Of a DNA stretch of 64,000 nucleotides, positions 1 to 64,000 are shown piece after piece. The stretch is from Escherichia phage SUT_E420, in sequence record OQ990039; one strand, given 5' to 3'. The position numbers and the translations under genes are program-made. The notes under the pieces are model-generated. The model worked only from the letters and a program-made list of their open reading frames with translations, made no database searches and was not told the origin of the DNA. How positions within the stretch are numbered: the first letter of the stretch is position 1; each line of letters starts with the position of its first letter.

Positions 1-71
1 ACGAAAGAAACGTTTGTCTATTCCGAAATCAATAACATCTACTGTGTTAACGTAGGGTCTTGATACTTCCA

Positions 72-554
72 TTACTTCTTACCTCCAGTAGCTAGGGAAG
101 TAATTAAGTCCATGTAGTTTTGATCCCCAGCTCCAGCAATAATATTATTCTGGATGTTGGTCTGGTTAGCTGGAGTACGGGCTGCTGCCTTCACTTTCTC
201 CAATTCTACCATCATTTTCATTTCTTCCATTTTCATTTTATGTGCTTTCCAGAGAATATCCATAATATCTTGGTCAGAACCCATGCCAGTTTCTTCCAGT
301 TCCTCTAGTTTACGCTTGATAACCTCATCTAGAACACCAAATAAACGATCTCTGTTACGGAATCCACTCTCCATAAAAATATCGTTTAAGTAATTCTTAA
401 CTTCACTACGATTCATAATATCTCGGAAAGCAATTTCGGACATCCCAAGACTACGTGCGGCAGAAGGCACATCGCTGCCGCACTGTAAATACGCTTCAAT
501 TACATCCATCCCTTCAGGGGACATAAGATCTGGTACTAATACATCATTTGCCAT
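72..554 (-). CDS. hypothetical protein, possible helix-turn-helix
   Basis: 160-aa ORF co-oriented with and just downstream of the pb5-like gene; segment [20 protein letters not shown] looks HTH-like; no family assigned. Confidence 0.5.
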
Positions 555-564
555 ATTTCCTCCT

Positions 565-2664
565 TTAGGTAAGGCGTTGAATTATAAGTTTAATATTTGG
601 TAAGCATGCTTTCATGCCAATTATATTGCTCATAGAGGATTCTAACCAAATAGAGATATTATTATTTCCATCATTTCTCATATAATATGTTAGAGTATAG
701 TAACCCGTTTGACCTACTGATCCCGGCAACCCAGATACCCAGTACGGAGTTGGAGTATACCCAGCAGCCTGTAATTTACAAGCNNNNNNNNNNNNNNNNN
801 NNNNNNNNNNNNNNNNNNNNNNNNNNNNNNNNNNNNNNNNNNNNNNNNNNNNNNNNNNNNNNNNNNNNNNNNNNNNNNNNNNNGTTTGACCTACTGATCC
901 CGGCAACCCAGATACCCAGTACGGAGTTGGAGTATACCCAGCAGCCTGTAATTTACAAGCATTTACTACAGTACCTTTAATAGTAAAAAATGGTACATAT
1001 TCTCCTGCAGGTAGGGACAATATTTGGTGAAGTTTTTTATCGATAGTATTGCCACCCATTCTGAACCTACTATCTCCATATTCGGCGCCTTTAGATAGCA
1101 TTTCCGTAGGATTAAAGCAGCCAATACCTCCTGCAGACAACCATGTGTCATCCAGGAACTCCATAGTACATACAATTGCGCCATTTCTACTACTATTAAG
1201 ATCTAGTCCCACGGTGCCAACATGCACGGAACCATTACCCTGAAATACTATGTTACCAGATAGTACAGTACTTCCGCTACCACCTAGAAGTCTTAAAGGT
1301 AAAAGATTCTCACTCCAAACATCTCCATAATTGCTGCCTATTTTTGGAGGATTACTAGAAACATACCAAGATGCTGAAGGTAAAAAGTTATAAATACTAA
1401 CTACATTAGTATTTAAACCACCAACGTTACCACCTTTAATACTTGGTGCGTTATTGCTTTCCGTAGTGGGCAGCCCAAATGTTGCTATGCCAGAAACTCC
1501 AGTAGAGGGGGCACCCATACTCAAGTTACACCCAACATCACGAAAATCAGCTCTGCTACCTACATTAAAGTTTTTCTCAACAAAGTTAATAAACTTCCAT
1601 GACGTATTATTAACATTAACCCCTTTAATAATAAACTCTCTTGGGCTAAGTTTAATATCATTGCCAGTAAATAGCCCACTATCAATACTGTATCCTGAGC
1701 CATTGTATACTAGATTGGTAACATACCAAGTAATTTTAGATGGATAAATACCGAGGTGCTCACTATATATACCTATAGGCCCATTAGCAGCATCATTCGG
1801 ATCACCCATACTTTCCCAATAAGCATAGTTAGTGGGATCAGCACGTGCGAAACCTACAGAGTACTTAGGAGCCGAGGGATTGCTAGGGTTATCTATAAAG
1901 TTAAGAGCCCCAGAACTAGAAGCACCGTGCACAGCTCCAGCAGTGGTATAGTTAGGCCCTTCCATACCGTAAAGAACTCTATTGCAAGATCTACCACGAA
2001 CATATATGGCGTTAAATCCAAAGTTTCTAGCTCCGGGATGCCTAACGTAGTCGCTAGGGATAGTTATGGATCCTGAGCTGGGCACAATATATCCTGAACC
2101 ATCCCAGGCAGACTTATAAAGAGCGGCACCACCTAAGTACATTGCACTAGATGCAAATCCTCTACGCCCACTAAAGGCGCCAAACATATGCTGACATCCA
2201 GTACCATCTCTAAGCTTCTGGGGAATAGTTCCACTAGTTCCACTGTTAAAATAACCTACATCAAGGGATAGATCAGCACTAGCTGTTATTTGTGTTTTTA
2301 AGCCACCCTGGGACATGACCTGTGGATTTATAATTCCGTACGCCTTAGCACCTACCCCCATAGACATACCGGATAACATATGTCTAGAGCCATCTGAGAA
2401 CTCAATCTCCGTCAGCACAACTCTATTAGGATCATTATTATGTAACTGGGTAATTCTGCTAGGCATATCAGACCAGTAGTAATCTCCAGCACCTTGATCT
2501 AGCCTTAACCCTGTGGAGTGAGTTTCTGTTATGATAACATGGGGCATATCTGAATGGAATATGGTCTGAGAGTCAGGATTAATATGTTGATTAGTATCTC
2601 CGCCACTACCCCTGCGCAGAGAGAGTATAGATTTATTATTTAGCTTGCCAGCGAAAAAACTCAT
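565..2664 (-). CDS. oad: receptor-binding tail protein, pb5-like
   Basis: 699-aa Gly-rich ORF divergent from llp-type lipoprotein gene; includes about 59 artefactual residues from N-gap 782-883 plus duplicated flank, so true length is near 640 aa. Confidence 0.75.
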
Positions 2665-2683
2665 AAGTTCTCCAAAAATTTAA

Positions 2684-2712
2684 TTGCCTATATTGCTATA
2701 ATTCTGTATAAT
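2684..2712 (+). promoter_or_regulatory. sigma70-type promoter for llp (-35 TTGCCT, 17 bp, -10 TATAAT)
   Basis: TTGCCT at 2684-2689 and TATAAT at 2707-2712, followed by AGGAGA Shine-Dalgarno and ATG at 2744. Confidence 0.6.
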
Positions 2713-2743
2713 AGTATTATAAATTAAACATAGGAGAATGTAA

Positions 2744-2977
2744 ATGAAAAAATTATTTTTAGCTATGGCAGTGGTACTTCTTTCGGCTTGCTCTACTTTT
2801 GGTCCTAAAGATATTAAATGTGAGGCCTACTATGTACAAGATCATGTGAAATATAAGGCTAATGTTTTTGATAGGAAAGGGGATATGTTTTTGGTGTCAC
2901 CAATTATGGCCTATGGGTCTTTTTGGGCTCCCGTAAGCTACTTTACTGAGGGGAATACATGTGAGGGAGTTTTCTAA
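2744..2977 (+). CDS. llp: Llp-like lipoprotein (receptor-blocking superinfection exclusion)
   Basis: 77 aa; signal peptide MKKLFLAMAVVLLSAC with lipobox LSAC; divergent from receptor-binding protein gene. Confidence 0.8.
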   Translation: MKKLFLAMAVVLLSACSTFGPKDIKCEAYYVQDHVKYKANVFDRKGDMFLVSPIMAYGSFWAPVSYFTEGNTCEGVF

Positions 2978-3238
2978 GTAAAAACGACCTTAGTAACTAT
3001 CACCACTTAAGATAATCCTAGCGCAGAATTAGTCCAGGATGCCACACAAGACACTAGGGAAGGTATAATAAGAATATTTATACTAATCACTGCAATTGCT
3101 AGGGTATTCCAAATACCATACTCATAGGAGCATGAAAGATATGTCAAATAAAAGAAAGAACAGACGTGGAGAAGTGTACGAAGCGTGGGTTAATATTTAC
3201 GGATTTGGTTTTGTATTATTCTTAATCTTCGTAGGTTT

Positions 3239-3424
3239 TTGGTTAGCAGCTATGGCGGGGTGGCTATAATGGAATGGGTAATTATTGGCATATTCGTCTT
3301 ATTGATACTTCTCTTTGCAGGCTTACGTGTAATAGATACCTCTGTAACCCAAACAGAGATTAAATTAATGCAGTTGAGCAATAGATTATCTAGAATTGAA
3401 ACTTTATTAGAGGAGCGTAAATAA
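3239..3424 (+). CDS. small membrane protein (TM helix plus coiled coil)
   Basis: ORF with MEWVIIGIFVLLILLFAG hydrophobic N-terminus; likely true start at internal MEWVII (about 3269). Confidence 0.5.
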   Translation: MVSSYGGVAIMEWVIIGIFVLLILLFAGLRVIDTSVTQTEIKLMQLSNRLSRIETLLEERK

Positions 3425-3531
3425 TGGAATGGGTAATTATTGCACTACTGGGGATTGTGATTATTGGGCAATGTATCTTAGATAATCACTTAGCTAGAAT
3501 CGAAACCTTACTATCGGAGAAACATAAATGA
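3424..3531 (+). CDS. small membrane protein, paralog of preceding ORF
   Basis: 35-aa ORF MEWVIIALLGIVIIG... starting at TAATG overlap with upstream stop; ends ...IETLL-like as upstream paralog. Confidence 0.35.
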   Translation: MEWVIIALLGIVIIGQCILDNHLARIETLLSEKHK

Positions 3532-3722
3532 TGGAAGTGGCAATTACACTAATGGTAATATTAGTCTGGGTAATCCTCATTGTCTCTCGTATCGTGTATC
3601 TCCGCCTAAAAACTCTAGAAGCCCAGGTAAAACAACAACAAGTTATTCTAGAAAAGCTAGTACTACTGCAACGTTGTGATAGCACCCGTATTCTGCAAAT
3701 TGAGAGGGAATTAGATGTTTAG
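3528..3722 (+). CDS. small membrane protein
   Basis: 64-aa ORF, hydrophobic N-terminus ITLMVILVWVILIV, start overlaps upstream stop (ATGA). Confidence 0.5.
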   Translation: MMEVAITLMVILVWVILIVSRIVYLRLKTLEAQVKQQQVILEKLVLLQRCDSTRILQIERELDV

Positions 3723-3960
3723 TATTATAATTGCTTTTATTATCGGGATACTCGCGGGAGTTTTCGGGACGACTGCGGCAATCAATAAGCATCGGGAATA
3801 TATTGCGGGAGTGACGCGGGAGATTGCGGAAAGGGAGCGGAAGTTTGACGAGAAACGTGCGGAGTTTGAGCGAGAGTGGTCGGATGGATCTCGGGCGTCG
3901 CGGAAGAGATTCCGGGAGTTCAGACCAGAACACAGGTTTGATGACCCTTCTATGCGCTAA
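3715..3960 (+). CDS. small membrane protein with basic/acidic C-terminal tail
   Basis: 81-aa ORF, N-terminal TM segment IIIAFIIGILAGVFG, overlapping start with upstream ORF. Confidence 0.5.
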   Translation: MFSIIIAFIIGILAGVFGTTAAINKHREYIAGVTREIAERERKFDEKRAEFEREWSDGSRASRKRFREFRPEHRFDDPSMR

Positions 3961-4062
3961 TTCGACTTTTGTCAAATTTCATAAGATTACACATGGAGGT
4001 GTGTCCAGTGGCTCCCCAGATGAGAATGAGTCTCATTACCGCCCGGTACTTAGCAAGCTAAT

Positions 4063-4095
4063 AGTCACGGCATGTTATCATTACACACCGTGACT
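4063..4095. terminator. hairpin between convergent genes (possible bidirectional terminator)
   Basis: 8-bp stem AGTCACGG/CCGTGACT with 17-nt loop between the end of the plus-strand small-gene array and the dmp-like gene. Confidence 0.35.
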
Positions 4096-4111
4096 ATTTC
4101 AACTTTAATTA

Positions 4112-4846
4112 TTACGCAACTTTTAATTTCTCAATATATTGTTGCGGGCTGCAACTATATTCTGCGCGTTCTTCCTCGGTCATACTTTCCCAACATAATT
4201 TCAAACGATCAGCTAGGAACTGATAATCATTATCATCATCGAGAGATTCATCGATAAAGGTTTCACCTATCAATGCAACGCCGATTGATAGAATATCGTT
4301 AATGGCTTGCGCGTCCAGCGTTTTAAATCCGTATGATGCCGCCGCTGATAGCACGCCTTTATGATCGTCAATCATTGTAAAGTCAGCGTTTGGATATAAT
4401 TGTTTAAATAATTCAAAATAATACGATTTATAAATGGCGTCTTTGCTGTGGTATATCTCGCTAACTTTATCAGCTTCAAAATATTTGTGTAGTGTATCGC
4501 GGGAAAATACACGGATATTACTATCACCACGACCGCGCAACCCTTGTTTACGCAAATAATAATAGTCCGACTTGCTCATTAGTCGAGCGGTGCAAATAAT
4601 GTTTAAAGTATTTGCATCATTCATACATTGGCGCATATATTCAACCAATGGCAATAAAGTATCTTGCATTATTAAATGATGTTTGCAGGCTTCATTTTTA
4701 TACTTATTTAAATCTAAATTGCCCTCACTATCAAAGCAAGGCGCTACACGATGGAAAGAATTAATGATAGTGCCGTCTAAATCCCAAATCATGACGCGGG
4801 AAATATGCGGGAAATTACGGGAAATATTCATAATAGCTTTATTCAT
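4112..4846 (-). CDS. dmp: HAD-family 5'-deoxyribonucleotidase, Dmp-like
   Basis: 244 aa; DLDGT HAD phosphatase motif near N-terminus; size matches T5 pre-early Dmp. Confidence 0.7.
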   Translation of the reverse strand: MNKAIMNISRNFPHISRVMIWDLDGTIINSFHRVAPCFDSEGNLDLNKYKNEACKHHLIMQDTLLPLVEYMRQCMNDANTLNIICTARLMSKSDYYYLRKQGLRGRGDSNIRVFSRDTLHKYFEADKVSEIYHSKDAIYKSYYFELFKQLYPNADFTMIDDHKGVLSAAASYGFKTLDAQAINDILSIGVALIGETFIDESLDDDNDYQFLADRLKLCWESMTEEERAEYSCSPQQYIEKLKVA

Positions 4847-4925
4847 TTGTTACGTTCTCCATTAAAGGGATTTAGTTTATCCAGCATTACCCGCTATTTA
4901 TAAGCGGGTAATAATAAATCAACTA

Positions 4926-5318
4926 TTAAAGACCATAAGCCAACGCATCAGCAATAAAACTAATATCCTCACCTGATACATGGGAACGAATACCCGCGCA
5001 GGTATATACCTTTGCGCTCGCTAGCTGATCATCAAGGCAAGCGAGGCAAGGCGCGACAACTGCAAAGGCTAGGCCGGATTTTACTGCGTCGATGATAATC
5101 GTTTCTTGTTTCACCGTGTCAATATAAACGCCTTTTGCTTTAATATGGCTTGTTAGTTTGCCTTGCATATATGCAAATGTTGTAACCTGCATCGCATCAT
5201 TGAAATCTAACAATTCATCAATAACGTGCCACGCCTCGACGTGATAACGTTCACCATTAGAATAAACCAGAACAATGGAAGACTGAGCGCGATCGAATGG
5301 AATATTTTGCTTTTTCAT
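4926..5318 (-). CDS. hypothetical protein
   Basis: 130-aa ORF co-oriented with dmp-like gene, short intergenic gap. Confidence 0.5.
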   Translation of the reverse strand: MKKQNIPFDRAQSSIVLVYSNGERYHVEAWHVIDELLDFNDAMQVTTFAYMQGKLTSHIKAKGVYIDTVKQETIIIDAVKSGLAFAVVAPCLACLDDQLASAKVYTCAGIRSHVSGEDISFIADALAYGL

Positions 5319-5356
5319 ATTTATAAAACCCCAATTAGTTTAATAATGGATTTAAA

Positions 5357-5704
5357 TTATTTGATAATAATCTGCATCTGGTACGGCGTTAATTCACCGT
5401 TTACGGGTAGATTATTATCACTTAGCCACTCATAAAAAGCGCTATCGTCATCAAAAGGAACAACATCATTATCACGGTAATCTACGGAAATAACGCCATC
5501 AGTATTAGTTTTAGCGGCTAGGATAGGCCCGAAGCTGTAAACTTTATCAGATTCCATTTCATCCGGTGAAATNNNNNNNNNNNNNNNNNNNNNNNNNNNN
5601 NNNNNNNNNNNNNNNNNNNNNNNNNNNNNNNNNNNNNNNNNNNNNNNNNNNNNNNNNNNNNNNNNNNNNNNNGAAGTGAGCACGGCTAAACATGATATGA
5701 TCAT
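5357..5704 (-). CDS. hypothetical protein (N-terminus obscured by N-gap)
   Basis: ORF runs into N-gap 5572-5672; annotated N-terminus is not trustworthy. Confidence 0.4.
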   Translation of the reverse strand: MIISCLAVLTXXXXXXXXXXXXXXXXXXXXXXXXXXXXXXXXXXISPDEMESDKVYSFGPILAAKTNTDGVISVDYRDNDVVPFDDDSAFYEWLSDNNLPVNGELTPYQMQIIIK

Positions 5705-6134
5705 TTTAGTCGATTGTCATACTGGCTATTGCGGGGAAGGGAATACCGAGGAATACTTTGTTCCTGCTGGTACGGATCTGGACGCTTTCGCTCATGAAAT
5801 GGCTATTGATAATGCTTCTCGTTTTGGTAGCGATGGCTATGAAGACGAAGAAACTGGCGAATGGTATGAAAATGAAAACGTATATGCTGGCCTTTATCAT
5901 TATCAATTAAGTAAATCCGGCACATATGTAAACGGCGGCGATCCTATTAATTCCGTCATGAAATTAATTATTAAATATGGTGGCGTCGAAATAATTGATA
6001 ATAAAGCGGTAATATACGCAAATCGATTAAAACAGCTTGTTTATATTCCTGATAATACCCGATGGGAGGAATACGCTGTTTTACATGATGAATTAAAACG
6101 ATGTTTCAATGTTGAATCCTTACAGGTAGTTTAA
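5676..6134 (+). CDS. hypothetical protein
   Basis: 152-aa ORF starting right after N-gap; true start may lie in the gap. Confidence 0.5.
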   Translation: MSTAKHDMIILVDCHTGYCGEGNTEEYFVPAGTDLDAFAHEMAIDNASRFGSDGYEDEETGEWYENENVYAGLYHYQLSKSGTYVNGGDPINSVMKLIIKYGGVEIIDNKAVIYANRLKQLVYIPDNTRWEEYAVLHDELKRCFNVESLQVV

Positions 6135-6238
6135 TGTAAAGTTTTGTAAAGGTCGCCTTTTATGGTGGCCTTTTTTGTTATAATGCTTTTACACCAAAAC
6201 GGTGGATTAAAAATTTCCCAAAAATTTGGAGGCTTAAA

Positions 6239-6469
6239 ATGGTTGCTTACTCTTCTGCTACTCATCTGTTCACCGCTCAAGGCTGGGTATCTAACCGCGC
6301 CATTATTCATGAAATGGTGCAGGAGTTCGGCATTGCTAAAACTTATAACACCATCCAAGAACTATACAACGCCGATAAAATCGATCAGCAAACGGCGGGC
6401 TTTTTGCTGGACACGCTGAAAGCGGAACACTGTACTAAAAAACAAGCTGCAAAAATTGTTTTAATGTAA
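6239..6469 (+). CDS. hypothetical protein
   Basis: 76-aa ORF with upstream GGAGG-like ribosome-binding site. Confidence 0.5.
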   Translation: MVAYSSATHLFTAQGWVSNRAIIHEMVQEFGIAKTYNTIQELYNADKIDQQTAGFLLDTLKAEHCTKKQAAKIVLM

Positions 6470-6519
6470 TTAGTAACGGGGGATATTATATCCCTCACTG
6501 ACTAGGAGAATAAAAAAAA

Positions 6520-6669
6520 ATGGTTATTTTTCGAGCTATTCTGGCGGGTATCTTGGGCGCTATTTTATCGTTGTTTGCAATAGCTTTTGGCGTTCACGCC
6601 GTTATTATTGGCGCTGGCATTGCTGCGTTTTCTTATCTGCTGGGCTGCATGACTAGTAAAGGAGAATAA
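6520..6669 (+). CDS. small membrane protein (49 aa)
   Basis: Below ORF-track cutoff; AGGAGA ribosome-binding site then ATG; entirely hydrophobic; stop followed directly by next gene. Confidence 0.4.
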   Translation: MVIFRAILAGILGAILSLFAIAFGVHAVIIGAGIAAFSYLLGCMTSKGE

Positions 6670-6671
6670 AA

Positions 6672-6884
6672 ATGATCCGCAACGTTTCCCTTGCACGTTC
6701 GAAAGGCTTTAAGCTGGTGGATGTTAACACGTTCGAGCGGGAAGATTGTAAAATCGAATATGTAGCACGTAACAAAAATGCCTTTCGTGTTACCGAGAAA
6801 AAATTTGATAAGCGCGGCAACGTGATAGCTGAAACAGTTAAACACTTTGCCACCTTTTACGCTGCGTTTCGTGGGGTACTATGA
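6672..6884 (+). CDS. hypothetical protein
   Basis: 70-aa ORF, AGGAGA ribosome-binding site upstream. Confidence 0.5.
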   Translation: MIRNVSLARSKGFKLVDVNTFEREDCKIEYVARNKNAFRVTEKKFDKRGNVIAETVKHFATFYAAFRGVL

Positions 6885-7126
6885 AAAGCGTTATTGTTAT
6901 TATCCTTGCAATGGCTGGCGGTTTTATCGCCACCTTATTTAAAAATGACCCCATTTCATTGGGGATCTTTATGCTTTTATCTGGCTATCTAATCGGGAGG
7001 CTAACAAATGATTCAGCAAATTAAAACGGCTTTTCGTTTTTGGGGCGTCCTGCCTTCAATTGGTTTTATTCTGATAATTATTAGTCAGCTAATGATCATC
7101 GGCGGAACTATTTGGGAGCTATGCAA

Positions 7127-7471
7127 ATGATAATTTATGAAGGCAATCGTTTTGTTGCTAATTGCCGCCCAGCATTATTAGCAAACTATTTAAATCAGCT
7201 TTCCCCAGCTTATAAGGGCGTTATTAATATTTATGAGGGCAAGGCACATTATAAAATTAATGCGGTCGTTGCCCGTGAACTAGCGTTTCAATTTTTGACC
7301 TTTGCATCTTGTGACGTTCAGGTTATGGGTGAAGCATTAATTGCAGAAAATGAAGATGATTTTATTAATATTTTCCGCAAGGTATGTACCGAGCGCCTGA
7401 TAATGAAAGGCGCATATATTCAATCCACTGCGGATAGTATTGAAACAGCGTTTCGAAAGGTGGCGCAATGA
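7127..7471 (+). CDS. hypothetical protein
   Basis: ORF 7112-7471; likely start at MIIYEGNRF (ATGA overlap with a small upstream membrane ORF). Confidence 0.5.
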   Translation: MIIYEGNRFVANCRPALLANYLNQLSPAYKGVINIYEGKAHYKINAVVARELAFQFLTFASCDVQVMGEALIAENEDDFINIFRKVCTERLIMKGAYIQSTADSIETAFRKVAQ

Positions 7472-7572
7472 GATTATATATTTTCGTTGGTAATAGTAAG
7501 GCCGCTAATGATTCCGCTGGTGGCGATAACATTCGCCACTATTGGCAAAAATATATTTACTAGGGAGTTATT

Positions 7573-7767
7573 ATGAGTAATAAAATAGTTGTAACCAAGA
7601 TCAGTACAATGGTTGATGTTTTTTACGTGCCAGATACGCCGGAGAATCGGCAAGCGGTCGAGCGTGGCGAATATGATAAAGTGATTTATGATCACGATGG
7701 TTATTATCAGTATTTGGTGGATTCCTACGGGGAGGAGGAAAAAATCACGCATCGACTACCAGACTAA
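7573..7767 (+). CDS. hypothetical protein
   Basis: 64-aa ORF with AGGGAG ribosome-binding site; last gene before non-coding repeat region. Confidence 0.5.
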   Translation: MSNKIVVTKISTMVDVFYVPDTPENRQAVERGEYDKVIYDHDGYYQYLVDSYGEEEKITHRLPD

Positions 7768-8051
7768 TAATCACGGGGCGCAACTATCAGGGAGTGCCCC
7801 CAATTTTCAAATGAGAATGATTCTCATTTAACCGCGCCCGCGATGGTTAGCCTGCTAATGATTAGGGTGTTACGTGTCGCCTTGTGTGATCGTTAGCTCG
7901 CTAACTAATTTCTAAGCCTCCTCCAATTTTACCCGTGTTTTAGTATCCCCAACAAAATTAAACGCGTTAGAATGCGTTTGAGAGCGTTTTAGCTGTATAT
8001 TAGAATTATTCACTGCATAGGAATACTGTATATTTATACAGTAGGATAAGC

Positions 8052-8133
8052 TGTTGATAAGTCTGTTGATAACGCCTCAAAATGGCTAGGATTTTGTCAA
8101 GTCAAATCGTGCTGTTGATAAGTCTGTGGATAA
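8052..8133. repeat. cluster of four DnaA-box-like 9-mers
   Basis: TGTTGATAA at 8052, 8064, 8113 and TGTGGATAA at 8125 (reverse complement of TTATCCACA), all in direct orientation. Confidence 0.6.
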
Positions 8134-8149
8134 CTTAAATAATAGTGTT

Positions 8150-8330
8150 TCTCACTTCCATTCTTAAATACGAATCAGTATCATTCGCATTTCACTATCT
8201 AACTAATAATCATTCCACTTTTTAAATGAGAATCGTTTCACTTCCTGAATAATTCTCACTTCCATTCTTAAATGCGAATTATTATCATTCACATTCCGCT
8301 TTTTAAATGAGAATGATTCTCATTATCATT
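8150..8330. repeat. direct repeats and palindromes (GAGAATGATTCTC family)
   Basis: TTCTCACTTCCATTCTTAAAT(A/G)CGAAT occurs twice; palindrome AAATGAGAATGATTCTCATT at 8305-8324; similar palindromes near 7811 and 4024. Confidence 0.6.
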
Positions 8331-8366
8331 CGTATTCAGGCAAGCAGGGCAATTGCCCTGCGCTTT

Positions 8367-8968
8367 TGTGCAAATCCGACATTTGCCCCCATGGATTACG
8401 CGTGGGCGTGTATGTGCGAATCCGACAATTTTTGGTAGTGTGCAAATCCGACCCGAAAAATTTTTATAATGTGCGGATCCGACAATGAATTTTCCTAAAA
8501 ACTCCAGCAATCCGATGCTGCGCATCAATCCTGTGGAATTAACTAGAATATGTGCAAATCCGACATGGGTTTATTTGTGCGAATCCGACAAGATTTTTGT
8601 GACTTCGATTGGAGAGTGTGTGATTGTAAGAGTTTGGGGAGAAGTTGAGAGATCGAGAAAAATTTGAGGGAACTGCGAGAGGGGCGCATGTTTGGTGCGT
8701 AGCACCTGATTTGCGGGGATTTTGGGGAAGAGTTGAGAAGATTTGGGTTAATTTGAGATTAGTGCAGATAAAGTAAAATCTTATTAGCTAAATGGGGCAA
8801 AATAGCTTGACAAGTGAAAGTTTCTGTGGCTCTAAAAACTCAGGCAATCATGGGCCTTCGGCCCGAAATAATGCTGCCATTTTCAAGAGATTATATGTTC
8901 CTAAAAACTTAGGCAATTGTGCAAATCCGACCATAAATTTCTAGAAACACAATGTGCAAATCCGACAG
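8367..8968. repeat. dispersed 15-mer repeat family TGTGC(A/G)(A/G)ATCCGAC(A/C), about 8 copies
   Basis: Copies near 8367, 8413, 8439, 8470, 8551, 8576, 8928, 8954 in non-coding DNA; irregular spacing. Confidence 0.65.
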
Positions 8969-9503
8969 TAATTTCTGGAAATGTGTTTTCAAAAAATGTC
9001 TCCTAGAAATAACCGCCCTCCCCATAACCGCCCTGTATTAAACCGCCTAGTATATGTTCCTAGAAACTTAGGAGAACCGCCCTAGAAAGAGTGAGTATTT
9101 CGTGAGAACTCTGGAGTTTCTAGGAAAGTGTTGTGCCATCCTAGCAGATGAGCGGCAACAGGTGTATCATCTTGAATGTAAATTATGTGGTCAAAAGTTT
9201 TACTTTTATTTTAAATATAAGATCCCCCAGGGTTCTCATATAGAGCTTTGCCCCCGCCAGAAGGTCTCGTGATGTTTCTAGCAATTTATATTAAATTACT
9301 TATTAACTTGTCCTGTCGCTCCGTATCCTCCGCTACAAGTTAGTAATTTTAAATTACTGAACCACCACACCTTCTGTGTGGCAACTCTAAATGGTTAATT
9401 CTATTAACTCATAGAGTTATGATAACATACATTTAGCTATCTGTCAACGAGAGTTTGTATTTGAGTCTCGGTACAGGTATTGTGCACCGAGACATGCAGG
9501 ATC

Positions 9504-10388
9504 TTACAGTAACTCTTGGTATGCTTTTTGGTACGCCTCAGTGTCAGTAGGTGTATCTTTTGCTAGTGCAATTAGTTCATCTGTTATCTGAATGTTCGTA
9601 TTATAACGTGTGTGGAACTCGTTAGGAATTTCTAGGTATCTATTGATGAATGCTGCAGCAAGCGGTGTGACTAAACCAATCTCTAGAGATAGCTTAACTT
9701 GTTTTTCGTAGATTAAATATTGAGAATCAGATGGGGTTGGTGGGGTTACATCAATTTTCTCGGGTTCTTTTTCTGGAAGCAATGGATTATTATATAATGC
9801 TTCATCTGGAAGCACAGATTTACGCTCTTTAAATATATAAGTTTCTAGATCCGATGCTTTAGATCCTGAGTATACCGCAAAGATGCTAGCTTTACCCTGT
9901 GATGCCCTAACTGGTAAATAACTAGTAGGATAGCTTCTTAATGCATCATGGAATGGACTTCCTGAGTACTTGTATGTATCTCCATAGAGATCATCAATAT
10001 TCATTCGTTCATCTTCAAAGATGTGAAATGACTTAAATGGTGGAATGGTGAAGTATTCCATCTGTAACCCATAAACTAAGAAACGATGTGCATATGCACT
10101 GATTTTTAAGACTGTGAATGCTTTTTCACCTTCTTTATGGGCGTTGCCTTTTGAAGTAACTTGGTAACGTTTACAAAACATCTCTACTAGACGTTTCTCA
10201 TTAATACTAAGGGTGGAGTACAGTCGTCCACTTAATCCTATAAGTGCATCGAACATAAATGCTAGTTTATCTTTTTCTTCCTGGGTTAGTTCAGGAAATG
10301 GAAGTACTTTAGCATCAGGAACACTATTATTTTTCTTAGGTTTTGTTTTACCAGCGTTTTGTCTTAGTTTATCTTTAAAGTTATACAT
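9504..10388 (-). CDS. hypothetical protein
   Basis: 294-aa ORF, first gene of the long minus-strand block. Confidence 0.55.
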   Translation of the reverse strand: MYNFKDKLRQNAGKTKPKKNNSVPDAKVLPFPELTQEEKDKLAFMFDALIGLSGRLYSTLSINEKRLVEMFCKRYQVTSKGNAHKEGEKAFTVLKISAYAHRFLVYGLQMEYFTIPPFKSFHIFEDERMNIDDLYGDTYKYSGSPFHDALRSYPTSYLPVRASQGKASIFAVYSGSKASDLETYIFKERKSVLPDEALYNNPLLPEKEPEKIDVTPPTPSDSQYLIYEKQVKLSLEIGLVTPLAAAFINRYLEIPNEFHTRYNTNIQITDELIALAKDTPTDTEAYQKAYQELL

Positions 10389-10465
10389 TATTATCTCCCA
10401 TTTTTAAGGTCTGGATGACCTTCTTTTTATTTTAGAGCCTCCGTAGAGGCTCATGTATTAGAGGA

Positions 10466-11080
10466 TTAGCTACCTCTCTTATCTTCATTAATAGCAGCTC
10501 CCAACGCCTCCATAATAGCATCCTCTAAACTTCCATGTTTACCAGGATTATTAAAATGAATAGTACAAACAGAACTCCTAGAAACTCCAGCATCCGCAGG
10601 TGCTACGCTTCGCATATCAGATTCAAAAGCTTCTTGAGTATGTTTTAGCTGTACAGATGGGCCGTAATCTTCCACAAACTTATATGACTGCGTACTACTT
10701 ACCACACCCCCACAAGGAATATTGTGCATATCCGACATTAATCTTTTATCGGAGTTATTCAGCATTGCGATTGGTCCGGACGGCCATGAATCTCGAATAG
10801 TTACTGGAGCACTAGGACGGTTCACCTCAGTCTTCACGAGTTTATAACCAGCGTCTATTAGTGCATTAATCAGGTTATCAGCCGGGATGCGAGCCGTGCC
10901 AAAAATCTTACGAGCATCTTCGAGCTTACTCTCAAGATCTTTACAGGCTTTAAGGTCGGTGTGTGCAAATGTTAGCTTCATAGATTTGAATTGTACAGTA
11001 GCAGTTAAATCTTTAAAGCTGTAATCCCATGTGTTCAGTTCATGGTCTGGTACTACTTGAATAGGCTGTTGTGTAAACAT
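10466..11080 (-). CDS. hypothetical protein
   Basis: 204-aa ORF. Confidence 0.55.
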   Translation of the reverse strand: MFTQQPIQVVPDHELNTWDYSFKDLTATVQFKSMKLTFAHTDLKACKDLESKLEDARKIFGTARIPADNLINALIDAGYKLVKTEVNRPSAPVTIRDSWPSGPIAMLNNSDKRLMSDMHNIPCGGVVSSTQSYKFVEDYGPSVQLKHTQEAFESDMRSVAPADAGVSRSSVCTIHFNNPGKHGSLEDAIMEALGAAINEDKRGS

Positions 11081-11265
11081 TATTTATTCTCCAGTTTGTC
11101 TAACAGTTTATGGGCTGCTAGATTATATTGTTTAAGTTCACGGTTAAGGATTTGGTTCTCACACTTTAACTCTAGATTCTTGTTGTTAAGAATGTTGCAG
11201 ATTAGTAGAAGTGCTAGTATTAGTAACAGAGAACCTACGAGCATTAAAAGAAAAAGAGTTTCCAT
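11080..11265 (-). CDS. small membrane protein
   Basis: 61 aa, hydrophobic N-terminus LLMLVGSLLLILALLLI. Confidence 0.45.
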   Translation of the reverse strand: METLFLLMLVGSLLLILALLLICNILNNKNLELKCENQILNRELKQYNLAAHKLLDKLENK

Positions 11266-11498
11266 TATTTGATTCCCATGTAACGTTTAAGATATACGAT
11301 GAAGTCTTCTGCTGTATGCTCTACACTACCTTGAGCTACGAATAGCTTGAGAGCTTCACGTTGTAGTTTGAGCCCCGCTACCTCACCACGTAATTTTACT
11401 ACATCTTCTGCTAATTCTCTGGCTCTACGCATAATAGCAAAAGATACAAGTACTACGATGAATAACATAACTACTAAAATAATTGCTATGATTTCCAT
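11265..11498 (-). CDS. small membrane protein
   Basis: 77 aa, TM segment IIAIILVVMLFIVVLVSFAI. Confidence 0.45.
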   Translation of the reverse strand: MEIIAIILVVMLFIVVLVSFAIMRRARELAEDVVKLRGEVAGLKLQREALKLFVAQGSVEHTAEDFIVYLKRYMGIK

Positions 11499-11776
11499 AC
11501 TAACATCCAGCTTTTATCACACATTTGGGCATGATCTATCAATTCATTCATTGATGTATTGTTATCATAAATGCACTCTAGTATATACCTTCTGTCAAAT
11601 TCGTCAACCAAATATTCTACGTTATTTATTACTACTTTATACAGATCTGGGACTAGAGAGCATGTATTTGGTATGGGGCGGCTGCTTAATTCTATTTCAT
11701 TATAGCCCCATGTTGTTTTAAATAGTTTGTTACTAAGTGCTGCTAATGGATTTGACCATATAATATAGCTACTCAC
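11486..11776 (-). CDS. hypothetical protein
   Basis: 96-aa ORF overlapping neighbours by a few codons. Confidence 0.45.
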   Translation of the reverse strand: MSSYIIWSNPLAALSNKLFKTTWGYNEIELSSRPIPNTCSLVPDLYKVVINNVEYLVDEFDRRYILECIYDNNTSMNELIDHAQMCDKSWMLVWKS

Positions 11777-12215
11777 TATTTATCTCCATTCTTAACTTTG
11801 AAAACTTATTATACCAAACTATATGATTATCGTCAATTACAAATTTATGATAACATGCTGGTACGGTATAAGTTCCATAATCCGTGACACGCTGCACAAC
11901 CTTGTGTGCGCACAGTCGACAACCATGCCCTTCTAAATGAGATCTAGCAGTTTGCCAGTAATAACCATCATGATCTGGACAATAGATCTCGACTTGCTGT
12001 TGCATTGTTTTATAATTTACATGCTCATATCCAAAGAAAGCTCCATGAACTGCAACAGCTTTCTTGATAAATATAATATTTAGTGCTTCTTGTTGAAAGT
12101 CGGGATGTAGCTGCTTAATCTTGGTTCTATTAATAGACCCATCCGATTTGATAAACCTATTTATTGGGAAGTTGTTAGCTTCCTCGATTAATAATTCATT
12201 TATTTTATCACGCAT
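11769..12215 (-). CDS. hypothetical protein with Cys/His cluster
   Basis: 148 aa; CPDHDGYYWQTARSHLEGHGCRLCAHK suggests a metal-binding site. Confidence 0.5.
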   Translation of the reverse strand: MRDKINELLIEEANNFPINRFIKSDGSINRTKIKQLHPDFQQEALNIIFIKKAVAVHGAFFGYEHVNYKTMQQQVEIYCPDHDGYYWQTARSHLEGHGCRLCAHKVVQRVTDYGTYTVPACYHKFVIDDNHIVWYNKFSKLRMEINSE

Positions 12216-12216
12216 G

Positions 12217-12435
12217 TTACTTATTAAATAACTTATTTAGTTTGCAGTATAAGTCTTTTGCTTGTTCTTCGGATAGCCAAATAATATTGGGGGATGTTCC
12301 TCCACCTTTTTGAGCTAATCGTACTGTTTTATTTTTGCTTATTTCACAGGTTACAGCAGATTGATCTTCCGTAGGGCTATATCTAGCCTTTAGGTAGTTA
12401 TCTAATGTTTTCATACTAAGTTCCTTGAAACACAA
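12217..12435 (-). CDS. hypothetical protein
   Basis: 72-aa ORF. Confidence 0.45.
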   Translation of the reverse strand: MCFKELSMKTLDNYLKARYSPTEDQSAVTCEISKNKTVRLAQKGGGTSPNIIWLSEEQAKDLYCKLNKLFNK

Positions 12436-12468
12436 AAGGTCAGAACAATTAAGTCCTGGCCTCTAGAA

Positions 12469-12906
12469 TTAGTGGAGTTGTTTACCACTTCTTAAAATAG
12501 TGGCCGTTTCCATAAGATTTAACGTTATATCACGCTTTTTGATTTGTTTGTCCAGTTCATCGGTACGTTTGCCAATGTAAGCGTTAATAGCCATATTCAT
12601 AGCTGAGGCGAGATCTTCTTTGGTTATCTCTTCATTATCTAAAGCTAATTTAGCTAAAGAATCGAAAGTACTAGAAAGTCCTATAAGATCTGAGGTTTCA
12701 CTGGCCAAAATAGGGTTAATATTATCTATTGTTACTTCCAACATAGAGTTAACAATATCTTCTCCGTCTACTAGACCAGATTCAATATTACTCTCCCATT
12801 CCTTCATCTGCTCCAGCAATGGATTTTTCTTTTCTGTCATGGTAGAGGTTTCCTGTGTCAGTTGGTAAGAAAGCCGATTGAGCTTTAGGTGGATGTTGTT
12901 TAGCAA
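12469..12906 (-). CDS. hypothetical protein
   Basis: 145-aa ORF; N-terminus overlaps upstream gene, true start probably an internal Met near 12840. Confidence 0.45.
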   Translation of the reverse strand: MLNNIHLKLNRLSYQLTQETSTMTEKKNPLLEQMKEWESNIESGLVDGEDIVNSMLEVTIDNINPILASETSDLIGLSSTFDSLAKLALDNEEITKEDLASAMNMAINAYIGKRTDELDKQIKKRDITLNLMETATILRSGKQLH

Positions 12907-13249
12907 TCCAGTTAAGAATCAGTACACGACTAGGAACAATATCGGTATTATACCAGAAATCATGAACCCATTGACGAGCATCCTCAAACTTACCAAATTT
13001 ATACGCTTTCTTGAACAATTCAAACCCAAAACAATCTGGTGTAAAATCTACTTCACGATATTGAATTACTTTAGAACCAGTTAAATCTTGGATAGCTGCA
13101 TTAATTTCTGTATGGGAGAATTTTGTTTCGTGAAACTTATTAAAGAATCGGTAGTTGAAACGTCCGTTCGTTTCGACAAATAACTGGATAAAGAGATCGT
13201 TAAATTGGTTATCAAACCAGTAATTCTGTAGTTGTTGTAGTGCTGTCAT
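12788..13249 (-). CDS. hypothetical protein
   Basis: 153-aa ORF. Confidence 0.5.
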   Translation of the reverse strand: MTALQQLQNYWFDNQFNDLFIQLFVETNGRFNYRFFNKFHETKFSHTEINAAIQDLTGSKVIQYREVDFTPDCFGFELFKKAYKFGKFEDARQWVHDFWYNTDIVPSRVLILNWIAKQHPPKAQSAFLPTDTGNLYHDRKEKSIAGADEGMGE

Positions 13250-13446
13250 TTACGAACTCCGTTAATTGCCACGATGATGCCTTCGTACATAAAAGGAAGT
13301 AGTTTAGAAGTGTAGAAGATATTTTCCGTTATTCCTAGATGTCGAAAAAGTATATTAAATAATGCTGTTAGAAATACAATCTGAGGCAGTAATACAAAAT
13401 ACTCAGTTACAATCTTTGGTGCCTGATAAACAAGACGTTTTATCAT
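13246..13446 (-). CDS. small membrane protein
   Basis: 66 aa, hydrophobic. Confidence 0.45.
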   Translation of the reverse strand: MIKRLVYQAPKIVTEYFVLLPQIVFLTALFNILFRHLGITENIFYTSKLLPFMYEGIIVAINGVRK

Positions 13447-13545
13447 TGTTTTTAAGTCTCCTTATTACTTTGGCCTGCTCCACAATAATAAAAACTGCGA
13501 GCACTAATAGTGCTAGTAGCCCCGCAGTAATTGGTACTAAATCAA

Positions 13546-13872
13546 TCATGGGAGACGCCATACGTAATTAGCTGTCTGTAGGATCTTAGGTGTGTCATCA
13601 TGATACATTACTACAGACTTTGGTGAATAACTATCAGCTAGTTCTTTACGAATCATTTCACACTCTTCACCAGTATCAATATTTTTAACTATCACTTTCA
13701 TATTAAGTGGTGTTAATACAGAAAGTGGTTTCCAAGAGTCCTCAATCTCAATTCCTACCTTTTTCTCAATTATCATGAGAACTTCCAATGTATCATCTGG
13801 AATACTAATATTATTATTCACAAACTGTAATATCTCATGTAAGGTATTTAATTCATTAAAATTAAGCTTCAT
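13546..13872 (-). CDS. hypothetical protein
   Basis: 108-aa ORF. Confidence 0.5.
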   Translation of the reverse strand: MKLNFNELNTLHEILQFVNNNISIPDDTLEVLMIIEKKVGIEIEDSWKPLSVLTPLNMKVIVKNIDTGEECEMIRKELADSYSPKSVVMYHDDTPKILQTANYVWRLP

Positions 13873-14107
13873 CTTTAATAATATCCTCTACCATATCACA
13901 AGACTGTTGCAATTCATCAGCAATACGTTTAACATCGGTTTTTGTTACTTTACCGATTAGCATTACCAGTAACATAGAAAAGATAATAAAAGGTACTGGA
14001 ATAACAAATAATGCTACCTTAGCTACATTCTTTGGTGTCCATGTATGGTACTTAGTAACTAGTACACCAACCACAACTAAATAAAATGCGAGAATAAACA
14101 TCATCAT
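13862..14107 (-). CDS. small membrane protein
   Basis: 81 aa, two hydrophobic segments. Confidence 0.45.
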   Translation of the reverse strand: MMMFILAFYLVVVGVLVTKYHTWTPKNVAKVALFVIPVPFIIFSMLLVMLIGKVTKTDVKRIADELQQSCDMVEDIIKDEA

Positions 14108-14385
14108 TTTTTAATCTCCGTAATTATCTGTGCACGCATTACTTTATTAGGTAGTTTTGTATTCCCAGCTATTGCTTCAATATTGTTTAGTTTTTCTTTT
14201 AGAATATCTGAGCGTCTTTGCGTTAGCTCAATATCTTGTTCTTGTTCTATTAAGCGACAGTGGAGTCCACTATTAGTAATACGCATACTCTCCATATTTT
14301 TTCGTATGCTTACAATACCAATAACCCCACCAATCGCTGCTAGTGTCATAAGCACTAGCAGTCCAATAAGAATTTCTATAATCAT
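14104..14385 (-). CDS. membrane protein with coiled coil
   Basis: 93 aa, N-terminal TM IIEILIGLLVLMTLAAIGGVIGIV. Confidence 0.45.
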   Translation of the reverse strand: MIIEILIGLLVLMTLAAIGGVIGIVSIRKNMESMRITNSGLHCRLIEQEQDIELTQRRSDILKEKLNNIEAIAGNTKLPNKVMRAQIITEIKK

Positions 14386-14807
14386 TTGTCCGTTACTCCA
14401 TTACTACATTTAATGTAGGGGCTTACAGTTTCGTAGAATTTAATCTTGACTAAAGATCCGTTAACTGCTCTACAAAATCTCTTACCCTCTTCAATTTGAA
14501 GTTTGGCCTCAATTGAATCTTCCATTTTGTAGGCATCTACTACTTCAACCCCAGAATCTTTAGATAAGGCTTCATCTAGTTTTATTTGCCTGAGCACAAG
14601 GTCTACTTCTGCAAGCATTATTTTATGTTTTGATAGTAACTTATTGCTTTCTGCCCTAGCTTTAATTTCTGGACTGATATGTTCCTCTATTACAACTTCC
14701 TTCACTTCGTCACGTTGATTAAGTATATAGTCGGTAACACCAATCGATATTGCTAAAGAAAGCAGCGAGTTAACTGCTATAGTATAGAAAAATTGGCCAT
14801 TAGTCAT
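14382..14807 (-). CDS. membrane-anchored hypothetical protein
   Basis: 141 aa, N-terminal hydrophobic segment. Confidence 0.5.
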   Translation of the reverse strand: MTNGQFFYTIAVNSLLSLAISIGVTDYILNQRDEVKEVVIEEHISPEIKARAESNKLLSKHKIMLAEVDLVLRQIKLDEALSKDSGVEVVDAYKMEDSIEAKLQIEEGKRFCRAVNGSLVKIKFYETVSPYIKCSNGVTDK

Positions 14808-15076
14808 TATTTCTTACCTTTCAGTTGCTTAACTTCACGCTCAAAAGATGCTGCACGACGTTCGGCAGTTGCCTGATGCTCTTTCGCAAAACGTGCTTCC
14901 TGTTTTGCGAGGTTGAACGCCATAGCATTCTTATTCAGAGAATCATACATCTTTTTCATTGCCGGAATAGACATCTTCATGAGCTGACCCTCAAAACCCT
15001 GCATGTCGAGGAGAATTGCCAGAACGTTAGCCATTTCATTTTTAGTCATGTTTTCCATTAGAATTTCCTCTCTCAT
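14807..15076 (-). CDS. hypothetical protein
   Basis: 89 aa, preceded by promoter at 15091-15119. Confidence 0.5.
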   Translation of the reverse strand: MREEILMENMTKNEMANVLAILLDMQGFEGQLMKMSIPAMKKMYDSLNKNAMAFNLAKQEARFAKEHQATAERRAASFEREVKQLKGKK

Positions 15077-15090
15077 TAATTTATGAACTT

Positions 15091-15119
15091 ATTATACAGA
15101 ATTTTAAGGCTTAAAGCAA
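15091..15119 (-). promoter_or_regulatory. T5-early-type sigma70 promoter (-35 TTGCTT, 17 bp, -10 TATAAT)
   Basis: Plus strand shows ATTATA then 17 bp then AAGCAA; conserved leader ATAAATTGA...GAGG before start codon. Confidence 0.6.
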
Positions 15120-15136
15120 CTGAATTTTTTAATTAC

Positions 15137-15745
15137 TTACCAATCGTTAACAACGCCGGAGAACTCAGAAGCAAAAACCTTTTCAAATTTCTCTGCAATT
15201 TCAGGATGATCTTTGCAGATCAGCTCAATACATGCTTCTGGAGTCATTCCTTCATCTTCAGGATCACCGTAGTATTTGTCCCAAAGATCATCAGGGATGA
15301 TATGCTCCGCCAAATCTTGGAAAGAGATTAACTGATAACGTTCTGCTTCCTCAGCGATAAGAATTTCGCACAGATCTTTATCTATATCGCTACGATAATC
15401 CGCAATTAATAGGGCATTGCAAGCATGGCATTCCCAGACCATCAAACGTTCAGAGATAGGATTAGACTTATCTTGAACGTAAGACTGGAACAAGGTTCGG
15501 AAAGTTGCCTTAACTTGTTCNNNNNNNNNNNNNNNNNNNNNNNNNNNNNNNNNNNNNNNNNNNNNNNNNNNNNNNNNNNNNNNNNNNNNNNNNNNNNNNN
15601 NNNNNNNNNNNNNNNNNNNNAAACGTTCAGAGATAGGATTAGACTTATCTTGAACGTAAGACTGGAACAAGGTTCGGAAAGTTGCCTTAACTTGTTCAAA
15701 CTTATCTGCTGCTGCGAAAACTAGAGCTTTATCAACTTTGTTCAT
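15137..15745 (-). CDS. hypothetical protein (inflated by N-gap 15521-15620 and duplicated flank)
   Basis: 202-aa ORF contains X run and repeated 25-aa segment; true length about 143 aa. Confidence 0.45.
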   Translation of the reverse strand: MNKVDKALVFAAADKFEQVKATFRTLFQSYVQDKSNPISERXXXXXXXXXXXXXXXXXXXXXXXXXXXXXXXXXXEQVKATFRTLFQSYVQDKSNPISERLMVWECHACNALLIADYRSDIDKDLCEILIAEEAERYQLISFQDLAEHIIPDDLWDKYYGDPEDEGMTPEACIELICKDHPEIAEKFEKVFASEFSGVVNDW

Positions 15746-15775
15746 TTTGATTCCTTCTCATCAATTTATAAAGTA

Positions 15776-15804
15776 ATTATACAGAAACTTAGGCATTTTA
15801 GCAA
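15776..15804 (-). promoter_or_regulatory. T5-early-type sigma70 promoter (-35 TTGCTA, -10 TATAAT)
   Basis: Hexamers 17 bp apart; overlaps a 10-bp inverted repeat AGGCATTTTA/TAAAATGCCT. Confidence 0.6.
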
Positions 15805-15912
15805 ATAAAACTTTTAATTAAAATGCCTAATCCTGTACCAATAGCAATACAAATGATTATAAGTATTGCTATCGCTTGTATAATTCGTTTAATAATAGCC
15901 TCAGCTATATAC

Positions 15913-16503
15913 TCAGACATTTATATCACCACGCAATACAGCAGCTACGTCTTCCCCTATTTGTAATACCTCGCCGGTAGTACAATTAACTACTCTATCG
16001 TAACTAGTAAACTTACCAGACACAATATCTTCTAGTGGAATTGGAGTTTTACTCATTTCAAATGAGACATTGATATAACGTGGATCACGTAGAGAAGTAG
16101 TATGTACGTGTCCGTGAATATTTAGTTTGCCACGAAGTTCATTAGGGTGCAAAGGGCAGTGAGATAGCCAAAACTTTTTGCCACCTCCAGTCTGTTTACC
16201 TAGAGCCTGAATATCGTCATAAACTTCCGCCAAGTCCCTAATGCTCAGTCCCTGACGTTCTGCATCATGATTACCCATAATCAGTTGATTAGGAACATTG
16301 TGGATAACCGACTTTAATTTAGCTAGACCTTCACGACCTACTGCAATATCTCCTAGCAAAATAAGTTTTGTTCGTTTACCAATATGCTTGGACAAAGTAT
16401 CTAGAATATACTCATCGTGCTCTTTCATGTTCTTAAACCACGGACGGAAACGTAACGCTCCAGGGTGGTCTAGGTGCAAGTCTGACCAGAATTTAACTTT
16501 CAT
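15913..16503 (-). CDS. calcineurin-like metallophosphoesterase
   Basis: 196 aa; DLHLD, GNHD and GHVH metal-binding motifs. Confidence 0.7.
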   Translation of the reverse strand: MKVKFWSDLHLDHPGALRFRPWFKNMKEHDEYILDTLSKHIGKRTKLILLGDIAVGREGLAKLKSVIHNVPNQLIMGNHDAERQGLSIRDLAEVYDDIQALGKQTGGGKKFWLSHCPLHPNELRGKLNIHGHVHTTSLRDPRYINVSFEMSKTPIPLEDIVSGKFTSYDRVVNCTTGEVLQIGEDVAAVLRGDINV

Positions 16504-16792
16504 TACTCTTTTCCTTATTCTGTATTAAACTATCAACCCAAGAGGTTAACACTTTGGTTTTAAACTCCTCGGAAGTCTCTCCTTCCTTAAGGTCTACCTC
16601 ATTAAGATAGGTAGTAAGCCTTGTTTCTACCTCTATTTCAGTAGGAGAATTAAAACAAAAATTGACTGCTATCCCAGAATATATTACCCCCGTATCTCCT
16701 TTGACGAAAGTATTAACTAATGCCCTCCAACGAAGGGCATCAATACGCATTGCTCGTAATTCTTCTCGTACTTCTTTCATTCTATCATTCAT
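16493..16792 (-). CDS. hypothetical protein
   Basis: 99-aa ORF. Confidence 0.5.
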   Translation of the reverse strand: MNDRMKEVREELRAMRIDALRWRALVNTFVKGDTGVIYSGIAVNFCFNSPTEIEVETRLTTYLNEVDLKEGETSEEFKTKVLTSWVDSLIQNKEKSNES

Positions 16793-17667
16793 TAAAGAAT
16801 CCTCTGTACACCACAGCTATCTTCCCGGAGTGTAGTAAATGTGGTGATTTTGCCCGTTTCATCATTAACTTGCGCAACCGTCAACTGCCCGTTGAAAACA
16901 CCGCCAGTATCAAGGTAAACACGGTTTTTATAAAGAAGTGGGTAAGGTACTCCAGTATGCCCATGAAACACGAAATCTACCCCTTTAACTTCTGGCACTT
17001 CTACCATATATTTTTCTTTAAATCCTGAATAACGCTGGAAATACGGGTGTTCCTCACCATTTTTGGACAAGTAGAAGCCTATTTCTTGGATTACATCTCG
17101 ATCCCATAAATATGGTTCAATATGGTATCCAGGATGGTCATGTGGGTCTTCCTTAGCTGCTTCTACTTGTGCAATAAGATTATCCCATACTGGGGTTTCT
17201 ACTTCATTACCACATTCTTTGTACGTAAAAGGTACACCACCATGAACAACACCATACTTCTTACCACGATGCCTAACAGTTAGGAATACTGGCATTTTTT
17301 CAGCCATATCTTCGGCGATATTTTTAATGGTGTCTGCATCCAGCTCTTCCATAGCCCATATACCACCGTTATACATCCAATTAGCCCAATCTCCTGCAAT
17401 CATAAATTGGTCGTGATTACCACGGACACTGATAAAATGTGGATTATACAGGAATTTGGCTAAAACTTGTAGGTTTTGTGTGCCTCGGTCAATTAAGTCA
17501 CCAACACATACTAAGCAATCTTTCTTGCTATTATACCCAGCTAATTTCAACGCATCTTCCAGCAAATCATTGCATCCATGAATATCACCAACGAAAAACA
17601 AGTTGGCATCATCTGGCACTACTAGAGTTTTATGTACATTAAATTCTTTTTTCATAATTATTCCCAA
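16792..17667 (-). CDS. serine/threonine protein phosphatase (PPP family)
   Basis: 291 aa; GDIHGC, GDLIDRG and GNHD motifs. Confidence 0.8.
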   Translation of the reverse strand: MGIIMKKEFNVHKTLVVPDDANLFFVGDIHGCNDLLEDALKLAGYNSKKDCLVCVGDLIDRGTQNLQVLAKFLYNPHFISVRGNHDQFMIAGDWANWMYNGGIWAMEELDADTIKNIAEDMAEKMPVFLTVRHRGKKYGVVHGGVPFTYKECGNEVETPVWDNLIAQVEAAKEDPHDHPGYHIEPYLWDRDVIQEIGFYLSKNGEEHPYFQRYSGFKEKYMVEVPEVKGVDFVFHGHTGVPYPLLYKNRVYLDTGGVFNGQLTVAQVNDETGKITTFTTLREDSCGVQRIL

Positions 17668-17903
17668 ATAACAGTTAAAATAGTTGTGCCATACTCATTA
17701 GATAGTTGGAGAGTATAACCCTCTTTATAGAGGGCTTTTATAGCTTCATAACTAATTTCATCACGATTAAACTGTACAAAAGAACCTCCAATCTCCACAG
17801 AAGAAACTATTCTCTTTTTAACATACTTATATGGTTTCTTTCTGCTCTTAAGAATTGCAGCTCTATTTATCCTAGCTAAACGTTTTGCTTGTTCCGCTAA
17901 CAT
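17658..17903 (-). CDS. hypothetical protein
   Basis: 81-aa ORF. Confidence 0.45.
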   Translation of the reverse strand: MLAEQAKRLARINRAAILKSRKKPYKYVKKRIVSSVEIGGSFVQFNRDEISYEAIKALYKEGYTLQLSNEYGTTILTVIWE

Positions 17904-18036
17904 TTAATTATCTCCAGTGGTTAGTATGCTTCTCAGCTTCCTCATCGTTAGGCTCAAAGACAACATGGCAGTCAACTGCTTCCCAAAAAGCCTCACGGAT
18001 TAAAGAGTTTTTAGCTGAAATGTCTAATTCTCCCCA

Positions 18037-18285
18037 CTATTCTAAAGTCTCTAGGTCTGTATCAACTTCGGTATCACAGCCAACCAGCCCCAAAGAGACA
18101 ACAATAGTAACGCGATCTTCACGCTGTTCGGGATAAACATCAGCATATTCCCAAGCAGCTTCTTCAACATAATATTGTTGTTCCTTTTCTGGAAGTGACT
18201 TATACTTTTCTTCTGTAATACCCATCTCAACGGCGCGAGTACCACAAACTACATTGTTATTAATAATTAGATATGCATAGTTCAT
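18037..18285 (-). CDS. hypothetical protein
   Basis: 82-aa acidic ORF. Confidence 0.45.
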   Translation of the reverse strand: MNYAYLIINNNVVCGTRAVEMGITEEKYKSLPEKEQQYYVEEAAWEYADVYPEQREDRVTIVVSLGLVGCDTEVDTDLETLE

Positions 18286-18427
18286 CGTAATACTCCTATT
18301 TCTTGAGTGGCAAAGATGTCCATTAATATGGCTAAAATCCCTGCAAAGATAGGTGGCGTAAGCATATTAATGGCTCTCTTATCAATTTATATAAGTATTA
18401 TACCAAAATTTTTAGCAAAAAGCAAGT

Positions 18428-18459
18428 AAAATAAAAGCCTGATCTGCTAAGATCAGGCT
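18428..18459 (-). terminator. rho-independent terminator (bidirectional hairpin)
   Basis: Stem AGCCTGATC/GATCAGGCT with T-runs on both sides, just downstream of redoxin gene. Confidence 0.65.
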
Positions 18460-18466
18460 TTGTTTA

Positions 18467-18757
18467 TTAGTCCTCTGGATTATCATCCAGGAAATTTTTA
18501 ATAGCTTCGTGCATAGTTTCTTTACGAAGCTGACGTCCAATCAAAATATGGTTAGCTTCTACTCGACCATTAGGTAAGCGATCTGCCAGAACTACTACAG
18601 GAACTTGGCGCACACCAAATTTCTGCATTAATTCTGTATTATCAGTCTCTTTATGGATTTCCAAATTATAGTCATTGACTACTTTATCAAATACTGGCTC
18701 AAACATTTTGCAAGGATTGCAAGTGGAACCTTTTAATAGGTATACTAATTTACTCAT
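18467..18757 (-). CDS. thioredoxin/glutaredoxin-like redoxin
   Basis: 96 aa; CNPC active-site-like motif near N-terminus; plausible ribonucleotide reductase electron donor. Confidence 0.55.
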   Translation of the reverse strand: MSKLVYLLKGSTCNPCKMFEPVFDKVVNDYNLEIHKETDNTELMQKFGVRQVPVVVLADRLPNGRVEANHILIGRQLRKETMHEAIKNFLDDNPED

Positions 18758-19181
18758 AGTTATTAATGGCCTCTAAGAAGTTTTTCATAGTTTTTACGGT
18801 TGCGGTGCTCAGATCAAGATTTACACCCAAACACTCGGTTAATGCTTCCTGATAAGGAGCTTTTAATCTGCCTTCCGGGACTTCTACCTTCTTATATTCT
18901 TTATTTTTGACCTTTTTAATCATAGTCTCTAGTACAAGAAGCGGTAATTTAGCACCTTCAATATCAGTACCCAAAAGTTCAGTTAAAATTTTATTAAGAT
19001 CAAGACGAGTTAACTTTTTGCCCTTAGACATAGATGCACCTACCTTTGTATCAATAGATTTTTCCGCTTTCTTTTCGAGCTTTTTGTACTCAGGAGAGTC
19101 ATGATCACGGAGTGCAATGTTTAGCTCGTAATGTGGTATACGAAAATGTTCCGCCATTTGAGTATAGAAACGATCAGACAT
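18750..19181 (-). CDS. hypothetical protein
   Basis: 143-aa ORF. Confidence 0.5.
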   Translation of the reverse strand: MSDRFYTQMAEHFRIPHYELNIALRDHDSPEYKKLEKKAEKSIDTKVGASMSKGKKLTRLDLNKILTELLGTDIEGAKLPLLVLETMIKKVKNKEYKKVEVPEGRLKAPYQEALTECLGVNLDLSTATVKTMKNFLEAINNYE

Positions 19182-19256
19182 AATATATACCTCTCTTAAC
19201 TAATTTATGTATATATTATATAATAACTAGGGCTAAAAGTCAACTACTTTTTTATC

Positions 19257-19673
19257 TTAATCTACTGCATGTATAAATTTTTTCCTAACTAGATACATAG
19301 TTATTGGGTAAATTGAGTACATAAGTATCGGGGAGAAAAGGGTGAAATACGCTGTAACTCCCCCAGCTAACATCAAAGGTATTAATGCTAGAGTAAGGGC
19401 CATAAGAATCATACCGAATGAAACAGCCAAAGCTATGGATATAGGATTCTCTAGTTCCATCCATAACCAACAATATTTCGTATCTCTATGGCAATTGCAT
19501 TTACAAACGCCGAATGAACCCATAATTATATACTCTAGTCCGTGAATAACCTTTATTAATAAGCTATTTCGGGTAGTTAATGCAATGATAGTAAAGACTA
19601 TCATTAAAACGAATACTACTAGACTTATTTTCCAGATACCTAGCAGCATCATAGTGAATAGTTCTGCAAACAT
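19257..19673 (-). CDS. multi-pass membrane protein
   Basis: 138 aa, several hydrophobic helices. Confidence 0.5.
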   Translation of the reverse strand: MFAELFTMMLLGIWKISLVVFVLMIVFTIIALTTRNSLLIKVIHGLEYIIMGSFGVCKCNCHRDTKYCWLWMELENPISIALAVSFGMILMALTLALIPLMLAGGVTAYFTLFSPILMYSIYPITMYLVRKKFIHAVD

Positions 19674-19885
19674 GGCTTTCTCCTATCTTCAAAAANNNNN
19701 NNNNNNNNNNNNNNNNNNNNNNNNNNNNNNNNNNNNNNNNNNNNNNNNNNNNNNNNNNNNNNNNNNNNNNNNNNNNNNNNNNNNNNNNNNNNNNNCTAGA
19801 CTTATTTTCCAGATACCTAGCAGCATCATAGTGAATAGTTCTGCAAACATGGCTTTCTCCTATCTTCAAAAATTATTAAAGCCCC

Positions 19886-19917
19886 CTTTGCCTAAAAAGG
19901 CGGGAATATTCCCGCCT
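19886..19917 (-). terminator. rho-independent terminator after endolysin gene
   Basis: Stem AGGCGGGA/TCCCGCCT, followed on the minus strand by TTTTTAGG. Confidence 0.65.
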
Positions 19918-19927
19918 CAGTTATTAA

Positions 19928-20341
19928 TTAAACTAGTTCGACATGACCGCCATCATAGGTACCACGTTTTATTTCGTCGTGATAATCTCCCGAAGCATTC
20001 CAATCAGCACCAAAACGAAGTTTAATGCCTAGTTCTTTACCCGCTTGTTCAAAAGCCTTTTTAACTGCCCAAAATGCTTCTAAATCATTCCAATCAATTT
20101 TGCCATTAATGTATGGAGCAAAATCAAGGGCATCCCCAGTAATATGCTTGCTTTTACTAGGATCTTTTAAAAATGAAGTACCATTAGCAATATTCTGGGC
20201 ACTTTGTGCTACTGTACGAATACCCTGTACGATCGTGAAATCATATGGAGATAATTCTAAAGCTCTACGAGCTACTTTTTGTAGCTCTGGCTTAACGGTA
20301 GCTAATTGTTTTTCGCTATTTTTACCAAATTTAAAACTCAT
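19928..20341 (-). CDS. lys: endolysin, L-alanyl-D-glutamate peptidase (M15-like)
   Basis: 137 aa; size and content match T5-type endolysin; immediately downstream of holin gene with overlapping stop/start. Confidence 0.8.
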   Translation of the reverse strand: MSFKFGKNSEKQLATVKPELQKVARRALELSPYDFTIVQGIRTVAQSAQNIANGTSFLKDPSKSKHITGDALDFAPYINGKIDWNDLEAFWAVKKAFEQAGKELGIKLRFGADWNASGDYHDEIKRGTYDGGHVELV

Positions 20342-20994
20342 ATTGATCTACCTAAAGATCTCTGTTGTGGGGAACAGAGCTTTGTTAAATATTCCTTAAA
20401 TTTCTCAGAATCGGCTGCATCTACAGGATTATCTTTCCAAGCAATACCAATATATCCAGCATAGATATTGTTTAGATTGAAATATGGACAAGTGTATATG
20501 TAATTAAAAGTAACGTTCTTAAACGCAGGTATATTTAACCCCGTATATTTATTTACTCTTACACTTAAATCCGATGCGTAGTTAAAGCCCTCTAAGTGAC
20601 GTCTGTATAGCTCAGACGTTTTATTTACTGCTTTATCGGCCAAGTCAGCCCTATCTAATTGCGCATTGCTTTCCCATGCAATAATGTTAGAATAATCATT
20701 AATGGCATCGGGTTTATACTTGACTACAAAAACAGCATCCGCACCCGTTTGAGAAAAGAGTACCATGCTCTTTTCTCTAGCTACATTAGGAAAGTTATCT
20801 ATCCTTTGAGTTTGAACATCCTGTAGAACCGCAGACGTGGAGAAAGTCTTTAAGAATGACATCACCTCGCTAGTATTACTAACAAATAAGAAAATAATGA
20901 TAGCAACTAAGATAGTTAGCAGACGTTTAAGAAGTGATGCTGGATCTTTCGCTTCTTGGAGCAGTACCGTTAATAATTGTAAGAACTTTTCCAA
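20338..20994 (-). CDS. holin
   Basis: 218 aa, N-terminal TM segment, directly upstream of endolysin; apparent TTG start preceded by GAGGAGG. Confidence 0.7.
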   Translation of the reverse strand: MEKFLQLLTVLLQEAKDPASLLKRLLTILVAIIIFLFVSNTSEVMSFLKTFSTSAVLQDVQTQRIDNFPNVAREKSMVLFSQTGADAVFVVKYKPDAINDYSNIIAWESNAQLDRADLADKAVNKTSELYRRHLEGFNYASDLSVRVNKYTGLNIPAFKNVTFNYIYTCPYFNLNNIYAGYIGIAWKDNPVDAADSEKFKEYLTKLCSPQQRSLGRSI

Positions 20995-21018
20995 TTGTAA
21001 CCTCCTCTAACCAGTACC

Positions 21019-21047
21019 ATTATACTAATTTTGGAGGAAAATTACAA
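21019..21047 (-). promoter_or_regulatory. candidate promoter for holin-endolysin (-35 TTGTAA, -10 TATAAT)
   Basis: ATTATA then 17 bp then TTACAA on plus strand; weaker -35 than other promoters. Confidence 0.4.
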
Positions 21048-21106
21048 TGTGTTTTTAAAGATTTTCTTTGGAGCACAAAATTTTGTCGTTGTCAAGAAGA
21101 ATTTTA

Positions 21107-21140
21107 GATAAAAGAAAAGCCAGGGTTGTTAAACCCTGGC
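21107..21140 (-). terminator. rho-independent terminator
   Basis: Stem GCCAGGG/CCCTGGC, then TTTTCTTTT on the minus strand, downstream of ClpP-like gene. Confidence 0.65.
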
Positions 21141-21150
21141 TTAAAACTAC

Positions 21151-21750
21151 TTACTCTTCTTTATGCTCCTCTGATTGAGGTAACTGGGCTTTATTATACT
21201 GCTCAGATCGATATTTTGCCAAGATTTCAATACGCTTATGGATTTCTTTGCTATCTAGATAGATATTTTTGTTGTCTTTTACCATCTCATCGATTTCGTC
21301 TATTGAGAAAAACGGATAGTAGACATCTAGCATCATATCTTCTACGAACTTGTTGTAAGATTCATAGGCTTTCTTGATTTCTTGACCCTTCTCACAGAAT
21401 CCTCCAGAGAACGTGTGTCCCATTAGCGTAGCATGTGGATGTACTACCCACCCATGACAGGATAGGAAAATTGTGCAGTAAGCAGAAGCACTAGGACCAA
21501 CCAGATGTCCTATAACTGTTCCACGGCAATTAGCAATTAAGTTAGATAACTGTGCAGCAGTATCAACATAACCACCAGGGCCATTAATCATCAGATTAAT
21601 TTCGTCGTCCTCATTTGCTTGCATAAGTACCATTGATAAATCACGGTATTCATCCGGCGGGCCTAATTCTTCATCAAAGAAAAAGGTATACTCATTAGAT
21701 TGGCGAATGGAGTGAAACAGGTTAGTCTTTTCTTCTTTTTTATTAGTCAT
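21151..21750 (-). CDS. ClpP-like serine protease (S14 family)
   Basis: 199 aa; LMINGPGG motif similar to the ClpP INSPGG signature. Confidence 0.6.
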   Translation of the reverse strand: MTNKKEEKTNLFHSIRQSNEYTFFFDEELGPPDEYRDLSMVLMQANEDDEINLMINGPGGYVDTAAQLSNLIANCRGTVIGHLVGPSASAYCTIFLSCHGWVVHPHATLMGHTFSGGFCEKGQEIKKAYESYNKFVEDMMLDVYYPFFSIDEIDEMVKDNKNIYLDSKEIHKRIEILAKYRSEQYNKAQLPQSEEHKEE

Positions 21751-21762
21751 AGTGATCCTTGA

Positions 21763-22515
21763 TTATCCAACTAGTGGTTCTAGCTCTAAGTCACAGAAGT
21801 TATAAACTTCTAGTTTAAGGTTATTGATACCATCGAATTTATTAACTAATTCGTGAGTAATATATTTTGCAGGAATACCACTTTCAGATGGATGATCTGA
21901 TTTAATAGTGAACTTCTGCTCAGCGGGTACTACATTTACTATCAAAGAATCCATATCTAAATGGTTTGTTTCTCTGAGTAACTCTCCTTCATTGGGGAAT
22001 CTAACATCTGTTATTACGGCGACATCTGGGTCGTCTTTAGCGATGGATTGCTCCAGAATTATGAGCCAAATGCGTTCATGCACCAGCTGCCTTCCTAGCT
22101 CTGTCCCTACGAGCTGTAACATTTTTCTCGGAGAAATAAATAAGCTATAAAGACCGTCTTCTTTATTCTCTGATATAAGTTGTTGAGGATTAAGATATTT
22201 TTCCTCAAAAATAGGCCAAACGTACGAGAAGTCTTCAAACTTATCGATACCGTACTTAAACCACACATCCCTGGCTCGTTCCAACTGAGATTGTGTGACC
22301 GTAAACCATTGGTCAATCTCTTTTCCCCTGCGCTCTCCTAGAAACTCTGGAGTTACACCGAGGATTACGGATGCAAGTTCATAAACGGGCTTAGCAAAAC
22401 TATAACGACGAGATAAACACGTTGGATACGTGTCATTACACCAATCGATAATTAATTTTGCAACGGTATCTTTTCCCGAACCAGCTTCACCATGTAAACC
22501 GACTAATACTGACAT
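21763..22515 (-). CDS. dnk: deoxynucleoside monophosphate kinase
   Basis: 250 aa; P-loop GLHGEAGSGKDT at N-terminus; size consistent with T5 dNMP kinase. Confidence 0.7.
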   Translation of the reverse strand: MSVLVGLHGEAGSGKDTVAKLIIDWCNDTYPTCLSRRYSFAKPVYELASVILGVTPEFLGERRGKEIDQWFTVTQSQLERARDVWFKYGIDKFEDFSYVWPIFEEKYLNPQQLISENKEDGLYSLFISPRKMLQLVGTELGRQLVHERIWLIILEQSIAKDDPDVAVITDVRFPNEGELLRETNHLDMDSLIVNVVPAEQKFTIKSDHPSESGIPAKYITHELVNKFDGINNLKLEVYNFCDLELEPLVG

Positions 22516-22868
22516 TAATCTTTCCTATTGTTAATTGGTGGATAGTAAACTAAGCAACGTTTTTCTTGTAAATCTTGACGATAGAAGCAGACCATACCAG
22601 TCAGTCGTGAAATGTAAGAGTAAACTGCTTCCTCACATTTTGCTTTTGCATTCCAATCTTTGTATGGTATAACAACTACTACGCCATCTTCTCCATTTGT
22701 AGCTAATTTCTTTTCAAACTTAAAGTCAAAGCTACAAGGTTGAAGTCCTTTAGGCCAGTCTACATGAGCTTGCTTTAACTCATGAGATGGCTCTGGTTTT
22801 ATTTCTTCTGCACAGCCTGTGATTGTGATTGTGGCTGCGAGCAGTACTCCAAGTTTCCAGTTAAACAC
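22515..22868 (-). CDS. lipoprotein, o-spanin-like
   Basis: 117 aa; signal peptide plus lipobox ITGC; start overlaps end of upstream membrane/coiled-coil protein. Confidence 0.5.
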   Translation of the reverse strand: MFNWKLGVLLAATITITGCAEEIKPEPSHELKQAHVDWPKGLQPCSFDFKFEKKLATNGEDGVVVVIPYKDWNAKAKCEEAVYSYISRLTGMVCFYRQDLQEKRCLVYYPPINNRKD

Positions 22869-23248
22869 GCTAATCTTTCCTCGAACTCTTTATTCTGCTT
22901 TTTAGCAATCAATGTTACCAATCCAGGTTTTGCAGCGATAACATCTTGACGACTAAGAGCTTTATCTAGCTGCTTAATCTTTTTGTCTAGATCTGCTTGA
23001 GAAATATTATTCATCGTGAAATACTGATTCATTCTAGTCTCACGAAGTTCACTTTCAGCTTTCACCTTATTAAGGGAAGTCTCTAGAGAAGAGATCTTTT
23101 TAGTAGCTACTGCAAGATCTCCCGCTAAAGTCTCCACTTTATCTACTAAGTGATAAGCACCGAATCCGATGCCTATCGCTAGACCTGCTCCCAGGATATA
23201 CCACTTACCGTGCCATATTCCTGAAAGAAGTTTTTGTATCAAATCCAT
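22799..23248 (-). CDS. membrane-anchored coiled-coil protein, i-spanin-like
   Basis: 149 aa; N-terminal TM then long coiled coil; overlaps downstream lipoprotein gene. Confidence 0.5.
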   Translation of the reverse strand: MDLIQKLLSGIWHGKWYILGAGLAIGIGFGAYHLVDKVETLAGDLAVATKKISSLETSLNKVKAESELRETRMNQYFTMNNISQADLDKKIKQLDKALSRQDVIAAKPGLVTLIAKKQNKEFEERLACLTGNLEYCSQPQSQSQAVQKK

Positions 23249-23903
23249 GCGCTGCTAACCTGTCTTTATCTGATACTTTAATCATATCAGGCTCACCAGT
23301 TCCTAGTACTCCAAAGATATACTGTTCGAGAACTTGGTGTAAACGGTATAAGTTACTTTCAATTTCCTGCCACGGAATACCTGATTGATGGAAACGAATG
23401 TTAGTCTGAATCACGAAGTTACGAACATCATCGTTATCGTTCTTTTTAATACCTTTCACATATGCAATCGGTACACGCAGTTCGGATAAGATACGTTCTG
23501 CTTTAGGTTTTGCTTCCGCGAGCAAATCACGCATTGTTTCACGAACATCTCCGCGACTCTTATCCATTAAATAAGAGCGAGCATGCAATCCCATCTCTTC
23601 CATTTTATCGAACATAGTGTCGAGGTTGAACGTTTTGAAGCTAAATGCTGGATGCCAGCAGTACAGCTCGTGTAACCAGTAAACTTCACCTGCAACAAAT
23701 AGTGGGTTTACAAAATATTCGAAATCACCACGGAAAGATAGCGAACCATCACGAAATACCTGGCGAGTATGCACAATGTTCTTTTCTGCATCATCGGTTA
23801 CTTTGACCAGCAACTCTTCAGTTTTACGTTCCCAAACACGATCTGGGTCGAACAAACTGTTCTGCAAGTCATACACATCGGCGAACTTAGAAATAATCCT
23901 CAT
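23205..23903 (-). CDS. hypothetical protein
   Basis: 232-aa ORF preceded by promoter 23935-23963. Confidence 0.55.
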   Translation of the reverse strand: MRIISKFADVYDLQNSLFDPDRVWERKTEELLVKVTDDAEKNIVHTRQVFRDGSLSFRGDFEYFVNPLFVAGEVYWLHELYCWHPAFSFKTFNLDTMFDKMEEMGLHARSYLMDKSRGDVRETMRDLLAEAKPKAERILSELRVPIAYVKGIKKNDNDDVRNFVIQTNIRFHQSGIPWQEIESNLYRLHQVLEQYIFGVLGTGEPDMIKVSDKDRLAAHGFDTKTSFRNMAR

Positions 23904-23934
23904 ATTTAATCCTCTTGCCTCAATCTATAAACAT

Positions 23935-23963
23935 ATTATACAAAAGTTTGGGCATCTAAGTAA
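23935..23963 (-). promoter_or_regulatory. T5-early-type promoter (-35 TTACTT, -10 TATAAT)
   Basis: Hexamers 17 bp apart, conserved leader motif. Confidence 0.5.
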
Positions 23964-23965
23964 CT

Positions 23966-24013
23966 AAAATTTTATTATAAAAATAGCCCAGTCGCAAAAG
24001 TGCAGGCTGGGCT
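23966..24013 (-). terminator. rho-independent terminator (bidirectional)
   Basis: Stem AGCCCAG/CTGGGCT with T-rich flanks. Confidence 0.55.
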
Positions 24014-24057
24014 TTGTCATTATTTGCTTTTGCTAGTAAGTTGATTTAGTATCAATC

Positions 24058-24438
24058 TTATGTAATATTAGTTTCTCTAGCTTTGCGTAGTACCCCTGCG
24101 TTTCTCCACAATTTGATGTCGGCAACTGTTTCTTTATATGGAGCAATGGTAGAACCAATTGGGCCAGCAACTAATAGTCCAAAGAACCCTACAATACGCA
24201 TGTAGAACAAGCATTCTTTGGCTGTCATATTATTTACTGCTTTTTTCTGCTTTTCATCTTTAAACTTCTGTTCTTGATCATCAATACGTAGATACTTAAC
24301 AAACCATTCAGCAGAATGTTCATCCAAATGTCTAATAATAGCTATCGCATATCCAGCACCGATTAAAAACCAAGTTGTAACAAGAATTAGTAATATAGTC
24401 ATATTATCTCCAGTTATGGCTAGCAGCCACCTCACCAC
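24058..24438 (-). CDS. membrane protein
   Basis: 126 aa, two or three TM helices. Confidence 0.5.
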   Translation of the reverse strand: MVRWLLAITGDNMTILLILVTTWFLIGAGYAIAIIRHLDEHSAEWFVKYLRIDDQEQKFKDEKQKKAVNNMTAKECLFYMRIVGFFGLLVAGPIGSTIAPYKETVADIKLWRNAGVLRKARETNIT

Positions 24439-24512
24439 TTACCGCACTAAGGGGCACGACTCCCTTATCCGTAACAGTTGCAGGTGACGCAACTCGGTCC
24501 TACGCGAGTTCT

Positions 24513-24797
24513 TTAGGTATTCTGCATTTCAGCTTTAAATTTTTTCATATTACGAGTCTTTCTATAAAAGAAAAACACAGATGTTGGGCCTAGAAGAATA
24601 TCCACAATAAATATCATAGATCTAGCACATCTGAGTAATGTTTTATCATCAAGAGGAGGCAGATCTAACGGTCGAGTTTTATGTATAACGTATAATATTA
24701 CATCTTTATTCTTAGAAATATACAGATCATCAACCAAGCTGTAAATAGCTACTATAGATCCAATGACGAACCAAAGGGCAAATGGAGAGATAATCAT
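24513..24797 (-). CDS. membrane protein
   Basis: 94 aa, hydrophobic. Confidence 0.45.
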   Translation of the reverse strand: MIISPFALWFVIGSIVAIYSLVDDLYISKNKDVILYVIHKTRPLDLPPLDDKTLLRCARSMIFIVDILLGPTSVFFFYRKTRNMKKFKAEMQNT

Positions 24798-25090
24798 TTC
24801 AGATCCTTTTCATTAATTAGAATATTAGTAAACAGTGGAGTAACTCCTAGACTCATAGTAGGTCCAAACGTATTCATGGCTACCCACAATTGCATAGTAA
24901 TCATCCCATCTTTAATCTCTGGATCTTTATATTCTTCGATACGTTTTTTAGCAAAGGCAACTACATCTGGAGTACTACCGTTCTTTACAACATGATCATG
25001 CCAAAACTGAGCGTTTTCACTCCGTAGGAATGTTAAAACATCCTTAGTTGCTGGAATCTGCACTATGCTATTGATGTTTAGTCTTTTCAC
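24794..25090 (-). CDS. hypothetical protein
   Basis: 98-aa ORF. Confidence 0.45.
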   Translation of the reverse strand: MKRLNINSIVQIPATKDVLTFLRSENAQFWHDHVVKNGSTPDVVAFAKKRIEEYKDPEIKDGMITMQLWVAMNTFGPTMSLGVTPLFTNILINEKDLK

Positions 25091-25664
25091 GTTCTTCTCT
25101 CCGACGTTTAGATTCTTTCATCATATGAGCTGCTACAACTTCGTGGTAGTAGTCATTAATGTTATCTTCTGGCAAGAAATGCTTAATAGTCTCTAGCTGA
25201 CAAATAACTCGATGAAGATGGTTATTTGGTAGACACAATTTTATGCCTGCAACAAATCCAGAGAAGCCTGGAACACTGAACATGGGTTGGGCTTCTACTC
25301 TACCTTCAGGGTTGATATTAAGCTCAATTGAGATACCCATTTTCATACTATAAAGCTGGCAATATTCTCCATTACCAGACCTTGACCNNNNNNNNNNNNN
25401 NNNNNNNNNNNNNNNNNNNNNNNNNNNNNNNNNNNNNNNNNNNNNNNNNNNNNNNNNNNNNNNNNNNNNNNNNNNNNNNNNNNNNNNGTTGATATTAAGC
25501 TCAATTGAGATACCCATTTTCATACTATAAAGCTGGCAATATTCTCCATTACCAGACCTTGACCAAACAGTGAAATCCTCATCAATTTGATCTTGGATTT
25601 CTGTAATTGCAAATTTAATTCTAGGGTCTAAATTATTCATCTTCACCTTCAAAGTCGCAATCAT
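25068..25664 (-). CDS. hypothetical protein (inflated by N-gap 25388-25487)
   Basis: 198-aa ORF with X run and duplicated segment; true length about 139 aa. Confidence 0.45.
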   Translation of the reverse strand: MIATLKVKMNNLDPRIKFAITEIQDQIDEDFTVWSRSGNGEYCQLYSMKMGISIELNINXXXXXXXXXXXXXXXXXXXXXXXXXXXXXXXXXXSRSGNGEYCQLYSMKMGISIELNINPEGRVEAQPMFSVPGFSGFVAGIKLCLPNNHLHRVICQLETIKHFLPEDNINDYYHEVVAAHMMKESKRRREEREKTKHQ

Positions 25665-25998
25665 AACGACAAGTAAAAGAACTGGAGCTATTAGTACGTT
25701 GGGTGGTTATTTCACCGCGTTTGCTAATAGTAATGGCTGGAGTAGAGAAGTTTTTATTAGTATAGATTTCTACTTTACCATTACGTTCCTTAACATCACG
25801 AACTTTACCATACTCGGTAATAATGCCGTTCTGTTGGACTTTAACATTACCATTTTTCATAGAAACTTTGGTAGACGCCAGAGAACCGAAACTAACTGCG
25901 GAGATCATCAGTGCAATAATAAACTTATTCATCTTCATCCTCCCCACTACAATCACGACATACATCATAATCATTGAAAGAACGTTCGTGAGCTTCAC
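25633..25998 (-). CDS. secreted/periplasmic protein
   Basis: 121 aa; signal-peptide-like FIIALMISAVSFGSLAS. Confidence 0.45.
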   Translation of the reverse strand: MKLTNVLSMIMMYVVIVVGRMKMNKFIIALMISAVSFGSLASTKVSMKNGNVKVQQNGIITEYGKVRDVKERNGKVEIYTNKNFSTPAITISKRGEITTQRTNSSSSFTCRYDCDFEGEDE

Positions 25999-26206
25999 AC
26001 CACCAAGAACAAGAATCGCAGAGGAACATTTCGGTTTTCTCCAGTGCTTGACCTAAAAGATCATCAGCTTCCTCAGCAGTAATCTTCAATCCGCACACAT
26101 CTGCCACACGTTCTTTAATTAAACGACCTGCTTCGTGGTAAGACATACAGGTTCCAGCAACATCATGCTCAAGAACATGAACAGCACAGTCTAGACGAGT
26201 TTTCAT
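25925..26206 (-). CDS. Cys-rich small protein
   Basis: 93 aa; CDSCSWWCEAH and CRDCSGEDEDE clusters. Confidence 0.45.
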   Translation of the reverse strand: MKTRLDCAVHVLEHDVAGTCMSYHEAGRLIKERVADVCGLKITAEEADDLLGQALEKTEMFLCDSCSWWCEAHERSFNDYDVCRDCSGEDEDE

Positions 26207-26236
26207 TTCAAACCTCTCTCATCAATTTATAAACAT

Positions 26237-26265
26237 ATTATAGCAAGAAAAGAGAGGTTTAGCAA
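26237..26265 (-). promoter_or_regulatory. T5-early-type promoter (-35 TTGCTA, -10 TATAAT)
   Basis: 17-bp spacer; leader TCATCAATTTATAAA on plus strand. Confidence 0.6.
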
Positions 26266-26282
26266 ATGAATTATTTCAGAAT

Positions 26283-26630
26283 TTAGTCATAGCACCACCA
26301 TAACCCACGCTTACGCATGTCATGATCGCGATTATAGTCGTAATTTTCTGGATCTTTCATCACGCGGTGAAGTTCTTGACGATTCCCTTGACGAACCATT
26401 TTATTAGAGTGCCACTTAACATTCTTACTAATGGAATTCCAGTTATAACCATCCTTTTTCTCATTACGAATGGTTGCTTCCTTCATTTCTTTTTTGATGT
26501 CGTCCCAGGATTTGGCATAAATAACACGAATCCAGTAGCCATTTTCTTTGAAGAAAGAATATTCTTGAGAGAAGTGTTCTTTAGACTTCCACCACTGATC
26601 ACCAGATTGTTTACGATAAGTACGGCTCAT
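26283..26630 (-). CDS. hypothetical protein
   Basis: 115-aa basic ORF. Confidence 0.5.
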   Translation of the reverse strand: MSRTYRKQSGDQWWKSKEHFSQEYSFFKENGYWIRVIYAKSWDDIKKEMKEATIRNEKKDGYNWNSISKNVKWHSNKMVRQGNRQELHRVMKDPENYDYNRDHDMRKRGLWWCYD

Positions 26631-26700
26631 ATTACCTCCATTAAGTCTTTTAAATTAACCTAATGTGGATGAATTTTATTATACATATATTATGTACCTT

Positions 26701-26741
26701 TATACAGAAAAACCCCAGACTACTTATTCAATAGCTGGGGT
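26701..26741 (-). terminator. rho-independent terminator
   Basis: Stem ACCCCAG/CTGGGGT, then TTTTCTG on the minus strand. Confidence 0.5.
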
Positions 26742-26751
26742 TTGTTATTAA

Positions 26752-27066
26752 TTACAGATCGGGGCGTTCATCTTCGGAATAGCCTGAGCTGATTCCTTCT
26801 CCGAATCCTACAAAGCCATCAAATTCATCATTTGAGATGCCCATAATCATTGCTTCCATTTTCCTAATCTCCGAAATTTTCATGCCTGCTTTACTATTCT
26901 TATAATATTTGCGAGGGTTCCCGCACATCCAACAAGAACAGATGCAAGGAGTAGTAGTGATAATACCTAACCGCTTAGGGCTTTCTTCATGTGGAAAGAC
27001 TGTCCAATACTTCTTGCGGTTGTTCTTCACACGTTGCCGGTGATGGCGTCTTAATGCTCGATCCAC
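26752..27066 (-). CDS. Cys-rich small protein
   Basis: 104 aa; CICSCWMC motif. Confidence 0.45.
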   Translation of the reverse strand: MDRALRRHHRQRVKNNRKKYWTVFPHEESPKRLGIITTTPCICSCWMCGNPRKYYKNSKAGMKISEIRKMEAMIMGISNDEFDGFVGFGEGISSGYSEDERPDL

Positions 27067-27394
27067 ACATTTCTCCTAAAACTTGGGAGATAAANNNNNN
27101 NNNNNNNNNNNNNNNNNNNNNNNNNNNNNNNNNNNNNNNNNNNNNNNNNNNNNNNNNNNNNNNNNNNNNNNNNNNNNNNNNNNNNNNNNNNNNNTGCTGA
27201 CCACCTTCGATTTGAGGGGCGACTTCCACTTTGACTTCACGGAAGGCTTCGGGATCGAATTGTGGTGTGATACCTTCTAGATCTTCAACTAGAACTTTCT
27301 GTTTAAGTTCACCGTTGTCGGAGTATAGCTGAATAATCTGATTTTCATGAACAAGGTTAATTACGCCAGATTTAAGATTTTGATATGCTTTCAT
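26987..27394 (-). CDS. hypothetical protein (interrupted by N-gap 27095-27194)
   Basis: ORF crosses N run; C-terminal part unreliable. Confidence 0.35.
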   Translation of the reverse strand: MKAYQNLKSGVINLVHENQIIQLYSDNGELKQKVLVEDLEGITPQFDPEAFREVKVEVAPQIEGGQXXXXXXXXXXXXXXXXXXXXXXXXXXXXXXXXXXFISQVLGEMCGSSIKTPSPATCEEQPQEVLDSLST

Positions 27395-27436
27395 TAGATC
27401 TCCCCGATGTTAGAATTTGGCTCAGCTATTTATTCT

Positions 27437-27631
27437 TTATACTTTTCCATAGTATACGGAAACTGTCTTACCAGTTTGGTTCATGACATATGCTACTTCA
27501 TCTTCTTTTAAAAAGATGGCTTGGTCTACTCCAACTATAGCCAATCTTTTATTTCTAGGATTAAAGCTTACACTTTTGCCTGTATGAATCTGTTCCCCAT
27601 TCTTGGCTGACATTATTTTAATTGTTAACAT
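27437..27631 (-). CDS. hypothetical protein
   Basis: 64-aa ORF. Confidence 0.45.
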   Translation of the reverse strand: MLTIKIMSAKNGEQIHTGKSVSFNPRNKRLAIVGVDQAIFLKEDEVAYVMNQTGKTVSVYYGKV

Positions 27632-27668
27632 AGCTGCTCCTAAAGTTAGCTATCTCTAGCTCTTTTAA

Positions 27669-27744
27669 TGGTAGTTAGTAGTGGATTTGAACCACTGTAG
27701 TCGCTCCGTATGAAGGAGGTGCATAACCACTCTGCCAACTAACT
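27669..27744 (-). tRNA. tRNA, anticodon CAT (Met or Ile2)
   Basis: Acceptor AGTTAGT/ACTAACT, anticodon loop TTCATAC, T-arm AGTGG-TTCAAAT-CCACT, CCA encoded. Confidence 0.7.
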
Positions 27745-27911
27745 AGTTAATTCTTTATAGGTTAGATCTAGAAGATCTTTCTTACTGATAAGTCCTTCTC
27801 TATATTGGTCAATAAACATATCTATTCTAGAGTTCTCTGAGACTTCTATATCAGAAAGTTCAGCAAATATTTTTGCAAGTTTATCAATATCTTCCATACA
27901 TAACCTTAATT

Positions 27912-27988
27912 TGGTACTCCGGGAGGGATTTAAACCCCCGATCTCTCGGTTATCAGCCGAGTGCTTTAGATCGCTAAGCTACCGAAGC
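27912..27988 (-). tRNA. tRNA-Ile (anticodon GAT)
   Basis: Acceptor GCTTCGG/CCGGAGT, anticodon stem CTCGG/CCGAG with loop CTGATAA, CCA encoded. Confidence 0.7.
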
Positions 27989-27989
27989 A

Positions 27990-28217
27990 TTAACATTTTG
28001 CAGCAGAACGTTTGCCATTTCTAGGTGCACCTGGAAGTCGTGCACGTTCTGCCATTCTTCGCTTAATCTTTGAGATATTTTCTAGTGTTTGTTCTTCAGG
28101 CTTAATACCTGAAACACTACACCACTGATTACCATCCCATGCGGTAATGATCATAACACCATTACTCATGATCTTTTCTGTAAAAGTAATCCTCATTATA
28201 GCAACTCGTCTAAGCAA
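27990..28217 (-). CDS. hypothetical protein
   Basis: 75-aa ORF; probable start at internal Met. Confidence 0.35.
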   Translation of the reverse strand: MLRRVAIMRITFTEKIMSNGVMIITAWDGNQWCSVSGIKPEEQTLENISKIKRRMAERARLPGAPRNGKRSAAKC

Positions 28218-28489
28218 GAGGTATATTTAAGTTTACCATCTTTATCTACTTTGATTTCGACTTCCGCTCGTGGTACTTGACGAACTACACCATGAATCAT
28301 CTTATAGCGAATGCCTTTAGCTGGTTCATGCTCTTTTGGAAATACTTGCTTAACCGTTACTACCTTAAAACCCTCACGCGGTGTTAACACTACTACTTGA
28401 TCACCTTCTTTGATCTTCCAAGAGCCAGGAAATTCATAGGTATAGCGTTGACCACCAGTTTGGAACACAACAGAAAGATAACGTTTCAT
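28196..28489 (-). CDS. hypothetical protein
   Basis: 97-aa ORF downstream of promoter 28520-28548. Confidence 0.5.
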   Translation of the reverse strand: MKRYLSVVFQTGGQRYTYEFPGSWKIKEGDQVVVLTPREGFKVVTVKQVFPKEHEPAKGIRYKMIHGVVRQVPRAEVEIKVDKDGKLKYTSCLDELL

Positions 28490-28519
28490 TTGGCTTCCCT
28501 CTCATTAATTTATATAAAT

Positions 28520-28548
28520 ATTATAACAATAAATAAGAGAGAAAGCAA
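28520..28548 (-). promoter_or_regulatory. T5-early-type promoter (-35 TTGCTT, -10 TATAAT)
   Basis: 17-bp spacer, conserved leader. Confidence 0.6.
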
Positions 28549-28556
28549 ATGAATTT

Positions 28557-28724
28557 TTAATAAAGTTTAGTCACTTCATAAACTATACTACGAGATTCTT
28601 TATTACGTTCTATTAAATTAGAATATGCTTTTTCAGCTTCATTTTTAGTATTAAAGTCTATAACGTGGGAGGTATTCGCTCTATTTGATTGACTATACCA
28701 GATAACTACTAATAATTTAAACAT
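28557..28724 (-). CDS. hypothetical protein
   Basis: ORF 28557-28751 trimmed to internal Met because upstream part overlaps tRNA. Confidence 0.4.
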   Translation of the reverse strand: MFKLLVVIWYSQSNRANTSHVIDFNTKNEAEKAYSNLIERNKESRSIVYEVTKLY

Positions 28725-28738
28725 AATAGTCCTTAAGT

Positions 28739-28825
28739 TGGTGCTGGGCACAGGATTCGAACCTGTAACGGGATTACTCCTCCTGATTACAAATCAGGTG
28801 CATTCAACCATTCTGCCAACCCAGC
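28739..28825 (-). tRNA. tRNA, 84 nt with long variable arm, apparent anticodon TGT
   Basis: Perfect acceptor GCTGGGT/GCCCAGC, T-arm ACAGG-TTCGAAT-CCTGT, anticodon stem CCTGA/TCAGG with loop TTTGTAA; 15-nt variable region atypical for Thr. Confidence 0.55.
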
Positions 28826-28990
28826 AGAACCCGTTATTTCAACGGGATTTCTTTTTCAATAACAGGAGACTTATCAGTCATAACCGCCATTGCCATTTGT
28901 TGTAGAAATTCAAAGGTGAAGGCTACACGTTCTTCACCAATCTCTACTTCTACACGTTTCTTTTGTTTATCGATCTTGACTTTTAGGTTA

Positions 28991-29242
28991 TCAGCCATTA
29001 GAGAGTACAGTACTGGTAGTTGGCAATACTACAGATGAAGCAACAGTGTTTAAATGCTTTCTCCAGTCTAGGTTAAATTGTTTTCGAAACTCTTCATAAG
29101 GTTCTTCTGGATAAAAGCTAAAACCTCCTTTCTCATCATTCAGGATAACAGAGCCGTCAGTTTGTTCGTATGCTCGGTATGTTTCTCCAATAACAATAAC
29201 TCGTTTTTCGGTACTTTTATTACGAAACTCAAAAACGTGCAT
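28991..29242 (-). CDS. hypothetical protein
   Basis: 83-aa ORF. Confidence 0.45.
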   Translation of the reverse strand: MHVFEFRNKSTEKRVIVIGETYRAYEQTDGSVILNDEKGGFSFYPEEPYEEFRKQFNLDWRKHLNTVASSVVLPTTSTVLSNG

Positions 29243-29258
29243 AATGTTTCCTTAAAGT

Positions 29259-29334
29259 TGGAGCGGCTAGAGGGAATCGAACCCTACTCAGCGAGGCTTG
29301 GAAGGCCTGCGGCACAACCCGTGTGCTTAACCGC
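29259..29334 (-). tRNA. tRNA-Gly (anticodon TCC)
   Basis: Acceptor GCGGTTA/TAGCCGC, anticodon loop CTTCCAA, T-loop TTCGATT, CCA encoded. Confidence 0.7.
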
Positions 29335-29342
29335 TTATTGTT

Positions 29343-29418
29343 TGGCTGGAGAAGGAGGAATCGAACCTACCATTAACGGAGTCAAAGGCCGTTGTGCTAA
29401 CCGTTACACTACTCTCCA
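29343..29418 (-). tRNA. tRNA-Gln (anticodon TTG)
   Basis: Acceptor TGGAGAG/TTCTCCA, anticodon loop CTTTGAC, CCA encoded. Confidence 0.65.
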
Positions 29419-29424
29419 ATTATT

Positions 29425-29500
29425 TGGCTGGGATGCCACGGATCGAACGTGGAACCTTCGGAGTCAGAGGCCGACGATCTGCCAATTGATCTACATCCCA
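29425..29500 (-). tRNA. tRNA-Gln (anticodon CTG)
   Basis: Perfect acceptor TGGGATG/CATCCCA, anticodon loop CTCTGAC, T-arm CCACG-TTCGATC-CGTGG. Confidence 0.65.
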
Positions 29501-29512
29501 ATAATTTTTATT

Positions 29513-29707
29513 CTACGGAAAAATTGTTGTTGGCTCAGATTCTTCCAAACGTTTGCCTTCATGATCAACACGAATAACGCCGCATCCTTCGCAAATCACA
29601 ACTGCACCATAACCTTCTTTGACCTCAGCTTCTGTAATCAAACCAGAAAGATCACCAGTATCTTTACCCCACATATCAATGGAGCATTGTTTGCAGAAAT
29701 CAGCCAT
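29513..29707 (-). CDS. small zinc-ribbon-like protein
   Basis: 64 aa with CxxC (CKQC) and CEGC pairs; sits between tRNA genes. Confidence 0.5.
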   Translation of the reverse strand: MADFCKQCSIDMWGKDTGDLSGLITEAEVKEGYGAVVICEGCGVIRVDHEGKRLEESEPTTIFP

Positions 29708-29732
29708 ATTTTATTTCCTATTTAAGTTAATT

Positions 29733-29809
29733 TGGGGTGGCTAGTGGAATTCGAATCCACATAGGCCTGATTCACAATCAGGATCATTAACCAATTATGA
29801 TATAGCCAC
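29733..29809 (-). tRNA. tRNA-His (anticodon GTG)
   Basis: Perfect acceptor GTGGCTA/TAGCCAC, anticodon stem CCTGA/TCAGG with loop TTGTGAA, CCA encoded. Confidence 0.75.
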
Positions 29810-30175
29810 AATTGAAAACTCGCAGGGTTAGCGAAACCTTCCTCAATTAGCATGTTCTAGAATACTAATCAAGTTATCTCCTATTGCACGCAGCTCAAGA
29901 CGAGTACGAATTTTCAATTGTGGCGGCTCTCAGAAACTCTTCTACTCTAGTCTTAGCAGCTTACTCCCGAACGCATGTCGGGGAAGTCTTACTAAGCGCA
30001 TCAAATAGCACCGTTACACTTTGAGCCATTGGTGTATCAAGAAGCAGAAGGACTTGAACCTTCACGAGATAGACCATTTATCTCAGCCGCTTTATGAGGT
30101 ATGTTGCAGGGAGTGGATGTTCCCTATAAACCTTTTAGGCAGCCCCGTCTACCGATTCCGGCATACTTCAGGATT

Positions 30176-30270
30176 TGGAGGTAGGTAAGGGGATCGAACC
30201 CTTACACCGTATCACTACGATCAACCGATTTCAAGTCGGAGTCCAGCGCCAGCCATTGGATTGACCTACC
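30176..30270 (-). tRNA. tRNA-Ser (anticodon TGA), class II
   Basis: 92 nt; perfect acceptor GGTAGGT/ACCTACC, anticodon loop CTTGAAA, long variable arm, CCA encoded. Confidence 0.75.
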
Positions 30271-30282
30271 ATATAAATTGTT

Positions 30283-30373
30283 TGGCGGAAGAGGAGAGAT
30301 TTGAACTCTCAAGCCGTTTTACCAGTCAGCCACTTTCCAAGCGGTTTTCGTCGCCAATTCGATTTGCTCTTCC
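30283..30373 (-). tRNA. tRNA-Ser (anticodon GGA), class II
   Basis: 88 nt; perfect acceptor GGAAGAG/CTCTTCC, anticodon loop TTGGAAA, T-arm GAGAG-TTCAAAT-CTCTC. Confidence 0.7.
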
Positions 30374-30485
30374 AATAATAAGATGATGCCTCTATCACAC
30401 CAGGCAGTTACGCCTCGCTGGGATTCGAACCCATTAAAACAGCTCAACCGAGATAGTAGGTTTAATTTACTCTGACCATCAAATT

Positions 30486-30562
30486 TGGTGCGTGACAAGG
30501 GATTCGAACCCTCAAAACCCGACTTCTAAGGACGGTATGTATGCCAATTCCATCAATCACGC
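30486..30562 (-). tRNA. tRNA, anticodon TAG (Leu-type anticodon on a 74-nt class I body)
   Basis: Acceptor GCGTGAT/GTCACGC, T-arm GAGGG-TTCGAAT-CCCTT; anticodon stem has one mismatch, so identity is tentative. Confidence 0.5.
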
Positions 30563-30567
30563 ATGTT

Positions 30568-30646
30568 TGGTGGAGAATAACGGAATCGAACCGTTCTGAT
30601 GTCCTCGGTGCAAGCGAGGTGTCCACTCCATGCAGACCCATTCCCC
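30568..30646 (-). tRNA. tRNA-Ala (anticodon TGC)
   Basis: Acceptor GGGGAAT/ATTCTCC, anticodon stem CCTCG/CGAGG with loop CTTGCAC, CCA encoded. Confidence 0.75.
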
Positions 30647-30884
30647 AAATTCTTTAGTTTACTAAGGCTATTAGCTCGGCGTAACTACAGCACCTTCGCT
30701 TCAAGCGGAAGGAACCGCGTCATCTCGCAAACCCGATACACTATTCAGTTGCCGCTGAACCTAGTGGACTAATCTAGAACTTCTCCCGAATCGTAGGGAT
30801 CGTGCTTTTTGGCAGCCAGTCCTAGGTCGAGCTAATACCTTAGTGAACTATGATGAGGATTTCTCCTCATCAATTTATATAAAT

Positions 30885-30913
30885 ATTATAACAAGAAATT
30901 AAGCATTAAGCAA
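30885..30913 (-). promoter_or_regulatory. T5-early-type promoter (-35 TTGCTT, -10 TATAAT) reading into tRNA cluster
   Basis: 17-bp spacer; no protein gene immediately downstream, only leader and tRNAs. Confidence 0.55.
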
Positions 30914-30931
30914 CTGCGTTTTTCTTGAAAT

Positions 30932-31010
30932 TGGTAGATCGCCTGGGACTCGAACCCAGAACCTTCCGATTAAAAGTCGGATGCTACTAAACCTATTGAG
31001 CTAGCGATCT
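30932..31010 (-). tRNA. tRNA-Lys (anticodon TTT)
   Basis: Perfect acceptor AGATCGC/GCGATCT, anticodon stem TCCGA/TCGGA with loop CTTTTAA, T-arm CTGGG-TTCGAGT-CCCAG. Confidence 0.8.
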
Positions 31011-31199
31011 ATTAGTAACCATTATACACTTCCTTAATAGAGTGGACTTTTAAGTAAGGGTGATTAGTACTAAACTCTACCATTACTTCATCCCAATTTT
31101 TACCATAATGAGCGAGTAAGGATTTTGATGTATTCTTACCTAACCGTTTGTCACTTACTACTAATCGAAATACTTTCATTTCGAAATCCTCTATTAAAA

Positions 31200-31277
31200 T
31201 GGAAGCGGGTGCAGGAATCGAACCTACCTCTTTCTAGCTTATGAGACTAGCGATCTCTACCAGAGATCTAACCCGCA
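31200..31277 (-). tRNA. tRNA, anticodon CAT (Met or Ile2)
   Basis: Anticodon stem CTAGT/GCTAG with loop CTCATAA; position 1-72 unpaired, which may indicate an initiator-like tRNA. Confidence 0.6.
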
Positions 31278-31283
31278 ATTGTT

Positions 31284-31359
31284 TGGTCAGTGCGGCAGGA
31301 CTCGAACCTGCGACCCGAAGCATCCAAGGCTCCCACGCTACCAACTGCGCTACGCACTG
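31284..31359 (-). tRNA. tRNA-Pro (anticodon TGG)
   Basis: Perfect acceptor CAGTGCG/CGCACTG, anticodon loop CTTGGAT, T-arm GCAGG-TTCGAGT-CCTGC. Confidence 0.75.
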
Positions 31360-31368
31360 TTAATTCTT

Positions 31369-31566
31369 TTATTGTGGAGGAATATTAATAATTCGTCCGT
31401 CTACACAATAAACGGTACTAGGAATTGTACTATATATGTAGAAATTCTTTATATTACTCTCTCCGCCACAGAAATTTTTAGCAAATTCATACTCTTTATT
31501 AATGGTTGAGTCAAGTTTAAAACAACCAGTAAGTAGGAATACAGACAGCAGTAAAACTTTTTTCAT
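31369..31566 (-). CDS. small lipoprotein
   Basis: 65 aa; signal peptide MKKVLLLSVFLLTGC with lipobox LTGC. Confidence 0.55.
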   Translation of the reverse strand: MKKVLLLSVFLLTGCFKLDSTINKEYEFAKNFCGGESNIKNFYIYSTIPSTVYCVDGRIINIPPQ

Positions 31567-31598
31567 TTTGCTTTCCTTCTCAACACTTTATAAGGTAT

Positions 31599-31627
31599 AT
31601 TATACAGAGAATTAAGCATAATAGCAA
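31599..31627 (-). promoter_or_regulatory. T5-early-type promoter (-35 TTGCTA, -10 TATAAT)
   Basis: 17-bp spacer; drives lipoprotein gene and downstream tRNAs. Confidence 0.6.
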
Positions 31628-32019
31628 ATGAATTTTTAATAAATTTACTTATTGTGTAGGCCACCTGGAGGCTACCAACCCCACGGCTGACAAAGAAGTT
31701 TGCGAGACCTCTCTTAAGTGCCAGAATAGACCCGCCGATCTATCGGAACCTACATAATAAGTAAACTTTATAGTGTCATTCTAGACAGGACTCGAACCTG
31801 TTATCACTTGTGCGGACTTACGAGAACCATTCTTTCACTCGAATCGAACGAGCTTCTGCCCTCGCCAAGCTGGTTTCCCCATCAACCACGCTAGAATGTT
31901 TGATTGTTTTCAGTGCAAGAGTCCGAGTCTTGGACACGACCGCTTCGCAAGTACATAGGCAGCTTATCATGAGTCAGCACTTCCGAATTGCTAGCTCCGT
32001 GTTCTGCACTGAAATTTTA

Positions 32020-32367
32020 TTAGTTTAACCGTAAAGTATTATCTACTTCACCCTTAATTGTTCGGCATTCTTCTGGGATTGCTGGTGTAGCCTTATATTC
32101 CCACCATTCAGAACCGTCGTATTCACCACGTTCTAACCAAGTTCCATCAGTAAACCACACGTTACCATAAAGCAATTGCCCACCGAAACCAGAATCATAT
32201 TTAAAGTCTAGATTATTTAGAAAATCTTCAATATCTTTTTCTGTATAACCTACGGGTAACACCCAAACTTCTTTGTCCCCATAATAACCGAATTCTATCT
32301 TAATACACTTAACTTCAGAATTAATATTCTTTAAGGCAAGTAACAATTCTTCTTTAGCATTAATCAT
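32020..32367 (-). CDS. hypothetical protein
   Basis: 115-aa ORF. Confidence 0.5.
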   Translation of the reverse strand: MINAKEELLLALKNINSEVKCIKIEFGYYGDKEVWVLPVGYTEKDIEDFLNNLDFKYDSGFGGQLLYGNVWFTDGTWLERGEYDGSEWWEYKATPAIPEECRTIKGEVDNTLRLN

Positions 32368-32393
32368 AGCATATTTCTCGTACTAGTTTAATT

Positions 32394-32470
32394 TGGCGCG
32401 ACCGATGGGATTTGAACCCACATTCCCTCCCGTGACAGGGGAGTACCATTACCAAGCCAGCCCCGGTCGC
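32394..32470 (-). tRNA. tRNA-Asp (anticodon GTC)
   Basis: Perfect acceptor GCGACCG/CGGTCGC, anticodon stem CTCCC/GGGAG with loop CTGTCAC, CCA encoded. Confidence 0.8.
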
Positions 32471-32479
32471 ATAATTCAT

Positions 32480-32665
32480 TTACTCAGCTTTGAGTTTTTC
32501 AATAGCTGCATTAAGTTCTTTAAGAAACTTTTTTCGTACATTAAGACGGTTGAGACTTACTAGTATATCATGTTTAAGTTCTTCGATGTATTTCTTCTCA
32601 ACTTCAATATTGTTGATAGTGCTATCACGATGAACTTCTAGCTGTGCAATTACATTCTTGGACAT
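32480..32665 (-). CDS. hypothetical coiled-coil protein
   Basis: 61-aa ORF. Confidence 0.4.
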   Translation of the reverse strand: MSKNVIAQLEVHRDSTINNIEVEKKYIEELKHDILVSLNRLNVRKKFLKELNAAIEKLKAE

Positions 32666-32767
32666 GCTTGTTTCCTCAGTTATTAATGAAAATGGTATCT
32701 GTGACTGAATTCGATGTCAGCAATGATAGCTGGTTGGCTACCGGTTTACTTAACTCTACACAGAATT

Positions 32768-32850
32768 TGGCGGGCCGTGTAGGATTCGAACCTACGTTGT
32801 CTTTCGACATGGATTAACAGTCCACCGCCAAACCGCTTGGCTAACGACCC
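32768..32850 (-). tRNA. tRNA-Asn (anticodon GTT), 80 nt with 13-nt variable region
   Basis: Acceptor GGGTCGT/ACGGCCC, D-stem GCCA/TGGC, anticodon loop CTGTTAA, T-arm GTAGG-TTCGAAT-CCTAC. Confidence 0.65.
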
Positions 32851-33002
32851 TAAATTTATATTGCTGACTAGGATTTTCACCTAGACGGAGTTAGCACCGT
32901 AGCGTGTAGCGGCATACCTCTCCAAACCGTGCCTCATCTTTCAATTACGGAGACAGTGTTCCTACGCGTGCCTGAATTGATTTAACAACTCTTTCAGCAA
33001 AT

Positions 33003-33078
33003 TGGACGACCGCATGAGATTTGAACTCACATAAAAAGGATTTGCAATCCTTCGCCTAAGCCATTCAGCCAACGGTCG
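33003..33078 (-). tRNA. tRNA-Cys (anticodon GCA)
   Basis: Acceptor CGACCGT/GCGGTCG, anticodon stem AAGGA/TCCTT with loop TTGCAAA, CCA encoded. Confidence 0.75.
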
Positions 33079-33126
33079 ATTTATCTTGTTCTGTCATGTT
33101 GCTTCTCCAGTTCAATTTATGTAATT

Positions 33127-33155
33127 ATTATACAGAACTTTTGGAAACTAAGCAA
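33127..33155 (-). promoter_or_regulatory. T5-early-type promoter (-35 TTGCTT, -10 TATAAT)
   Basis: 17-bp spacer; immediately upstream of tRNA-Cys. Confidence 0.6.
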
Positions 33156-33420
33156 CTACATTTTTTAAAAATTTGATGCCTTTCTTTTTCTTCTTATATT
33201 TCCACGTTAAGGGATTCTGTCGATTATGAACGCTTGAGATCTTTGTCTCGTCAAAGTTCTTCAATATCATGTAATCACAGGATAATTGTTCTAATGGAAT
33301 GTGATCACCGTCAAAAGCGTATACATAAGGCTGTTGACTAGCACGATAATGATAGACTTTGTTAATTCTACGTTTCAGCAACTTATCCGCGCAGTAAATA
33401 AAGAAGTTTTCAGGATGCAT
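33148..33420 (-). CDS. hypothetical protein
   Basis: ORF 33148-33435 trimmed to ATG at 33420 with GAGGGAG ribosome-binding site; C-terminus overlaps promoter. Confidence 0.45.
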   Translation of the reverse strand: MHPENFFIYCADKLLKRRINKVYHYRASQQPYVYAFDGDHIPLEQLSCDYMILKNFDETKISSVHNRQNPLTWKYKKKKKGIKFLKNVVA

Positions 33421-33437
33421 CAGCAGCTCCCTCAATT

Positions 33438-33512
33438 TGGTGCACCCTGTTCGTATCGAACGAACCTCTCAAGCTCTTCAGGCAAGCGCTAATCCATCTC
33501 AGCTAAAGGTGC
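33438..33512 (-). tRNA. tRNA, probable Phe (anticodon GAA)
   Basis: Acceptor GCACCTT/AGGGTGC, T-arm GTTCG-TTCGATA-CGAAC; anticodon loop CTGAAGA if stem tolerates two mismatches. Confidence 0.5.
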
Positions 33513-33518
33513 AAATTT

Positions 33519-33595
33519 TGGCAAACCTACTAGGACTCGAACCTAGACCGTACGGTTTTGGAGACCGACATGCTGTCCAGTAACACTCTAGGAAT
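33519..33595 (-). tRNA. tRNA-Trp (anticodon CCA)
   Basis: Anticodon stem CGGT/ACCG with loop CTCCAAA; perfect T-arm CTAGG-TTCGAGT-CCTAG; acceptor has two U-U mismatches. Confidence 0.55.
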
Positions 33596-33603
33596 GCAGG
33601 AAT

Positions 33604-33680
33604 TGGCGTCCTGTGCGGGGATCGAACCCGCAAATCCTACCTTGAAAGGGTAGTGACTTTACCAGTTTGTCTAACAGGAC
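33604..33680 (-). tRNA. tRNA-Glu (anticodon TTC)
   Basis: Perfect acceptor GTCCTGT/ACAGGAC, anticodon stem CTACC/GGTAG with loop CTTTCAA, T-arm GCGGG-TTCGATC-CCCGC. Confidence 0.8.
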
Positions 33681-33687
33681 TTAAATT

Positions 33688-33778
33688 TGGTGTTGGATGA
33701 TGGAGTCGAACCACCCGAGACCCTTCCGAGTCGGCAGATTTACAGTCTGCTTCGCTACCTCTACGATACTAATCCAAC
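33688..33778 (-). tRNA. tRNA-Tyr (anticodon GTA), class II
   Basis: 88 nt; perfect acceptor GTTGGAT/ATCCAAC, anticodon stem GCAGA/TCTGC with loop CTGTAAA, long variable arm. Confidence 0.8.
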
Positions 33779-33842
33779 ATATTTAAAAGTATTCAAATAC
33801 TAGTTTAAACACTTTTAGATATGTTTCCAAATTAGATAACTA

Positions 33843-33870
33843 TTATATCAAGTTTTATGGCACTGAGCAA
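33843..33870 (-). promoter_or_regulatory. candidate promoter (-35 TTGCTC, 16 bp, -10 TATAAT) upstream of tRNA-Tyr
   Basis: Overlaps hairpin CACTGAGCAAG/CTTGCTCAGTG that follows the upstream gene. Confidence 0.45.
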
Positions 33871-33906
33871 GTCAAATTTTAAAGAACTTGCTCAGTGCTG
33901 TATTAG

Positions 33907-34182
33907 TTAGTCGAACTTAGGAGCGACAGTTAAGGAGAATGGAAGTTCGAAAACTTCTTCGCCCTCATCACTAACAGTAATTACACGACCTTTAAGTTCA
34001 GACATTGAAATATCAATATCAGCTTTTGCATCTGGAGCCATGCCAGCTTCAATACATTTAGCTTTAACTTCCGGCAGAAGTTCTACATCGTAGAAATAAA
34101 GCCATTCAATCTCACCTTCCCAGCCTTCCCAGGATTTACAGATTGCACTTTCAATACCAGTTGCTATAACACGATTTTGCAT
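33907..34182 (-). CDS. hypothetical protein
   Basis: 91-aa ORF. Confidence 0.5.
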   Translation of the reverse strand: MQNRVIATGIESAICKSWEGWEGEIEWLYFYDVELLPEVKAKCIEAGMAPDAKADIDISMSELKGRVITVSDEGEEVFELPFSLTVAPKFD

Positions 34183-34212
34183 TCGTTAACTCCTTCATCA
34201 ATTTATATAACT

Positions 34213-34242
34213 ATTATACCAGAAATTTAAAGCAAAAGGCAA
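34213..34242 (-). promoter_or_regulatory. T5-early-type promoter (-35 TTGCCT, 18 bp, -10 TATAAT)
   Basis: Conserved leader TCATCAATTTATATAA on plus strand. Confidence 0.5.
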
Positions 34243-34272
34243 GTACATTTTTAAAAATTCTGTTTGGAGGAG

Positions 34273-34479
34273 CTAAACTCCAGATTCTTCAGCTAAGTCT
34301 AGGCTAATAAGAGATATAGCCATAATTGCTGCTCCGTGTTCTCTTTCTCCTGTCTCTTTAGCTAGGGTTATAATATCAAGAAATTGCTTATGAAAGTCTG
34401 CAACCTCTTGAGTCATACCTGCCTCAGCAATCATGCCTTTAAGCATGAAACGTTGTGCGGTAATTTCGGGATTAGCCAT
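34273..34479 (-). CDS. hypothetical protein
   Basis: 68-aa ORF. Confidence 0.45.
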   Translation of the reverse strand: MANPEITAQRFMLKGMIAEAGMTQEVADFHKQFLDIITLAKETGEREHGAAIMAISLISLDLAEESGV

Positions 34480-34654
34480 GTTGTTTCTCCAGTTTCATGT
34501 TTAATAGTCTACAAATAAAATCAATGTCTTCATCTGTGCCTAGATCTCTATCTTCAAGAGTTGCCTTGAAGTTTTTCGTCAATTCCATGAGGATAACTTC
34601 TCTAGAACGACGTGTTGGCGGAGGTGGATGTCTATACATCTTATTTCCTTAAGT

Positions 34655-34731
34655 TGGTAGGGGTGGTGGGATTCGAACCCACAAAACCTGAATTTTAAGT
34701 CCAGTACCTATACCAATTCGATTACACCCCC
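34655..34731 (-). tRNA. tRNA, anticodon TAA (Leu-type anticodon on a 74-nt class I body)
   Basis: Acceptor GGGGGTG/CACCCCT, anticodon stem CTGGA/TTCAG with loop CTTAAAA, T-arm GTGGG-TTCGAAT-CCCAC. Confidence 0.55.
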
Positions 34732-34832
34732 ATGTAATCAGTTTATTAGTTGATACATATTATAGCCTAGTGAAAATCCTACTACTAGTCCCACAAACCA
34801 ACCAATATAATAATCTTTTAGTTTCACAGGTA

Positions 34833-35018
34833 TTATCCTCGTTCAATATCTAGGGAAACACCGCAGTTAGGATTAATACCTGTACCGTTGCAATTTGAAC
34901 AAATCCAGATATTGCAAAAAGTATCTCCTGCTTCTGCATCAGAACTTTCACCAATTCCCCTACACTCAGGGCAGGCACATTCTTCTAGCTCTTGCTTGAG
35001 TTCTTGAAACTTGGACAT
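34833..35018 (-). CDS. Cys-rich small protein (zinc-binding-like)
   Basis: 61 aa; CACPECRG and CSNCNG motifs. Confidence 0.5.
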   Translation of the reverse strand: MSKFQELKQELEECACPECRGIGESSDAEAGDTFCNIWICSNCNGTGINPNCGVSLDIERG

Positions 35019-35027
35019 ATAGTCTCC

Positions 35028-35216
35028 TTAGTCAATTACTTTTGAGGCTTCAAGGGAGTCGATATAGTATACGTTTTCTACCATAATCATATAATCTGCC
35101 ACTTTATCCATAGCTTGGGCCTCAGAGGTAGCTCTGGCTAACCTATATCCTTTTTTATATTCATCCGGGTATTCTCTATCTTGAATAAATACAACATAAA
35201 CTATGTATAATTCCAC
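35028..35216 (-). CDS. hypothetical protein
   Basis: ORF 35028-35363 trimmed: N-terminal part overlaps two tRNA genes; GTG start after AGGGG ribosome-binding site. Confidence 0.4.
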   Translation of the reverse strand: MELYIVYVVFIQDREYPDEYKKGYRLARATSEAQAMDKVADYMIMVENVYYIDSLEASKVID

Positions 35217-35236
35217 TTGTAATCCCCTAATTAAGT

Positions 35237-35314
35237 TGGTGGCTCCCCGAGGATTCGAACCTACGTACCTTCCGGTTATGAGCCGGGTGCTCATACCATA
35301 TGAGCTTGAGAACC
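35237..35314 (-). tRNA. tRNA, anticodon CAT (Met or Ile2)
   Basis: Acceptor GGTTCTC/GGGAGCC with G-U pairs, D-stem GCTC/GAGC, anticodon loop CTCATAA. Confidence 0.55.
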
Positions 35315-35320
35315 AGAATT

Positions 35321-35409
35321 TGGCGGAAGAAGTGGGAATCGAACCCACAAGGCTATATTTCAAACCGACAGATTAGCAATCTGCTGCAATACCGTTATGC
35401 TATTCTTCC
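35321..35409 (-). tRNA. tRNA-Ser (anticodon GCT), class II
   Basis: 86 nt; perfect acceptor GGAAGAA/TTCTTCC, anticodon stem GCAGA/TCTGT with loop TTGCTAA, T-arm GTGGG-TTCGATT-CCCAC. Confidence 0.75.
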
Positions 35410-35430
35410 GAATTTATAAGATATATTATA

Positions 35431-35949
35431 TTAGAAATTTAGCTTCATAGCAAGAAAATTTTTCAAGTTTTCGGTAGACATCTCATCCACATCTACGGGA
35501 GAAACAAAGCCGTTTAATTTTCTAGCAAATTTTTCACCCGCAGGATCGTTGTCTCCGACAGCTACCAATTTAAAAGGTAATAATTTCAGTTGCTTTAATA
35601 ACGCTTTTCCTGGAGAAGAACCTAACATTGCCAGGGCTGGATAACCAGCGTTATGTAGCGCAACTGCCTTAAATACAGATTCAGCGATCAATACTACTTT
35701 TTCATCTCCATTGAGAGTTTCTAGTCCCCATACACACTGGGTAGTAGAATAAGTAAAATATTTAGCTTCAAAGGGACACTTACCATGACCTTTTGGAGCA
35801 GAAGGATTATACGTCTGATAGCCTCGCAACATCCCGGAGAAGTCATACAACGGGACTGTTAGCCATCCTTCCGGACTTAACCAGCAATGATATTTATCTG
35901 TATCAAATCCTCTGGATAAGAGGTGCTGTGTTAGCTCATCAACATTCAT
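35431..35949 (-). CDS. Toprim-domain protein
   Basis: ORF 35431-36000 trimmed to MNVDEL start with GAGAGG ribosome-binding site; VVLIAESVFKAVAL and GDNDPAG resemble the Toprim E and DxD motifs. Confidence 0.55.
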   Translation of the reverse strand: MNVDELTQHLLSRGFDTDKYHCWLSPEGWLTVPLYDFSGMLRGYQTYNPSAPKGHGKCPFEAKYFTYSTTQCVWGLETLNGDEKVVLIAESVFKAVALHNAGYPALAMLGSSPGKALLKQLKLLPFKLVAVGDNDPAGEKFARKLNGFVSPVDVDEMSTENLKNFLAMKLNF

Positions 35950-35979
35950 ATTTGGTTCCTCTCTCAAATTTATAGATAT

Positions 35980-36008
35980 ATTATACAGAGAATTTAGCAT
36001 TCAAGCAA
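35980..36008 (-). promoter_or_regulatory. T5-early-type promoter (-35 TTGCTT, -10 TATAAT)
   Basis: 17-bp spacer, conserved leader. Confidence 0.6.
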
Positions 36009-36124
36009 TCAAATTTTTTAACTTTTTAGAGGAAAATCATAGGGCACTTAAGGGTAGCAGATAAGTGGGGAGGACCAAAATTTGTGACCCCACTAAAAAT
36101 CCGGGGGCAATTTTTAAAGACCCC

Positions 36125-36153
36125 TTGACATTTTCGCTGGGGTAGTGTAAAGT
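36125..36153 (+). promoter_or_regulatory. sigma70-type promoter (-35 TTGACA, 17 bp, -10 TAAAGT)
   Basis: Consensus -35, starts the only plus-strand operon inside the minus-strand block. Confidence 0.55.
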
Positions 36154-36215
36154 ATATGTTATGGATGAGTGATCAAAGAGACACACATTTTCTATATACT
36201 AGGAGGTGTCAAAAT

Positions 36216-37205
36216 ATGACAGAAGAAGTAGCTAAGAGTCCTGAGACCGTCGCTAGCGTTGCAGCAGAACTGCACCGTCACGAGGAATCAGATAAGAAAA
36301 AGTGGGAGAAGGTCAGAGCCTACGAAGAAAAACATCGTGAACACGATGATGAAGAAGAAGATGACGATGATGAACATTGTCATAAATATGGAAAACATAA
36401 AATGCAAGAACCAGTAAACGTATTCACTAGTGGCTTCCCTGGCCTACTGGGTGGTTACCCAGCAAACGCAGGTGCTTTCGGTGGTGAAGGTATGGGACTA
36501 TTCGGAGCTATCCTAATCGGTGCTCTATTAACCGGCGGATTCGGTGGTTTCGGTGGATTCGGTGGACGTGGTGTAGTTGGTGAAGGTACCGCAGTTGATG
36601 CAGTACTTCAGAACCAAGATACCGCTAGTATTCTAGCAGCTATCAACACTACTCGTACAGAGGCTAACCAGGGTACTGGAGCTGTTTTAAGCGCAGTTAA
36701 CAATGGTTTTAGCCAGACAACCCAAAACCAGAGCCGTGATACTCAGTCTGTACTAACTACGATCTACGGTACAGGTGCTAATCTGTCTAATCAGATCTGC
36801 CAGGAAACTCGCAACGTTATTCAGGGTCAGTTCGATCTTTCTCGCCAGATTGATCAATCTTTCGCAGCTAACCAGATAGCTCGTGCACAAGATAAGTTTG
36901 ATTCTGCACAGATCGCTTTCCAGCAGACTTTACAAACTAATAACCAGTTTGCCGCTGTTCAGGCTCAGATGTGTGCTAACCAGAACTCTCTGGAACGTCA
37001 GATCGCTGAATGTTGCTGTGAACTTCAGACTGCGATCGCTGGTGTAACTACTGCGCGTATCCAGGATGAGTTAGACGCATGTCGCCTACGTGAAGCAATC
37101 GCTGCGGGTAGCGGTGCTAACGGTCAGGTAATTAATCAAATCGCTTTAAGTCTTGGTGCTATCACTCAGACTCTGGCTGGTCTGCAGGCTAAACTGCCGG
37201 CTTAA
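36216..37205 (+). CDS. glycine-zipper membrane protein with acidic N-terminus and Q/N/T-rich C-terminal half
   Basis: ORF 36156-37205 trimmed to MTEEVAK start after AGGAGG; DDEEEDDDDEH run, GxxxG-rich hydrophobic GMGLFGAILIGALLTGGFGGFGGFGG, low-complexity tail, C-terminal CCC. Confidence 0.55.
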   Translation: MTEEVAKSPETVASVAAELHRHEESDKKKWEKVRAYEEKHREHDDEEEDDDDEHCHKYGKHKMQEPVNVFTSGFPGLLGGYPANAGAFGGEGMGLFGAILIGALLTGGFGGFGGFGGRGVVGEGTAVDAVLQNQDTASILAAINTTRTEANQGTGAVLSAVNNGFSQTTQNQSRDTQSVLTTIYGTGANLSNQICQETRNVIQGQFDLSRQIDQSFAANQIARAQDKFDSAQIAFQQTLQTNNQFAAVQAQMCANQNSLERQIAECCCELQTAIAGVTTARIQDELDACRLREAIAAGSGANGQVINQIALSLGAITQTLAGLQAKLPA

Positions 37206-37226
37206 TATTAAGGGGAGGAGCCCATT

Positions 37227-37643
37227 ATGAGTAAATATGGTTTTGTAAATAACGGACTTAATCAAAGTATGGGCTCCCAGCAGCCCATTCCGGGTCTGGA
37301 TAACCCCTACTTACAACAGTTGCAACAGCGTTTAGCAGAAGCGCAACAGATGCAGCAACAACTCCAGCAAAACCCTGGAAGTGTGAGTCCTATGCAAATG
37401 ATGCAGCAAATGAGCGGGCAGTCGCAAATGCCTCAACAAATGCAGCAACAGGTGCCTCAGCAGCAAGTTCAGCAACAAACCCAACAACCGCAGGTTTCTG
37501 CGGAAGGACAGGCAGTACTAGCCCTTTTCGAAGACTTCGCAAAGACAGAGGATGGGAAACAGCTTGTATCACTTATGGGTAAGTTTAATAGCTTCTGCCA
37601 AAGCCAAGTTGCAAAAGCTCAAAATGGGGGTAGTAACTCCTAA
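37227..37643 (+). CDS. glutamine-rich low-complexity protein
   Basis: 138 aa, about one third Gln (QQLQQ, QQMQQQ repeats); GGAGG ribosome-binding site. Confidence 0.5.
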   Translation: MSKYGFVNNGLNQSMGSQQPIPGLDNPYLQQLQQRLAEAQQMQQQLQQNPGSVSPMQMMQQMSGQSQMPQQMQQQVPQQQVQQQTQQPQVSAEGQAVLALFEDFAKTEDGKQLVSLMGKFNSFCQSQVAKAQNGGSNS

Positions 37644-37652
37644 GGAGGAAAT

Positions 37653-37847
37653 ATGTGTTGCAGAAAATCTGTTTCGTGCTGCCCAGTGCCTGTAGCACGT
37701 TGTTGCTCTCCAGCAATGTTTACGCAAATACCGGCGTTCAATCCCTTTGCCTTTAAGCCTACTCTTATCCTGCCCCCTAGAGTAGATTTTCAGTCAAGAT
37801 TGGCCTCCCGTATGGGTGGTTGCTGTACACCGAGAGTATGGTTCTAA
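37653..37847 (+). CDS. Cys-rich small protein
   Basis: 64 aa with MCC, SCC, RCC and GGCC Cys pairs; AGGAGG ribosome-binding site. Confidence 0.45.
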   Translation: MCCRKSVSCCPVPVARCCSPAMFTQIPAFNPFAFKPTLILPPRVDFQSRLASRMGGCCTPRVWF

Positions 37848-37859
37848 ACCAAAAACAAA

Positions 37860-37894
37860 AGCCCCTGCCGAAAGGTAAGGGGCTTTTTCTTTTG
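37860..37894 (+). terminator. rho-independent terminator of plus-strand cassette
   Basis: Stem AGCCCCT/AGGGGCT followed by TTTTTCTTTTG; second copy after the N-gap is an artefact. Confidence 0.8.
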
Positions 37895-38071
37895 CCTTAA
37901 ATACAGAAAANNNNNNNNNNNNNNNNNNNNNNNNNNNNNNNNNNNNNNNNNNNNNNNNNNNNNNNNNNNNNNNNNNNNNNNNNNNNNNNNNNNNNNNNNN
38001 NNNNNNNNNNGAGTATGGTTCTAAACCAAAAACAAAAGCCCCTGCCGAAAGGTAAGGGGCTTTTTCTTTTG

Positions 38072-38115
38072 CCTTAAATACAGAAAAGCCCGCGCTCTCG
38101 TAGGAAACGCGGGCT
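38072..38115 (-). terminator. rho-independent terminator after SPFH gene
   Basis: Stem AGCCCGCG/CGCGGGCT, then TTTTCTGTATTT on the minus strand; convergent with the plus-strand terminator. Confidence 0.7.
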
Positions 38116-38139
38116 TGGTTCGAAGATTACGTGTAACTA

Positions 38140-39087
38140 TTACTTGTTACGCATATCCATGATCATTTGACCATCGTAGCCAGTACCTACCACAGTCTGA
38201 GGTACACCACCTTGATACTTCTGAGCACGGATCATTTCAACTTCCAGTTGTTTCCAACGAATCATTTCAGGAGTAATGGTACGTTGCAATGCGGCGTTAG
38301 CTTCAGCTTCTTTCTTAGCTGCGTACAGTTTAGCATCTGCGTCACGTTCATTAGCAATAGCTTGGTTGTTACGAGCTTCACGATCTGCTTCTGCTTGTTT
38401 AACTTTTTGCTGTGCTTCCTGTTCAACGCGAGCAAGTTCAGCTTTCGCAGCATTAACTTGCTCTTCACGAACTTTGGTATTCTGTACCTGTTCCATGATT
38501 ACTGGCGGCAAGGTAATATCCTGAAGGAATACCTGCTTAACTGTGTAACCATATGGGCGCGCATACTCTTCAACTTCCTGTTGAATTGCAGTTTGCAATT
38601 GAGCCTGAATTTTAGCATCAAATAAATCTTGTGCTTTAGGTACAGACTTACCAAACTCACGAATAGTAGACAGTAATTTTTCAGTTACATACTTGTCTAG
38701 TGCCTGATCCTGAGTACCTGCGTTAATACGGTTAATCGGTGCTTTAGAACCATCAAACTGCAACATAACAGTCAGGTCAACAGTGGATTTAAACTTATCC
38801 TGGCTAGGAACCTGAAGTTTATCTAATTTTACAGCAATATCTTTTGTACTAAAAGTATCGAAAGATGCAAACGGGTTTACAAGATGGAAGCCCGGCAATA
38901 CTGGATTAGGGTCTACTTTACCCAGGAATGTTTGGGTTTTAACCGTACCATCAGAAACAATAGTATATGAATTAAAAGCTAGGATTAAACCTGCTAAACC
39001 AACTACAGCACCAATACCCCAACGTTTAATAGTACGAATTACTTTCTGCTCAGAAGTCAGTTCTTTCATATTTTTAGTAGCAAACAT
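38140..39087 (-). CDS. SPFH/band-7 (stomatin/prohibitin/HflK-C-like) membrane protein
   Basis: 315 aa; N-terminal TM WGIGAVVGLAGLILAF, band-7-like core, long Ala/Gln/Glu-rich coiled coil. Confidence 0.65.
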   Translation of the reverse strand: MFATKNMKELTSEQKVIRTIKRWGIGAVVGLAGLILAFNSYTIVSDGTVKTQTFLGKVDPNPVLPGFHLVNPFASFDTFSTKDIAVKLDKLQVPSQDKFKSTVDLTVMLQFDGSKAPINRINAGTQDQALDKYVTEKLLSTIREFGKSVPKAQDLFDAKIQAQLQTAIQQEVEEYARPYGYTVKQVFLQDITLPPVIMEQVQNTKVREEQVNAAKAELARVEQEAQQKVKQAEADREARNNQAIANERDADAKLYAAKKEAEANAALQRTITPEMIRWKQLEVEMIRAQKYQGGVPQTVVGTGYDGQMIMDMRNK

Positions 39088-39121
39088 ATATTTCCTTTGT
39101 TTTAGTTACAGTTAATAAAAT

Positions 39122-39196
39122 TGGCCGAGGTGACAGGATTCGAACCTGCATAAAGGAATTTAGAAGACTCCTGCCTCTCCCTTAGACTACACCCCG
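39122..39196 (-). tRNA. tRNA-Arg (anticodon TCT)
   Basis: Acceptor CGGGGTG/CACCTCG, anticodon stem GGAGT/ATTCC with loop CTTCTAA, T-arm GCAGG-TTCGAAT-CCTGT, CCA encoded. Confidence 0.7.
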
Positions 39197-39993
39197 TTTA
39201 AGTATTTTTAAGAACTCTCGTAAAAACTCTTAAAAATACAGACGATACCGGGAGAGTCATAAGTCTCACTCATTAAGTATTTCAAGACAAAATACAGTAA
39301 CGTCTATTATTTTCCAGTTTAAGTCAGGGTGACTTAGTGGTTATGTCCTGCGGTATATTGAGGACTCGGTTAGGCTTGGGGTCATGACTTCCCACCTTTT
39401 GCTGCTACTCAACAGGAGTTATCGCGAATTACCTGTGCTATTGTGCACCATTAGTGACATCTCTCATGTCAGCATTTCCCACTTTGTGGATAGCTTGAAA
39501 AACTACTCCGATATGGAGAAAGAACTTCACTATCCTAGAATACCTTCTAAAGTTCTTCTTTAGCCTGGACATAGTTAAATCGTAATAAAACTATTCAGCA
39601 GACTGGTTGGTTAGTCTGGAACCAACTACCGCGTGGTTTAGGCAGTGCGCAACTAACCTCGGAAGCTTTTATGTTAAAAGCATCAGTTATCCAGTTCTTA
39701 CCGACCGTAGGATTCGAACCTACATCTTCCACCAGTTACGGCTTGATAATACCAATTATACTAGGACGGCAGTGTTACTACATAAGTGATTTCCACACCC
39801 CACTATTTATAAATCAGAGAAGAGTTTAGGGGAGAGGTTTCAGACGCCTCATTTTACACGTTCTAGCCACTAACCGGGATTGCCGCCCCCTGTGTACTAG
39901 TTTTACAACTAACCCACCGACTCTATTCAATGCGCTCCGGTTGGGATTCTGCACTCAGCGTAATCGGCTCGCTGTTCCCTAATTTATGAATAT

Positions 39994-40022
39994 ATTATAC
40001 AGAATTTATAAGCATTTAGCAA
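39994..40022 (-). promoter_or_regulatory. T5-early-type promoter (-35 TTGCTA, -10 TATAAT)
   Basis: 17-bp spacer; no protein gene for about 900 bp downstream, so transcript is a long leader or ncRNA plus tRNA-Arg. Confidence 0.6.
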
Positions 40023-40030
40023 ATGAATTT

Positions 40031-40465
40031 TTAGAAAAATTCACTAGCAATCAAAGCAGTTGTTTTACCGTCATAACGTCCGGGAAATTCTGCCTTAATA
40101 GTTTTCATTAATAGAGCTTTGGTAATACCTGGGTTTAATTTAACCAGTTCTGCAAAATACTCACGAATCTGAACCTCAGTCAGTTGACTTGGCTGATACT
40201 CTTGCAGCATGGAATAAAGCAGTTGCTCATAGTCTACATCAGTAGGAACTTCCATACCAACTTTAATAGCGCGTTGTTTTGCATTTTCTAGAGCCTTAAT
40301 CTGAGCTTTCAGATAGGCTACGAACTCGGTTCGAGTAACAATGTCTTTATCAATACGTTGCAGATCACCAATCATGGTCTGAAGATTAAGTGCCCGTTCC
40401 TTATCACCGTGAGTACGTGCTAGACTAAGTAGTCCACGAAGGGTCATTAGAATATTTTCACCCAT
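40031..40465 (-). CDS. hypothetical protein
   Basis: 144-aa ORF; start overlaps stop of a small upstream ORF (TAATG). Confidence 0.5.
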   Translation of the reverse strand: MGENILMTLRGLLSLARTHGDKERALNLQTMIGDLQRIDKDIVTRTEFVAYLKAQIKALENAKQRAIKVGMEVPTDVDYEQLLYSMLQEYQPSQLTEVQIREYFAELVKLNPGITKALLMKTIKAEFPGRYDGKTTALIASEFF

Positions 40466-40635
40466 TATTTCATCCCCAATGCTTGGTTAAAAGATTGTTC
40501 TGTCATAACTGCTGAGACTTTGGCGAAATCAAACTTTTTAGGGTTCGTAGTTATTTCAGCAACGTTAGAAGTTTTAACAGTTTTCGTAGTACGAATACCG
40601 CGAGTGTTAACACCAATAATTACAACTGATTTCAT
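40465..40635 (-). CDS. small hypothetical protein (56 aa)
   Basis: Below ORF-track cutoff; MKSVVIIGVNTRG...; GAGG ribosome-binding site after promoter 40667-40695. Confidence 0.35.
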   Translation of the reverse strand: MKSVVIIGVNTRGIRTTKTVKTSNVAEITTNPKKFDFAKVSAVMTEQSFNQALGMK

Positions 40636-40666
40636 ATTTCGCTTCCTCTCATTAATTTATGAAAGT

Positions 40667-40695
40667 ATTATACAGAAATTTAAGTAGCTAAGCAA
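40667..40695 (-). promoter_or_regulatory. T5-early-type promoter (-35 TTGCTT, -10 TATAAT)
   Basis: 17-bp spacer, leader CTCATTAATTTATGAAAG. Confidence 0.6.
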
Positions 40696-40703
40696 GTAAA
40701 TTT

Positions 40704-41171
40704 TTAAGTTTTAGTGACAACAGGTTTATAGAATGTATGTCCCTTAATCTTAGTTGTTTTCTTAAACTTCTTTGTCCAGTAAGGTTTATCTTTACCACTA
40801 TGGAAGTATAGTGCTCCATATGTAGGATCTTGTGGTAAATCAACGTAGTATATCACTCTAGCTAAATTCTTAGCGGTTTGCCAAGCCTCATCAGTTTTAT
40901 CAACTTTTGGTCTCTTAGATACCCAAGAGAACTGGTTAGACTGATATACTACTTTACAGTAGGAATCTGGGAATTTACCGGAGTTTACACGGTTTTTAGT
41001 AACATGTGCAATCGCCGTCATTCCCTTTATGCCCTCACCACGACTTTCGAAATAGATATTTTTAGCAATGCAATCTATTTCTTTTGCATCGTGCGATGCC
41101 TGACTACTAAAGCTGAAGGTAAGGGCAGCTACTAAAAGCAAAGCTGCCTTCATTCTTTTTACTCCTGCCAA
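40704..41171 (-). CDS. secreted SleB-like cell-wall hydrolase
   Basis: 155 aa; signal peptide ending SQA; YFESRGEG, KNRV, SYCKVV and QFSW match the SleB/CwlJ signature. Confidence 0.6.
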   Translation of the reverse strand: MAGVKRMKAALLLVAALTFSFSSQASHDAKEIDCIAKNIYFESRGEGIKGMTAIAHVTKNRVNSGKFPDSYCKVVYQSNQFSWVSKRPKVDKTDEAWQTAKNLARVIYYVDLPQDPTYGALYFHSGKDKPYWTKKFKKTTKIKGHTFYKPVVTKT

Positions 41172-41476
41172 TCATATTCAACACGATTGGGATTTTCTTT
41201 ATACCCTAAGTCAAGCAAATCATTACGCATATTTTGCTTAGCTACTGGGTTCGAGGTTACTAGTACCACTTTCTTTGGTCTCTGCCCAAATTCTAAGAGT
41301 AAACGAAGAATTTGATAACCTTCCATACCATCTACAGCCAAGTCATTATCCATATAAACGAAATGGCCGGTGGTATCAGTTTTATTCAGAAACTCTACAG
41401 CGGCTTCTGGGGTTCGAATGATAATGTCCATTCCGTGAAGATTACGCACATCATCAATCAAAATATGAAAAGTCAT
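41159..41476 (-). CDS. stand-alone CheY-like receiver-domain protein (tentative)
   Basis: 105 aa; ILIDDV, YMDNDLAVDGMEGYQIL and VVLVTSN resemble receiver-domain acidic pocket, phospho-Asp and Thr positions. Confidence 0.4.
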   Translation of the reverse strand: MTFHILIDDVRNLHGMDIIIRTPEAAVEFLNKTDTTGHFVYMDNDLAVDGMEGYQILRLLLEFGQRPKKVVLVTSNPVAKQNMRNDLLDLGYKENPNRVEYDWQE

Positions 41477-41506
41477 AATAGCCTCGTTTCATCAATTTAA
41501 AAATAT

Positions 41507-41535
41507 ATTATACAGATAACTTAGTAACTTAGTAA
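41507..41535 (-). promoter_or_regulatory. T5-early-type promoter (-35 TTACTA, -10 TATAAT)
   Basis: 17-bp spacer, leader TCATCAATTTAAAAA. Confidence 0.5.
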
Positions 41536-41926
41536 ATTAGCAAATACATTTTTAAATTGTGAAACTAGTAAACCGATAAACAGCCTAGAGGCGCCACAGG
41601 CCATATCTTATGAGCCATGTACCTTTGATCTAGGGTTTGAATCATCAACGAATACTTTGCATCTTTTAGCTTTAGAAGTTTAGAAGTTTGAGTTCTTTAA
41701 ACTTTTCAGCTTTCATACTTAAATGTTGATCTTTGAAGTTGTGTCGGTAATATCAACGACGCTTTGTTCTTACGTGTCAGCTTAAAAGGCTGGTGTAATA
41801 AACATAATCTCCAATAGATTATACTTTATAGTATGGTCAGCGGTCTTATTTAACCCCGTATTTCAACCGCTGCTGCGAGGTAAGATGCTTGGGCTTTCGT
41901 CTACCGATTTACTAGCTTTTAAATTA

Positions 41927-42565
41927 TTACTCTACTTCAATGAAGGTAGAGGCGTTAGACTCGGACAGAACAAAGTCAACATTTGTTGCAAAGTCCTGGT
42001 ATTCCTCGTCATGCTGCTTAATCAACTTCTCCAGTTCCAGCGGATCAATCAAGAATGGAGTATTCTTGAGTTCCAGCAGGTTGAGTTGCATTTTAACTTC
42101 ATCTTCGGAAGTTTTCTTATCACGGGTAGCCATGCTATCCTGCAAACGCTCATATTTAGCATCAAACTGTGCTTTCTGCGTATTAAACTTAACCGTAGCG
42201 GCATGGAACTGCTTACGCATGTTAGCCAGCAGTTGAGCTTTAAGCTCCATAGAACGCTTAGCTTCAATTGCTTCCGCAACAGTCATTTTACGAGAACCGA
42301 TCTCAACGATTGTTTCTGCATTGCTCTTAATCAGAGCAGATTTAATACGATCACGCTGAGACATCATATCCAGCAGAGACTGGAAATCAGTCTTAATACG
42401 AGTAGACAGATCAGCTACTTCGATTGCAGCGCCAACTACAACCTGGTTTTTATCCTTACCTTCACCAACAGCGATCAGAAGCTGCTGTTCAGTAGCTTTA
42501 CGGATTTTAGCTTCCAGAGATTTGATAGTTGCTAGAGCGCGAGTTTTAGAAATACGAGTAGTCAT
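41927..42565 (-). CDS. hypothetical coiled-coil protein
   Basis: 212-aa ORF. Confidence 0.55.
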   Translation of the reverse strand: MTTRISKTRALATIKSLEAKIRKATEQQLLIAVGEGKDKNQVVVGAAIEVADLSTRIKTDFQSLLDMMSQRDRIKSALIKSNAETIVEIGSRKMTVAEAIEAKRSMELKAQLLANMRKQFHAATVKFNTQKAQFDAKYERLQDSMATRDKKTSEDEVKMQLNLLELKNTPFLIDPLELEKLIKQHDEEYQDFATNVDFVLSESNASTFIEVE

Positions 42566-42618
42566 TATTTGTTTCCTTATATGAGGTTTGAGATTTGAAT
42601 TTGTTTAAAGTTGGTCTA

Positions 42619-42801
42619 TTACAGACCAATTGCCAGCAGAGTGCGCAGAACAGTATCGTTACTGTTATCAATTTTAGGATTAGCACGATTTAGCAGATCA
42701 AAGATTTTCTGGACACCTGATTGACGTTCAGCCATACGACGGATACCCAGATTACGAGTAGCTTTCTTACCATTTTTACGAACATTTTTAGATACTGGCA
42801 T
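42619..42801 (-). CDS. small basic protein
   Basis: 60 aa, Lys/Arg-rich. Confidence 0.45.
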   Translation of the reverse strand: MPVSKNVRKNGKKATRNLGIRRMAERQSGVQKIFDLLNRANPKIDNSNDTVLRTLLAIGL

Positions 42802-42841
42802 ATTTGTTTTCCTTTTATTGTTTTCTCAAATTTATGAATAT

Positions 42842-42870
42842 ATTATACAGAATTTTGGAGCCGGAAGCAA
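42842..42870 (-). promoter_or_regulatory. T5-early-type promoter (-35 TTGCTT, -10 TATAAT)
   Basis: 17-bp spacer, leader CTCAAATTTATGAATA. Confidence 0.6.
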
Positions 42871-42871
42871 A

Positions 42872-43573
42872 TCAAATTTTCATTTTTTCGATCATAGCTG
42901 CAACACAATAGCTTTCAACTAAGGCATCAAATGCAGGATCATGCTTAACCGGATAGATCCCATAACGAATGGTGTCCATCTTCTCCATTTTAGCTTTTGC
43001 CCAGCTAATACCTTCAGCCTCTAGATCTTTGTAACTATAATCAGCTTGCATCCAGAGATTACGAAGAGATCGAACATTGCCCAAATTCCAGAATTTCCAC
43101 GGAACTACCTCTTCATTGGTTCCAGCATGGAATGTGTTTGCAGAGTAGATAGTCATATCAAACTCTGGGCCATTACCATAATACAAAGCATTTTCGCCTA
43201 GAGCCAACTCCATAATATTTTGAGCCATAGAGAAGGCAGCATAGTTTGAGCCAAATTTATTAGTGCAATGATGTTTACCATTTTGGAAGGCAATCAGTTT
43301 TGGATTACGTTCCTTCATAGCTTCCATAATGTGAATAGCAGACGGGCTATTTTTAGCTTGATCCATCCAGAATGCTAGAGTAGATGCTGTAACTTTAGCA
43401 CCAGAATTAAGCTGATCTTGTACATCCAAAGTAACAAATACTAGATCAGGGTCTTTATCAATTCCATGCATAGCCACAAAAGCGAAAGAAGGCATTGCGA
43501 TATGAGTAGTACCACAATCTCCTGGAGTTCCCAGAGATTCAATATCTAGCATACCAAATGGTTTTACTTTCAT
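42872..43573 (-). CDS. DnaQ-like 3'-5' exonuclease (DEDD family)
   Basis: 233 aa; LDIESLG (Exo I), YGNGPEFDMTIY (Exo II) and KHDPAFDAL (Exo III) motifs. Confidence 0.6.
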   Translation of the reverse strand: MKVKPFGMLDIESLGTPGDCGTTHIAMPSFAFVAMHGIDKDPDLVFVTLDVQDQLNSGAKVTASTLAFWMDQAKNSPSAIHIMEAMKERNPKLIAFQNGKHHCTNKFGSNYAAFSMAQNIMELALGENALYYGNGPEFDMTIYSANTFHAGTNEEVVPWKFWNLGNVRSLRNLWMQADYSYKDLEAEGISWAKAKMEKMDTIRYGIYPVKHDPAFDALVESYCVAAMIEKMKI

Positions 43574-43601
43574 AAGTTATCCTTTATTGTGTAGAAAACT
43601 A

Positions 43602-43838
43602 TTAAAGAGCTGTCTCTTTAATAGACTCCCACTTCTTGGGGTCTTTAAAACCAGGGAGCATATCCTCACTGACATCCCAGTTCTCTTCCATAGAGAAGTC
43701 GGGCCATTCATCCCAACTACCTTCCAACTCTTCATAACAGGTATCCATTACCTCATGACTAGAAAGTCGTGTATAATCCCTAGCTGACTTATGGGTGGTA
43801 GCACGGTTAAAATCATTCTTTGCCACAAAATTACGCAT
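43602..43838 (-). CDS. hypothetical acidic protein
   Basis: 78-aa ORF. Confidence 0.45.
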   Translation of the reverse strand: MRNFVAKNDFNRATTHKSARDYTRLSSHEVMDTCYEELEGSWDEWPDFSMEENWDVSEDMLPGFKDPKKWESIKETAL

Positions 43839-43839
43839 A

Positions 43840-43871
43840 GTTTCTCCAAATAAGAGGGGCTTTCGCCCCCT
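43840..43871 (-). terminator. candidate rho-independent terminator
   Basis: GC stem GAGGGGC/GCCCCCT between two co-oriented genes. Confidence 0.45.
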
Positions 43872-43879
43872 GATTTAAA

Positions 43880-44095
43880 TCACTTGCCCAGCAGTTTAAG
43901 GATATTTTCCATAATAGTTTGGGCAGATTTTTCACTCTTGTTGGTTTCAGCCAACTTTAAAGCGAGTTCTTCCTGCTGTTTCTGAATATCAGCTGCGATT
44001 TTTTGATCAGCCTCAATACGAGCTTGAAGCTCATCAGTGATAGTGGTAAAGGAAGCAACGATTTCAGTAACAGAACGTGGTTTCTTAGAGAACAT
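43880..44095 (-). CDS. hypothetical coiled-coil protein
   Basis: 71-aa ORF. Confidence 0.45.
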   Translation of the reverse strand: MFSKKPRSVTEIVASFTTITDELQARIEADQKIAADIQKQQEELALKLAETNKSEKSAQTIMENILKLLGK

Positions 44096-44159
44096 AAAAA
44101 ATATCCTTGATTAGTTAGAGAATTAGTGGATTGTAGGGGCTTCTGCCCCTATTTATCTA

Positions 44160-44675
44160 TTACTTCGCTTTACGCTTGCGAGCTGGTTTAGCAGATTTAC
44201 GAGCAGAATCACCAGTGAACTTAATGCCTACACCGTAACACAGAGCGCGAACATTATCTTTACTATACTCTACGCCAAAGATATTTGGCTTAACAGAACC
44301 AAACTGTCCACGAGTATCGCGCAATACATCTGCTGTTGGTTTACGCTTCTGGTTAACTGCCTTCTCGTAGTCTTTCATAGACATACCATTACGAGAGAAC
44401 AATTCAGCCCCAGCGTTGAAACTCAAAGATACTGGGACAGATTTGTGGCCGTAATTTTCTACATACATAACCATTTTGTAGGATTTACGGGTGGCATTTT
44501 TAGCTTTAGGCTTCTTACGAATCGGAGCCGGATTATTCAATGCTTGCGCAGCCTGAGCATCGGTAGGATGCTTACGCAGGTGACGTTCCAGACGAGCTTT
44601 GCGATTAGCCTCGGTCTGCGGGAAAGTTTTAACTGCCGGGGCTGCTTGAGTTTTTGCGTTTTTCTGCTTAGCCAT
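44160..44675 (-). CDS. basic protein, possible nucleic-acid binding
   Basis: 171 aa, Lys/Arg-rich at both ends. Confidence 0.5.
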   Translation of the reverse strand: MAKQKNAKTQAAPAVKTFPQTEANRKARLERHLRKHPTDAQAAQALNNPAPIRKKPKAKNATRKSYKMVMYVENYGHKSVPVSLSFNAGAELFSRNGMSMKDYEKAVNQKRKPTADVLRDTRGQFGSVKPNIFGVEYSKDNVRALCYGVGIKFTGDSARKSAKPARKRKAK

Positions 44676-44713
44676 TATTTGTTTTCCTTTTTGTTTATCA
44701 ATTTATGAAGTAT

Positions 44714-44742
44714 ATTATACGAGAATTTGAAGCGTTTAGCAA
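44714..44742 (-). promoter_or_regulatory. T5-early-type promoter (-35 TTGCTA, -10 TATAAT)
   Basis: 17-bp spacer. Confidence 0.6.
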
Positions 44743-44750
44743 ATGAATTT

Positions 44751-45200
44751 TTAATTTATTAACTGTAAGCTTCTTTTAATTTCAGACCTTACTTGCATCA
44801 AAAGGACTCCTAAAGTATTATCCCCGATGCCTCGGCAAACACCCCAATATGTATCTCCCCAGGTATTTCCTTCGATCAAAGTTGCATTTTCTGTTGCTAA
44901 CAGTTTATCTCTTAAATCAGGAATTGCAAACTTTAATCGTAAAAGCTCTAGCATTACATCATCTTTTACTTTATCCCAGTCAGAGCGTAGGGTTAATTTA
45001 CGTCCTCTACGTTTAGCAACTCCTGCATTTAGGGAGCGGAGTACATGAGCTACATCATCTTTTTGGTCGGATTTCATAGCCTGAAAAGCATGTTCTACAG
45101 TATCAGCATGCCATATCTCATTTAGATATTCGAAAGTAATTGGTGATAAATAAAAGTTAGATAAGAAACTATAAGTACCTTTAAATTCAGTAATCTTCAT
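44751..45200 (-). CDS. NADAR-domain protein (YbiA-like, DUF1768)
   Basis: 149 aa; FLSNFY, EHAFQAMK, W..VKDDVM, LRLKF and GDTYWG...LGVLLMQVR follow the YbiA/NADAR pattern. Confidence 0.75.
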   Translation of the reverse strand: MKITEFKGTYSFLSNFYLSPITFEYLNEIWHADTVEHAFQAMKSDQKDDVAHVLRSLNAGVAKRRGRKLTLRSDWDKVKDDVMLELLRLKFAIPDLRDKLLATENATLIEGNTWGDTYWGVCRGIGDNTLGVLLMQVRSEIKRSLQLIN

Positions 45201-45481
45201 TTTTTACGCCCCGCATCTTTAGCCTCCTCGGCTGTATAGATATACTGATAAGCCCCTTTGGAGTAGGCTGGAGCAGTACACATTTTCTTACGCTCAATCT
45301 CTTCTTGAGCTTTTCTTTCGCGTTCCGCTAATTCTTCGTCCAAATAAACTAAACGTTGTTCTGGAGGAGGTGGAAGACGTGTTTCTGGCTCGCCAATATT
45401 AGCCTTTCTTATTTGACGAGGTGATTGTGCACGTTTTCTCAATGGTTTAAATCCTAATGAATTTGAGTTATAGATCCGCAT
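45197..45481 (-). CDS. small basic protein
   Basis: 94-aa ORF. Confidence 0.45.
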   Translation of the reverse strand: MRIYNSNSLGFKPLRKRAQSPRQIRKANIGEPETRLPPPPEQRLVYLDEELAERERKAQEEIERKKMCTAPAYSKGAYQYIYTAEEAKDAGRKK

Positions 45482-45508
45482 AAAGCCCTCCTCACTTTCA
45501 ATACGAAT

Positions 45509-45537
45509 ATTATACTAAATTATAGGGCTTTAAGCAA
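45509..45537 (-). promoter_or_regulatory. T5-early-type promoter (-35 TTGCTT, -10 TATAAT)
   Basis: 17-bp spacer. Confidence 0.6.
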
Positions 45538-45558
45538 GAGAATTTTTTAATTTATTTA

Positions 45559-46047
45559 TCACATCTCAGCCATTTCAGCTTCAGTAATAACTGTATTACA
45601 TAAGGCGTCTACAGCCTCATTACCACTAATACCAGAATGTCCTTTAACCTTAATAAAGGTAGGGTTAGTATTATGAAAGTTGATATACTGCTGTGTTAAT
45701 TTAAATGCTTCCTGCCAAAGTTCTAGATTAAGAGGAACTTCACCATCTGCTTTCTTCCAGCCTTTCCTTTGCCAAGAAAACATCCAACTTTCCATGCCAT
45801 TTTTGCAATAAGCAGAGTCAGTATAGATAGCAATTGGTCTATTATCTTTTTTAACAGACCAACGTAGGGCTTCTACGATAGCTGTGAGTTCCATCTCATT
45901 ATTTGTAGTTTTAGGATTATAACCAGATTTAGAACCTAAACGATCGTCGTTATCATCATAGACAATAAAACCCCAAGCACCTGGACCTGGATTAGACTTA
46001 CAAGCACCATCTGTGTAAATGTGGAAAACCGACATTATACCTCCCAA
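45559..46047 (-). CDS. rnh: ribonuclease H (RNase HI-like)
   Basis: 162 aa; IYTDGACKSNPGPGAWGF N-terminal motif and YTDS, GHSG regions typical of RNase HI. Confidence 0.8.
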   Translation of the reverse strand: MGGIMSVFHIYTDGACKSNPGPGAWGFIVYDDNDDRLGSKSGYNPKTTNNEMELTAIVEALRWSVKKDNRPIAIYTDSAYCKNGMESWMFSWQRKGWKKADGEVPLNLELWQEAFKLTQQYINFHNTNPTFIKVKGHSGISGNEAVDALCNTVITEAEMAEM

Positions 46048-46316
46048 CTAATTTTAAGACCCATGTCTACAAAGGCGGCTTCTCGGTAGTATTGAGAGAG
46101 ATGATACCCCTTATCCGATAAGGTTTTTAGTACCGATTTAGCGGCTCCTGGCATTTCTCTAGGATTATATAGCCACCTAGCGTAAGGATTATCTCGAATA
46201 ATTACTTCTGTATTTCCAGACTTAGCAGCTTCTACAATCTTTTCTTCTATAAACTTTAGAAAAGCGGGTACTTCTGTTAATCCTGCAAGTTCTTGGGCTT
46301 CTTTGGCTGAAATCAT
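46035..46316 (-). CDS. hypothetical protein
   Basis: 93-aa ORF. Confidence 0.45.
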   Translation of the reverse strand: MISAKEAQELAGLTEVPAFLKFIEEKIVEAAKSGNTEVIIRDNPYARWLYNPREMPGAAKSVLKTLSDKGYHLSQYYREAAFVDMGLKISWEV

Positions 46317-46516
46317 GGCTTTTCACCTTCTGCTACACTTCTGGTTTTTGGTGGGATGGGAGGGTTAGGTTTTATAGCCGCTAATTCCCTATCTAAGAAT
46401 TCCTCTATTGCTCTATCTACAAAGTAGTCATAGGGTAAATGATAATGTTCTGATAGAGTAAGAAGTTTGTGCTCTTGGCTTTCTGTTAAATAAACTTTCT
46501 TTCTAAAGAGTCCCAT
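46313..46516 (-). CDS. hypothetical protein
   Basis: 67-aa ORF. Confidence 0.45.
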   Translation of the reverse strand: MGLFRKKVYLTESQEHKLLTLSEHYHLPYDYFVDRAIEEFLDRELAAIKPNPPIPPKTRSVAEGEKP

Positions 46517-46542
46517 ATGTGTATCTCCAATCTATAAAATAT

Positions 46543-46571
46543 ATTATATTTAAATTTCACTAAATAAGCAA
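46543..46571 (-). promoter_or_regulatory. T5-early-type promoter (-35 TTGCTT, -10 TATAAT)
   Basis: 17-bp spacer. Confidence 0.55.
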
Positions 46572-46588
46572 ATGAAATTTAAATATAA

Positions 46589-46604
46589 TAGCCCCGAAGG
46601 GCTA
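46589..46604 (-). terminator. rho-independent terminator after thyA
   Basis: Hairpin AGCCCC-GAA-GGGGCT just downstream of thyA stop, T/A-rich flank. Confidence 0.55.
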
Positions 46605-46610
46605 TTTAAA

Positions 46611-47465
46611 TTACACAGTGAATGGATATGCAATAGCAGGATGGTGTTCGTAACCACGAACAGTAAAATCATCCTTATTTACCCAGGTCAATACATCCTC
46701 CAGAGTTCGGATATTTGGATTGATTTCTAGAGTAGGAGGTGCAAAGGGTTCACGATCAAATTGCTTATGCTCCATCAAAACATTATACTGATCCTCATAG
46801 ATATGAAGATTGATAATCTTCTGGCGTGCAATCCCTGGTTTAAGGCCTGTAATCTGTGCCATTAATGCTAGAAGCGTATAGCACTGAACCATGTTAAATA
46901 CTTGGCCTAACAGGAAGTCATTAGATCTCTGGAAAGAGTTCAGATATAATGTATCTCCCAAAATAGAGAACTGATGAGTATGCATACATGGACGTAAGCA
47001 ACCCTTTGAGAACTCCCCCGGATTCCAGAAGGTTAGAATTTCCCCACGATCATCAATGCCCTTTTTCAGATTATGATAAATCTTGGCTAGTTGGTCAAAC
47101 ATAAGACCATCGGAATTAGTCCACTGACGTCCTTGAACACCATAGACTCGTCCCATATCATCCTCACCTTTACGGTATGGATTGTCTAGCCAAGCTAAGT
47201 TTTCATTTGCATTAGCATTCCATGTGTTAACACCAATAGCGCGGAATTGTGCTGCTGAATCATACCCACGTAGATACCCAATCATTTCCATTATTGCTTG
47301 TTTTGCAAACGCCTTACGAGTAGTAATAAGTGGGAATTCACCTGCACCTACGTTAAAAGTAAAATCTGCATCAATAATGGTGAGGCAACGAACCCCTGTT
47401 CTGGGATTCGTTACCCACTGACCTTCTGATAGAATACGTTTTCCAACTTCTATATACTGATCCAT
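46611..47465 (-). CDS. thyA: thymidylate synthase
   Basis: 284 aa; full-length ThyA-like sequence including catalytic-Cys region (CMHTHQF). Confidence 0.85.
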
Positions 47466-47998
47466 TAATAAGTAACCAATTCCTGTACAAATCGCAGGCT
47501 GTTATCACTGTTTGCGCCAGTTGCGTAAACTAAACGAGTAGATTCATAGTTGTAATCTAGAATCGTATTATCCAGATATACATCTGCCTCTAGTTTTTGA
47601 TTACTAAAGATTGTGGATACAAAAGCACTTTCAATATGACCATATTGATACATTTCTAGAAGAAGGTTAGCACCACCTAGAACTACTGTCTGCTGATCTT
47701 TCAGAAATGTAGGTAAAGCATCCCCAATCTTAGAAATTGGGGTGTAAATATCATGTGTAATATCATCTGGCAGTGGACGATCAGCACGAATAAATAGGTC
47801 AGAAGCTCCAATCATACGTTCTCTAACGGCGTATGGAAGAGCTAAATAAGTACCCGCACCAATGATGATGTTATCTGGATTCAACACGTCCAGTTGAGAA
47901 TAGAAAGCATCTAGTTCTTCTTTGAAGGAACCCCATGGAAGTTTACCGCGGAGGCCGAACTCCCCATTCGGCCCAACTGCATACATTGCTGTAATCAT
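47465..47998 (-). CDS. frd: dihydrofolate reductase
   Basis: 177 aa; [15 protein letters not shown]... start, adjacent to thyA with overlapping stop/start. Confidence 0.75.
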
Positions 47999-49140
47999 AA
48001 GAAATCTCCAAATTCATTACCCAGATCTTTCAGAGTATCAGTAGAGGTCTCAGTTACCTGACCTACACGGTAGGCTGCACCAATCTGGATTTCTTGTGGA
48101 GCAGGCTGTAGAGAAGTAGTATCCAACCAGTTCATAATCCACGGAATAGGGTTTTTGGTGATTACTGGTAAATGACTAGGCCATTCTACACCGATGTGCA
48201 TAAATGCATTACGTCCCACAAAATACAGATATTCTTCTAGAAGTTCTGCATTCAAGCCAATCAGACTACGACCTTTGAAAATGAAATGACCCCATTCAAT
48301 TTCAGTTTTCAGAGTTTTCAGGAGCTGTGCTGGTGCTTTAGCCACTGCTTCATCTACCAGATCTTTGTCAAATTGCTGAAACATAATCTGGATGATTGCT
48401 TTGGACATCTGAGTGTGCAGAGCTTCATCTTTAGCGATTAATTGCAGATTTTTAGCAATACCTTGCAGAATATCGTTCTCTGCTAATGCAAAGGTACATG
48501 CAAAGGATGCGTAAAACTGCATTGCTTCCAGACCATAGATCGCAAAGTAAGCGTCTAATAGTTTAGCCTGAGTTTCACGTTTAACTTCAGGGAACTCAGT
48601 TTCTGGATATGTATTGTCGCCACGATGATCGCGTACTGCGATGAAATACTGACCTAACTGGTACAGTTCATCGAATAGTTCAACAGAATCAGCGATGCGC
48701 GCGAATGCTTCTTGGTTTTTGGTTACAGAATCAATAAATTCTGCTGGATCAGTCAGCACATTACGAATAATATTGCTATAAGCACGACTATGCAGGTCTT
48801 CAAAATAGCTCCACTGTTTGAGCATACCTTCCAATTCTGGACGACTTACAAGCGGCATAATAGCTGCTTCAGGGGCACGACTAATAAAGGAATCAGTTTG
48901 AGTTTGCCATGCTAAGTTCAGGAGTGTAATTTCCTGAATTTCTCGTGGGAGATTAGGCCATTGTTTCTTATCTGCTTCCAGACTGATTTCAGTTTCAGTC
49001 CAAAATTGAGAGCGCTGCAGAAGTGCCAGACGTTCTAGTTCTGGATGTGCTACACGTACATAATCTGCGATACCGAGAGAATCTCCCAGGAAAAGGTCGG
49101 CGTTAGTATGATCCCAATTCAGGTTTAGTAAAGTAGTCAT
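47995..49140 (-). CDS. nrdB: ribonucleotide reductase small subunit
   Basis: 381 aa; di-iron/tyrosyl-radical region (EAMQFYASFACTFALAE) and conserved C-terminus. Confidence 0.85.
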   Translation of the reverse strand: MTTLLNLNWDHTNADLFLGDSLGIADYVRVAHPELERLALLQRSQFWTETEISLEADKKQWPNLPREIQEITLLNLAWQTQTDSFISRAPEAAIMPLVSRPELEGMLKQWSYFEDLHSRAYSNIIRNVLTDPAEFIDSVTKNQEAFARIADSVELFDELYQLGQYFIAVRDHRGDNTYPETEFPEVKRETQAKLLDAYFAIYGLEAMQFYASFACTFALAENDILQGIAKNLQLIAKDEALHTQMSKAIIQIMFQQFDKDLVDEAVAKAPAQLLKTLKTEIEWGHFIFKGRSLIGLNAELLEEYLYFVGRNAFMHIGVEWPSHLPVITKNPIPWIMNWLDTTSLQPAPQEIQIGAAYRVGQVTETSTDTLKDLGNEFGDFL

Positions 49141-49171
49141 TGATTTTCCTCTTTCTCACTATTTCAGGAAT

Positions 49172-49200
49172 ATTATAGCAAATCTGGTAGCGATTAGCAA
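49172..49200 (-). promoter_or_regulatory. T5-early-type promoter for nrdB (-35 TTGCTA, -10 TATAAT)
   Basis: 17-bp spacer. Confidence 0.55.
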
Positions 49201-49206
49201 GTAAAA

Positions 49207-49689
49207 TTATAAACTATCAAGCTCCAATAGTTTAGCATCGCGCCATTCTATAGCATCCTCTAATTCTTTGAATGTTTTAGTATGTTTTACACCTTTTCTA
49301 GCAATCTGGACTTGGTAAGATCCGCTTGCTTTTTGGTGTATATTCTTAATACCTAACTTATTGTCTTTGTGCGCTCCGACATTCTTTCCATTGTTAAATC
49401 TATCAGATGCTAATAAATTAATTGCTCTATTATCATGACGTATTCTGTTGTCATGGTCTACTTCTTTTGGAATGTATCCATGAGTGATATAGAATGCTAG
49501 GATATGTGCATAGTATTTTTTACCCCTTACTTGCATTACTATATACCCTGAGCATTTTTCTAGAGAACCTGCTTCTTTGCCAGCAAACTTAGTATTAAAG
49601 GATTTATCTTCTCTAGGTTTGTGGGTAAAGATTCCAGTTTCTGGATTATAGTCAAATAACCCAGCTATTTCTTTATATTTTTCTTCCAT
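49207..49689 (-). CDS. HNH homing endonuclease
   Basis: 160 aa; HNH motif VDHDNRIRHDNRAINL; inserted between nrdA and nrdB. Confidence 0.7.
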   Translation of the reverse strand: MEEKYKEIAGLFDYNPETGIFTHKPREDKSFNTKFAGKEAGSLEKCSGYIVMQVRGKKYYAHILAFYITHGYIPKEVDHDNRIRHDNRAINLLASDRFNNGKNVGAHKDNKLGIKNIHQKASGSYQVQIARKGVKHTKTFKELEDAIEWRDAKLLELDSL

Positions 49690-49721
49690 AATCTAAAATT
49701 ACAGCTATGATAGGCCTAATA

Positions 49722-49739
49722 AAGGGGCTTTCGCCCCTT
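49722..49739 (-). terminator. hairpin, probable terminator after nrdA
   Basis: Stem AAGGGGC/GCCCCTT with 4-nt loop, 5 bp downstream of nrdA stop. Confidence 0.5.
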
Positions 49740-49744
49740 ATTTA

Positions 49745-52078
49745 TTATAATTGACAACCACCGGATGCACATCCAGCAGCAGCTTCTTCACCTGCACCTC
49801 CACCATTTGCAGTATTGAAGTTTGCATAGTAGAAAGTTTTCCACCCATACTTAACAGCAGTCATGAAATCACGAACTACTACTGGGCCAGGAATGATTTC
49901 ATTCTCAAACTTGGTGTAGTCATAGTACATATTCGTACTGATAGACTGACTGAAGAATTTCTGCATAGTTGCTACCCACTTGATCCACTCGATACGATCT
50001 ACATCATAAGCCAGTTTATAGCTCATTAACGTTTCCCAATCGGTTGCACCTGGAGCAATTGCAATTACTTTATTTACTGCACTACCCTTGATAGATACAA
50101 TCTTACGAGGTGGTTCGATAGAGTTAGTAACACCTAACAGAACAGAAGAACTTTCTCCCGGCATCTGAGCAGTCAGAACAGAGTTACGCATACCATATTT
50201 CAGAATATCTGCACGCAGAGACTCCCAATCCATTTCTAGACCTACGGATACCAGTTCATCAACAGTTTTCTTGTACGTGTCGATTACCAGAATTCCTTTA
50301 GATGGTTTAGTACGATCAAACCACTCACATGCACCCTGTTCTTTAGCTAGGCGTACAGAGGCTTTATGCAGGAAGTAAGACAGTTTTTCAGCCTCACGGT
50401 GAATCCAGTTACGAGCTTCAATACCTTCATAAGCCAGACCTTCTGCTGCCATTGCACCTGCTGCGTTCATCAGGCCAATACCAACATTACGACGTTTCTT
50501 AGCCGTATATTCCATAGTTGGGAACGGATAATCCTGAATTTCAATAATTGTATCAACGAATTTCAGAAGGATGTAGCAAGTTTTTTCCCACTCAGCCAGA
50601 GATTCCATGCGTCCAAGTACAACACCGCCTAAGTTACACAGAGATACTTCACCAATATCCTCCGGCTTCATTTGATCAAGTTGTTCTTTTGTTTTATACA
50701 GTTCCGTGATATGATGGAACGGGCGTGTAGGCTGAGTAATTTCAACACAAAGGTTTGTCATACGGATCGGATCAAGGAAGTTACCGTGACGATTAGATTC
50801 CCCGATGTGATGAGCATACATACGTCCTGTTTCCATTCGGATACGTAGCCAAGTATCTAGGATTTCTTTTGCAGAGACTTTAGGAGCTGCTGGAACTGTT
50901 TTTCCTTCGTGGTCGATCTTTGTAAGAGATGCCACACGTTTCTCCGCTGCCACGTAGATTTCTTCAAATTTAGCCTCGTCATCACTATAAAACGCTTCAT
51001 GAACTTCTGGAGCATAGAAGTATGACATTAGCGTAATATCTTCGTTTTTAAGATAACGTTTTAACAAAAGATTGTTAAAGCTCAGAGAATAGTCCATCTT
51101 ATCGATTTTATTCTCATCTGTAGCACGTTGTTGCTTAACCTGCATCAATTGAATGATTTCAGGGTCGAAGTACGTATAAGACACTGTGGCAGAACCACCA
51201 CGAGTTTGCTGAGTATTGGCCTTTACTGAGCGGTCAATGTGTCGATAATATGGCAGTTTTCCGGAATGCGGGAATGCCCCATTTCGCACCGGATCAGCAA
51301 TTGATCGGCTTTCAAGATGATACCCGATTCCCGCTCTGGCTGCGACCATTTTGAAGACGATGTGCTCGGCGGTGTCGATTGAATCCAACGTGTCAGTGGA
51401 ATCCACGAGGCAGCAACTAGCAAATCCACGGTCACTAGAGCGCAGACCAACCAGTGGCGGCGTAGGAATGTTGATTTTGTGGAGTGACATTGCGTTGTAG
51501 AGGTCGATTGCATCTAGAATTGTCCAGTTAGGTTGAGATAACATCGCCATTGCCATACCCATGTAGGCAAACTGCGGAGTTTCATAGATTTCACCAGTGG
51601 CTATGTTACGACGGGAATACTTATCAAAGAACTGTTTCAGCCCACCACTAGTAAAAAGACGGTCACGATCATGGTCGATAACCTGATTCAGAGCTTCAAA
51701 TTGCTCATCGGTAATCCATGCACTCATGTCTTCCCATGCACCTACGCTAACCATATGGTCATGGAAGAAGCGCAGAGAAGGTGGTTCGAAGGAATCATAG
51801 AGGCGTTTACGCATTTGCGCAAGACGTAATTCCTTTGCTGGCACATCATATGCTGGATTATCTTTGATAAGACTTTCAGCAGCTTTAATTAATGCATCCA
51901 TCAGAGTGTCGGAATCTACAACCCCTTTAGGCAGAGTTTTTTGAGCAGCCATAGTAATGGCTGACCAACTTACATCAACTGTTTTGCAACCATACTCCGC
52001 CCAACCATTGAGTTTTTCAGGAGCAAAGTCTTCTACAGTACCGTCACGTTTAATTACTTTTTCAATGCGATGGCTCAT
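49745..52078 (-). CDS. nrdA: ribonucleotide reductase large subunit
   Basis: ORF 49745-52183 trimmed to MSHRIEKVIKRDGT (ATP-cone start) after AAGGAA ribosome-binding site; CNLG and catalytic regions present. Confidence 0.85.
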   Translation of the reverse strand: MSHRIEKVIKRDGTVEDFAPEKLNGWAEYGCKTVDVSWSAITMAAQKTLPKGVVDSDTLMDALIKAAESLIKDNPAYDVPAKELRLAQMRKRLYDSFEPPSLRFFHDHMVSVGAWEDMSAWITDEQFEALNQVIDHDRDRLFTSGGLKQFFDKYSRRNIATGEIYETPQFAYMGMAMAMLSQPNWTILDAIDLYNAMSLHKINIPTPPLVGLRSSDRGFASCCLVDSTDTLDSIDTAEHIVFKMVAARAGIGYHLESRSIADPVRNGAFPHSGKLPYYRHIDRSVKANTQQTRGGSATVSYTYFDPEIIQLMQVKQQRATDENKIDKMDYSLSFNNLLLKRYLKNEDITLMSYFYAPEVHEAFYSDDEAKFEEIYVAAEKRVASLTKIDHEGKTVPAAPKVSAKEILDTWLRIRMETGRMYAHHIGESNRHGNFLDPIRMTNLCVEITQPTRPFHHITELYKTKEQLDQMKPEDIGEVSLCNLGGVVLGRMESLAEWEKTCYILLKFVDTIIEIQDYPFPTMEYTAKKRRNVGIGLMNAAGAMAAEGLAYEGIEARNWIHREAEKLSYFLHKASVRLAKEQGACEWFDRTKPSKGILVIDTYKKTVDELVSVGLEMDWESLRADILKYGMRNSVLTAQMPGESSSVLLGVTNSIEPPRKIVSIKGSAVNKVIAIAPGATDWETLMSYKLAYDVDRIEWIKWVATMQKFFSQSISTNMYYDYTKFENEIIPGPVVVRDFMTAVKYGWKTFYYANFNTANGGGAGEEAAAGCASGGCQL

Positions 52079-52220
52079 TTGGCTTTCCTTTTTATAGTTA
52101 TCAGGATTTAAGGAATATTCTACTTTATTATCGGTCATTAGGCAAATAAAATTTTCTGATAGAAAAGGCCCGAGTATTTTCATACCCAGGCCCTGTATAT
52201 TACCAGTCTAGCTTTTTAGC

Positions 52221-52511
52221 TTATTCAATTACTTTAGCTCTAGCTACTTCTTTTAATAGAATATCTATGGAGGTGCTCAGCTCGTTATAATTGAATGGTT
52301 TATTTGGATTTGAGGTTACAATTTTCCACGCTAGGGTTGTCTTAGGACTTTCTTCCCCTTCCTTACGTGTAATCATATTAGCAGCACTCAGTGAAGTACG
52401 ATGTATTTTAGTTTTACGGCTCAGATGAACGACGTTTCCCATATTACACCTTCCCCATGTCTTTAAAAATATCATAGAATGCTTTAGACTCAACAGAACG
52501 AACGTTATCAA
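52221..52511 (-). CDS. hypothetical protein
   Basis: 96-aa ORF overlapping phoH end. Confidence 0.4.
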   Translation of the reverse strand: MITFVLLSLKHSMIFLKTWGRCNMGNVVHLSRKTKIHRTSLSAANMITRKEGEESPKTTLAWKIVTSNPNKPFNYNELSTSIDILLKEVARAKVIE

Positions 52512-53205
52512 TCAATTCGATCATTGAGAATGGGGCATTTTCGTATTTTTCATAGACTTCCATAAGGAGTGCTAGACCTGAGTCACCTTTAATGTCTTTC
52601 TGAGCTATATCTCCGCAGATAATTAAACGGCAGTCTTGTCCTACACGAGTTAGGAGACAAATCATTGCCTCAACGGAAATATTCTGAGCTTCATCGACAA
52701 TTACATAGGAGTTGTTGAAAGTTCTGCCACGAGCATGTTCGACAGCCAAAAATTTAATTTTCTGACGTTCGACATATCCTTTATACGCATGATCGCCGAT
52801 GGCCCATTTCATACCATCAGCTATTGGCTCCAACCAAGGCTCTAGCTTTTCCGCTAGATCACCAGGAAGCATACCAAGAGACTTACCTAGAGGTTCATTA
52901 GGACGTACGAGAATCACTTGCTCAATATCTGAGTGAATGTCTGCGAGTTCCTGAGCTGCAAGAACGGACGGAATAAAGGTTTTACCAGTACCTGGCTCAC
53001 CGATACCCACAGTCACTGTGTTGTTCTTGATCATATTGATATATGATTTTTGCTCGCGGTTTTTACCTACTAGGGATTTAGCAACTGGGTTAGCGTAATC
53101 ATTAGAAAAATCAGCCTGAATTACGTTATTCTCATATTTGTTGCCACGCTTTCTTGAACCATTACGGTTCTCTCTTTTTTGACGTGCTTTTCCCATAAAT
53201 AACAC
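52444..53205 (-). CDS. phoH: PhoH-like ATPase
   Basis: 253 aa; Walker A GEPGTGKTF and Walker B-like IVDEAQN. Confidence 0.8.
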   Translation of the reverse strand: MLFMGKARQKRENRNGSRKRGNKYENNVIQADFSNDYANPVAKSLVGKNREQKSYINMIKNNTVTVGIGEPGTGKTFIPSVLAAQELADIHSDIEQVILVRPNEPLGKSLGMLPGDLAEKLEPWLEPIADGMKWAIGDHAYKGYVERQKIKFLAVEHARGRTFNNSYVIVDEAQNISVEAMICLLTRVGQDCRLIICGDIAQKDIKGDSGLALLMEVYEKYENAPFSMIELIDNVRSVESKAFYDIFKDMGKV

Positions 53206-53269
53206 TCCTATAGTGTACTTCGCTAACAGAGGATCAACAAAAAGATCTTGTTTATCAACTTACAAATAT

Positions 53270-53298
53270 ATTATACCAATATATACAGTAAAAAGCAA
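53270..53298 (-). promoter_or_regulatory. T5-early-type promoter for phoH-nrdA operon (-35 TTGCTT, -10 TATAAT)
   Basis: 17-bp spacer, in divergent intergenic region. Confidence 0.55.
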
Positions 53299-53490
53299 CT
53301 ACAATTTTAAATAAGCCTATGATATTGCATTTAAATAAAAAATTTGCTTGCTTTTAACGTGAGATGTGTGATACTAGATAATCATTTTATATCGCGTGCA
53401 CGAGTGTGTGATTATACAATTTTTAATAGAGATTGGCAAATAAAATTTTTTGACTCAGATCATGTTACAGAACTTTATAGTAAAATATTG

Positions 53491-53519
53491 TTGACATCCG
53501 CCCTCGAATGAGTTATAAT
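53491..53519 (+). promoter_or_regulatory. consensus sigma70 promoter for nrdD (-35 TTGACA, 17 bp, -10 TATAAT)
   Basis: Perfect hexamers; GAAGGAG ribosome-binding site follows. Confidence 0.7.
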
Positions 53520-53548
53520 AGTAGTCTTAGTTAGAGAAGGAGAGTATA

Positions 53549-55423
53549 ATGAATCGCAATGAAGAACTAAAGTATAAAGAAATGCAGGCGTTAATTAGAA
53601 ACTGCAAAGAGATTATCGAAGGGTCAGCAGATGAAGAGCTGCTGTTTAATAATGCTAATAAACCCTCAGAACGTTTCCCTACACAAAGGGATATGCTTGC
53701 AGGTGAATTGAGTAAGTATCTGATTCTAGAAGAAATGCCAATTCAGATTCGAAATGCTCATATGATTGGGGATATTCATTTCCATGATGCTGATTATGCT
53801 GCATTAGGCATGACTAACTGTTGTCTGGTAGCTTTGGAAGATATGTTGAAGAATGGTATGAAGGTTGGTAATGCTGAAATTAGCACTCCAAACTCTATCA
53901 CTACTGCGGCGGCTATTACTGCTCAGATTATCACTCAGGTTAGCTCCCATCAGTATGGTGGTACTTCTGTAGACCGCCTTGATGAAGTATTAGCCCCTTA
54001 TGTTCGTAAATCATATGACAAAAATCATGCGTTTGCAAAACGTTGGACTAAGGATGAAGCCAAAGCATCCGTAATGGCTACGGAGATGACTGAAAAGGAA
54101 GTCTATGACGCTTGTCAGGGTTTAGAATATGAAATCAATACCATGTTCAACTCTAACGGTCAGAGTCCATTTATTACCTTTGGTTTTGGTCTAGGAACTT
54201 CTTGGGAAGCACGTCTAGTACAGAAAGCAATACTGAAAGTACGCATGGATGGTTTAGGTATCAATAAACGTACAGCTATCTTCCCGAAACTGGTATTTGT
54301 ACTTCGTGATGGTGTTAACATGAAACCAGGAGATGTTAATTATGACATCAAGAAGTTAGCTATGAAATGTACTGCTGAACGTATGTATCCAGATTATATC
54401 AGCTATGACAAAGTTGTAGAAGTTACTGGAGACTATAAAGTTTCTATGGGCTGTCGTTCATTCCTAGCTGCTACAGAAGATGGTGAAACTGCCGGTCGTA
54501 ATAACTTAGGTGTTGTTTCTGTAAACTTGCCTAGAATTGCTATCGAAGCTGAAGGAAATATTGACCTATTTTTTGATTTGCTTGAACTGCGTGTGGATAC
54601 AGCGTTAAAAGCATTGGAGTGGAGAGTTGATCGCTTAAAATACATCCAAGCTAAAGCTGCACCCATCCTCTATATGTCAGGAGCCTTTGGGTTACGCTTG
54701 GAGCCTGATGAATATGTATTCGATCATTTCTATAATCGTGCTTCTGTATCTCTAGGGTATATTGGCTGCCATGAAATGCTACAGTTCATGTTTGGCAAAG
54801 ATATAGACACAATGTCCGAGACCTGCATCAAGTTTGTTCAGCGTGTATTGCAGTACATGCGGGATAGAGTCGATCAGAAGAAGGAAGAAACTAAGTTAGG
54901 TTATAGCCTGTATGCTACACCATCAGAATCCCTATGTGATCGCTTTTGTCGTCTAGACCGTGAATATTTCCCGGAACATGAAGATATTCTGTCCAAAGGA
55001 TACTACACTAACTCTCACCACCTTGATGTGGAACGTAAAGTTGCTCCTAACGTGAAATTTGATTATGAATCTAACTTTACTCCGATTGCTTCTGGTGGGT
55101 GTATTTCCTACGTAGAATTACCGGATATGAAACGATTCCCAGATGCACTGGAATGGGTTATTAATTATGCTGCTAGTAAGGTTCATTACTTCGGTATTAA
55201 TACTCCAGTGGATTCTTGCGGTAAATGTGGATTCTTAGGTGAAACAATAGCATCCGAAGATGGATTTAAGTGCCCTATCTGTGGTAATCATGACCCCGAA
55301 ACTCTTGAAGTAACTCGTCGAGTTTGTGGGTATCTTGGAAATCCGGGTGCTCGTCCATTTAACCCCGGCAAACAGCACGAGGTGATGGGCAGAGTGAAAC
55401 ATCAGGATATTCGAGCTAAATAA
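53549..55423 (+). CDS. nrdD: anaerobic ribonucleoside-triphosphate reductase
   Basis: 624 aa; C-terminal glycyl-radical motif RVCGYLG and Cys cluster CGKCG...CPICG. Confidence 0.8.
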   Translation: MNRNEELKYKEMQALIRNCKEIIEGSADEELLFNNANKPSERFPTQRDMLAGELSKYLILEEMPIQIRNAHMIGDIHFHDADYAALGMTNCCLVALEDMLKNGMKVGNAEISTPNSITTAAAITAQIITQVSSHQYGGTSVDRLDEVLAPYVRKSYDKNHAFAKRWTKDEAKASVMATEMTEKEVYDACQGLEYEINTMFNSNGQSPFITFGFGLGTSWEARLVQKAILKVRMDGLGINKRTAIFPKLVFVLRDGVNMKPGDVNYDIKKLAMKCTAERMYPDYISYDKVVEVTGDYKVSMGCRSFLAATEDGETAGRNNLGVVSVNLPRIAIEAEGNIDLFFDLLELRVDTALKALEWRVDRLKYIQAKAAPILYMSGAFGLRLEPDEYVFDHFYNRASVSLGYIGCHEMLQFMFGKDIDTMSETCIKFVQRVLQYMRDRVDQKKEETKLGYSLYATPSESLCDRFCRLDREYFPEHEDILSKGYYTNSHHLDVERKVAPNVKFDYESNFTPIASGGCISYVELPDMKRFPDALEWVINYAASKVHYFGINTPVDSCGKCGFLGETIASEDGFKCPICGNHDPETLEVTRRVCGYLGNPGARPFNPGKQHEVMGRVKHQDIRAK

Positions 55424-55430
55424 GCTAATC

Positions 55431-55465
55431 AGCCGGGTTGCTAGTCGACCTGGCTTTTATTTTAT
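55431..55465 (+). terminator. candidate rho-independent terminator after nrdD
   Basis: Imperfect stem AGCCGGG.../...CCTGGCT followed by TTTTATTTTATTT. Confidence 0.45.
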
Positions 55466-55494
55466 TTGCTTTCAGCCAAAAATTTATATATAAT
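55466..55494 (+). promoter_or_regulatory. T5-type promoter (-35 TTGCTT, 17 bp, -10 TATAAT)
   Basis: Followed by AGATTTATAAATTTGAGAGGAG leader, closely resembling T5 early promoters. Confidence 0.7.
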
Positions 55495-55522
55495 AGATTT
55501 ATAAATTTGAGAGGAGAAAGGT

Positions 55523-55903
55523 ATGGAATTAAAGCCCTATATAGTTGAGTCTACATGTGGTGGTTTCCATCTTGGCGTAGACGATCTTAGAGAAGCTATT
55601 TTTGCATCTACTGGAGATTATTCCCATCTAGAGGGTATTGGATATTCATCAATTATTGGTGATTGGGTAGAAACAAATCTAGATGTATCACCATATAACT
55701 CAGATTGCTTGTTTGACGAGGATGAGGATGAAATAAAGTATGATATTGAATTTGTTTATAATAGAGTATTAAAAGTATACCAACGTAATCCCGAGGGATA
55801 CGAAGATATTACTAAAGGTATTAAACAGTATCTTAAAGATGTATACTATAATTTTTCTGATGAAGACCTAGAAACAGTTGCAGTGGAGTTTAATAATGGC
55901 TAA
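55523..55903 (+). CDS. hypothetical acidic protein
   Basis: 126-aa ORF. Confidence 0.5.
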   Translation: MELKPYIVESTCGGFHLGVDDLREAIFASTGDYSHLEGIGYSSIIGDWVETNLDVSPYNSDCLFDEDEDEIKYDIEFVYNRVLKVYQRNPEGYEDITKGIKQYLKDVYYNFSDEDLETVAVEFNNG

Positions 55904-56102
55904 GAATGTAAAACATCTTAAATATCGCTTAATTTACAATGGACGTATGGAAACAGAAGACCTGGCCCAATTAGCTATTAATTCTAACGAGGTTACAGTG
56001 CGTGCGCTGGCAATTGAAAAGTTGCGTGCCTCTTATGAAAATCGTGTTATGGAACTAGAGGAGAAACTTTATGGCATTCTCGAAGCCGATGCTACCAGAT
56101 AA
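55878..56102 (+). CDS. hypothetical protein
   Basis: 74-aa ORF, probable start at MAKNVKH. Confidence 0.45.
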   Translation: MQWSLIMAKNVKHLKYRLIYNGRMETEDLAQLAINSNEVTVRALAIEKLRASYENRVMELEEKLYGILEADATR

Positions 56103-56292
56103 GGGTTTAAACGCCGCTTTGGAAAACGCATTAATGCAGCACTGGGAAACTGGCTATAAGGATGGTGTTGAATCCTGCGCTACTATGCTAGAAGTTATTG
56201 CTAATACCTTAATGGAGAAAGGCAATAAAGAATTAGCTGAGCTATTAGACAGTATTGGGCAAAACTTCAGAGAACAGGTGAAAAATGCGTAG
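56071..56292 (+). CDS. hypothetical protein
   Basis: 73-aa ORF. Confidence 0.45.
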   Translation: MAFSKPMLPDKGLNAALENALMQHWETGYKDGVESCATMLEVIANTLMEKGNKELAELLDSIGQNFREQVKNA

Positions 56293-57100
56293 ATTAATTG
56301 TTATTAGCGGTGCAGGTTTGAGTGTTGAAAGTGGTGTACGAGCTTTTCGTACTGATACTGCTAGTGGTAAAGCATTGTGGGATGATTATGATCTAGAAGA
56401 AGTATGTAATATTCATGCCTTTCGTGGTAATTTTTATCATAAAACCCATATGTTTTACAACAAGCGTCGTGAAGAGCTAAAAACTGTTGAACCCAATCTT
56501 GCGCATTTGCGTATCGGTGAATGGTATAAACAATATCCAGGTCAAGTAGTAAACTTGACTACCAACGTTGATGACCTTATTGAGCGTTCTGGCGTTCCAC
56601 ATAATGACATTCTACACATTCATGGATATTTAAAAGAGGTTGTTGTAGCTGATAGCTACAATAGTAGCAATAAACGGATTATTGATGTAGGATACAATTC
56701 TATTGATCCAGATGATTATAAATGGGTTAAACCTAATGTAATCTTCTTTGGAGAGCATGCTCCAGCATATGCGGAGATGTACAATGTTTTTGATGGTATT
56801 ACCAGTCAAGATATGATCATTGTGGTTGGTTGCTCTAACCAAGTAATTAACTTCTACTGGGAATTATTTCCTGTTCTTAATTTGACTGCTGCCAAGCTAA
56901 TGGTTGTTAACTACTATGATAGTGCCCTAGCGGCGGAACCGAGCTATCAAGGTATGACTCGTAGTGAGATGTACCAGCTGGAAGAACGCGGTATCCCTTA
57001 CTGGGGTAAAGGTGCGGTAGATGCTTTCAGTGATCCTGATTTTATTGCTCGTGTAGAAGCTCATTTAGGGGGTAGACCTTATGTGTCAGGAAATAAGTAA
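56285..57100 (+). CDS. Sir2-family NAD-dependent protein (deacylase/ADP-ribosyltransferase fold)
   Basis: 271 aa; GAGLSVESGVRAFR (NAD-binding GAG..SG.P.FR), TTNVDDL and HIHG motifs; no zinc-ribbon Cys pairs seen. Confidence 0.7.
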   Translation: MRRLIVISGAGLSVESGVRAFRTDTASGKALWDDYDLEEVCNIHAFRGNFYHKTHMFYNKRREELKTVEPNLAHLRIGEWYKQYPGQVVNLTTNVDDLIERSGVPHNDILHIHGYLKEVVVADSYNSSNKRIIDVGYNSIDPDDYKWVKPNVIFFGEHAPAYAEMYNVFDGITSQDMIIVVGCSNQVINFYWELFPVLNLTAAKLMVVNYYDSALAAEPSYQGMTRSEMYQLEERGIPYWGKGAVDAFSDPDFIARVEAHLGGRPYVSGNK

Positions 57101-57593
57101 TACTCCAATTATTTTTCTAGACATTGATGGGGTGCTCAATTCGAGCATCTCCCACTATCATGCACCTGATGATGAAAAGATTTTCTTTGGAAGTGATTGG
57201 GTTTTCAAACCGCTTCTCAAGGCTTTTCAGGACTTTATTCGTCCTTCTCCAATAATGATTGTTGGAGTATCATCTTGGTTCTCTGTCAGAAATGAGATGG
57301 AGAACGTTCAGATTATGACCGGATTAGGCCTTATCGATCGTTTTCTTGGTACAACGGATTTTACTGGTGGTGGATTATCTAGGGGTAATTCTGTTCTTCG
57401 CTTCGTTGAAAAGCATAAGCTCAAACATTGGTGTGTGCTTGATGATGCGGGTGCTATGATGTATCAGTATCCAACGGTTATAGTCAACGGTAGGACTGGT
57501 ATAAATCTTCAAGATTTAAAAGCTGTTAGCTATATGCTAGAATTTAGCCCAGATCTTGAAATGTGTAAATCCTTACAACAATTTAAGGTGTAA
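57081..57593 (+). CDS. HAD-superfamily hydrolase
   Basis: 170 aa; FLDIDGVL motif I at N-terminus, later LDDAG; start overlaps Sir2 gene end. Confidence 0.6.
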   Translation: MCQEISNTPIIFLDIDGVLNSSISHYHAPDDEKIFFGSDWVFKPLLKAFQDFIRPSPIMIVGVSSWFSVRNEMENVQIMTGLGLIDRFLGTTDFTGGGLSRGNSVLRFVEKHKLKHWCVLDDAGAMMYQYPTVIVNGRTGINLQDLKAVSYMLEFSPDLEMCKSLQQFKV

Positions 57594-57595
57594 AT

Positions 57596-58024
57596 ATGTT
57601 CAATAATGTATTCTCTAAAGAAGCTAACCCAATTTTGGTTAACTTTTGGCGTACTCTTCCAGCTAGCCTGTATAATGAGGCTATTAACTCTTTGAAAATA
57701 TGGTGTGAGAATAACGAAATCTACTTTGCTTTTAAAGATGATATTGATGAAGCCCCCTGTATTGGTTTAATTGTTCAGGTAGAGGAGGGTCTTGAAGAGA
57801 TTGTCGGCTGGAAAGAGTTAGATGAAATGGGCTTAGTTTTTGCGTTAAACTATAAGCTGTTTATGCCTGCTAAGCATCGCCTCGTTGTTAACTATAAAAC
57901 TAGTGAATCTCCTGGTTTTCAAGTTAATGAACGTTACGGTTGGTCTTACTCACCAGAAGAAGTGAATGATGGTATCCAAAAACTTCGCCGTTTCGGGTAT
58001 ATGATCCCAGGTTTAACTGCTTAA
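57596..58024 (+). CDS. hypothetical protein, paralog A
   Basis: 142 aa; similar to next ORF (PCIG core, ELD..E..MGL, FALNYKLF, C-terminal PGL). Confidence 0.5.
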   Translation: MFNNVFSKEANPILVNFWRTLPASLYNEAINSLKIWCENNEIYFAFKDDIDEAPCIGLIVQVEEGLEEIVGWKELDEMGLVFALNYKLFMPAKHRLVVNYKTSESPGFQVNERYGWSYSPEEVNDGIQKLRRFGYMIPGLTA

Positions 58025-58033
58025 GGAGGCAGA

Positions 58034-58423
58034 ATGGAACAAGTATATTGGCGTCAGATTGACCCTAGTTTGGTGAAACGTGCGGAGAAGCTGCTACAAC
58101 GTTGGTTGGGGGTAAGACAAGCCTCCTTCACTTTTCCTGAGCAGCAAATAGATGATCCATGCATTGGCGTTTTCCTGTCTGGATACGCCAGGGAATGGGA
58201 ACTGGATTGGAATGAGTTGTCTGCTATGGGTTTAATTGTTGCCCTAAATTTCTCTTTGTTCCATCCACGTGGTTTTGCCATATGTCGTGTGCCGGATGAT
58301 GGTTGTTCGCCCCATCTTTTACAGGTGGAAAATGATATTTGGGAGTACACTCCAGATATTCTCAAAGAAGCTAAAGAACAATTAAACCGTGTTGGGATAT
58401 ATGTTCCGGGATTAAATGACTAA
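58034..58423 (+). CDS. hypothetical protein, paralog B
   Basis: 129 aa; tandem duplicate of preceding ORF. Confidence 0.5.
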   Translation: MEQVYWRQIDPSLVKRAEKLLQRWLGVRQASFTFPEQQIDDPCIGVFLSGYAREWELDWNELSAMGLIVALNFSLFHPRGFAICRVPDDGCSPHLLQVENDIWEYTPDILKEAKEQLNRVGIYVPGLND

Positions 58424-58449
58424 TGATTTTTATTAGCTGAACTCTGATT

Positions 58450-58475
58450 ACCGAGTCATTTTGGCTCGGTTTTAT
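58450..58475 (+). terminator. rho-independent terminator
   Basis: Stem ACCGAG/CTCGGT followed by TTTTA. Confidence 0.5.
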
Positions 58476-58517
58476 CCGTACTCAAGACCAATGATAGCAC
58501 CATCCGGAAAATTTTAC

Positions 58518-58546
58518 TTGCAGGATGCTCAAAATCTTGATATAAT
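58518..58546 (+). promoter_or_regulatory. sigma70-type promoter (-35 TTGCAG, 17 bp, -10 TATAAT)
   Basis: Followed by about 500 nt without a convincing ORF before the helicase-like gene. Confidence 0.55.
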
Positions 58547-59045
58547 ATTTATATTGAATTGAGAGATATTAGTAAAAATTGATTTTGCTAATTTTTCTTG
58601 TTTACAATCCGCGATACGGAACAGTTAGGCTGCCCAATTAAGGGTTGTTTTAACTGTTACGTGTTAGTTTTTAAACAAATAGTTAATAGAATACTTAGCG
58701 ATCTGCGTCCCGTAGGAACCCTGGTAAGGCCTCGAAGCAACCTAGATAGAGGTGGTTGTGAAGTGAGACGGGAGGAGTGAAAAACTCCGAGACGTGATTC
58801 TGTAAGTTATATTGCATCTAGTATGAGCTAGTACATGAAGCATTAGGTGAGCAAATCTGGCTTAGCGGCCATCCTCAAGGATTTGTGCGGTATAGCAAAG
58901 CAGCAGCGCAGCGTGAAAGTGGAAGTTGCCACCCCACTTCAGTATTTGCGATTAATTTGTTGAGAAATTGACAGTAACAGTTGTTCTATTCTTTCTGAAT
59001 AGTCCTAAAGAAAACTTATTTCATTTCCAACACAGGAGTATTGTT

Positions 59046-61460
59046 GTGTTCTCAATCCTACAAGGTCATGCAGGATTTCATCGCGATTTAGCCACAGGCA
59101 ATTGGCGAGAAGTTAAAGCAGAAGACTATCTTTTTGCTAAAAGATTTTCCTCAAAGCATCCTGAAGGTAAACCAGCTTCAATGCCCTTCAAGTTTGATGT
59201 AATTGATGAAGTTGATCCTCAAACCCTAGTAGAAATGCTTCCTCTTATGAGACGTTTAACGTCTGACCCTCATATCGTTGCGGTACGAGGTCGATGTCTT
59301 ACACCTAAAAATAATGTGCGACGTAAGAAGGGCAACTTTAATGTATCTAACCCAAGTCATATAATTGCAATGGACGTGGATGGTATTGTAGATACAGGTG
59401 GTTGCAACAAGTTTGATCTTGTTGGCATGGCTCGACATATTATTAGAATGTTAAATAGTATTAGTGAGGATATGTTTCCTCTTGATGCAGGGTTTATCGC
59501 TCATGCATCGTCTTCGGCTGGGCTNNNNNNNNNNNNNNNNNNNNNNNNNNNNNNNNNNNNNNNNNNNNNNNNNNNNNNNNNNNNNNNNNNNNNNNNNNNN
59601 NNNNNNNNNNNNNNNNNNNNNNNNATGTTAAATAGTATTAGTGAGGATATGTTTCCTCTTGATGCAGGGTTTATCGCTCATGCATCGTCTTCGGCTGGGC
59701 TAAAACCAGGTATCCGAATGCACTTAATACTAGAATCTAATGTTAAAGTAACTCAGGGTCAAATCAAATTCTTATTTACATCTATCAACGAAAGTAGTAG
59801 ACAAAAGTATGGCTTTGATATTGCCGACTTAGCTTATTACTCTTCCGTACAGCTCCACTATTTTGCAGATCCGTTATTTACCGATGGTATAGTAGATCCG
59901 TTTAAAGCGGAGGGTGCTTCACGTCTGGTATTTGTTAAGGGTTCTAAAGTAAATTTACCCAATAATCTGGTTGACTATGAAACAACTAGAGGTGAGTTTA
60001 AGGAGGAGTTTTACTCTTTACTCGATCAAATTAAAGGTAAAAAAGCTGCCTCTGATAAAGTAGAGGAAACTATCAGCGAACTAGAAGAAGCTGAGGATGG
60101 AGTGTATCTACGTATCATACCTAAACTCTATCACAGAGCCTTAGAGGATGGTGTTGATTTTGCATGGCTAGAAAAAGAAATCCGTCCAGCCTTATCAGAA
60201 TATATTGCAACTAAAGATAACAGTCGCAATATTCAAGATTACTTTAATAACGGTCGTAAACAGGCTCTGAAAGCATTTGTTAATAATTCTAAACGTGATA
60301 TACCTGATGTTTTAAAGGGTATTCCACTTAAAAAGCTAGAAACTAATTCTCTAGAAACTGATAACTTCTTGAAATTAAATACTGTACCACCAGAAGGTTA
60401 TATGACTTTTGTAAAAGCAAGTCTAGGTACAGGTAAAACTACAGCGGTTGTGCGTTGGTTAGATTCAGGAGTTATTAAAGGTAATTTCTTAGCAATTACC
60501 AATACTAGAGCACTGGTATCTTCAAATGCCAAGAAATTTAGTGCAGGACAATATGATAAGTCTGTAGATATGCTTAATTTTAAGCGGGGTGCTATTGACC
60601 GTATGTCCACAACTATTCACTCTTTGCATAAATTCAAGAGTTTTATTGGTCAAATTGATGCAATCTTTATCGATGAATGTGATGCAGTAATGAATGACCT
60701 ATTATTCGCCCCGGTTGTTAAACAACGTCGCGAGTGTATTCAGGTTCTTCGGGATATTCTTGCAACTGCAAAAATCATTATATTATCTGATGGGGATATT
60801 AGTGCAGAAACAATTGAAGCATATGGTTCTTTGATTGAGTTTGATAAACCAGTAGCATTTTATAACCATCACCGTAAAATGCTATCAAAAGCTCATGCTT
60901 ATGAGTTCCCGGATGAATCCAGTATTTGGGTTGCACTTCAGACTTCTCTAGAGATGGGTGAGAAATCTATCCTAGTATCTGACTGTGGGCCGGATGAACT
61001 GAATGAGAAGGGTATGGCATTGCGTCGTAATACGGGTGCGTTAGTTAAGGAAATCCACTCAAANNNNNNNNNNNNNNNNNNNNNNNNNNNNNNNNNNNNN
61101 NNNNNNNNNNNNNNNNNNNNNNNNNNNNNNNNNNNNNNNNNNNNNNNNNNNNNNNNNNNNNNNGATATTAAGAAGTGTTCAAATGTCACTATCAAACCAT
61201 TCATAGAAGCTCTGAAAGGTAAGAAGAAAGATTTCTTCCTTAAAACAGGTCAGAGTGCTAACCCAAAATATGCCAGAATGTATCTTGGTATGATGGGTAT
61301 TGGTAAGGATATGAACACTGAAAATATTGTAGACTGGTACAGAACCTATTGTAAAATCGAGTGTATGCCAATCCCCTATAAGTTTATGACTGATGAGGAG
61401 AAACATATGCATGATGAAGCAATGGCAGAGCTAGGTGCTAGAAATGACAGTGAAGAATAA
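59046..61460 (+). CDS. P-loop NTPase, helicase or replication-initiator-like
   Basis: ORF 58968-61460 trimmed to GTG after ACAGGAG; Walker A SLGTGKTT and Walker B IFIDECDAV; contains two N-gaps so length is inflated. Confidence 0.55.
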   Translation: MFSILQGHAGFHRDLATGNWREVKAEDYLFAKRFSSKHPEGKPASMPFKFDVIDEVDPQTLVEMLPLMRRLTSDPHIVAVRGRCLTPKNNVRRKKGNFNVSNPSHIIAMDVDGIVDTGGCNKFDLVGMARHIIRMLNSISEDMFPLDAGFIAHASSSAGXXXXXXXXXXXXXXXXXXXXXXXXXXXXXXXXXXMLNSISEDMFPLDAGFIAHASSSAGLKPGIRMHLILESNVKVTQGQIKFLFTSINESSRQKYGFDIADLAYYSSVQLHYFADPLFTDGIVDPFKAEGASRLVFVKGSKVNLPNNLVDYETTRGEFKEEFYSLLDQIKGKKAASDKVEETISELEEAEDGVYLRIIPKLYHRALEDGVDFAWLEKEIRPALSEYIATKDNSRNIQDYFNNGRKQALKAFVNNSKRDIPDVLKGIPLKKLETNSLETDNFLKLNTVPPEGYMTFVKASLGTGKTTAVVRWLDSGVIKGNFLAITNTRALVSSNAKKFSAGQYDKSVDMLNFKRGAIDRMSTTIHSLHKFKSFIGQIDAIFIDECDAVMNDLLFAPVVKQRRECIQVLRDILATAKIIILSDGDISAETIEAYGSLIEFDKPVAFYNHHRKMLSKAHAYEFPDESSIWVALQTSLEMGEKSILVSDCGPDELNEKGMALRRNTGALVKEIHSXXXXXXXXXXXXXXXXXXXXXXXXXXXXXXXXXXDIKKCSNVTIKPFIEALKGKKKDFFLKTGQSANPKYARMYLGMMGIGKDMNTENIVDWYRTYCKIECMPIPYKFMTDEEKHMHDEAMAELGARNDSEE

Positions 61461-61677
61461 AAAATGGGAAACAAGGAAGTTTCCAGTAAAAGAACGTAAA
61501 GTTCCTGTTTACGACACTTCGGAAAAGCTATGTAGGGTGGTACCGCATAGATTAGCTGGCATCCCTAACATATCCGAGTGGTTACTTAAACAACGGAAAA
61601 CAAACGTGTCTCTTCGTATCGGCTTTGAATTAGATAAAGTCTATGCTGAACTTGCTTCTTTACTCAAGGAATCGTAA
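61435..61677 (+). CDS. hypothetical protein
   Basis: 80-aa ORF overlapping the end of the helicase-like gene; apparent GTG start. Confidence 0.4.
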   Translation: MLEMTVKNKKWETRKFPVKERKVPVYDTSEKLCRVVPHRLAGIPNISEWLLKQRKTNVSLRIGFELDKVYAELASLLKES

Positions 61678-61685
61678 AAATTTAT

Positions 61686-61714
61686 TTGCATAGTGCAAAA
61701 AATTTCTGTATAAT
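61686..61714 (+). promoter_or_regulatory. T5 P_N25-like early promoter (-35 TTGCAT, 17 bp, -10 TATAAT)
   Basis: TTTATTTGCAT...TTTCTGTATAATAGATTCATAAATTTGAGAGAGGAGTTTAAATATG is near-identical to the T5 P_N25 promoter and leader as I recall them. Confidence 0.8.
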
Positions 61715-61745
61715 AGATTCATAAATTTGAGAGAGGAGTTTAAAT

Positions 61746-62450
61746 ATGGCTGGTTCTCGTAGAAAGAAACATATCCATGAAATCCCGGATGAAGTCTTTA
61801 AAAAGGTTATAGAGCATCTGGAGAACGGTGGTACCAAGAAAGCAGCATGTGAAATGCTCGGCGTATCATCCAATCCAACTATGGAAAGGATGATTGAAGA
61901 ATGGCAAGACCGCCAGATTCAAGTGGCTGAAATGAAGAAAAAGAAACGTGGCACACTCATTGAAGGCATTGAGTTAGCTAACGTTATTGAACAGTATTTG
62001 TCTGGTGATTCTTTTGAAGAAATTGCCGATCGTAATTACCGCTCTGTAGCAATGGTTAAATCTGTTCTGGAACGATATGGTGCTCTGCTTCGTTTGAATG
62101 ATATTGTAGATCCATTGAATCCTCCAATTATTCCTGATGATGCTGTAGCAGAAGAATTTGCAGTTGGTGAGCTTGTTTGGGTTCCTGGATACCAGTGTAT
62201 CGGTGAAATCAAAAAAGCAATGGATAACCCTGTTGGTTGTTACCGTGTATGGCTTCTATCAGAAGGCAAACAACAGAACGTTCATTATATGAATTACGAG
62301 CTGGCTTCTGTTAAACATCTGGAAAAGTTAGGGGTAGACGTAAAATCTCTAGGATATAAGTGGACTCGTGAAGAAATTATTACGTTGATTAACGAAGCTG
62401 TTAAGGCTGCCCTGAAACTTGATAAAGAAAAAGGAAAACGCCGTGAGTAA
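61746..62450 (+). CDS. helix-turn-helix protein downstream of P_N25-like promoter
   Basis: 234 aa; KKAACEMLGVSSNPTMERMIEEW looks HTH-like; strong GAGAGGAG ribosome-binding site. Confidence 0.6.
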   Translation: MAGSRRKKHIHEIPDEVFKKVIEHLENGGTKKAACEMLGVSSNPTMERMIEEWQDRQIQVAEMKKKKRGTLIEGIELANVIEQYLSGDSFEEIADRNYRSVAMVKSVLERYGALLRLNDIVDPLNPPIIPDDAVAEEFAVGELVWVPGYQCIGEIKKAMDNPVGCYRVWLLSEGKQQNVHYMNYELASVKHLEKLGVDVKSLGYKWTREEIITLINEAVKAALKLDKEKGKRRE

Positions 62451-62694
62451 GCTAACAGATTTGCTTAAAGATGGGGAAGTAAAAACTCTATATCGTAGAA
62501 GCTGGGATAATGACAATAATGGCTTAGTGTTACTAACTTTAGACGCTGACTCAGATGTAGTTACCCAACATACCTGGGTAGCTGGTAATTATCCCTATAG
62601 TGAGGTTGTTACGTTAACAGTATGCGAAGCTATTGCTGACGATTGGGAGATTGCCAGCATTGATGATATGCTTGCTGTTGGCCTGGTGGAGTAA
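62446..62694 (+). CDS. hypothetical protein
   Basis: ORF 62419-62694 trimmed to GTG overlapping upstream stop. Confidence 0.4.
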   Translation, partial: SKLTDLLKDGEVKTLYRRSWDNDNNGLVLLTLDADSDVVTQHTWVAGNYPYSEVVTLTVCEAIADDWEIASIDDMLAVGLVE

Positions 62695-62711
62695 CTACAG
62701 AAAAATTTCAG

Positions 62712-62740
62712 TTGCTTAATCCTATAATTCTTGATATAAT
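62712..62740 (+). promoter_or_regulatory. T5-type promoter (-35 TTGCTT, 17 bp, -10 TATAAT)
   Basis: Upstream of ORF 62798-63208. Confidence 0.65.
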
Positions 62741-62797
62741 ATTCTCATAGTTTGAAAGAACTATTCTGTTTAATTCTTAATTAAGGAAATATAAAAT

Positions 62798-63208
62798 ATG
62801 ACTACTCCAACTCAGTGGACTGATGAACTGTTCGAAAAAATGTCTTCCGAATACGTTGCTCGTATGGAGCAATTCCCAGAGGATGAACGTCCGGGTGTTA
62901 GCATGGAAATTGTTAGCGAAATTGCTCAGGAAAATGGTGTAACTCCGAACGGTTTTCGTATGAAGTTGACCAAAGCAGGTGTATATATCAAGAAAGCTGC
63001 TGGCTCTGCTTCTAAATCTAGTGCATCTACTGGAGAAAAAGCTTCTGGTGGTTCTCGCACTTCCAAAGCCCAAGCTCATGCCGATCTTCGTTCAGCATTC
63101 TCTGATGCTGGCCTAGCACCAGATTTTCTGGATGATGCAATTATCGACAAACTGACCGGTAAAGCGGCTGCTCATCTGGCAGAAGCAATCCGAGCTATCA
63201 CTAAGTAA
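62798..63208 (+). CDS. hypothetical protein
   Basis: 136-aa ORF. Confidence 0.55.
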   Translation: MTTPTQWTDELFEKMSSEYVARMEQFPEDERPGVSMEIVSEIAQENGVTPNGFRMKLTKAGVYIKKAAGSASKSSASTGEKASGGSRTSKAQAHADLRSAFSDAGLAPDFLDDAIIDKLTGKAAAHLAEAIRAITK

Positions 63209-63244
63209 TTTTTAGATAAATCCACCAACAAAAGGAACACAGTT

Positions 63245-63541
63245 ATGACCAAAGCTGAAATTATCGCACAATGTGAAAAATTTGGTGAGTTTTATCTTCA
63301 TTACGAGAAACTTCGTCAGAAAGGAACCACGTACCTTCAGGGTACGATGGAATTTGATCCAGCCCAAGATAAATATCTGGCTGAGCGTATTAAACGTGAA
63401 CGTATTCGTAAAGCGAAAGATGATGAGATCCTTGTCTTCTCTCGTACTAATGATAGCTTCCGTTTTATTCCTGTCGAGAAAGTCCGTCGTGTGACTAGCC
63501 TCCAATCAGAGTTAGATCGTGCTTCTCCAGTAGGCCGATAA
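63245..63541 (+). CDS. hypothetical protein
   Basis: 98-aa ORF with AAAGGAA ribosome-binding site. Confidence 0.5.
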   Translation: MTKAEIIAQCEKFGEFYLHYEKLRQKGTTYLQGTMEFDPAQDKYLAERIKRERIRKAKDDEILVFSRTNDSFRFIPVEKVRRVTSLQSELDRASPVGR

Positions 63542-63551
63542 GAAACCAATT

Positions 63552-63580
63552 AGCCCCTATATGGGGCTTTTTGTGTATTT
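63552..63580 (+). terminator. rho-independent terminator
   Basis: Stem AGCCCC-TATAT-GGGGCT followed by TTTTTGTGTATTT. Confidence 0.7.
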
Positions 63581-63591
63581 GGGATATGTAA

Positions 63592-63900
63592 ATGAGCGAA
63601 CAGGTAAATCAAAACTATGAAGGACACGTTGATGACCAGTCCATCATACTTTGGGAGAAGGAGGGGGAACAAGTAAGATTAACAGTATCTGAATTTCGTG
63701 GGAATCTATACATGGGTATTCGTTACTGGCTTCTTGATATTAATGATGAATGGTTTCCAACGAAATCTGGCTTCTCTTTTCCTTACACCCTAGAAACAAC
63801 ATCACAGCTTTTCTATGCGTTTACACAGATTCTTAGCGAATCTGAGGTTTTACATGAAGTACAGAAACGAGCTGAAGAACTCAAAGCCAAGAATGCCTAG
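63592..63900 (+). CDS. hypothetical protein
   Basis: 102-aa ORF. Confidence 0.5.
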   Translation: MSEQVNQNYEGHVDDQSIILWEKEGEQVRLTVSEFRGNLYMGIRYWLLDINDEWFPTKSGFSFPYTLETTSQLFYAFTQILSESEVLHEVQKRAEELKAKNA

Positions 63901-63919
63901 TTCTTGGCTTTTTCTTTAT
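63885..63919 (+). terminator. rho-independent terminator
   Basis: Stem AGCCAAGAA/TTCTTGGCT followed by TTTTTCTTTAT. Confidence 0.75.
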
Positions 63920-63927
63920 AAATGTAT

Positions 63928-63956
63928 TTGCTTTCAACTCAGTTTTGTTATATAAT
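63928..63956 (+). promoter_or_regulatory. T5-type promoter (-35 TTGCTT, 17 bp, -10 TATAAT)
   Basis: Followed by ATTTATATAAATTAATGAGAGGG leader at the window edge. Confidence 0.65.
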
Positions 63957-64000
63957 ATTTATATAAATTAATGAGAGGGTTGCAAAGTGAAAAAGATAAG

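What the first reader, a model, noticed from the sequence alone, without database searches (positions are those of the whole stretch)
28739..35409. Unusual members of the tRNA cluster
Several tRNAs depart from canonical forms: an 84-nt tRNA with a 15-nt variable arm but apparent Thr anticodon TGT (28739-28825); two 74-nt class I tRNAs carrying Leu-type anticodons TAG and TAA (30486-30562, 34655-34731); an 80-nt Asn tRNA with a 13-nt variable region; three separate CAT-anticodon tRNAs, one with an unpaired 1-72 position; and recurrent U-U or C-U mismatches in anticodon or acceptor stems. Some may be my hand-parsing errors, but together they suggest decoding specialisation.
Basis: seen in the sequence. 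Interest (0 to 1): 0.5.

Follow-up and report, generated by a model that had tools for sequence, protein, structure and literature searches.

The report
Phage tRNAs with swapped variable arms
A T5-like coliphage carries working-looking tRNAs whose shape breaks the textbook rule (leucine tRNAs without the long extra arm, threonine and asparagine tRNAs with one), and these variants are widespread in phages and may help them escape bacterial enzymes that cut tRNAs.

Summary
ARAGORN and Rfam confirm an 84-nt tRNA-Thr(UGU) with a 15-nt hairpin variable arm, two 74-nt tRNA-Leu (UAG, UAA) with 5-nt variable loops, an 80-nt tRNA-Asn with a 13-nt hairpin, three CAU tRNAs and several U·U/C·U mismatches. 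The window is a T5-like phage (Tequintavirus). T5 itself has normally shaped Thr, Leu and Asn tRNAs at the same slots, so these are alternative alleles in a mosaic tRNA region.

The anticodons are not misassigned. The Leu tRNAs keep every E. coli LeuRS determinant, and LeuRS does not need the arm. The Thr tRNA keeps G1-C72, C2-G71, G35 and U36. The Asn tRNA keeps GUU and G73. Codon substitutions against T5 show no recoding. The three CAU tRNAs are the ordinary Met, fMet and Ile2 trio.

Each odd shape belongs to a covarying family. Arm-less Leu occurs in hundreds of phages, including Felixounavirus. Long-arm Asn occurs in T5-like, T4-like and Aeromonas phages. Long-arm Thr(UGU) occurs in diverse phages and in Eremiobacterota chromosomes.

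The best rationale, unproven, is evasion of tRNA-targeting defences. PARIS AriB cuts host Lys(UUU), Thr(UGU) and Asn(GUU). Bas33, which carries these Thr and Asn shapes, needed only a Lys tRNA for rescue. I found no published description of the shape swap.

The parts
27669..39770 (-). tRNA-rich region of a T5-like phage: 25 tRNA-like genes interspersed with small ORFs, all on the minus strand
   Evidence: ARAGORN and Rfam; 100% identity to Escherichia phage SUT_E1520 and 659 phage records matching the 8-kb cluster; annotated relatives.
28739..28825 (-). tRNA-Thr(UGU) of class II shape. It has a 3-bp D stem, an 11-nt Ser/Tyr-type D loop, and a variable arm of A + 3-bp stem + GUAA tetraloop + CGUU. 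It has G1-C72, C2-G71 and A73, and keeps U36-A-A-U-C-A41.
   Evidence: Family covariation: 18 sequences, all three arm pairs covary, and G1-C72 and C2-G71 are invariant. T5 has a 75-nt allele at this slot.
28557..28724 (-). 55-aa ORF of unknown function (phrog_15108), inside the cassette that replaces T5's short Thr gene
   Evidence: the homology break is window 28561-28826 against T5 28664-28744.. The same ORF follows the Thr gene in MM-1 and Bas33.
30486..30562 (-). tRNA-Leu(UAG) without the long arm. It has A73, a 3-bp D stem, G13.A22, A14, A15, G18G19, A20a, variable loop GUUUU (U48) and a U30.U40 mismatch.
   Evidence: Its 5' 38 nt are homologous to the 5' half of T5's 85-nt class II Leu1(UAG). 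Family covariation. 363 phage records cover at least 80% of it.
34655..34731 (-). tRNA-Leu(UAA) without the long arm, a paralogue of the UAG species with the same D-arm architecture, variable loop GUUUU and A73
   Evidence: It is present in 19 of the T5-like loci surveyed. With two small ORFs it sits where T5 has the HNH endonuclease hegA.
32768..32850 (-). tRNA-Asn(GUU) with a 13-nt variable hairpin (GUC-GAAA-GAC + AAC), a 4-bp D stem, G73 and a host-like U36-A-A-U-C-C41
   Evidence: Homologues with covarying hairpins are: GUUC/GAAC, UCA/UGA, AUCC/GGAU, GAG/CUC. 534 phage records cover at least 80% of it.
30932..31010 (-). tRNA-Lys(UUU), a different allele from T5's. It has U39 C40 G41 and a long D loop.
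   Evidence: It is the third member of the PARIS AriB target set.
33688..33778 (-). tRNA-Tyr(GUA), 91 nt, with a 5-bp variable arm capped by GGAA. It differs from T5's 88-nt allele.
   Evidence: The literature reports that the variable loop of T5-type tRNA-Tyr gives resistance to retron-Eco7/Septu PtuAB.
27669..27744 (-). Elongator tRNA-Met(CAU), 100% identical to T5 tRNAM(CAU)
31200..31277 (-). Initiator tRNA-fMet(CAU) with a U1.U72 mismatch, identical in sequence to T5 tRNAfM
35237..35314 (-). tRNA-Ile2(CAU, presumed lysidine), homologue of T5 tRNAI2(CAU). Its T stem has a bulged U, and ARAGORN misses it.
   Evidence: (40.3 bits)
30568..30646 (-). tRNA-Ala(UGC) with G3.U70 but G8, a 3-bp D stem and a 7-nt variable loop. 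This is another non-T5 allele.
   Evidence: Rfam does not detect it even at E<=1. It is flagged as a pseudogene in the MM-1 record.
33438..33595 (-). tRNA-Phe and tRNA-Trp carrying U.U mismatches in the anticodon or acceptor stems
   Evidence: The anticodon-stem mismatches of Phe are also present in T5.

Best explanation
These are functional phage tRNAs that keep their standard amino-acid identity while their variable region has been remodelled.

What each tRNA most likely does:
- The two arm-less tRNA-Leu are probably charged by host LeuRS. LeuRS reads A73 and the D/T-loop core and ignores the anticodon and the arm. They would decode CUA and UUA.
- The long-arm tRNA-Thr(UGU) is probably charged by ThrRS through G1-C72, C2-G71, G35 and U36.
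- The long-arm tRNA-Asn is probably charged by AsnRS through GUU and G73.

They exist as alternative alleles of normally shaped genes, in a cassette-swapping tRNA-rich region shared by T5-like phages.

The most likely selective reason (inferred) is escape from bacterial immune effectors that attack host tRNAs:
- A short GNRA-capped hairpin next to the anticodon stem could keep nucleases such as PARIS AriB off Thr(UGU) and Asn(GUU). These tRNAs otherwise retain the host cleavage motif.
- Losing the long arm could hide tRNA-Leu from arm-directed toxins.

At the same time, these tRNAs supply codons that the AT-rich phage over-uses.

Shown here: the shapes, their conservation and covariation, the identity elements, the allelic replacement and the absence of recoding. 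Inferred: charging, nuclease resistance and the steric mechanism.
For: Shapes are confirmed.

Leu identity:
- A73, A14, A15-U48, G18G19 and A20a are all present.
- A73, A15 and G18G19 are invariant in 13 diverged arm-less Leu tRNAs, with 96.9% of cells paired and 18 of 20 pairs compensatory.
- The identity review states that E. coli LeuRS needs exactly these elements and that arm-less variants remain active.
- The 5' half of the window Leu(UAG) is homologous to T5's class II Leu(UAG).

Thr identity:
- G1-C72 and C2-G71 are invariant in 18 of 18 long-arm Thr tRNAs.
- 97.8% of cells are paired, 18 of 23 pairs are compensatory including all three arm pairs, and 0 of 500 shuffles reach these values.

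No recoding: ACA aligns with Thr in 12 of 19 differing codons and with Ser in 0. CUA aligns with Leu in 14 of 17 and UUA in 21 of 27.

Codon demand is shown.

Allelic mosaic: T5 has normal shapes, alleles assort independently over about 26 T5-like loci, and the cassette boundaries are mapped.

Defence context:
- AriB cleaves host Lys(UUU), Thr(UGU) and Asn(GUU) at 40|41, and T5 variants of these three rescue.
- Bas33 (HildyBeyeler) carries the long-arm Thr (98.9% identical to the window's) and a long-arm Asn, but no Lys(UUU).
- In the PARIS study Bas33 was rescued by T5 tRNA-Lys alone, whereas T7 needed Lys plus Thr.
- In enteric phages every short Thr or Asn allele has the UAAUC motif changed, and every long-arm allele keeps it.
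- Precedents exist: the variable loop of T5 tRNA-Tyr confers PtuAB resistance, and the AbiEii and MenT3 toxins prefer long-arm tRNAs.
Against: - No aminoacylation or cleavage data exist for these exact molecules.
- The Bas33 inference is indirect, and the authors did not attribute it to the arm. The word 'variable' does not occur in their main text.
- tRNA-Lys(UUU), the main AriB target, never has a long arm in the loci examined.
- The either/or pattern of motif against arm rests on essentially one lineage each for long-arm Thr and long-arm Asn.
- Outside enteric phages, long-arm Thr has mixed 39-41 sequences, and it is also the chromosomal Thr(UGU) of Eremiobacterota. There, a phage-defence rationale is not obvious.
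- No nuclease that targets the arm of tRNA-Leu is known to me.
- The arm-less Leu tRNAs do not fold into a cloverleaf at minimum energy, with z-scores of -1.4 and -0.6.
Confidence: 0.6

Rival explanations
1. Neutral or near-neutral drift. The host synthetases concerned do not read the variable region, so phage tRNA genes are free to lose or gain a short arm. The alleles persist only because they supply codons the phage over-uses, and there is no link to defence.
For: LeuRS ignores the arm. There is a strong codon-usage mismatch with the host for CUA, UUA and ACA. Long-arm Thr(UGU) is also a chromosomal tRNA in Eremiobacterota, so the shape is simply compatible with translation. Lys(UUU) shows no arm.
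Against: - The hairpins are maintained by compensatory changes and are mostly capped by GNRA tetraloops across unrelated phage families. This indicates selection on the arm itself.
- The two non-canonical long arms fall on two of the three published AriB targets.
- Alternative alleles are kept side by side in a region experimentally shown to counter retron, Septu, PrrC and PARIS systems.
Confidence: 0.27
2. Recoding or deliberate mistranslation. The long-arm 'Thr' tRNA would be charged by SerRS or LeuRS, as with nematode nev-tRNAs or bacterial allo-tRNAs. The arm-less 'Leu' tRNAs would be charged by another synthetase. ACA, CUA or UUA would then be read ambiguously in infected cells.
For: The D arm of the long-arm Thr is of Ser/Tyr type, with an invariant C11-G24 and A73 in the window copy. 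SerRS and LeuRS ignore the anticodon. Precedents exist for class II tRNAs with foreign anticodons (own knowledge; allo-tRNA is mentioned).
Against: - C2-G71 replaces the G2-C71 that is conserved in bacterial tRNA-Ser.
- The arm has only 3 bp.
- The G18G19 register is not the Leu one.
- The Thr acceptor pairs are invariant in 18 of 18 family members.
- ACA never aligns with Ser codons against T5, and CUA and UUA align with Leu codons.
- T5, with normally shaped tRNAs, uses the same codons in orthologous genes, and host tRNAs read them as Leu and Thr in the same cell.
Confidence: 0.04
3. The extra hairpins and the missing arm serve tRNA biogenesis or stability rather than defence evasion. They might stabilise a weak 3-bp D-stem core, direct processing from polycistronic phage transcripts, or recruit or avoid a modification enzyme.
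For: The long-arm Thr has the 3-bp D stem typical of class II cores. GNRA tetraloops are stabilising motifs. All genes lie in densely packed transcripts and encode CCA.
Against: The long-arm Asn has a normal 4-bp D stem. Normally shaped alleles work in the same genomic context in T5. No tRNA-modifying enzyme that could use the arm was found nearby.
Confidence: 0.07
4. The odd genes are decaying pseudogenes or artefacts of gene prediction.
For: Several neighbours are flagged as pseudogenes in a related record: Gly, His, Ser, Ala and Tyr. Bas34 carries hybrid, broken tRNA genes made by deletion. The Leu tRNAs fold poorly in silico.
Against: - Rfam scores are high, 47-60 bits.
- There are hundreds of conserved copies.
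- Covariation is pervasive in all stems.
- The codons they read make up 46% of the phage's Leu codons.
Confidence: 0.02

Closest known systems
[quoted passage not shown]
   Same: It is the same genomic region in a close relative of T5, with the same isoacceptors. The principle is the same: a phage copy that differs from the host tRNA where a nuclease acts. For tRNA-Tyr the published determinant is the variable loop.
   Different: T5's own Thr and Asn are of normal shape with substitutions at 39-41. The window carries other alleles that keep the host-like UAAUC motif and instead have an added hairpin. Arm-less Leu has no published nuclease counterpart. Resistance of these alleles has not been measured.
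Animal mitochondrial tRNA-Leu, which is class I shaped
   Same: It lacks the long arm yet is leucylated through A73 and A14.
   Different: The phage tRNAs are not organellar. They keep the canonical G18G19/T-loop elbow and the A15-U48 pair, and they would be charged by a bacterial LeuRS. The identity review quoted says that tRNA-Leu carries the long arm everywhere except animal mitochondria. The phage family is therefore an exception to that statement.
Engineered minimal E. coli tRNA-Leu lacking the variable arm
   Same: These show that E. coli LeuRS charges arm-less tRNA-Leu provided A73 and the D/T tertiary core are intact.
   Different: Those are laboratory constructs. Here the arm-less form is a natural, conserved gene family.
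Bacterial tRNA-Tyr and tRNA-Ser, the canonical class II tRNAs
   Same: The long-arm Thr shares their 3-bp D stem, 11-nt D loop and C11-G24. Its arm layout of 1 nt + 3-bp stem + loop + 3-4 nt resembles that of tRNA-Tyr (own knowledge of the E. coli sequence).
   Different: The acceptor pairs and anticodon are those of tRNA-Thr. G2-C71 and G73 (Ser) and U35 (Tyr) are absent.
allo-tRNAs and nematode nev-tRNAs: class II tRNAs with non-cognate anticodons that are mischarged
   Same: They combine a long variable arm with an anticodon that normally belongs to a class I family.
   Different: Those have 8/4 or 9/3 acceptor/T geometry (allo) or Leu identity (nev) and cause recoding. Here the geometry is 7/5, the Thr and Asn identity sets are kept, and no recoding signal is seen.

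Membership tests
Bacterial tRNA-Leu (E. coli LeuRS substrate) | Discriminator A73 | tested here: met
   Both window Leu genes have A73, as do 13 of 13 arm-less Leu tRNAs. The requirement is stated in PMC9976931.
Bacterial tRNA-Leu (E. coli LeuRS substrate) | Tertiary core: A14, A15-U48, G18G19 in the Leu register, and A20a | tested here: met
   The D loop reads G13 A14 A15 U16 U17 G18 G19 Y20 A20a, and the variable loop ends in U48. A15 and G18G19 are invariant in the family.
Bacterial tRNA-Leu (E. coli LeuRS substrate) | Long variable arm of more than 10 nt (class II shape) | tested here: not met
   The variable loop is 5 nt, GUUUU. This feature defines the shape class but is not needed by E. 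coli LeuRS.
Bacterial tRNA-Leu (E. coli LeuRS substrate) | Leucylation by LeuRS | not testable with these tools
   This needs an in vitro charging assay.
Bacterial tRNA-Thr | Acceptor pairs G1-C72 and C2-G71 | tested here: met
   The window copy has both. Both pairs are invariant in 18 of 18 long-arm Thr tRNAs and are present in the Eremiobacterota copies.
Bacterial tRNA-Thr | Anticodon G35 U36 | tested here: met
   The anticodon is UGU.
Bacterial tRNA-Thr | Class I shape: 4-5 nt variable loop and a 4-bp D stem | tested here: not met
   The variable region is a 15-nt hairpin, and the D stem has 3 bp.
Bacterial tRNA-Ser (SerRS substrate) | G2-C71, G73, and a long variable arm in the correct orientation | tested here: not met
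   The long-arm Thr has C2-G71, A73 (or U73 in relatives), and an arm of only 3 bp. The Ser requirements are given.
Bacterial tRNA-Asn | Anticodon GUU and discriminator G73 | tested here: met
   The requirement is stated. The variable region of 13 nt is not canonical.
Bacterial initiator tRNA | Unpaired 1-72 position | tested here: met
   31200-31277 has U1.U72. The sequence is identical to T5 tRNAfM.
Bacterial initiator tRNA | Three consecutive G-C pairs at the base of the anticodon stem | tested here: not met
   The stem is C-G, U-A, A-U, G-C, U.G. The T5 record nevertheless names the gene as the initiator.
Phage counter-defence tRNA (PARIS, PtuAB or PrrC evasion) | Phage-encoded isoacceptor of a host tRNA that a defence nuclease cleaves | tested here: met
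   Lys(UUU), Thr(UGU), Asn(GUU) and Tyr(GUA) are all present. The targets are listed.
Phage counter-defence tRNA (PARIS, PtuAB or PrrC evasion) | A difference from the host tRNA at the site the nuclease recognises | tested here: inconclusive
   The UAAUC(A/C) motif at positions 36-41 is unchanged in the window Thr and Asn. The adjacent variable region and the D loop differ. Whether AriB reads those parts is unknown.
Phage counter-defence tRNA (PARIS, PtuAB or PrrC evasion) | Demonstrated resistance to the nuclease and rescue of infection | not testable with these tools
   There is only indirect support. Bas33, which carries these Thr and Asn shapes, was rescued from PARIS by T5 tRNA-Lys alone.
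allo-tRNA / nev-tRNA (recoding class II tRNAs) | Non-7/5 geometry or Ser/Leu identity combined with a foreign anticodon, giving recoding | tested here: not met
   The geometry is 7/5, the Thr identity pairs are kept, and there is no ACA-Ser signal.

The most novel reading that the evidence does not exclude
The variable region of tRNA is a battleground between phages and bacterial immunity. On this reading, the following three groups are adaptive shape changes:
- a previously undescribed and widespread family of class-II-shaped tRNA-Thr(UGU), found in many phage lineages and as the chromosomal tRNA of Eremiobacterota;
- a family of long-arm tRNA-Asn;
- natural arm-less tRNA-Leu, found in T5-like, FelixO1-like and other phages.

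Gaining a GNRA-capped hairpin would sterically block anticodon-stem nucleases such as PARIS AriB, without changing the sequences that the synthetase and ribosome read. Losing the arm would hide tRNA-Leu from arm-directed toxins of the PtuAB, MenT or AbiEii type.
Probability: 0.3. Interest if true: 0.8.

Novelty: new variant of a known kind. Interest (0 to 1): 0.6.

Why it matters
Textbooks and the current identity review say that only Leu, Ser and bacterial Tyr (plus Sec) tRNAs carry a long variable arm, and that tRNA-Leu carries one everywhere except in animal mitochondria. These phage families break both rules while apparently keeping normal identity. They are therefore natural experiments on what synthetases, EF-Tu and the ribosome tolerate.

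If the arm changes protect against tRNA-targeting immunity, they would reveal a second route of escape, shape rather than sequence. They would explain why T5-like phages keep alternative tRNA alleles. They would also predict which phages resist PARIS-like systems, which is relevant to choosing therapeutic phages.

The arm-bearing Thr and Asn scaffolds and the arm-less Leu scaffold could also be useful as nuclease-resistant or orthogonal tRNA chassis.

Tried and rejected
- **Host origin.** blastn of the Leu(UAA) and Thr genes against 5,426 complete E. coli genomes found nothing useful: a 23-nt T-arm match on plasmids, and no match at all. The genes are not recent copies of host tRNAs.
- **Thermodynamic folding of the two Leu tRNAs.** It did not recover a cloverleaf, with z-scores of -1.4 and -0.6. 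I relied on covariation instead.
- **Literature.** Nine full-text searches and twelve papers gave no description of long-arm Thr or Asn, or of arm-less Leu, in phages. The PARIS specificity paper never uses the word 'variable'. Older subscription papers from the 1980s on T5 and BF23 tRNA sequences are not searchable here.
- **Bas34 as a possible counter-example.** In the PARIS study its own Asn and Lys were insufficient. This turned out to be uninformative. Its 'Asn' gene is an Asn/fMet deletion hybrid with a broken acceptor stem, and its His is a His/Gly hybrid.
- **Neighbouring ORFs.** Pfam and PHROG scans found no synthetase, no modification enzyme and no HNH endonuclease inside this phage's cluster that could explain the shapes.
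- **Recoding.** Rejected on identity elements and on codon substitution patterns.
- **Hand-parsing error.** Rejected, because ARAGORN gives identical coordinates.

Full report
**1. The observation**

ARAGORN finds 21 tRNA genes on the minus strand between 27669 and 39196. Rfam adds two more (35240-35314 and 39699-39770) and misses one, Ala at 30568-30646. A permissive Rfam run shows two further tRNA-like genes below threshold, at 29262-29335 and 30180-30270.

- Thr(UGU) 28739-28825 has a 3-bp D stem and an 11-nt D loop. Its variable region is A + GGA-GUAA-UCC + CGUU.
- Leu(UAG) 30486-30562 and Leu(UAA) 34655-34731 have 5-nt variable loops (GUUUU).
- Asn(GUU) 32768-32850 has a 13-nt variable region that folds as GUC-GAAA-GAC followed by AAC.

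Rfam scores these four at 47-60 bits against a threshold of 29. RNAfold gives the cloverleaf plus extra hairpin as the minimum-energy structure for Thr and Asn. The three CAU tRNAs and the U.U and C.U mismatches are also present. All called genes encode CCA.

**2. What the window is**

The 8-kb core is 100% identical to Escherichia phage SUT_E1520. It matches 659 phage records, nearly all of them T5-like Demerecviridae.

The annotated T5 reference names the three CAU species as elongator Met, initiator fMet and Ile2(CAU). The window's Met and fMet genes are identical to T5's. That part of the finding is therefore the ordinary bacterial trio, and the unpaired 1-72 position is the initiator hallmark.

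T5 itself has a normal 75-nt Thr(UGU), an 85-nt class II Leu(UAG), a 78-nt Asn and no Leu(UAA). The window thus carries different alleles at the same slots.

Homology with T5 breaks tightly around the genes:
- The Thr cassette is window 28561-28826, comprising the tRNA plus a 55-aa ORF. It replaces T5 28664-28744.
- The Leu(UAA) gene plus two small ORFs sits where T5 has the HNH endonuclease hegA.
- The 5' 38 nt of the arm-less Leu(UAG) are homologous to the 5' half of T5's class II Leu(UAG). The arm-less form is therefore an allele of a genuine tRNA-Leu.

I surveyed about 26 T5-like loci from IMG/VR and GenBank:
- Arm-less Leu(UAA) is present in 19.
- Leu(UAG) is arm-less in 15 and has the long arm in 9.
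- Asn is long-arm in 15 and short in 9.
- Thr is long-arm in 5 and short in 16.

The alleles combine freely with one another.

**3. Identity**

The tRNA identity review (PMC9976931) states that E. coli LeuRS requires A73, the A15-U48 pair, G18G19 and A20a. It states that LeuRS does not use the anticodon or the long arm, and that arm-less constructs remain active.

Both window Leu tRNAs have the D loop G13 A14 A15 U16 U17 G18 G19 Y20 A20a, a variable loop ending in U48, and A73.

The long-arm Thr has G1-C72, C2-G71, G35 and U36, which are the E. coli Thr determinants. It lacks the G2-C71 that is conserved in tRNA-Ser. Its G18G19 register is that of Ser and Tyr, not that of Leu. The Asn has GUU and G73.

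I tested the meaning of the codons directly against T5, which has the normally shaped tRNAs. Over 5,310 aligned codons in 40 orthologous ORFs:
- CUA differs from T5 at 17 positions, and 14 of those are other Leu codons.
- UUA differs at 27 positions, and 21 are Leu codons.
- ACA differs at 19 positions. Twelve are Thr codons and none is a Ser codon.

There is no sign of recoding.

These codons matter to the phage. In 58 ORFs, compared with a sample of E. coli genes:
- CUA is 20% of Leu codons, against 0-3%.
- UUA is 26%, against 4-11%.
- ACA is 22% of Thr codons, against 7-12%.

**4. Each odd shape is a conserved family**

*Long-arm Thr(UGU).* It occurs in 107 phage records, including Aeromonas Straboviridae. 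A pattern scan of IMG/VR found it in 20 diverse viral contigs of up to 342 kb.

An alignment of 18 distinct sequences shows the following:
- 97.8% of cells are paired.
- 18 of 23 pairs show compensatory changes.
- None of 500 shuffles reaches these values.
- All three arm pairs covary, for example GGA/UCC, GAC/GUC, GGC/GCC, GGG/CCC, UGA/UCA and AUC/GAU.
- The arm is usually capped by a GNRA tetraloop.
- G1-C72, C2-G71 and C11-G24 are invariant.

The same scan of bacterial genomes found this tRNA on chromosomal contigs of Eremiobacterota (Vulcanimicrobiota) MAGs of up to 2.9 Mb. There the acceptor begins GCCGACG.

*Arm-less Leu.* It is found in at least six phage lineages. In the Felixounavirus pinkbiff all three Leu genes (UAG, CAA, UAA) are arm-less. 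Thirteen diverged sequences give 96.9% pairing and 18 of 20 compensatory pairs, with A73, A15 and G18G19 invariant.

*Long-arm Asn.* It has 534 near-full-length matches. These include Epseptimavirus, Novosibvirus, the Klebsiella T4-like Jiaodavirus and Aeromonas-type phages. The hairpins covary: GUC/GAC, GUUC/GAAC, UCA/UGA, AUCC/GGAU and GAG/CUC.

Within the loci fetched, long variable regions outside Leu, Ser and Tyr are concentrated in Thr and Asn.

**5. Why? The defence context**

Recent work shows that the T5 tRNA-rich region counters tRNA-targeting immunity:
- The PARIS nuclease AriB cleaves host Lys(UUU), Thr(UGU) and, less efficiently, Asn(GUU) between nucleotides 40 and 41 of a U36-A-A-U-C|A/C motif. 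T5's variants of exactly these three tRNAs rescue cells and phages (PMC12409363).
- Retron-Eco7 and Septu PtuAB cut the variable arm of host tRNA-Tyr. T5's tRNA-Tyr is reported to be resistant because of its distinctive variable loop (PMC13096335).
- The AbiEii and MenT3 toxins prefer long-arm tRNAs.

The two non-canonical long arms in this window fall on two of the three AriB targets.

Among phages of enteric bacteria, every short Thr(UGU) allele (four lineages) and every short Asn allele (two lineages) has the UAAUC motif changed at position 39 or 40. Every long-arm allele keeps the host-like motif. That pattern is what one expects if motif change and added arm are alternative ways to escape.

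The published AlphaFold 3 model places the AriB dimer across the anticodon stem (40/41) and the D loop (16/17). The variable arm emerges between these two sites. A steric clash is my inference, not a result.

There is one piece of indirect experimental support. Bas33 is HildyBeyeler. It carries the long-arm Thr (98.9% identical to the window's) and a long-arm Asn, but no Lys(UUU). In the PARIS study it was rescued by T5 tRNA-Lys alone, whereas T7, which has no tRNAs, needed Lys plus Thr.

Bas34 needed all three T5 tRNAs, but it is not a counter-example. Its 'Asn' gene is an Asn/fMet deletion hybrid with a broken acceptor stem.

**6. Caveats**

- No charging or cleavage data exist for these molecules.
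- Lys(UUU), the main AriB target, never has a long arm here.
- The either/or pattern rests on essentially one lineage per long-arm family.
- Long-arm Thr outside enteric phages has mixed 39-41 sequences, and it is a cellular tRNA in Eremiobacterota.
- No nuclease directed at the arm of tRNA-Leu is known to me.

A neutral explanation therefore remains a serious rival: the synthetases simply tolerate the change. However, compensatory maintenance of the hairpins argues that the arm itself is under selection.

**7. Novelty and verdict**

Nine full-text searches and twelve papers, including reviews of non-canonical tRNAs and of phage tRNA evasion, gave no description of these shape swaps (and others). 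The identity review states that tRNA-Leu carries the long arm everywhere except in animal mitochondria. The genes themselves are annotated in hundreds of GenBank records, and the general idea of phage tRNAs as counter-defence is established.

I therefore rate this as a new variant of a known kind. It is a real and conserved oddity with a testable mechanistic hypothesis. It is not a change in decoding.

Noticed in passing
window 39699-39770 (-): A tRNA-like gene found only by Rfam (35.5 bits). It has no encoded CCA and an irregular anticodon arm. In T5, ARAGORN calls the homologue 'Ser(act)', and it lies inside the stable 'RNAX' region. A related record annotates it as tRNA-OTHER.
   Followed up: partly
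window 29262-29335 (-) and 30180-30270 (-): Two further tRNA-like genes below the Rfam threshold and missed by ARAGORN. One is Gly(UCC)-like with C27.C43 and T-stem mismatches. The other is a 95-nt Ser(UGA)-like gene with an aberrant D arm. Both are marked as pseudogenes in phage MM-1. The T5 record says its Gly and Ser1 homologues work as suppressors.
   Followed up: partly
window 30568-30646 (-): This tRNA-Ala(UGC) keeps G3.U70 but has G8 instead of U8, a 3-bp D stem, an 11-nt D loop and a 7-nt variable loop. Rfam does not detect it even at E<=1. T5 has a normal 75-nt allele.
   Followed up: partly
window 28557-28724 (-): A 55-aa ORF of unknown function (phrog_15108) lies inside the cassette that carries the long-arm Thr gene. 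It follows that gene in MM-1 and Bas33 and is absent from the T5 slot.
   Followed up: partly
window 35431-36000 (-): A 189-aa Toprim-domain ORF, annotated as a DNA primase fragment (T5.076 homologue), sits immediately next to the tRNA cluster. AriB is also a Toprim nuclease, so any relation to tRNA is worth a look.
   Followed up: no
window 40031-40465 (-): A 144-aa ORF labelled 'tRNA amidotransferase' (phrog_1460). It gives only a weak, sub-threshold YqeY-like Pfam match (18 bits against a cut-off of 27). Its function next to a tRNA region is unexplained.
   Followed up: partly
L116 (Escherichia phage SelmaRatti = Bas34) 14598-14681 and 16522-16612: Bas34's annotated tRNA-Asn is a deletion hybrid. 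The 5' part comes from the long-arm Asn and the 3' end from the fMet gene, joined through the shared T arm, and the acceptor stem is broken. Its His is a His/Gly hybrid. This probably explains why Bas34's own Asn did not suffice against PARIS in PMC12409363.
   Followed up: yes
L059-L108 (Eremiobacterota/Vulcanimicrobiota MAG contigs), e.g. L062 6861-6944: Class-II-shaped tRNA-Thr(UGU), 82-87 nt with GNRA-capped arms, lies on chromosomal contigs of up to 2.9 Mb in a bacterial phylum. The shape is therefore not confined to phages. I could not check whether a normal Thr(UGU) coexists.
   Followed up: partly
L111 (Escherichia phage pinkbiff, Felixounavirus) 8997-9074, 9575-9652, 10506-10584: All three tRNA-Leu genes of this FelixO1-like phage (UAG, CAA, UAA) lack the long variable arm.
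   Followed up: yes
window 35237-35314 (-): The Ile2(CAU) tRNA has a T stem interrupted by a bulged U, which is why ARAGORN misses it. I did not examine its TilS determinants.
   Followed up: no
window 33438-33595 (-): The U.U mismatches in Phe (anticodon stem positions 28-42 and 29-41) and Trp (acceptor positions 2-71 and 3-70) are conserved alleles rather than errors. The Phe mismatches are also in T5. Their position in the anticodon stem, near where AriB-type nucleases cut, may be relevant.
   Followed up: no

What the first reader, a model, noticed from the sequence alone, without database searches (positions are those of the whole stretch)
30036..31897. tRNA-like elements that do not fold as complete tRNAs
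Canonical T-arm sequences without a matching acceptor stem occur at about 30036-30125 (AAGG-TTCAAGT-CCTT) and about 30405-30480 (TGGG-TTCGAAT-CCCA). A 120-nt element at 31778-31897 has a perfect 7-bp acceptor pairing (ATTCTAG/CTAGAAT) enclosing two T-arm-like hairpins, too long for a tRNA unless it carries an insertion. These could be pseudo-tRNAs, processing signals or other small stable RNAs.
Basis: seen in the sequence. Interest (0 to 1): 0.5.

Follow-up and report, generated by a model that had tools for sequence, protein, structure and literature searches.

The report
Phage T5 tRNA-like stable RNAs
Two of the three flagged elements are the long-known but still unexplained "tRNA-like stable RNAs" RNA1 and RNA2 of phage T5, each a tRNA cloverleaf whose anticodon loop is replaced by a conserved structured insert. 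The third is an unannotated, conserved structured spacer at the site where T5 itself carries a homing-endonuclease gene.

Summary
The window is a T5-like phage, 100% identical over the query to Escherichia phage SUT_E1520. All three elements lie on the minus strand inside its tRNA gene cluster.

- **Element 1** is part of RNA1 (30028-30171).
- **Element 3** is RNA2 (31774-31898). Both are annotated in T5 record AY543070 as "tRNA-like stable RNA with unknown functions".
- **Detection:** Default ARAGORN and Rfam do not call them.
- **Structure:** Covariation strongly supports full cloverleaves plus structured inserts. For RNA2, 27 of 34 pairs show compensatory changes. For RNA1, 12 of 36 do.
- **RNA1:** It has a tRNA-Leu-like class II body.
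- **RNA2:** Its insert holds a second T-loop hairpin. The family also occurs in T4-like Acinetobacter phages and in environmental contigs.
- **3' ends:** Neither RNA has the encoded NCCA that all 26 tRNAs here have.
- **Element 2** (30374-30485) is unannotated everywhere I looked. It is syntenic and structurally conserved in Tequintavirus and Klebsiella Sugarlandvirus, and T5 has hegC in its place.

My reading is that these are non-decoding, tRNA-scaffolded RNAs whose inserts bind an unknown partner. That mechanism is inferred, not shown. Function remains unknown. The main entities are already known.

The parts
30028..30171 (-). RNA1: the 144-nt tRNA-like stable RNA, ortholog of T5 rna1.
   Evidence: blastn to the AY543070 rna1 feature gives 85.5% identity. 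ARAGORN -i calls 30039-30170 as a tRNA with a 41-nt intron. CM R2 scores it 172 bits.
30164..30169 (-). RNA1 acceptor stem, 5' strand GAAGUA. It pairs with UGCUUC at 30041-30046.
   Evidence: 5 of 6 pairs show compensatory changes (helix 1). Coordinates verified.
30145..30161 (-). RNA1 D arm CCG-GAAUCGGUAGA-CGG, of the class II tRNA-Leu type.
   Evidence: 100% paired, but with no informative variation (helix 2). The next-best R2 hits are tRNA-Leu genes at 22-43 bits.
30091..30138 (-). RNA1 insert (48 nt) in place of the anticodon loop, closed by the 6-bp stem GGCUGC/GCGGCU (30139-30144 with 30085-30090). The apical hairpin at 30107-30126 carries the invariant loop sequence GAACAUCCACUC.
   Evidence: Helices 3-5 have 6 compensatory pairs. 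The loop is invariant in all 15 aligned sequences.
30066..30084 (-). RNA1 long variable arm GAGAUA-AAUGGUC-UAUCUC.
   Evidence: 100% paired, with one A-U to U-A swap (helix 6).
30047..30063 (-). RNA1 T arm GAAGG-UUCAAGU-CCUUC.
   Evidence: The stem is invariant across relatives (helix 7).
30028..30040 (-). RNA1 3' trailer UUGAUACACCAAU. There is no NCCA directly after the acceptor, and it abuts the 5' end of RNAI.
   Evidence: The ACACCA is not conserved; relatives have AUAUCA or AUUCAA.
30176..30270 (-). tRNA-Ser(UGA), class II, ending in an encoded CCA. It lies between elements 1 and 2.
   Evidence: Annotated as tRNA-Ser in LR597659 and PV577657. ARAGORN finds it at lowered threshold. The Rfam tRNA-Sec model gives 37.6 bits.
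30283..30373 (-). tRNA-Ser(GGA), class II, ending in an encoded CCA.
   Evidence: Annotated as tRNA-Ser in LR597659. It is identical in most relatives to tRNAS2 of phage 5. Cloverleaf fold.
30374..30485 (-). Element 2 ('EL2'): an unannotated 112-nt structured spacer between tRNA-Leu(UAG) and tRNA-Ser(GGA).

- Outer stem: GAUGGU (30475-30480) with AUCAUC (30382-30387).
- P2: CCUACUAUC (30452-30460) with GAUAGAGG (30389-30396).
- T-arm-like hairpin: 30419-30433.
- Third hairpin: 30402-30415.
   Evidence: It is 97-100% identical in many tequintaviruses. It is syntenic in Klebsiella Sugarlandvirus and in L071. There are 6 compensatory pairs and no broken pair in P2, the T-like hairpin or H3. It is not annotated in AJ604531, and T5 has hegC at this site.
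31774..31898 (-).
   Evidence: blastn to the AY543070 rna2 feature gives 96.8% identity. CM R1 scores it 150 bits. ARAGORN -i -ps90 calls it a tRNA with a 48-nt insertion.
31891..31898 (-). RNA2 acceptor stem, 5' strand CAUUCUAG. It pairs with CUAGAAUG at 31777-31784 and is followed by the tail ACA, not CCA.
   Evidence: All 8 pairs show compensatory changes (helix 1). Tail.
31871..31888 (-). RNA2 D arm UGGUU-GAUGGGGA-AACCA, a 5-bp stem with a GG-containing loop.
   Evidence: All 5 pairs are compensatory (helix 2).
31811..31865 (-). RNA2 insert (55 nt) enclosed by the 5-bp anticodon-type stem GCUUG/CAAGU (31866-31870 with 31806-31810). It contains GGGY/RUCC and GA/UC pairings, a second T-loop hairpin (31837-31853), an invariant GG in the linker, and the conserved sequence CUCGUAANUCCGCA.
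   Evidence: Helices 3-6. Invariant columns. The insert is more conserved than the body.
31785..31801 (-). RNA2 T arm ACAGG-UUCGAGU-CCUGU.
   Evidence: 3 of 5 pairs are compensatory (helix 7).

Best explanation
Elements 1 and 3 are the T5-family genes rna1 and rna2. They are tRNA-derived, non-decoding stable RNAs, co-transcribed with the phage tRNAs.

**Anatomy (shown).** Each keeps a complete tRNA body: acceptor stem, D arm, anticodon-type stem and T arm with a canonical T loop. RNA1 also has a class II variable arm and a tRNA-Leu-like D arm. In both, the 7-nt anticodon loop is replaced by a conserved structured insert of about 48-55 nt.

**How it probably works (inferred).** The tRNA body acts as a scaffold. 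It lets RNase P and the 3'-trimming enzymes cut the RNA out of the polycistronic transcript, as they do for its tRNA neighbours, and it makes the product stable. This is the same logic as the engineered "tRNA scaffold" used for recombinant RNAs. The insert is the working part.

- In RNA1 it is a long hairpin with an invariant apical loop, ACAUCCAC.
- In RNA2 it is a second T-loop hairpin plus an invariant GG and CUCGUAANUCCGCA. This could form a second tRNA-elbow-like module.

With no anticodon loop and no conserved NCCA end, the RNAs are not expected to be charged or to decode.

**Likely role (speculative).** They may bind in trans to a host or phage factor that recognises tRNA shape. The tRNA-rich region of T5-like phages is now known to be an anti-defence island, so one candidate role is as a decoy or inhibitor of tRNA-directed host nucleases or enzymes.

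**Element 2.** It is a third RNA structure of the same neighbourhood: a long closing stem around three hairpins, one of them T-arm-like. It occupies the slot between tRNA-Leu and tRNA-Ser, and is either a stable RNA or a processing element.
For: **Identity.** The window is 100% identical over the query to phage SUT_E1520, a Tequintavirus. The features map onto T5 misc_RNAs annotated "tRNA-like stable RNA with unknown functions", and the same annotation appears in phage 5 record AJ604531.

**tRNA body.**
- Ordinary tRNAs score 25-35 bits against the RNA2 model, with the insert deleted.
- tRNA-Leu genes are the next-best hits of the RNA1 model.

**Structure under selection.**
- RNA2: 97.6% of cells paired, 27 of 34 pairs with compensatory changes, 0 of 500 shuffles as high, slid controls 28-45%.
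- RNA1, on a plain MAFFT alignment: 97.6% paired, 12 compensatory pairs, slid controls 39-50%.
- EL2: 6 compensatory pairs and none broken in P2, the T-like hairpin or the third hairpin.

**The insert matters.** In RNA2 it is more conserved than the body, 89% against 83%. Its core survives in relatives whose acceptor and D stems are completely different.

**tRNA-like placement.** In Epseptimavirus, My1 and Klebsiella phages, RNA2 sits 5-7 nt from flanking tRNAs.

**Non-decoding.** All 26 tRNAs in the window encode NCCA. RNA1 and RNA2 do not, and CCA is sporadic among homologs.

**Spread.** The RNA2 family occurs in Demerecviridae, T4-like Acinetobacter phages (Acj9 at 83.6 bits) and environmental contigs. 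It has no real match in 185,579 bacterial genomes.

**Context.** The T5 tRNA region counters PARIS and retron Eco7 (PMC11464382, PMC11555353).
Against: - No experiment or tool result here shows a binding partner, a trans effect or an anti-defence role.
- The published screens of the tRNA-rich region assigned the PARIS and retron phenotypes to tRNA-Lys, tRNA-Tyr and ORF75, not to these RNAs.
- T5 deletion mutants lacking RNA1 (del 29191-32442) or RNA2 (del 30661-38625) are viable in the laboratory, so any function is conditional.
- T5 itself lacks EL2.
- "Stable RNA" rests on a GenBank annotation. I could not read the primary papers, so the mature ends and abundance are unverified.
- Three of the four pairs of the GGGY/RUCC helix in RNA2 never vary, so that helix is weakly supported.
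- The "second elbow" is inferred from an invariant GG and a T loop, not tested.
- RNase P processing is inferred from shape only.
Confidence: 0.6

Rival explanations
1. They act only in cis as processing punctuation. The tRNA-like folds recruit RNase P or RNase E to separate neighbouring RNAs and mRNAs in the long early transcripts, as mitochondrial t-elements and mascRNA-type signals do. On this view the excised pieces have no function of their own.
For: - They are embedded in polycistronic tRNA/ORF units and abut other stable RNAs without spacers. The RNA1 3' end touches the RNAI 5' end, and the RNAIII 3' end touches the tRNA-His 5' end.
- EL2 fills a tRNA-tRNA spacer and begins with the same AAUU that follows every CCA.
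- Deletions are tolerated.
Against: - Neighbouring tRNAs already provide RNase P sites every 5-10 nt, so an extra 125-144-nt element is not needed for cutting.
- A pure cleavage signal would not need invariant insert sequences, such as GAACAUCCACUC or CUCGUAANUCCGCA, kept across phage families while the acceptor stems change completely.
- The T5 annotation says they accumulate as stable RNAs.
Confidence: 0.15
2. They are intron-containing pre-tRNAs. The 41-48-nt inserts are removed and the exons joined to give working tRNAs, which ARAGORN proposes as Phe(AAA) and Arg(CCG).
For: ARAGORN in intron mode reports exactly this. UCCGCA just before the 3' strand of the RNA2 stem is nearly invariant and could be read as U33-CCG-C37-A38.
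Against: - The inserts are far too short for the self-splicing group I introns known in bacterial and phage tRNA genes.
- To my knowledge no protein tRNA-splicing endonuclease is known in E. coli or T5.
- The proposed RNA2 intron sits between positions 32 and 33 and leaves C at position 37.
- The T5 variant of RNA1 has G in place of U33.
- Acinetobacter versions have UCCAUA instead of UCCGCA.
- There is no encoded CCA, unlike all 26 tRNAs here.
- RNA2's insert is more conserved than its "exons".
- T5 annotates full-length 144- and 125-nt stable species.
Confidence: 0.04
3. They are decaying pseudo-tRNAs: former tRNA genes disrupted by small insertions and rearrangements, driven by the homing endonucleases of this region. 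On this view they persist by hitch-hiking without function.
For: - The region is a hotspot of HNH homing endonucleases and cassette replacement. T5 has hegC where EL2 sits, and the Ser and Leu genes differ between T5 and this phage.
- Some records annotate neighbouring genes as pseudo-tRNAs.
- The deletions are viable.
Against: - Compensatory base changes maintain every helix, including those inside the inserts.
- Homologs persist in distinct phage families and environments with the insert core intact.
- Neutral decay would not preserve this.
Confidence: 0.05

Closest known systems
Bacteriophage T5 RNA1 and RNA2 (genes rna1 and rna2; GenBank AY543070 and AJ604531, Ksenzenko laboratory annotation)
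   Same: They are the same genes. The position in the tRNA cluster, the strand and the neighbours all match. Identity is 85.5% for RNA1 and 96.8% for RNA2, and the annotated lengths of 144 and 125 nt fit.
   Different: This phage carries the commoner RNA1 allele, about 85% identical to T5's. It also lacks the small ORF T5.063 found next to RNA1 in T5. The annotation gives no structure, family range or function; the covariation and distribution data here add those.
Bacteriophage T4 species 1 and species 2 RNAs (rnaC, rnaD)
   Same: They are small stable RNAs encoded at the end of a phage tRNA cluster and processed with the tRNAs. Their function is still unknown (PMC3014915, PMC9697503). rnaC folds with a closing stem, a canonical T arm, a long side hairpin and a long extended arm, much like RNA1.
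   Different: There is no detectable sequence homology. The RNA2 model gives rnaC only 19.4 bits, less than ordinary tRNAs get, and the RNA1 model finds nothing. rnaD shows no T arm in its predicted fold.
Engineered tRNA scaffold for recombinant RNA (Ponchon and Dardel 2007; from my own knowledge)
   Same: A foreign structured RNA replaces the anticodon loop of a tRNA. The chimera is processed and protected like a tRNA in E. coli. RNA1 and RNA2 have exactly this architecture.
   Different: That system is artificial. Here the design is natural and conserved, and the payload's target is unknown. Processing of RNA1 and RNA2 by the tRNA machinery is inferred, not shown here.
Canonical tRNA (Rfam RF00005), including class II tRNA-Leu
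   Same: They share the acceptor, D, anticodon-type and T stems, the T-loop sequence UUCRANU and GG in the D loop. RNA1 has the GGUAGA D loop and long variable arm typical of tRNA-Leu.
   Different: The anticodon loop is replaced by a 48-55-nt structure and there is no encoded NCCA. Rfam scores are below threshold.
tmRNA and bacterial Y-RNA-like YrlA (other tRNA mimics)
   Same: They are RNAs that combine a tRNA-like module with a non-tRNA functional domain.
   Different: ARAGORN's tmRNA search and Rfam find nothing here. tmRNA lacks a D stem and carries an ORF and pseudoknots. In YrlA the RNA ends lie in the Ro-binding stem, not in the acceptor (from my own knowledge). RNA2's CUCGUAAGUCCGCA resembles E. 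coli tmRNA's CCUCGUAAAAAGCCGCA, but I noted that only from memory and treat it as coincidence.

Membership tests
T5 rna1 / rna2 stable RNA genes | Sequence homology to the annotated T5 features over their full length | tested here: met
   blastn gives RNA1 positions 1-137 of 144 at 85.5% and RNA2 positions 1-125 of 125 at 96.8%. The CMs score them 172 and 150 bits.
T5 rna1 / rna2 stable RNA genes | Same position and strand in the tRNA cluster: tRNA-Ser1 > RNA1 > RNAI > RNAIII > tRNA-His, and the T5.067 ORF > RNA2 > RNAIV > P13a | tested here: met
   The order of mapped features is identical.
T5 rna1 / rna2 stable RNA genes | Accumulation as discrete stable RNAs in infected cells | not testable with these tools
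   This rests only on the depositors' annotation "stable RNA". The primary papers are not in the held library.
Canonical tRNA (RF00005) | Cloverleaf with acceptor, D, anticodon and T stems and a T loop | tested here: met
   The covariation counts support all four stems in both RNAs.
Canonical tRNA (RF00005) | 7-nt anticodon loop with U33 and a purine at position 37 | tested here: not met
   The loop is replaced by 48 nt in RNA1 and 55 nt in RNA2.
Canonical tRNA (RF00005) | Score at or above Rfam's gathering threshold of 29 bits | tested here: not met
   There is no hit for RNA1 or EL2. RNA2 gets an 18-bit partial hit.
Canonical tRNA (RF00005) | NCCA 3' end, encoded in every tRNA of this cluster | tested here: not met
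   All 26 tRNAs end in NCCA. RNA1 continues UUGAUACACCAAU and RNA2 continues ACA.
Intron-containing tRNA (group I type, as in bacteria and phages) | Intron of 200 nt or more with the group I core, inserted in the anticodon loop | tested here: not met
   The inserts are 41-55 nt, and there is no Rfam intron hit.
tmRNA | tRNA-like domain plus a tag reading frame and pseudoknots, detected by ARAGORN or Rfam | tested here: not met
   ARAGORN finds no tmRNA. The only Rfam hit is a 16-bit chance match to tmRNA_permuted elsewhere in the window.
T4 rnaC / rnaD | Sequence or profile homology to the T4 RNAs | tested here: not met
   R1 gives rnaC 19.4 bits, below ordinary tRNAs, and R2 finds nothing.

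The most novel reading that the evidence does not exclude
The T5 tRNA-rich region may encode a set of tRNA-scaffolded effector RNAs rather than leftovers.

- RNA2 would define a cross-family phage RNA class, found in T5-like phages, T4-like Acinetobacter phages and uncultured phages. Its insert would build a second tRNA elbow.
- RNA1 would display an invariant 8-nt loop on a tRNA-Leu body.
- The unannotated EL2 would be a third member.

On this reading they act in trans as decoys or inhibitors of host factors that recognise tRNA shape, such as anticodon nucleases of defence systems or tRNA-modifying and processing enzymes. That would make them RNA-based anti-defence genes.
Probability: 0.2. 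Interest if true: 0.8.

Novelty: already known. Interest (0 to 1): 0.38.

Why it matters
RNA1 and RNA2 of T5 are annotated as stable RNAs of unknown function in the T5 record. The analogous T4 RNAs C and D were still without a known role in 2010 and 2022.

The tRNA-rich region of T5-like phages has recently been shown to defeat PARIS and retron defences through individual tRNAs and an ORF. The conserved non-tRNA RNAs in the same region are therefore obvious next candidates.

This work adds testable anatomy:
- covariation-supported structures for both RNAs;
- evidence that the insert is the selected part in RNA2;
- the absence of an encoded CCA;
- a family range for RNA2 that crosses phage families;
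- a further conserved structured element (EL2) that the curated annotations miss.

It also shows that many genome records place hypothetical ORFs over these RNAs.

Tried and rejected
1. **Rfam.** I ran it at gathering threshold and at E<=10, on both large and small windows. It has no family for RNA1, RNA2 or EL2. The only results were sub-threshold tRNA/tRNA-Sec hits for RNA2 and the two tRNA-Ser genes.
2. **Antisense targets.** I searched the window for sites complementary to the invariant RNA1 loop and to RNA2's single-stranded core. Only the genes' own opposite strands matched at 10 nt or more.
3. **Bacterial homologs.** A genome-contig scan for the RNA2 insert motif gave 2 hits, about the number I estimated by chance. 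Neither looks tRNA-like.
4. **Distant phages.** Loci that share the neighbouring T5.067-like protein (L028-L038) contain no RNA1 or RNA2 homolog.
5. **Homology to T4 rnaC/rnaD.** None was detectable.
6. **Literature.** Six full-text searches found no paper in the held library that describes T5 RNA1 or RNA2. They are documented only in the GenBank records.
7. **EL2 model.** MAFFT misaligned its 5' half twice, so I counted pairs on a hand-segmented alignment and did not build a third covariance model.
8. **tmRNA PK1 resemblance.** The similarity I recalled from memory between RNA2's CUCGUAAGUCCGCA and tmRNA is set aside as coincidence. The idea of a tRNA-Arg(CCG) mimic is also set aside, because the UCC may be paired with GGG and Acinetobacter versions read UCCAUA.
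9. **Single-sequence folding.** The z-scores are unremarkable (-1.3 for RNA2, -2.0 for RNA1, -0.2 for EL2). The support for structure comes from covariation, not from folding energy.


Full report
**Where we are.** Bases 29800-32400 of the window are 100% identical to Escherichia phage SUT_E1520 and 99.6% identical to other tequintaviruses, which are T5-like Demerecviridae. ARAGORN finds 21 tRNA genes and Rfam finds 22, all on the minus strand between 27.6 and 39.8 kb. The finding therefore lies inside the phage's tRNA gene cluster and has to be read on the minus strand.

**Checking the observation.** The three T-arm motifs exist where stated.
- RNA1: GAAGG-UUCAAGU-CCUUC at 30047-30063.
- Element 2: UGGG-UUCGAAU-CCCA at 30419-30433.
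- RNA2: ACAGG-UUCGAGU-CCUGU at 31785-31801, plus an internal GCUCG-UUCGAUU-CGAGU at 31837-31853.

The T-loop core GTTCRANNC occurs 33 times against 11.5 +/- 2.9 expected, and most occurrences lie on the minus strand in the cluster.

The acceptor pairing of the 120-nt element is real and is 8 bp long. The statement that element 1 has no acceptor stem is wrong.

Default ARAGORN and Rfam do not call any of the three. With a small search space Rfam gives only an 18-bit partial tRNA hit for RNA2, and nothing for RNA1 or element 2.

**What two of them are.** The T5 record AY543070 annotates several misc_RNAs in this region as well as tRNAs. Mapping those features to the window by blastn gives:

| T5 feature | Window coordinates |
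|---|---|
| RNAIII | 29811-29916 |
| RNAI | 29921-30027 |
| RNA1, "tRNA-like stable RNA with unknown functions" | 30028 to about 30171 (85.5% identity) |
| RNA2H | 30666-30837 |
| RNAIV | 31653-31755 |
| RNA2, "tRNA-like stable RNA with unknown functions" | 31774-31898 (96.8% identity) |
| RNA3 | 32693-32765 |
| RNAX | 39197-39826 |

The phage 5 record AJ604531 carries the same annotation. Element 1 is therefore part of RNA1, and element 3 is RNA2. Most other genome records leave these stretches blank or place hypothetical ORFs over them.

Between elements 1 and 2 lie two class II tRNA-Ser genes, at 30176-30270 and 30283-30373. Default tools miss them, but some records annotate them and ARAGORN recovers one of them at lower stringency.

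**Anatomy of RNA2.** With introns allowed and a lowered threshold, ARAGORN calls 31777-31897 a tRNA with a 48-nt insertion.

I collected homologs from the following sources:
- Tequintavirus and Epseptimavirus;
- Pectobacterium phage My1;
- Serratia phage Kamaji;
- Klebsiella Sugarlandvirus;
- an Acinetobacter phage;
- metagenomic contigs.

I built a covariance model from them and realigned 30 distinct sequences. On that alignment:
- 97.6% of cells form standard pairs, against 80.4% in shuffles;
- 27 of 34 pairs show compensatory changes;
- no shuffle out of 500 reaches the observed values;
- sliding the partners by 1-3 columns drops pairing to 28-45%.

The alignment was fitted to the model, which favours the structure. 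However, RNAalifold on the plain MAFFT alignment recovers the same acceptor, D, anticodon-type and T stems independently.

The structure has these parts:
- an 8-bp acceptor;
- a 5-bp D stem with a GG-containing loop;
- a 5-bp anticodon-type stem;
- a 5-nt variable loop;
- a 5-bp T stem with loop UUCGAGU;
- a 55-nt insert inside the anticodon-type stem.

The insert contains a GGGY/RUCC pairing (only its fourth pair covaries), a short GA/UC pairing and a second hairpin with a T-loop sequence, whose stem covaries at 4 of 5 pairs. It also has a linker with an invariant GG, and the nearly invariant sequence CUCGUAANUCCGCA.

Insert columns are more conserved than body columns, 89% against 83%. Ordinary tRNAs score 25-35 bits against this model with the insert skipped, while true homologs score 88-151 bits.

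On a MAFFT alignment of 15 distinct sequences, not fitted to any structure, the proposed cloverleaf-plus-insert structure is 97.6% paired. It has 12 compensatory pairs, and slid controls give 39-50%.

The D arm CCG-GAAUCGGUAGA-CGG and the variable arm are of the class II type. After true homologs at 134-176 bits, the RNA1 model's best hits are tRNA-Leu genes at 22-43 bits.

The 48-nt insert is a two-step hairpin whose apical sequence GAACAUCCACUC is invariant in all 15 sequences. RNA1 homologs occur in Markadamsvirinae, in Klebsiella Sugarlandvirus and in one further viral genome. I did not find them in My1, Kamaji or the Acinetobacter phages.

**Not chargeable as encoded.** All 26 tRNAs of the window, and RNA3, end in an encoded NCCA followed by an A/U-rich stretch. 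RNA1 instead continues UUGAUACACCAAU after its acceptor, and RNA2 continues ACA. Among homologs a CCA appears only sporadically, in one Klebsiella phage and one metagenomic contig.

**Element 2.** The 112 nt between tRNA-Leu(UAG) and tRNA-Ser(GGA) have no counterpart in T5, which carries the HNH endonuclease gene hegC at that site. The stretch is not annotated even in the detailed phage 5 record.

It is 97-100% identical in many tequintaviruses. It also occupies the same slot, after tRNA-Leu(UAG) and before a tRNA-Ser, in Klebsiella Sugarlandvirus at about 81% identity. A third variant occurs in another viral genome.

On a hand-segmented alignment of 9 distinct sequences, RNAalifold gives a two-part closing stem around three hairpins, the middle one being the T-arm-like hairpin. 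Six pairs change on both sides and remain paired, and no pair is broken in P2, the T-like hairpin or the third hairpin.

So element 2 is a real, selected RNA structure, but not a canonical cloverleaf. Its T-loop-like sequence sits in the middle hairpin. Whether it accumulates as an RNA is unknown.

**Distribution.**
- BLAST finds RNA2 in 484 phage records and RNA1 in 492.
- The RNA2 family also occurs in T4-like Acinetobacter phages of the Straboviridae: Acj9, ZZ1, Henu6, 133 and AB1I1M-1. In Acj9 it follows tRNA-Gly directly and scores 83.6 bits.
- It occurs in environmental contigs with quite different acceptor stems.
- A scan of one genome per bacterial and archaeal species found only two matches that do not look tRNA-like, about the number I estimated by chance.
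- In Epseptimavirus, My1 and Klebsiella phages, RNA2 sits 5-7 nt from flanking tRNAs, as tRNAs do.

**Interpretation.**

*Shown:*
- these are orthologs of T5 rna1 and rna2;
- they are complete tRNA bodies with structured inserts;
- all their helices are maintained by selection;
- they lack an anticodon loop and an encoded CCA.

*Inferred:*
- the tRNA body serves for excision by RNase P and 3' trimming, and for stability, as in the engineered tRNA scaffold;
- the insert is the functional module.

*Speculative:* they may act in trans on a factor that recognises tRNA shape, possibly in anti-defence.

The speculative step draws on context. The tRNA-rich region of T5-like phages counters PARIS through tRNA-Lys, and retrons through tRNA-Tyr and ORF75 (PMC11464382, PMC11555353). 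Those studies did not implicate RNA1 or RNA2, however. Deletion mutants that remove RNA1 or RNA2 are viable in the laboratory.

**Rivals.**
- *Cis-only processing signals.* This is possible, but it does not explain invariant insert sequences kept across phage families.
- *Spliced intron-containing tRNAs.* This is unlikely. The inserts are too short for group I introns. The junctions would be non-canonical (G instead of U33 in the T5 allele of RNA1, C at position 37 in RNA2). There is no CCA, RNA2's insert is more conserved than its exons, and T5 annotates full-length stable species.
- *Decaying pseudogenes.* This is contradicted by the covariation.

**Comparison with known systems.** The closest known entities are the T5 RNAs themselves. 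By analogy, T4 species 1 and 2 RNAs (rnaC, rnaD) are also close. They too sit at the end of a tRNA cluster and still have no known role.

T4 rnaC folds with a T arm and extended arms, but it is not detectably homologous. No Rfam family covers any of these RNAs.

**Verdict.** The entities are already known, though their function is not. What is new here:
- the covariation-supported structures;
- the cross-family range of RNA2;
- the systematic absence of CCA;
- the unannotated structured element at 30374-30485.

Noticed in passing
window 29811-30027 (minus strand): Two further T5 stable RNAs of unknown function, RNAIII and RNAI, follow RNA1 with no spacer or a spacer of only 4 nt. RNAI (29921-30027) is closed by GGCUC/GAGCC and ends in GCCA, a tRNA-like discriminator plus CCA. 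RNAIII has a 12-bp closing stem and abuts the 5' end of tRNA-His. Neither has an Rfam match.
   Followed up: partly
window 31899-32019 (minus strand): The 121-nt gap between the stop of the T5.067-like ORF and RNA2 is unannotated in T5. It folds with an 11-bp closing stem, UUUCAGUGCAG.../...UGCACUGAAA (z-score -1.8). It could be one more structured RNA of the cluster.
   Followed up: no
window 30176-30270 and 30283-30373 (minus strand): Two class II tRNA-Ser genes (anticodons UGA and GGA) are missed by default ARAGORN and fall below Rfam's tRNA threshold. Several records, including that of the identical phage SUT_E1520, therefore lack them. This phage's Ser(UGA) gene is also strongly diverged from T5's, with only 84% identity over 43 nt.
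   Followed up: partly
window 30486-30562 (minus strand), against T5 31624-31708: tRNA-Leu(UAG) is only 77 nt here, with a 4-nt variable loop, whereas T5's tRNALeu1 is annotated as 85 nt. blastn finds no match between the two. This tRNA-Leu, and tRNA-Ser2 on the other side of the EL2/hegC site, both differ from T5's versions. That fits cassette exchange driven by the homing endonuclease.
   Followed up: no
window 32693-32765 (minus strand): RNA3, annotated "putative tRNA-like RNA" in T5, is 73 nt long with a 6-bp acceptor-like stem and an encoded ACCA end. Its T arm is degenerate. Its single-sequence fold is unusually stable (z-score -2.9).
   Followed up: no
L103 2501-2731 (Acinetobacter phage Acj9), L043 4938-5090, L044 4912-5082, L002 585-1473: Many genome records annotate "hypothetical protein" ORFs across RNA1, RNA2 or EL2, on either strand. 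Given the RNA covariation, these are probably mis-annotations.
   Followed up: no
window 29259-29334, 35237-35314, 39698-39771 (minus strand): Three more tRNA-type genes are missed by default ARAGORN. They correspond to T5's tRNA-Gly(UCC), its tRNA-Ile2(CAU), and a pseudo-tRNA inside RNAX that lacks CCA.
   Followed up: no
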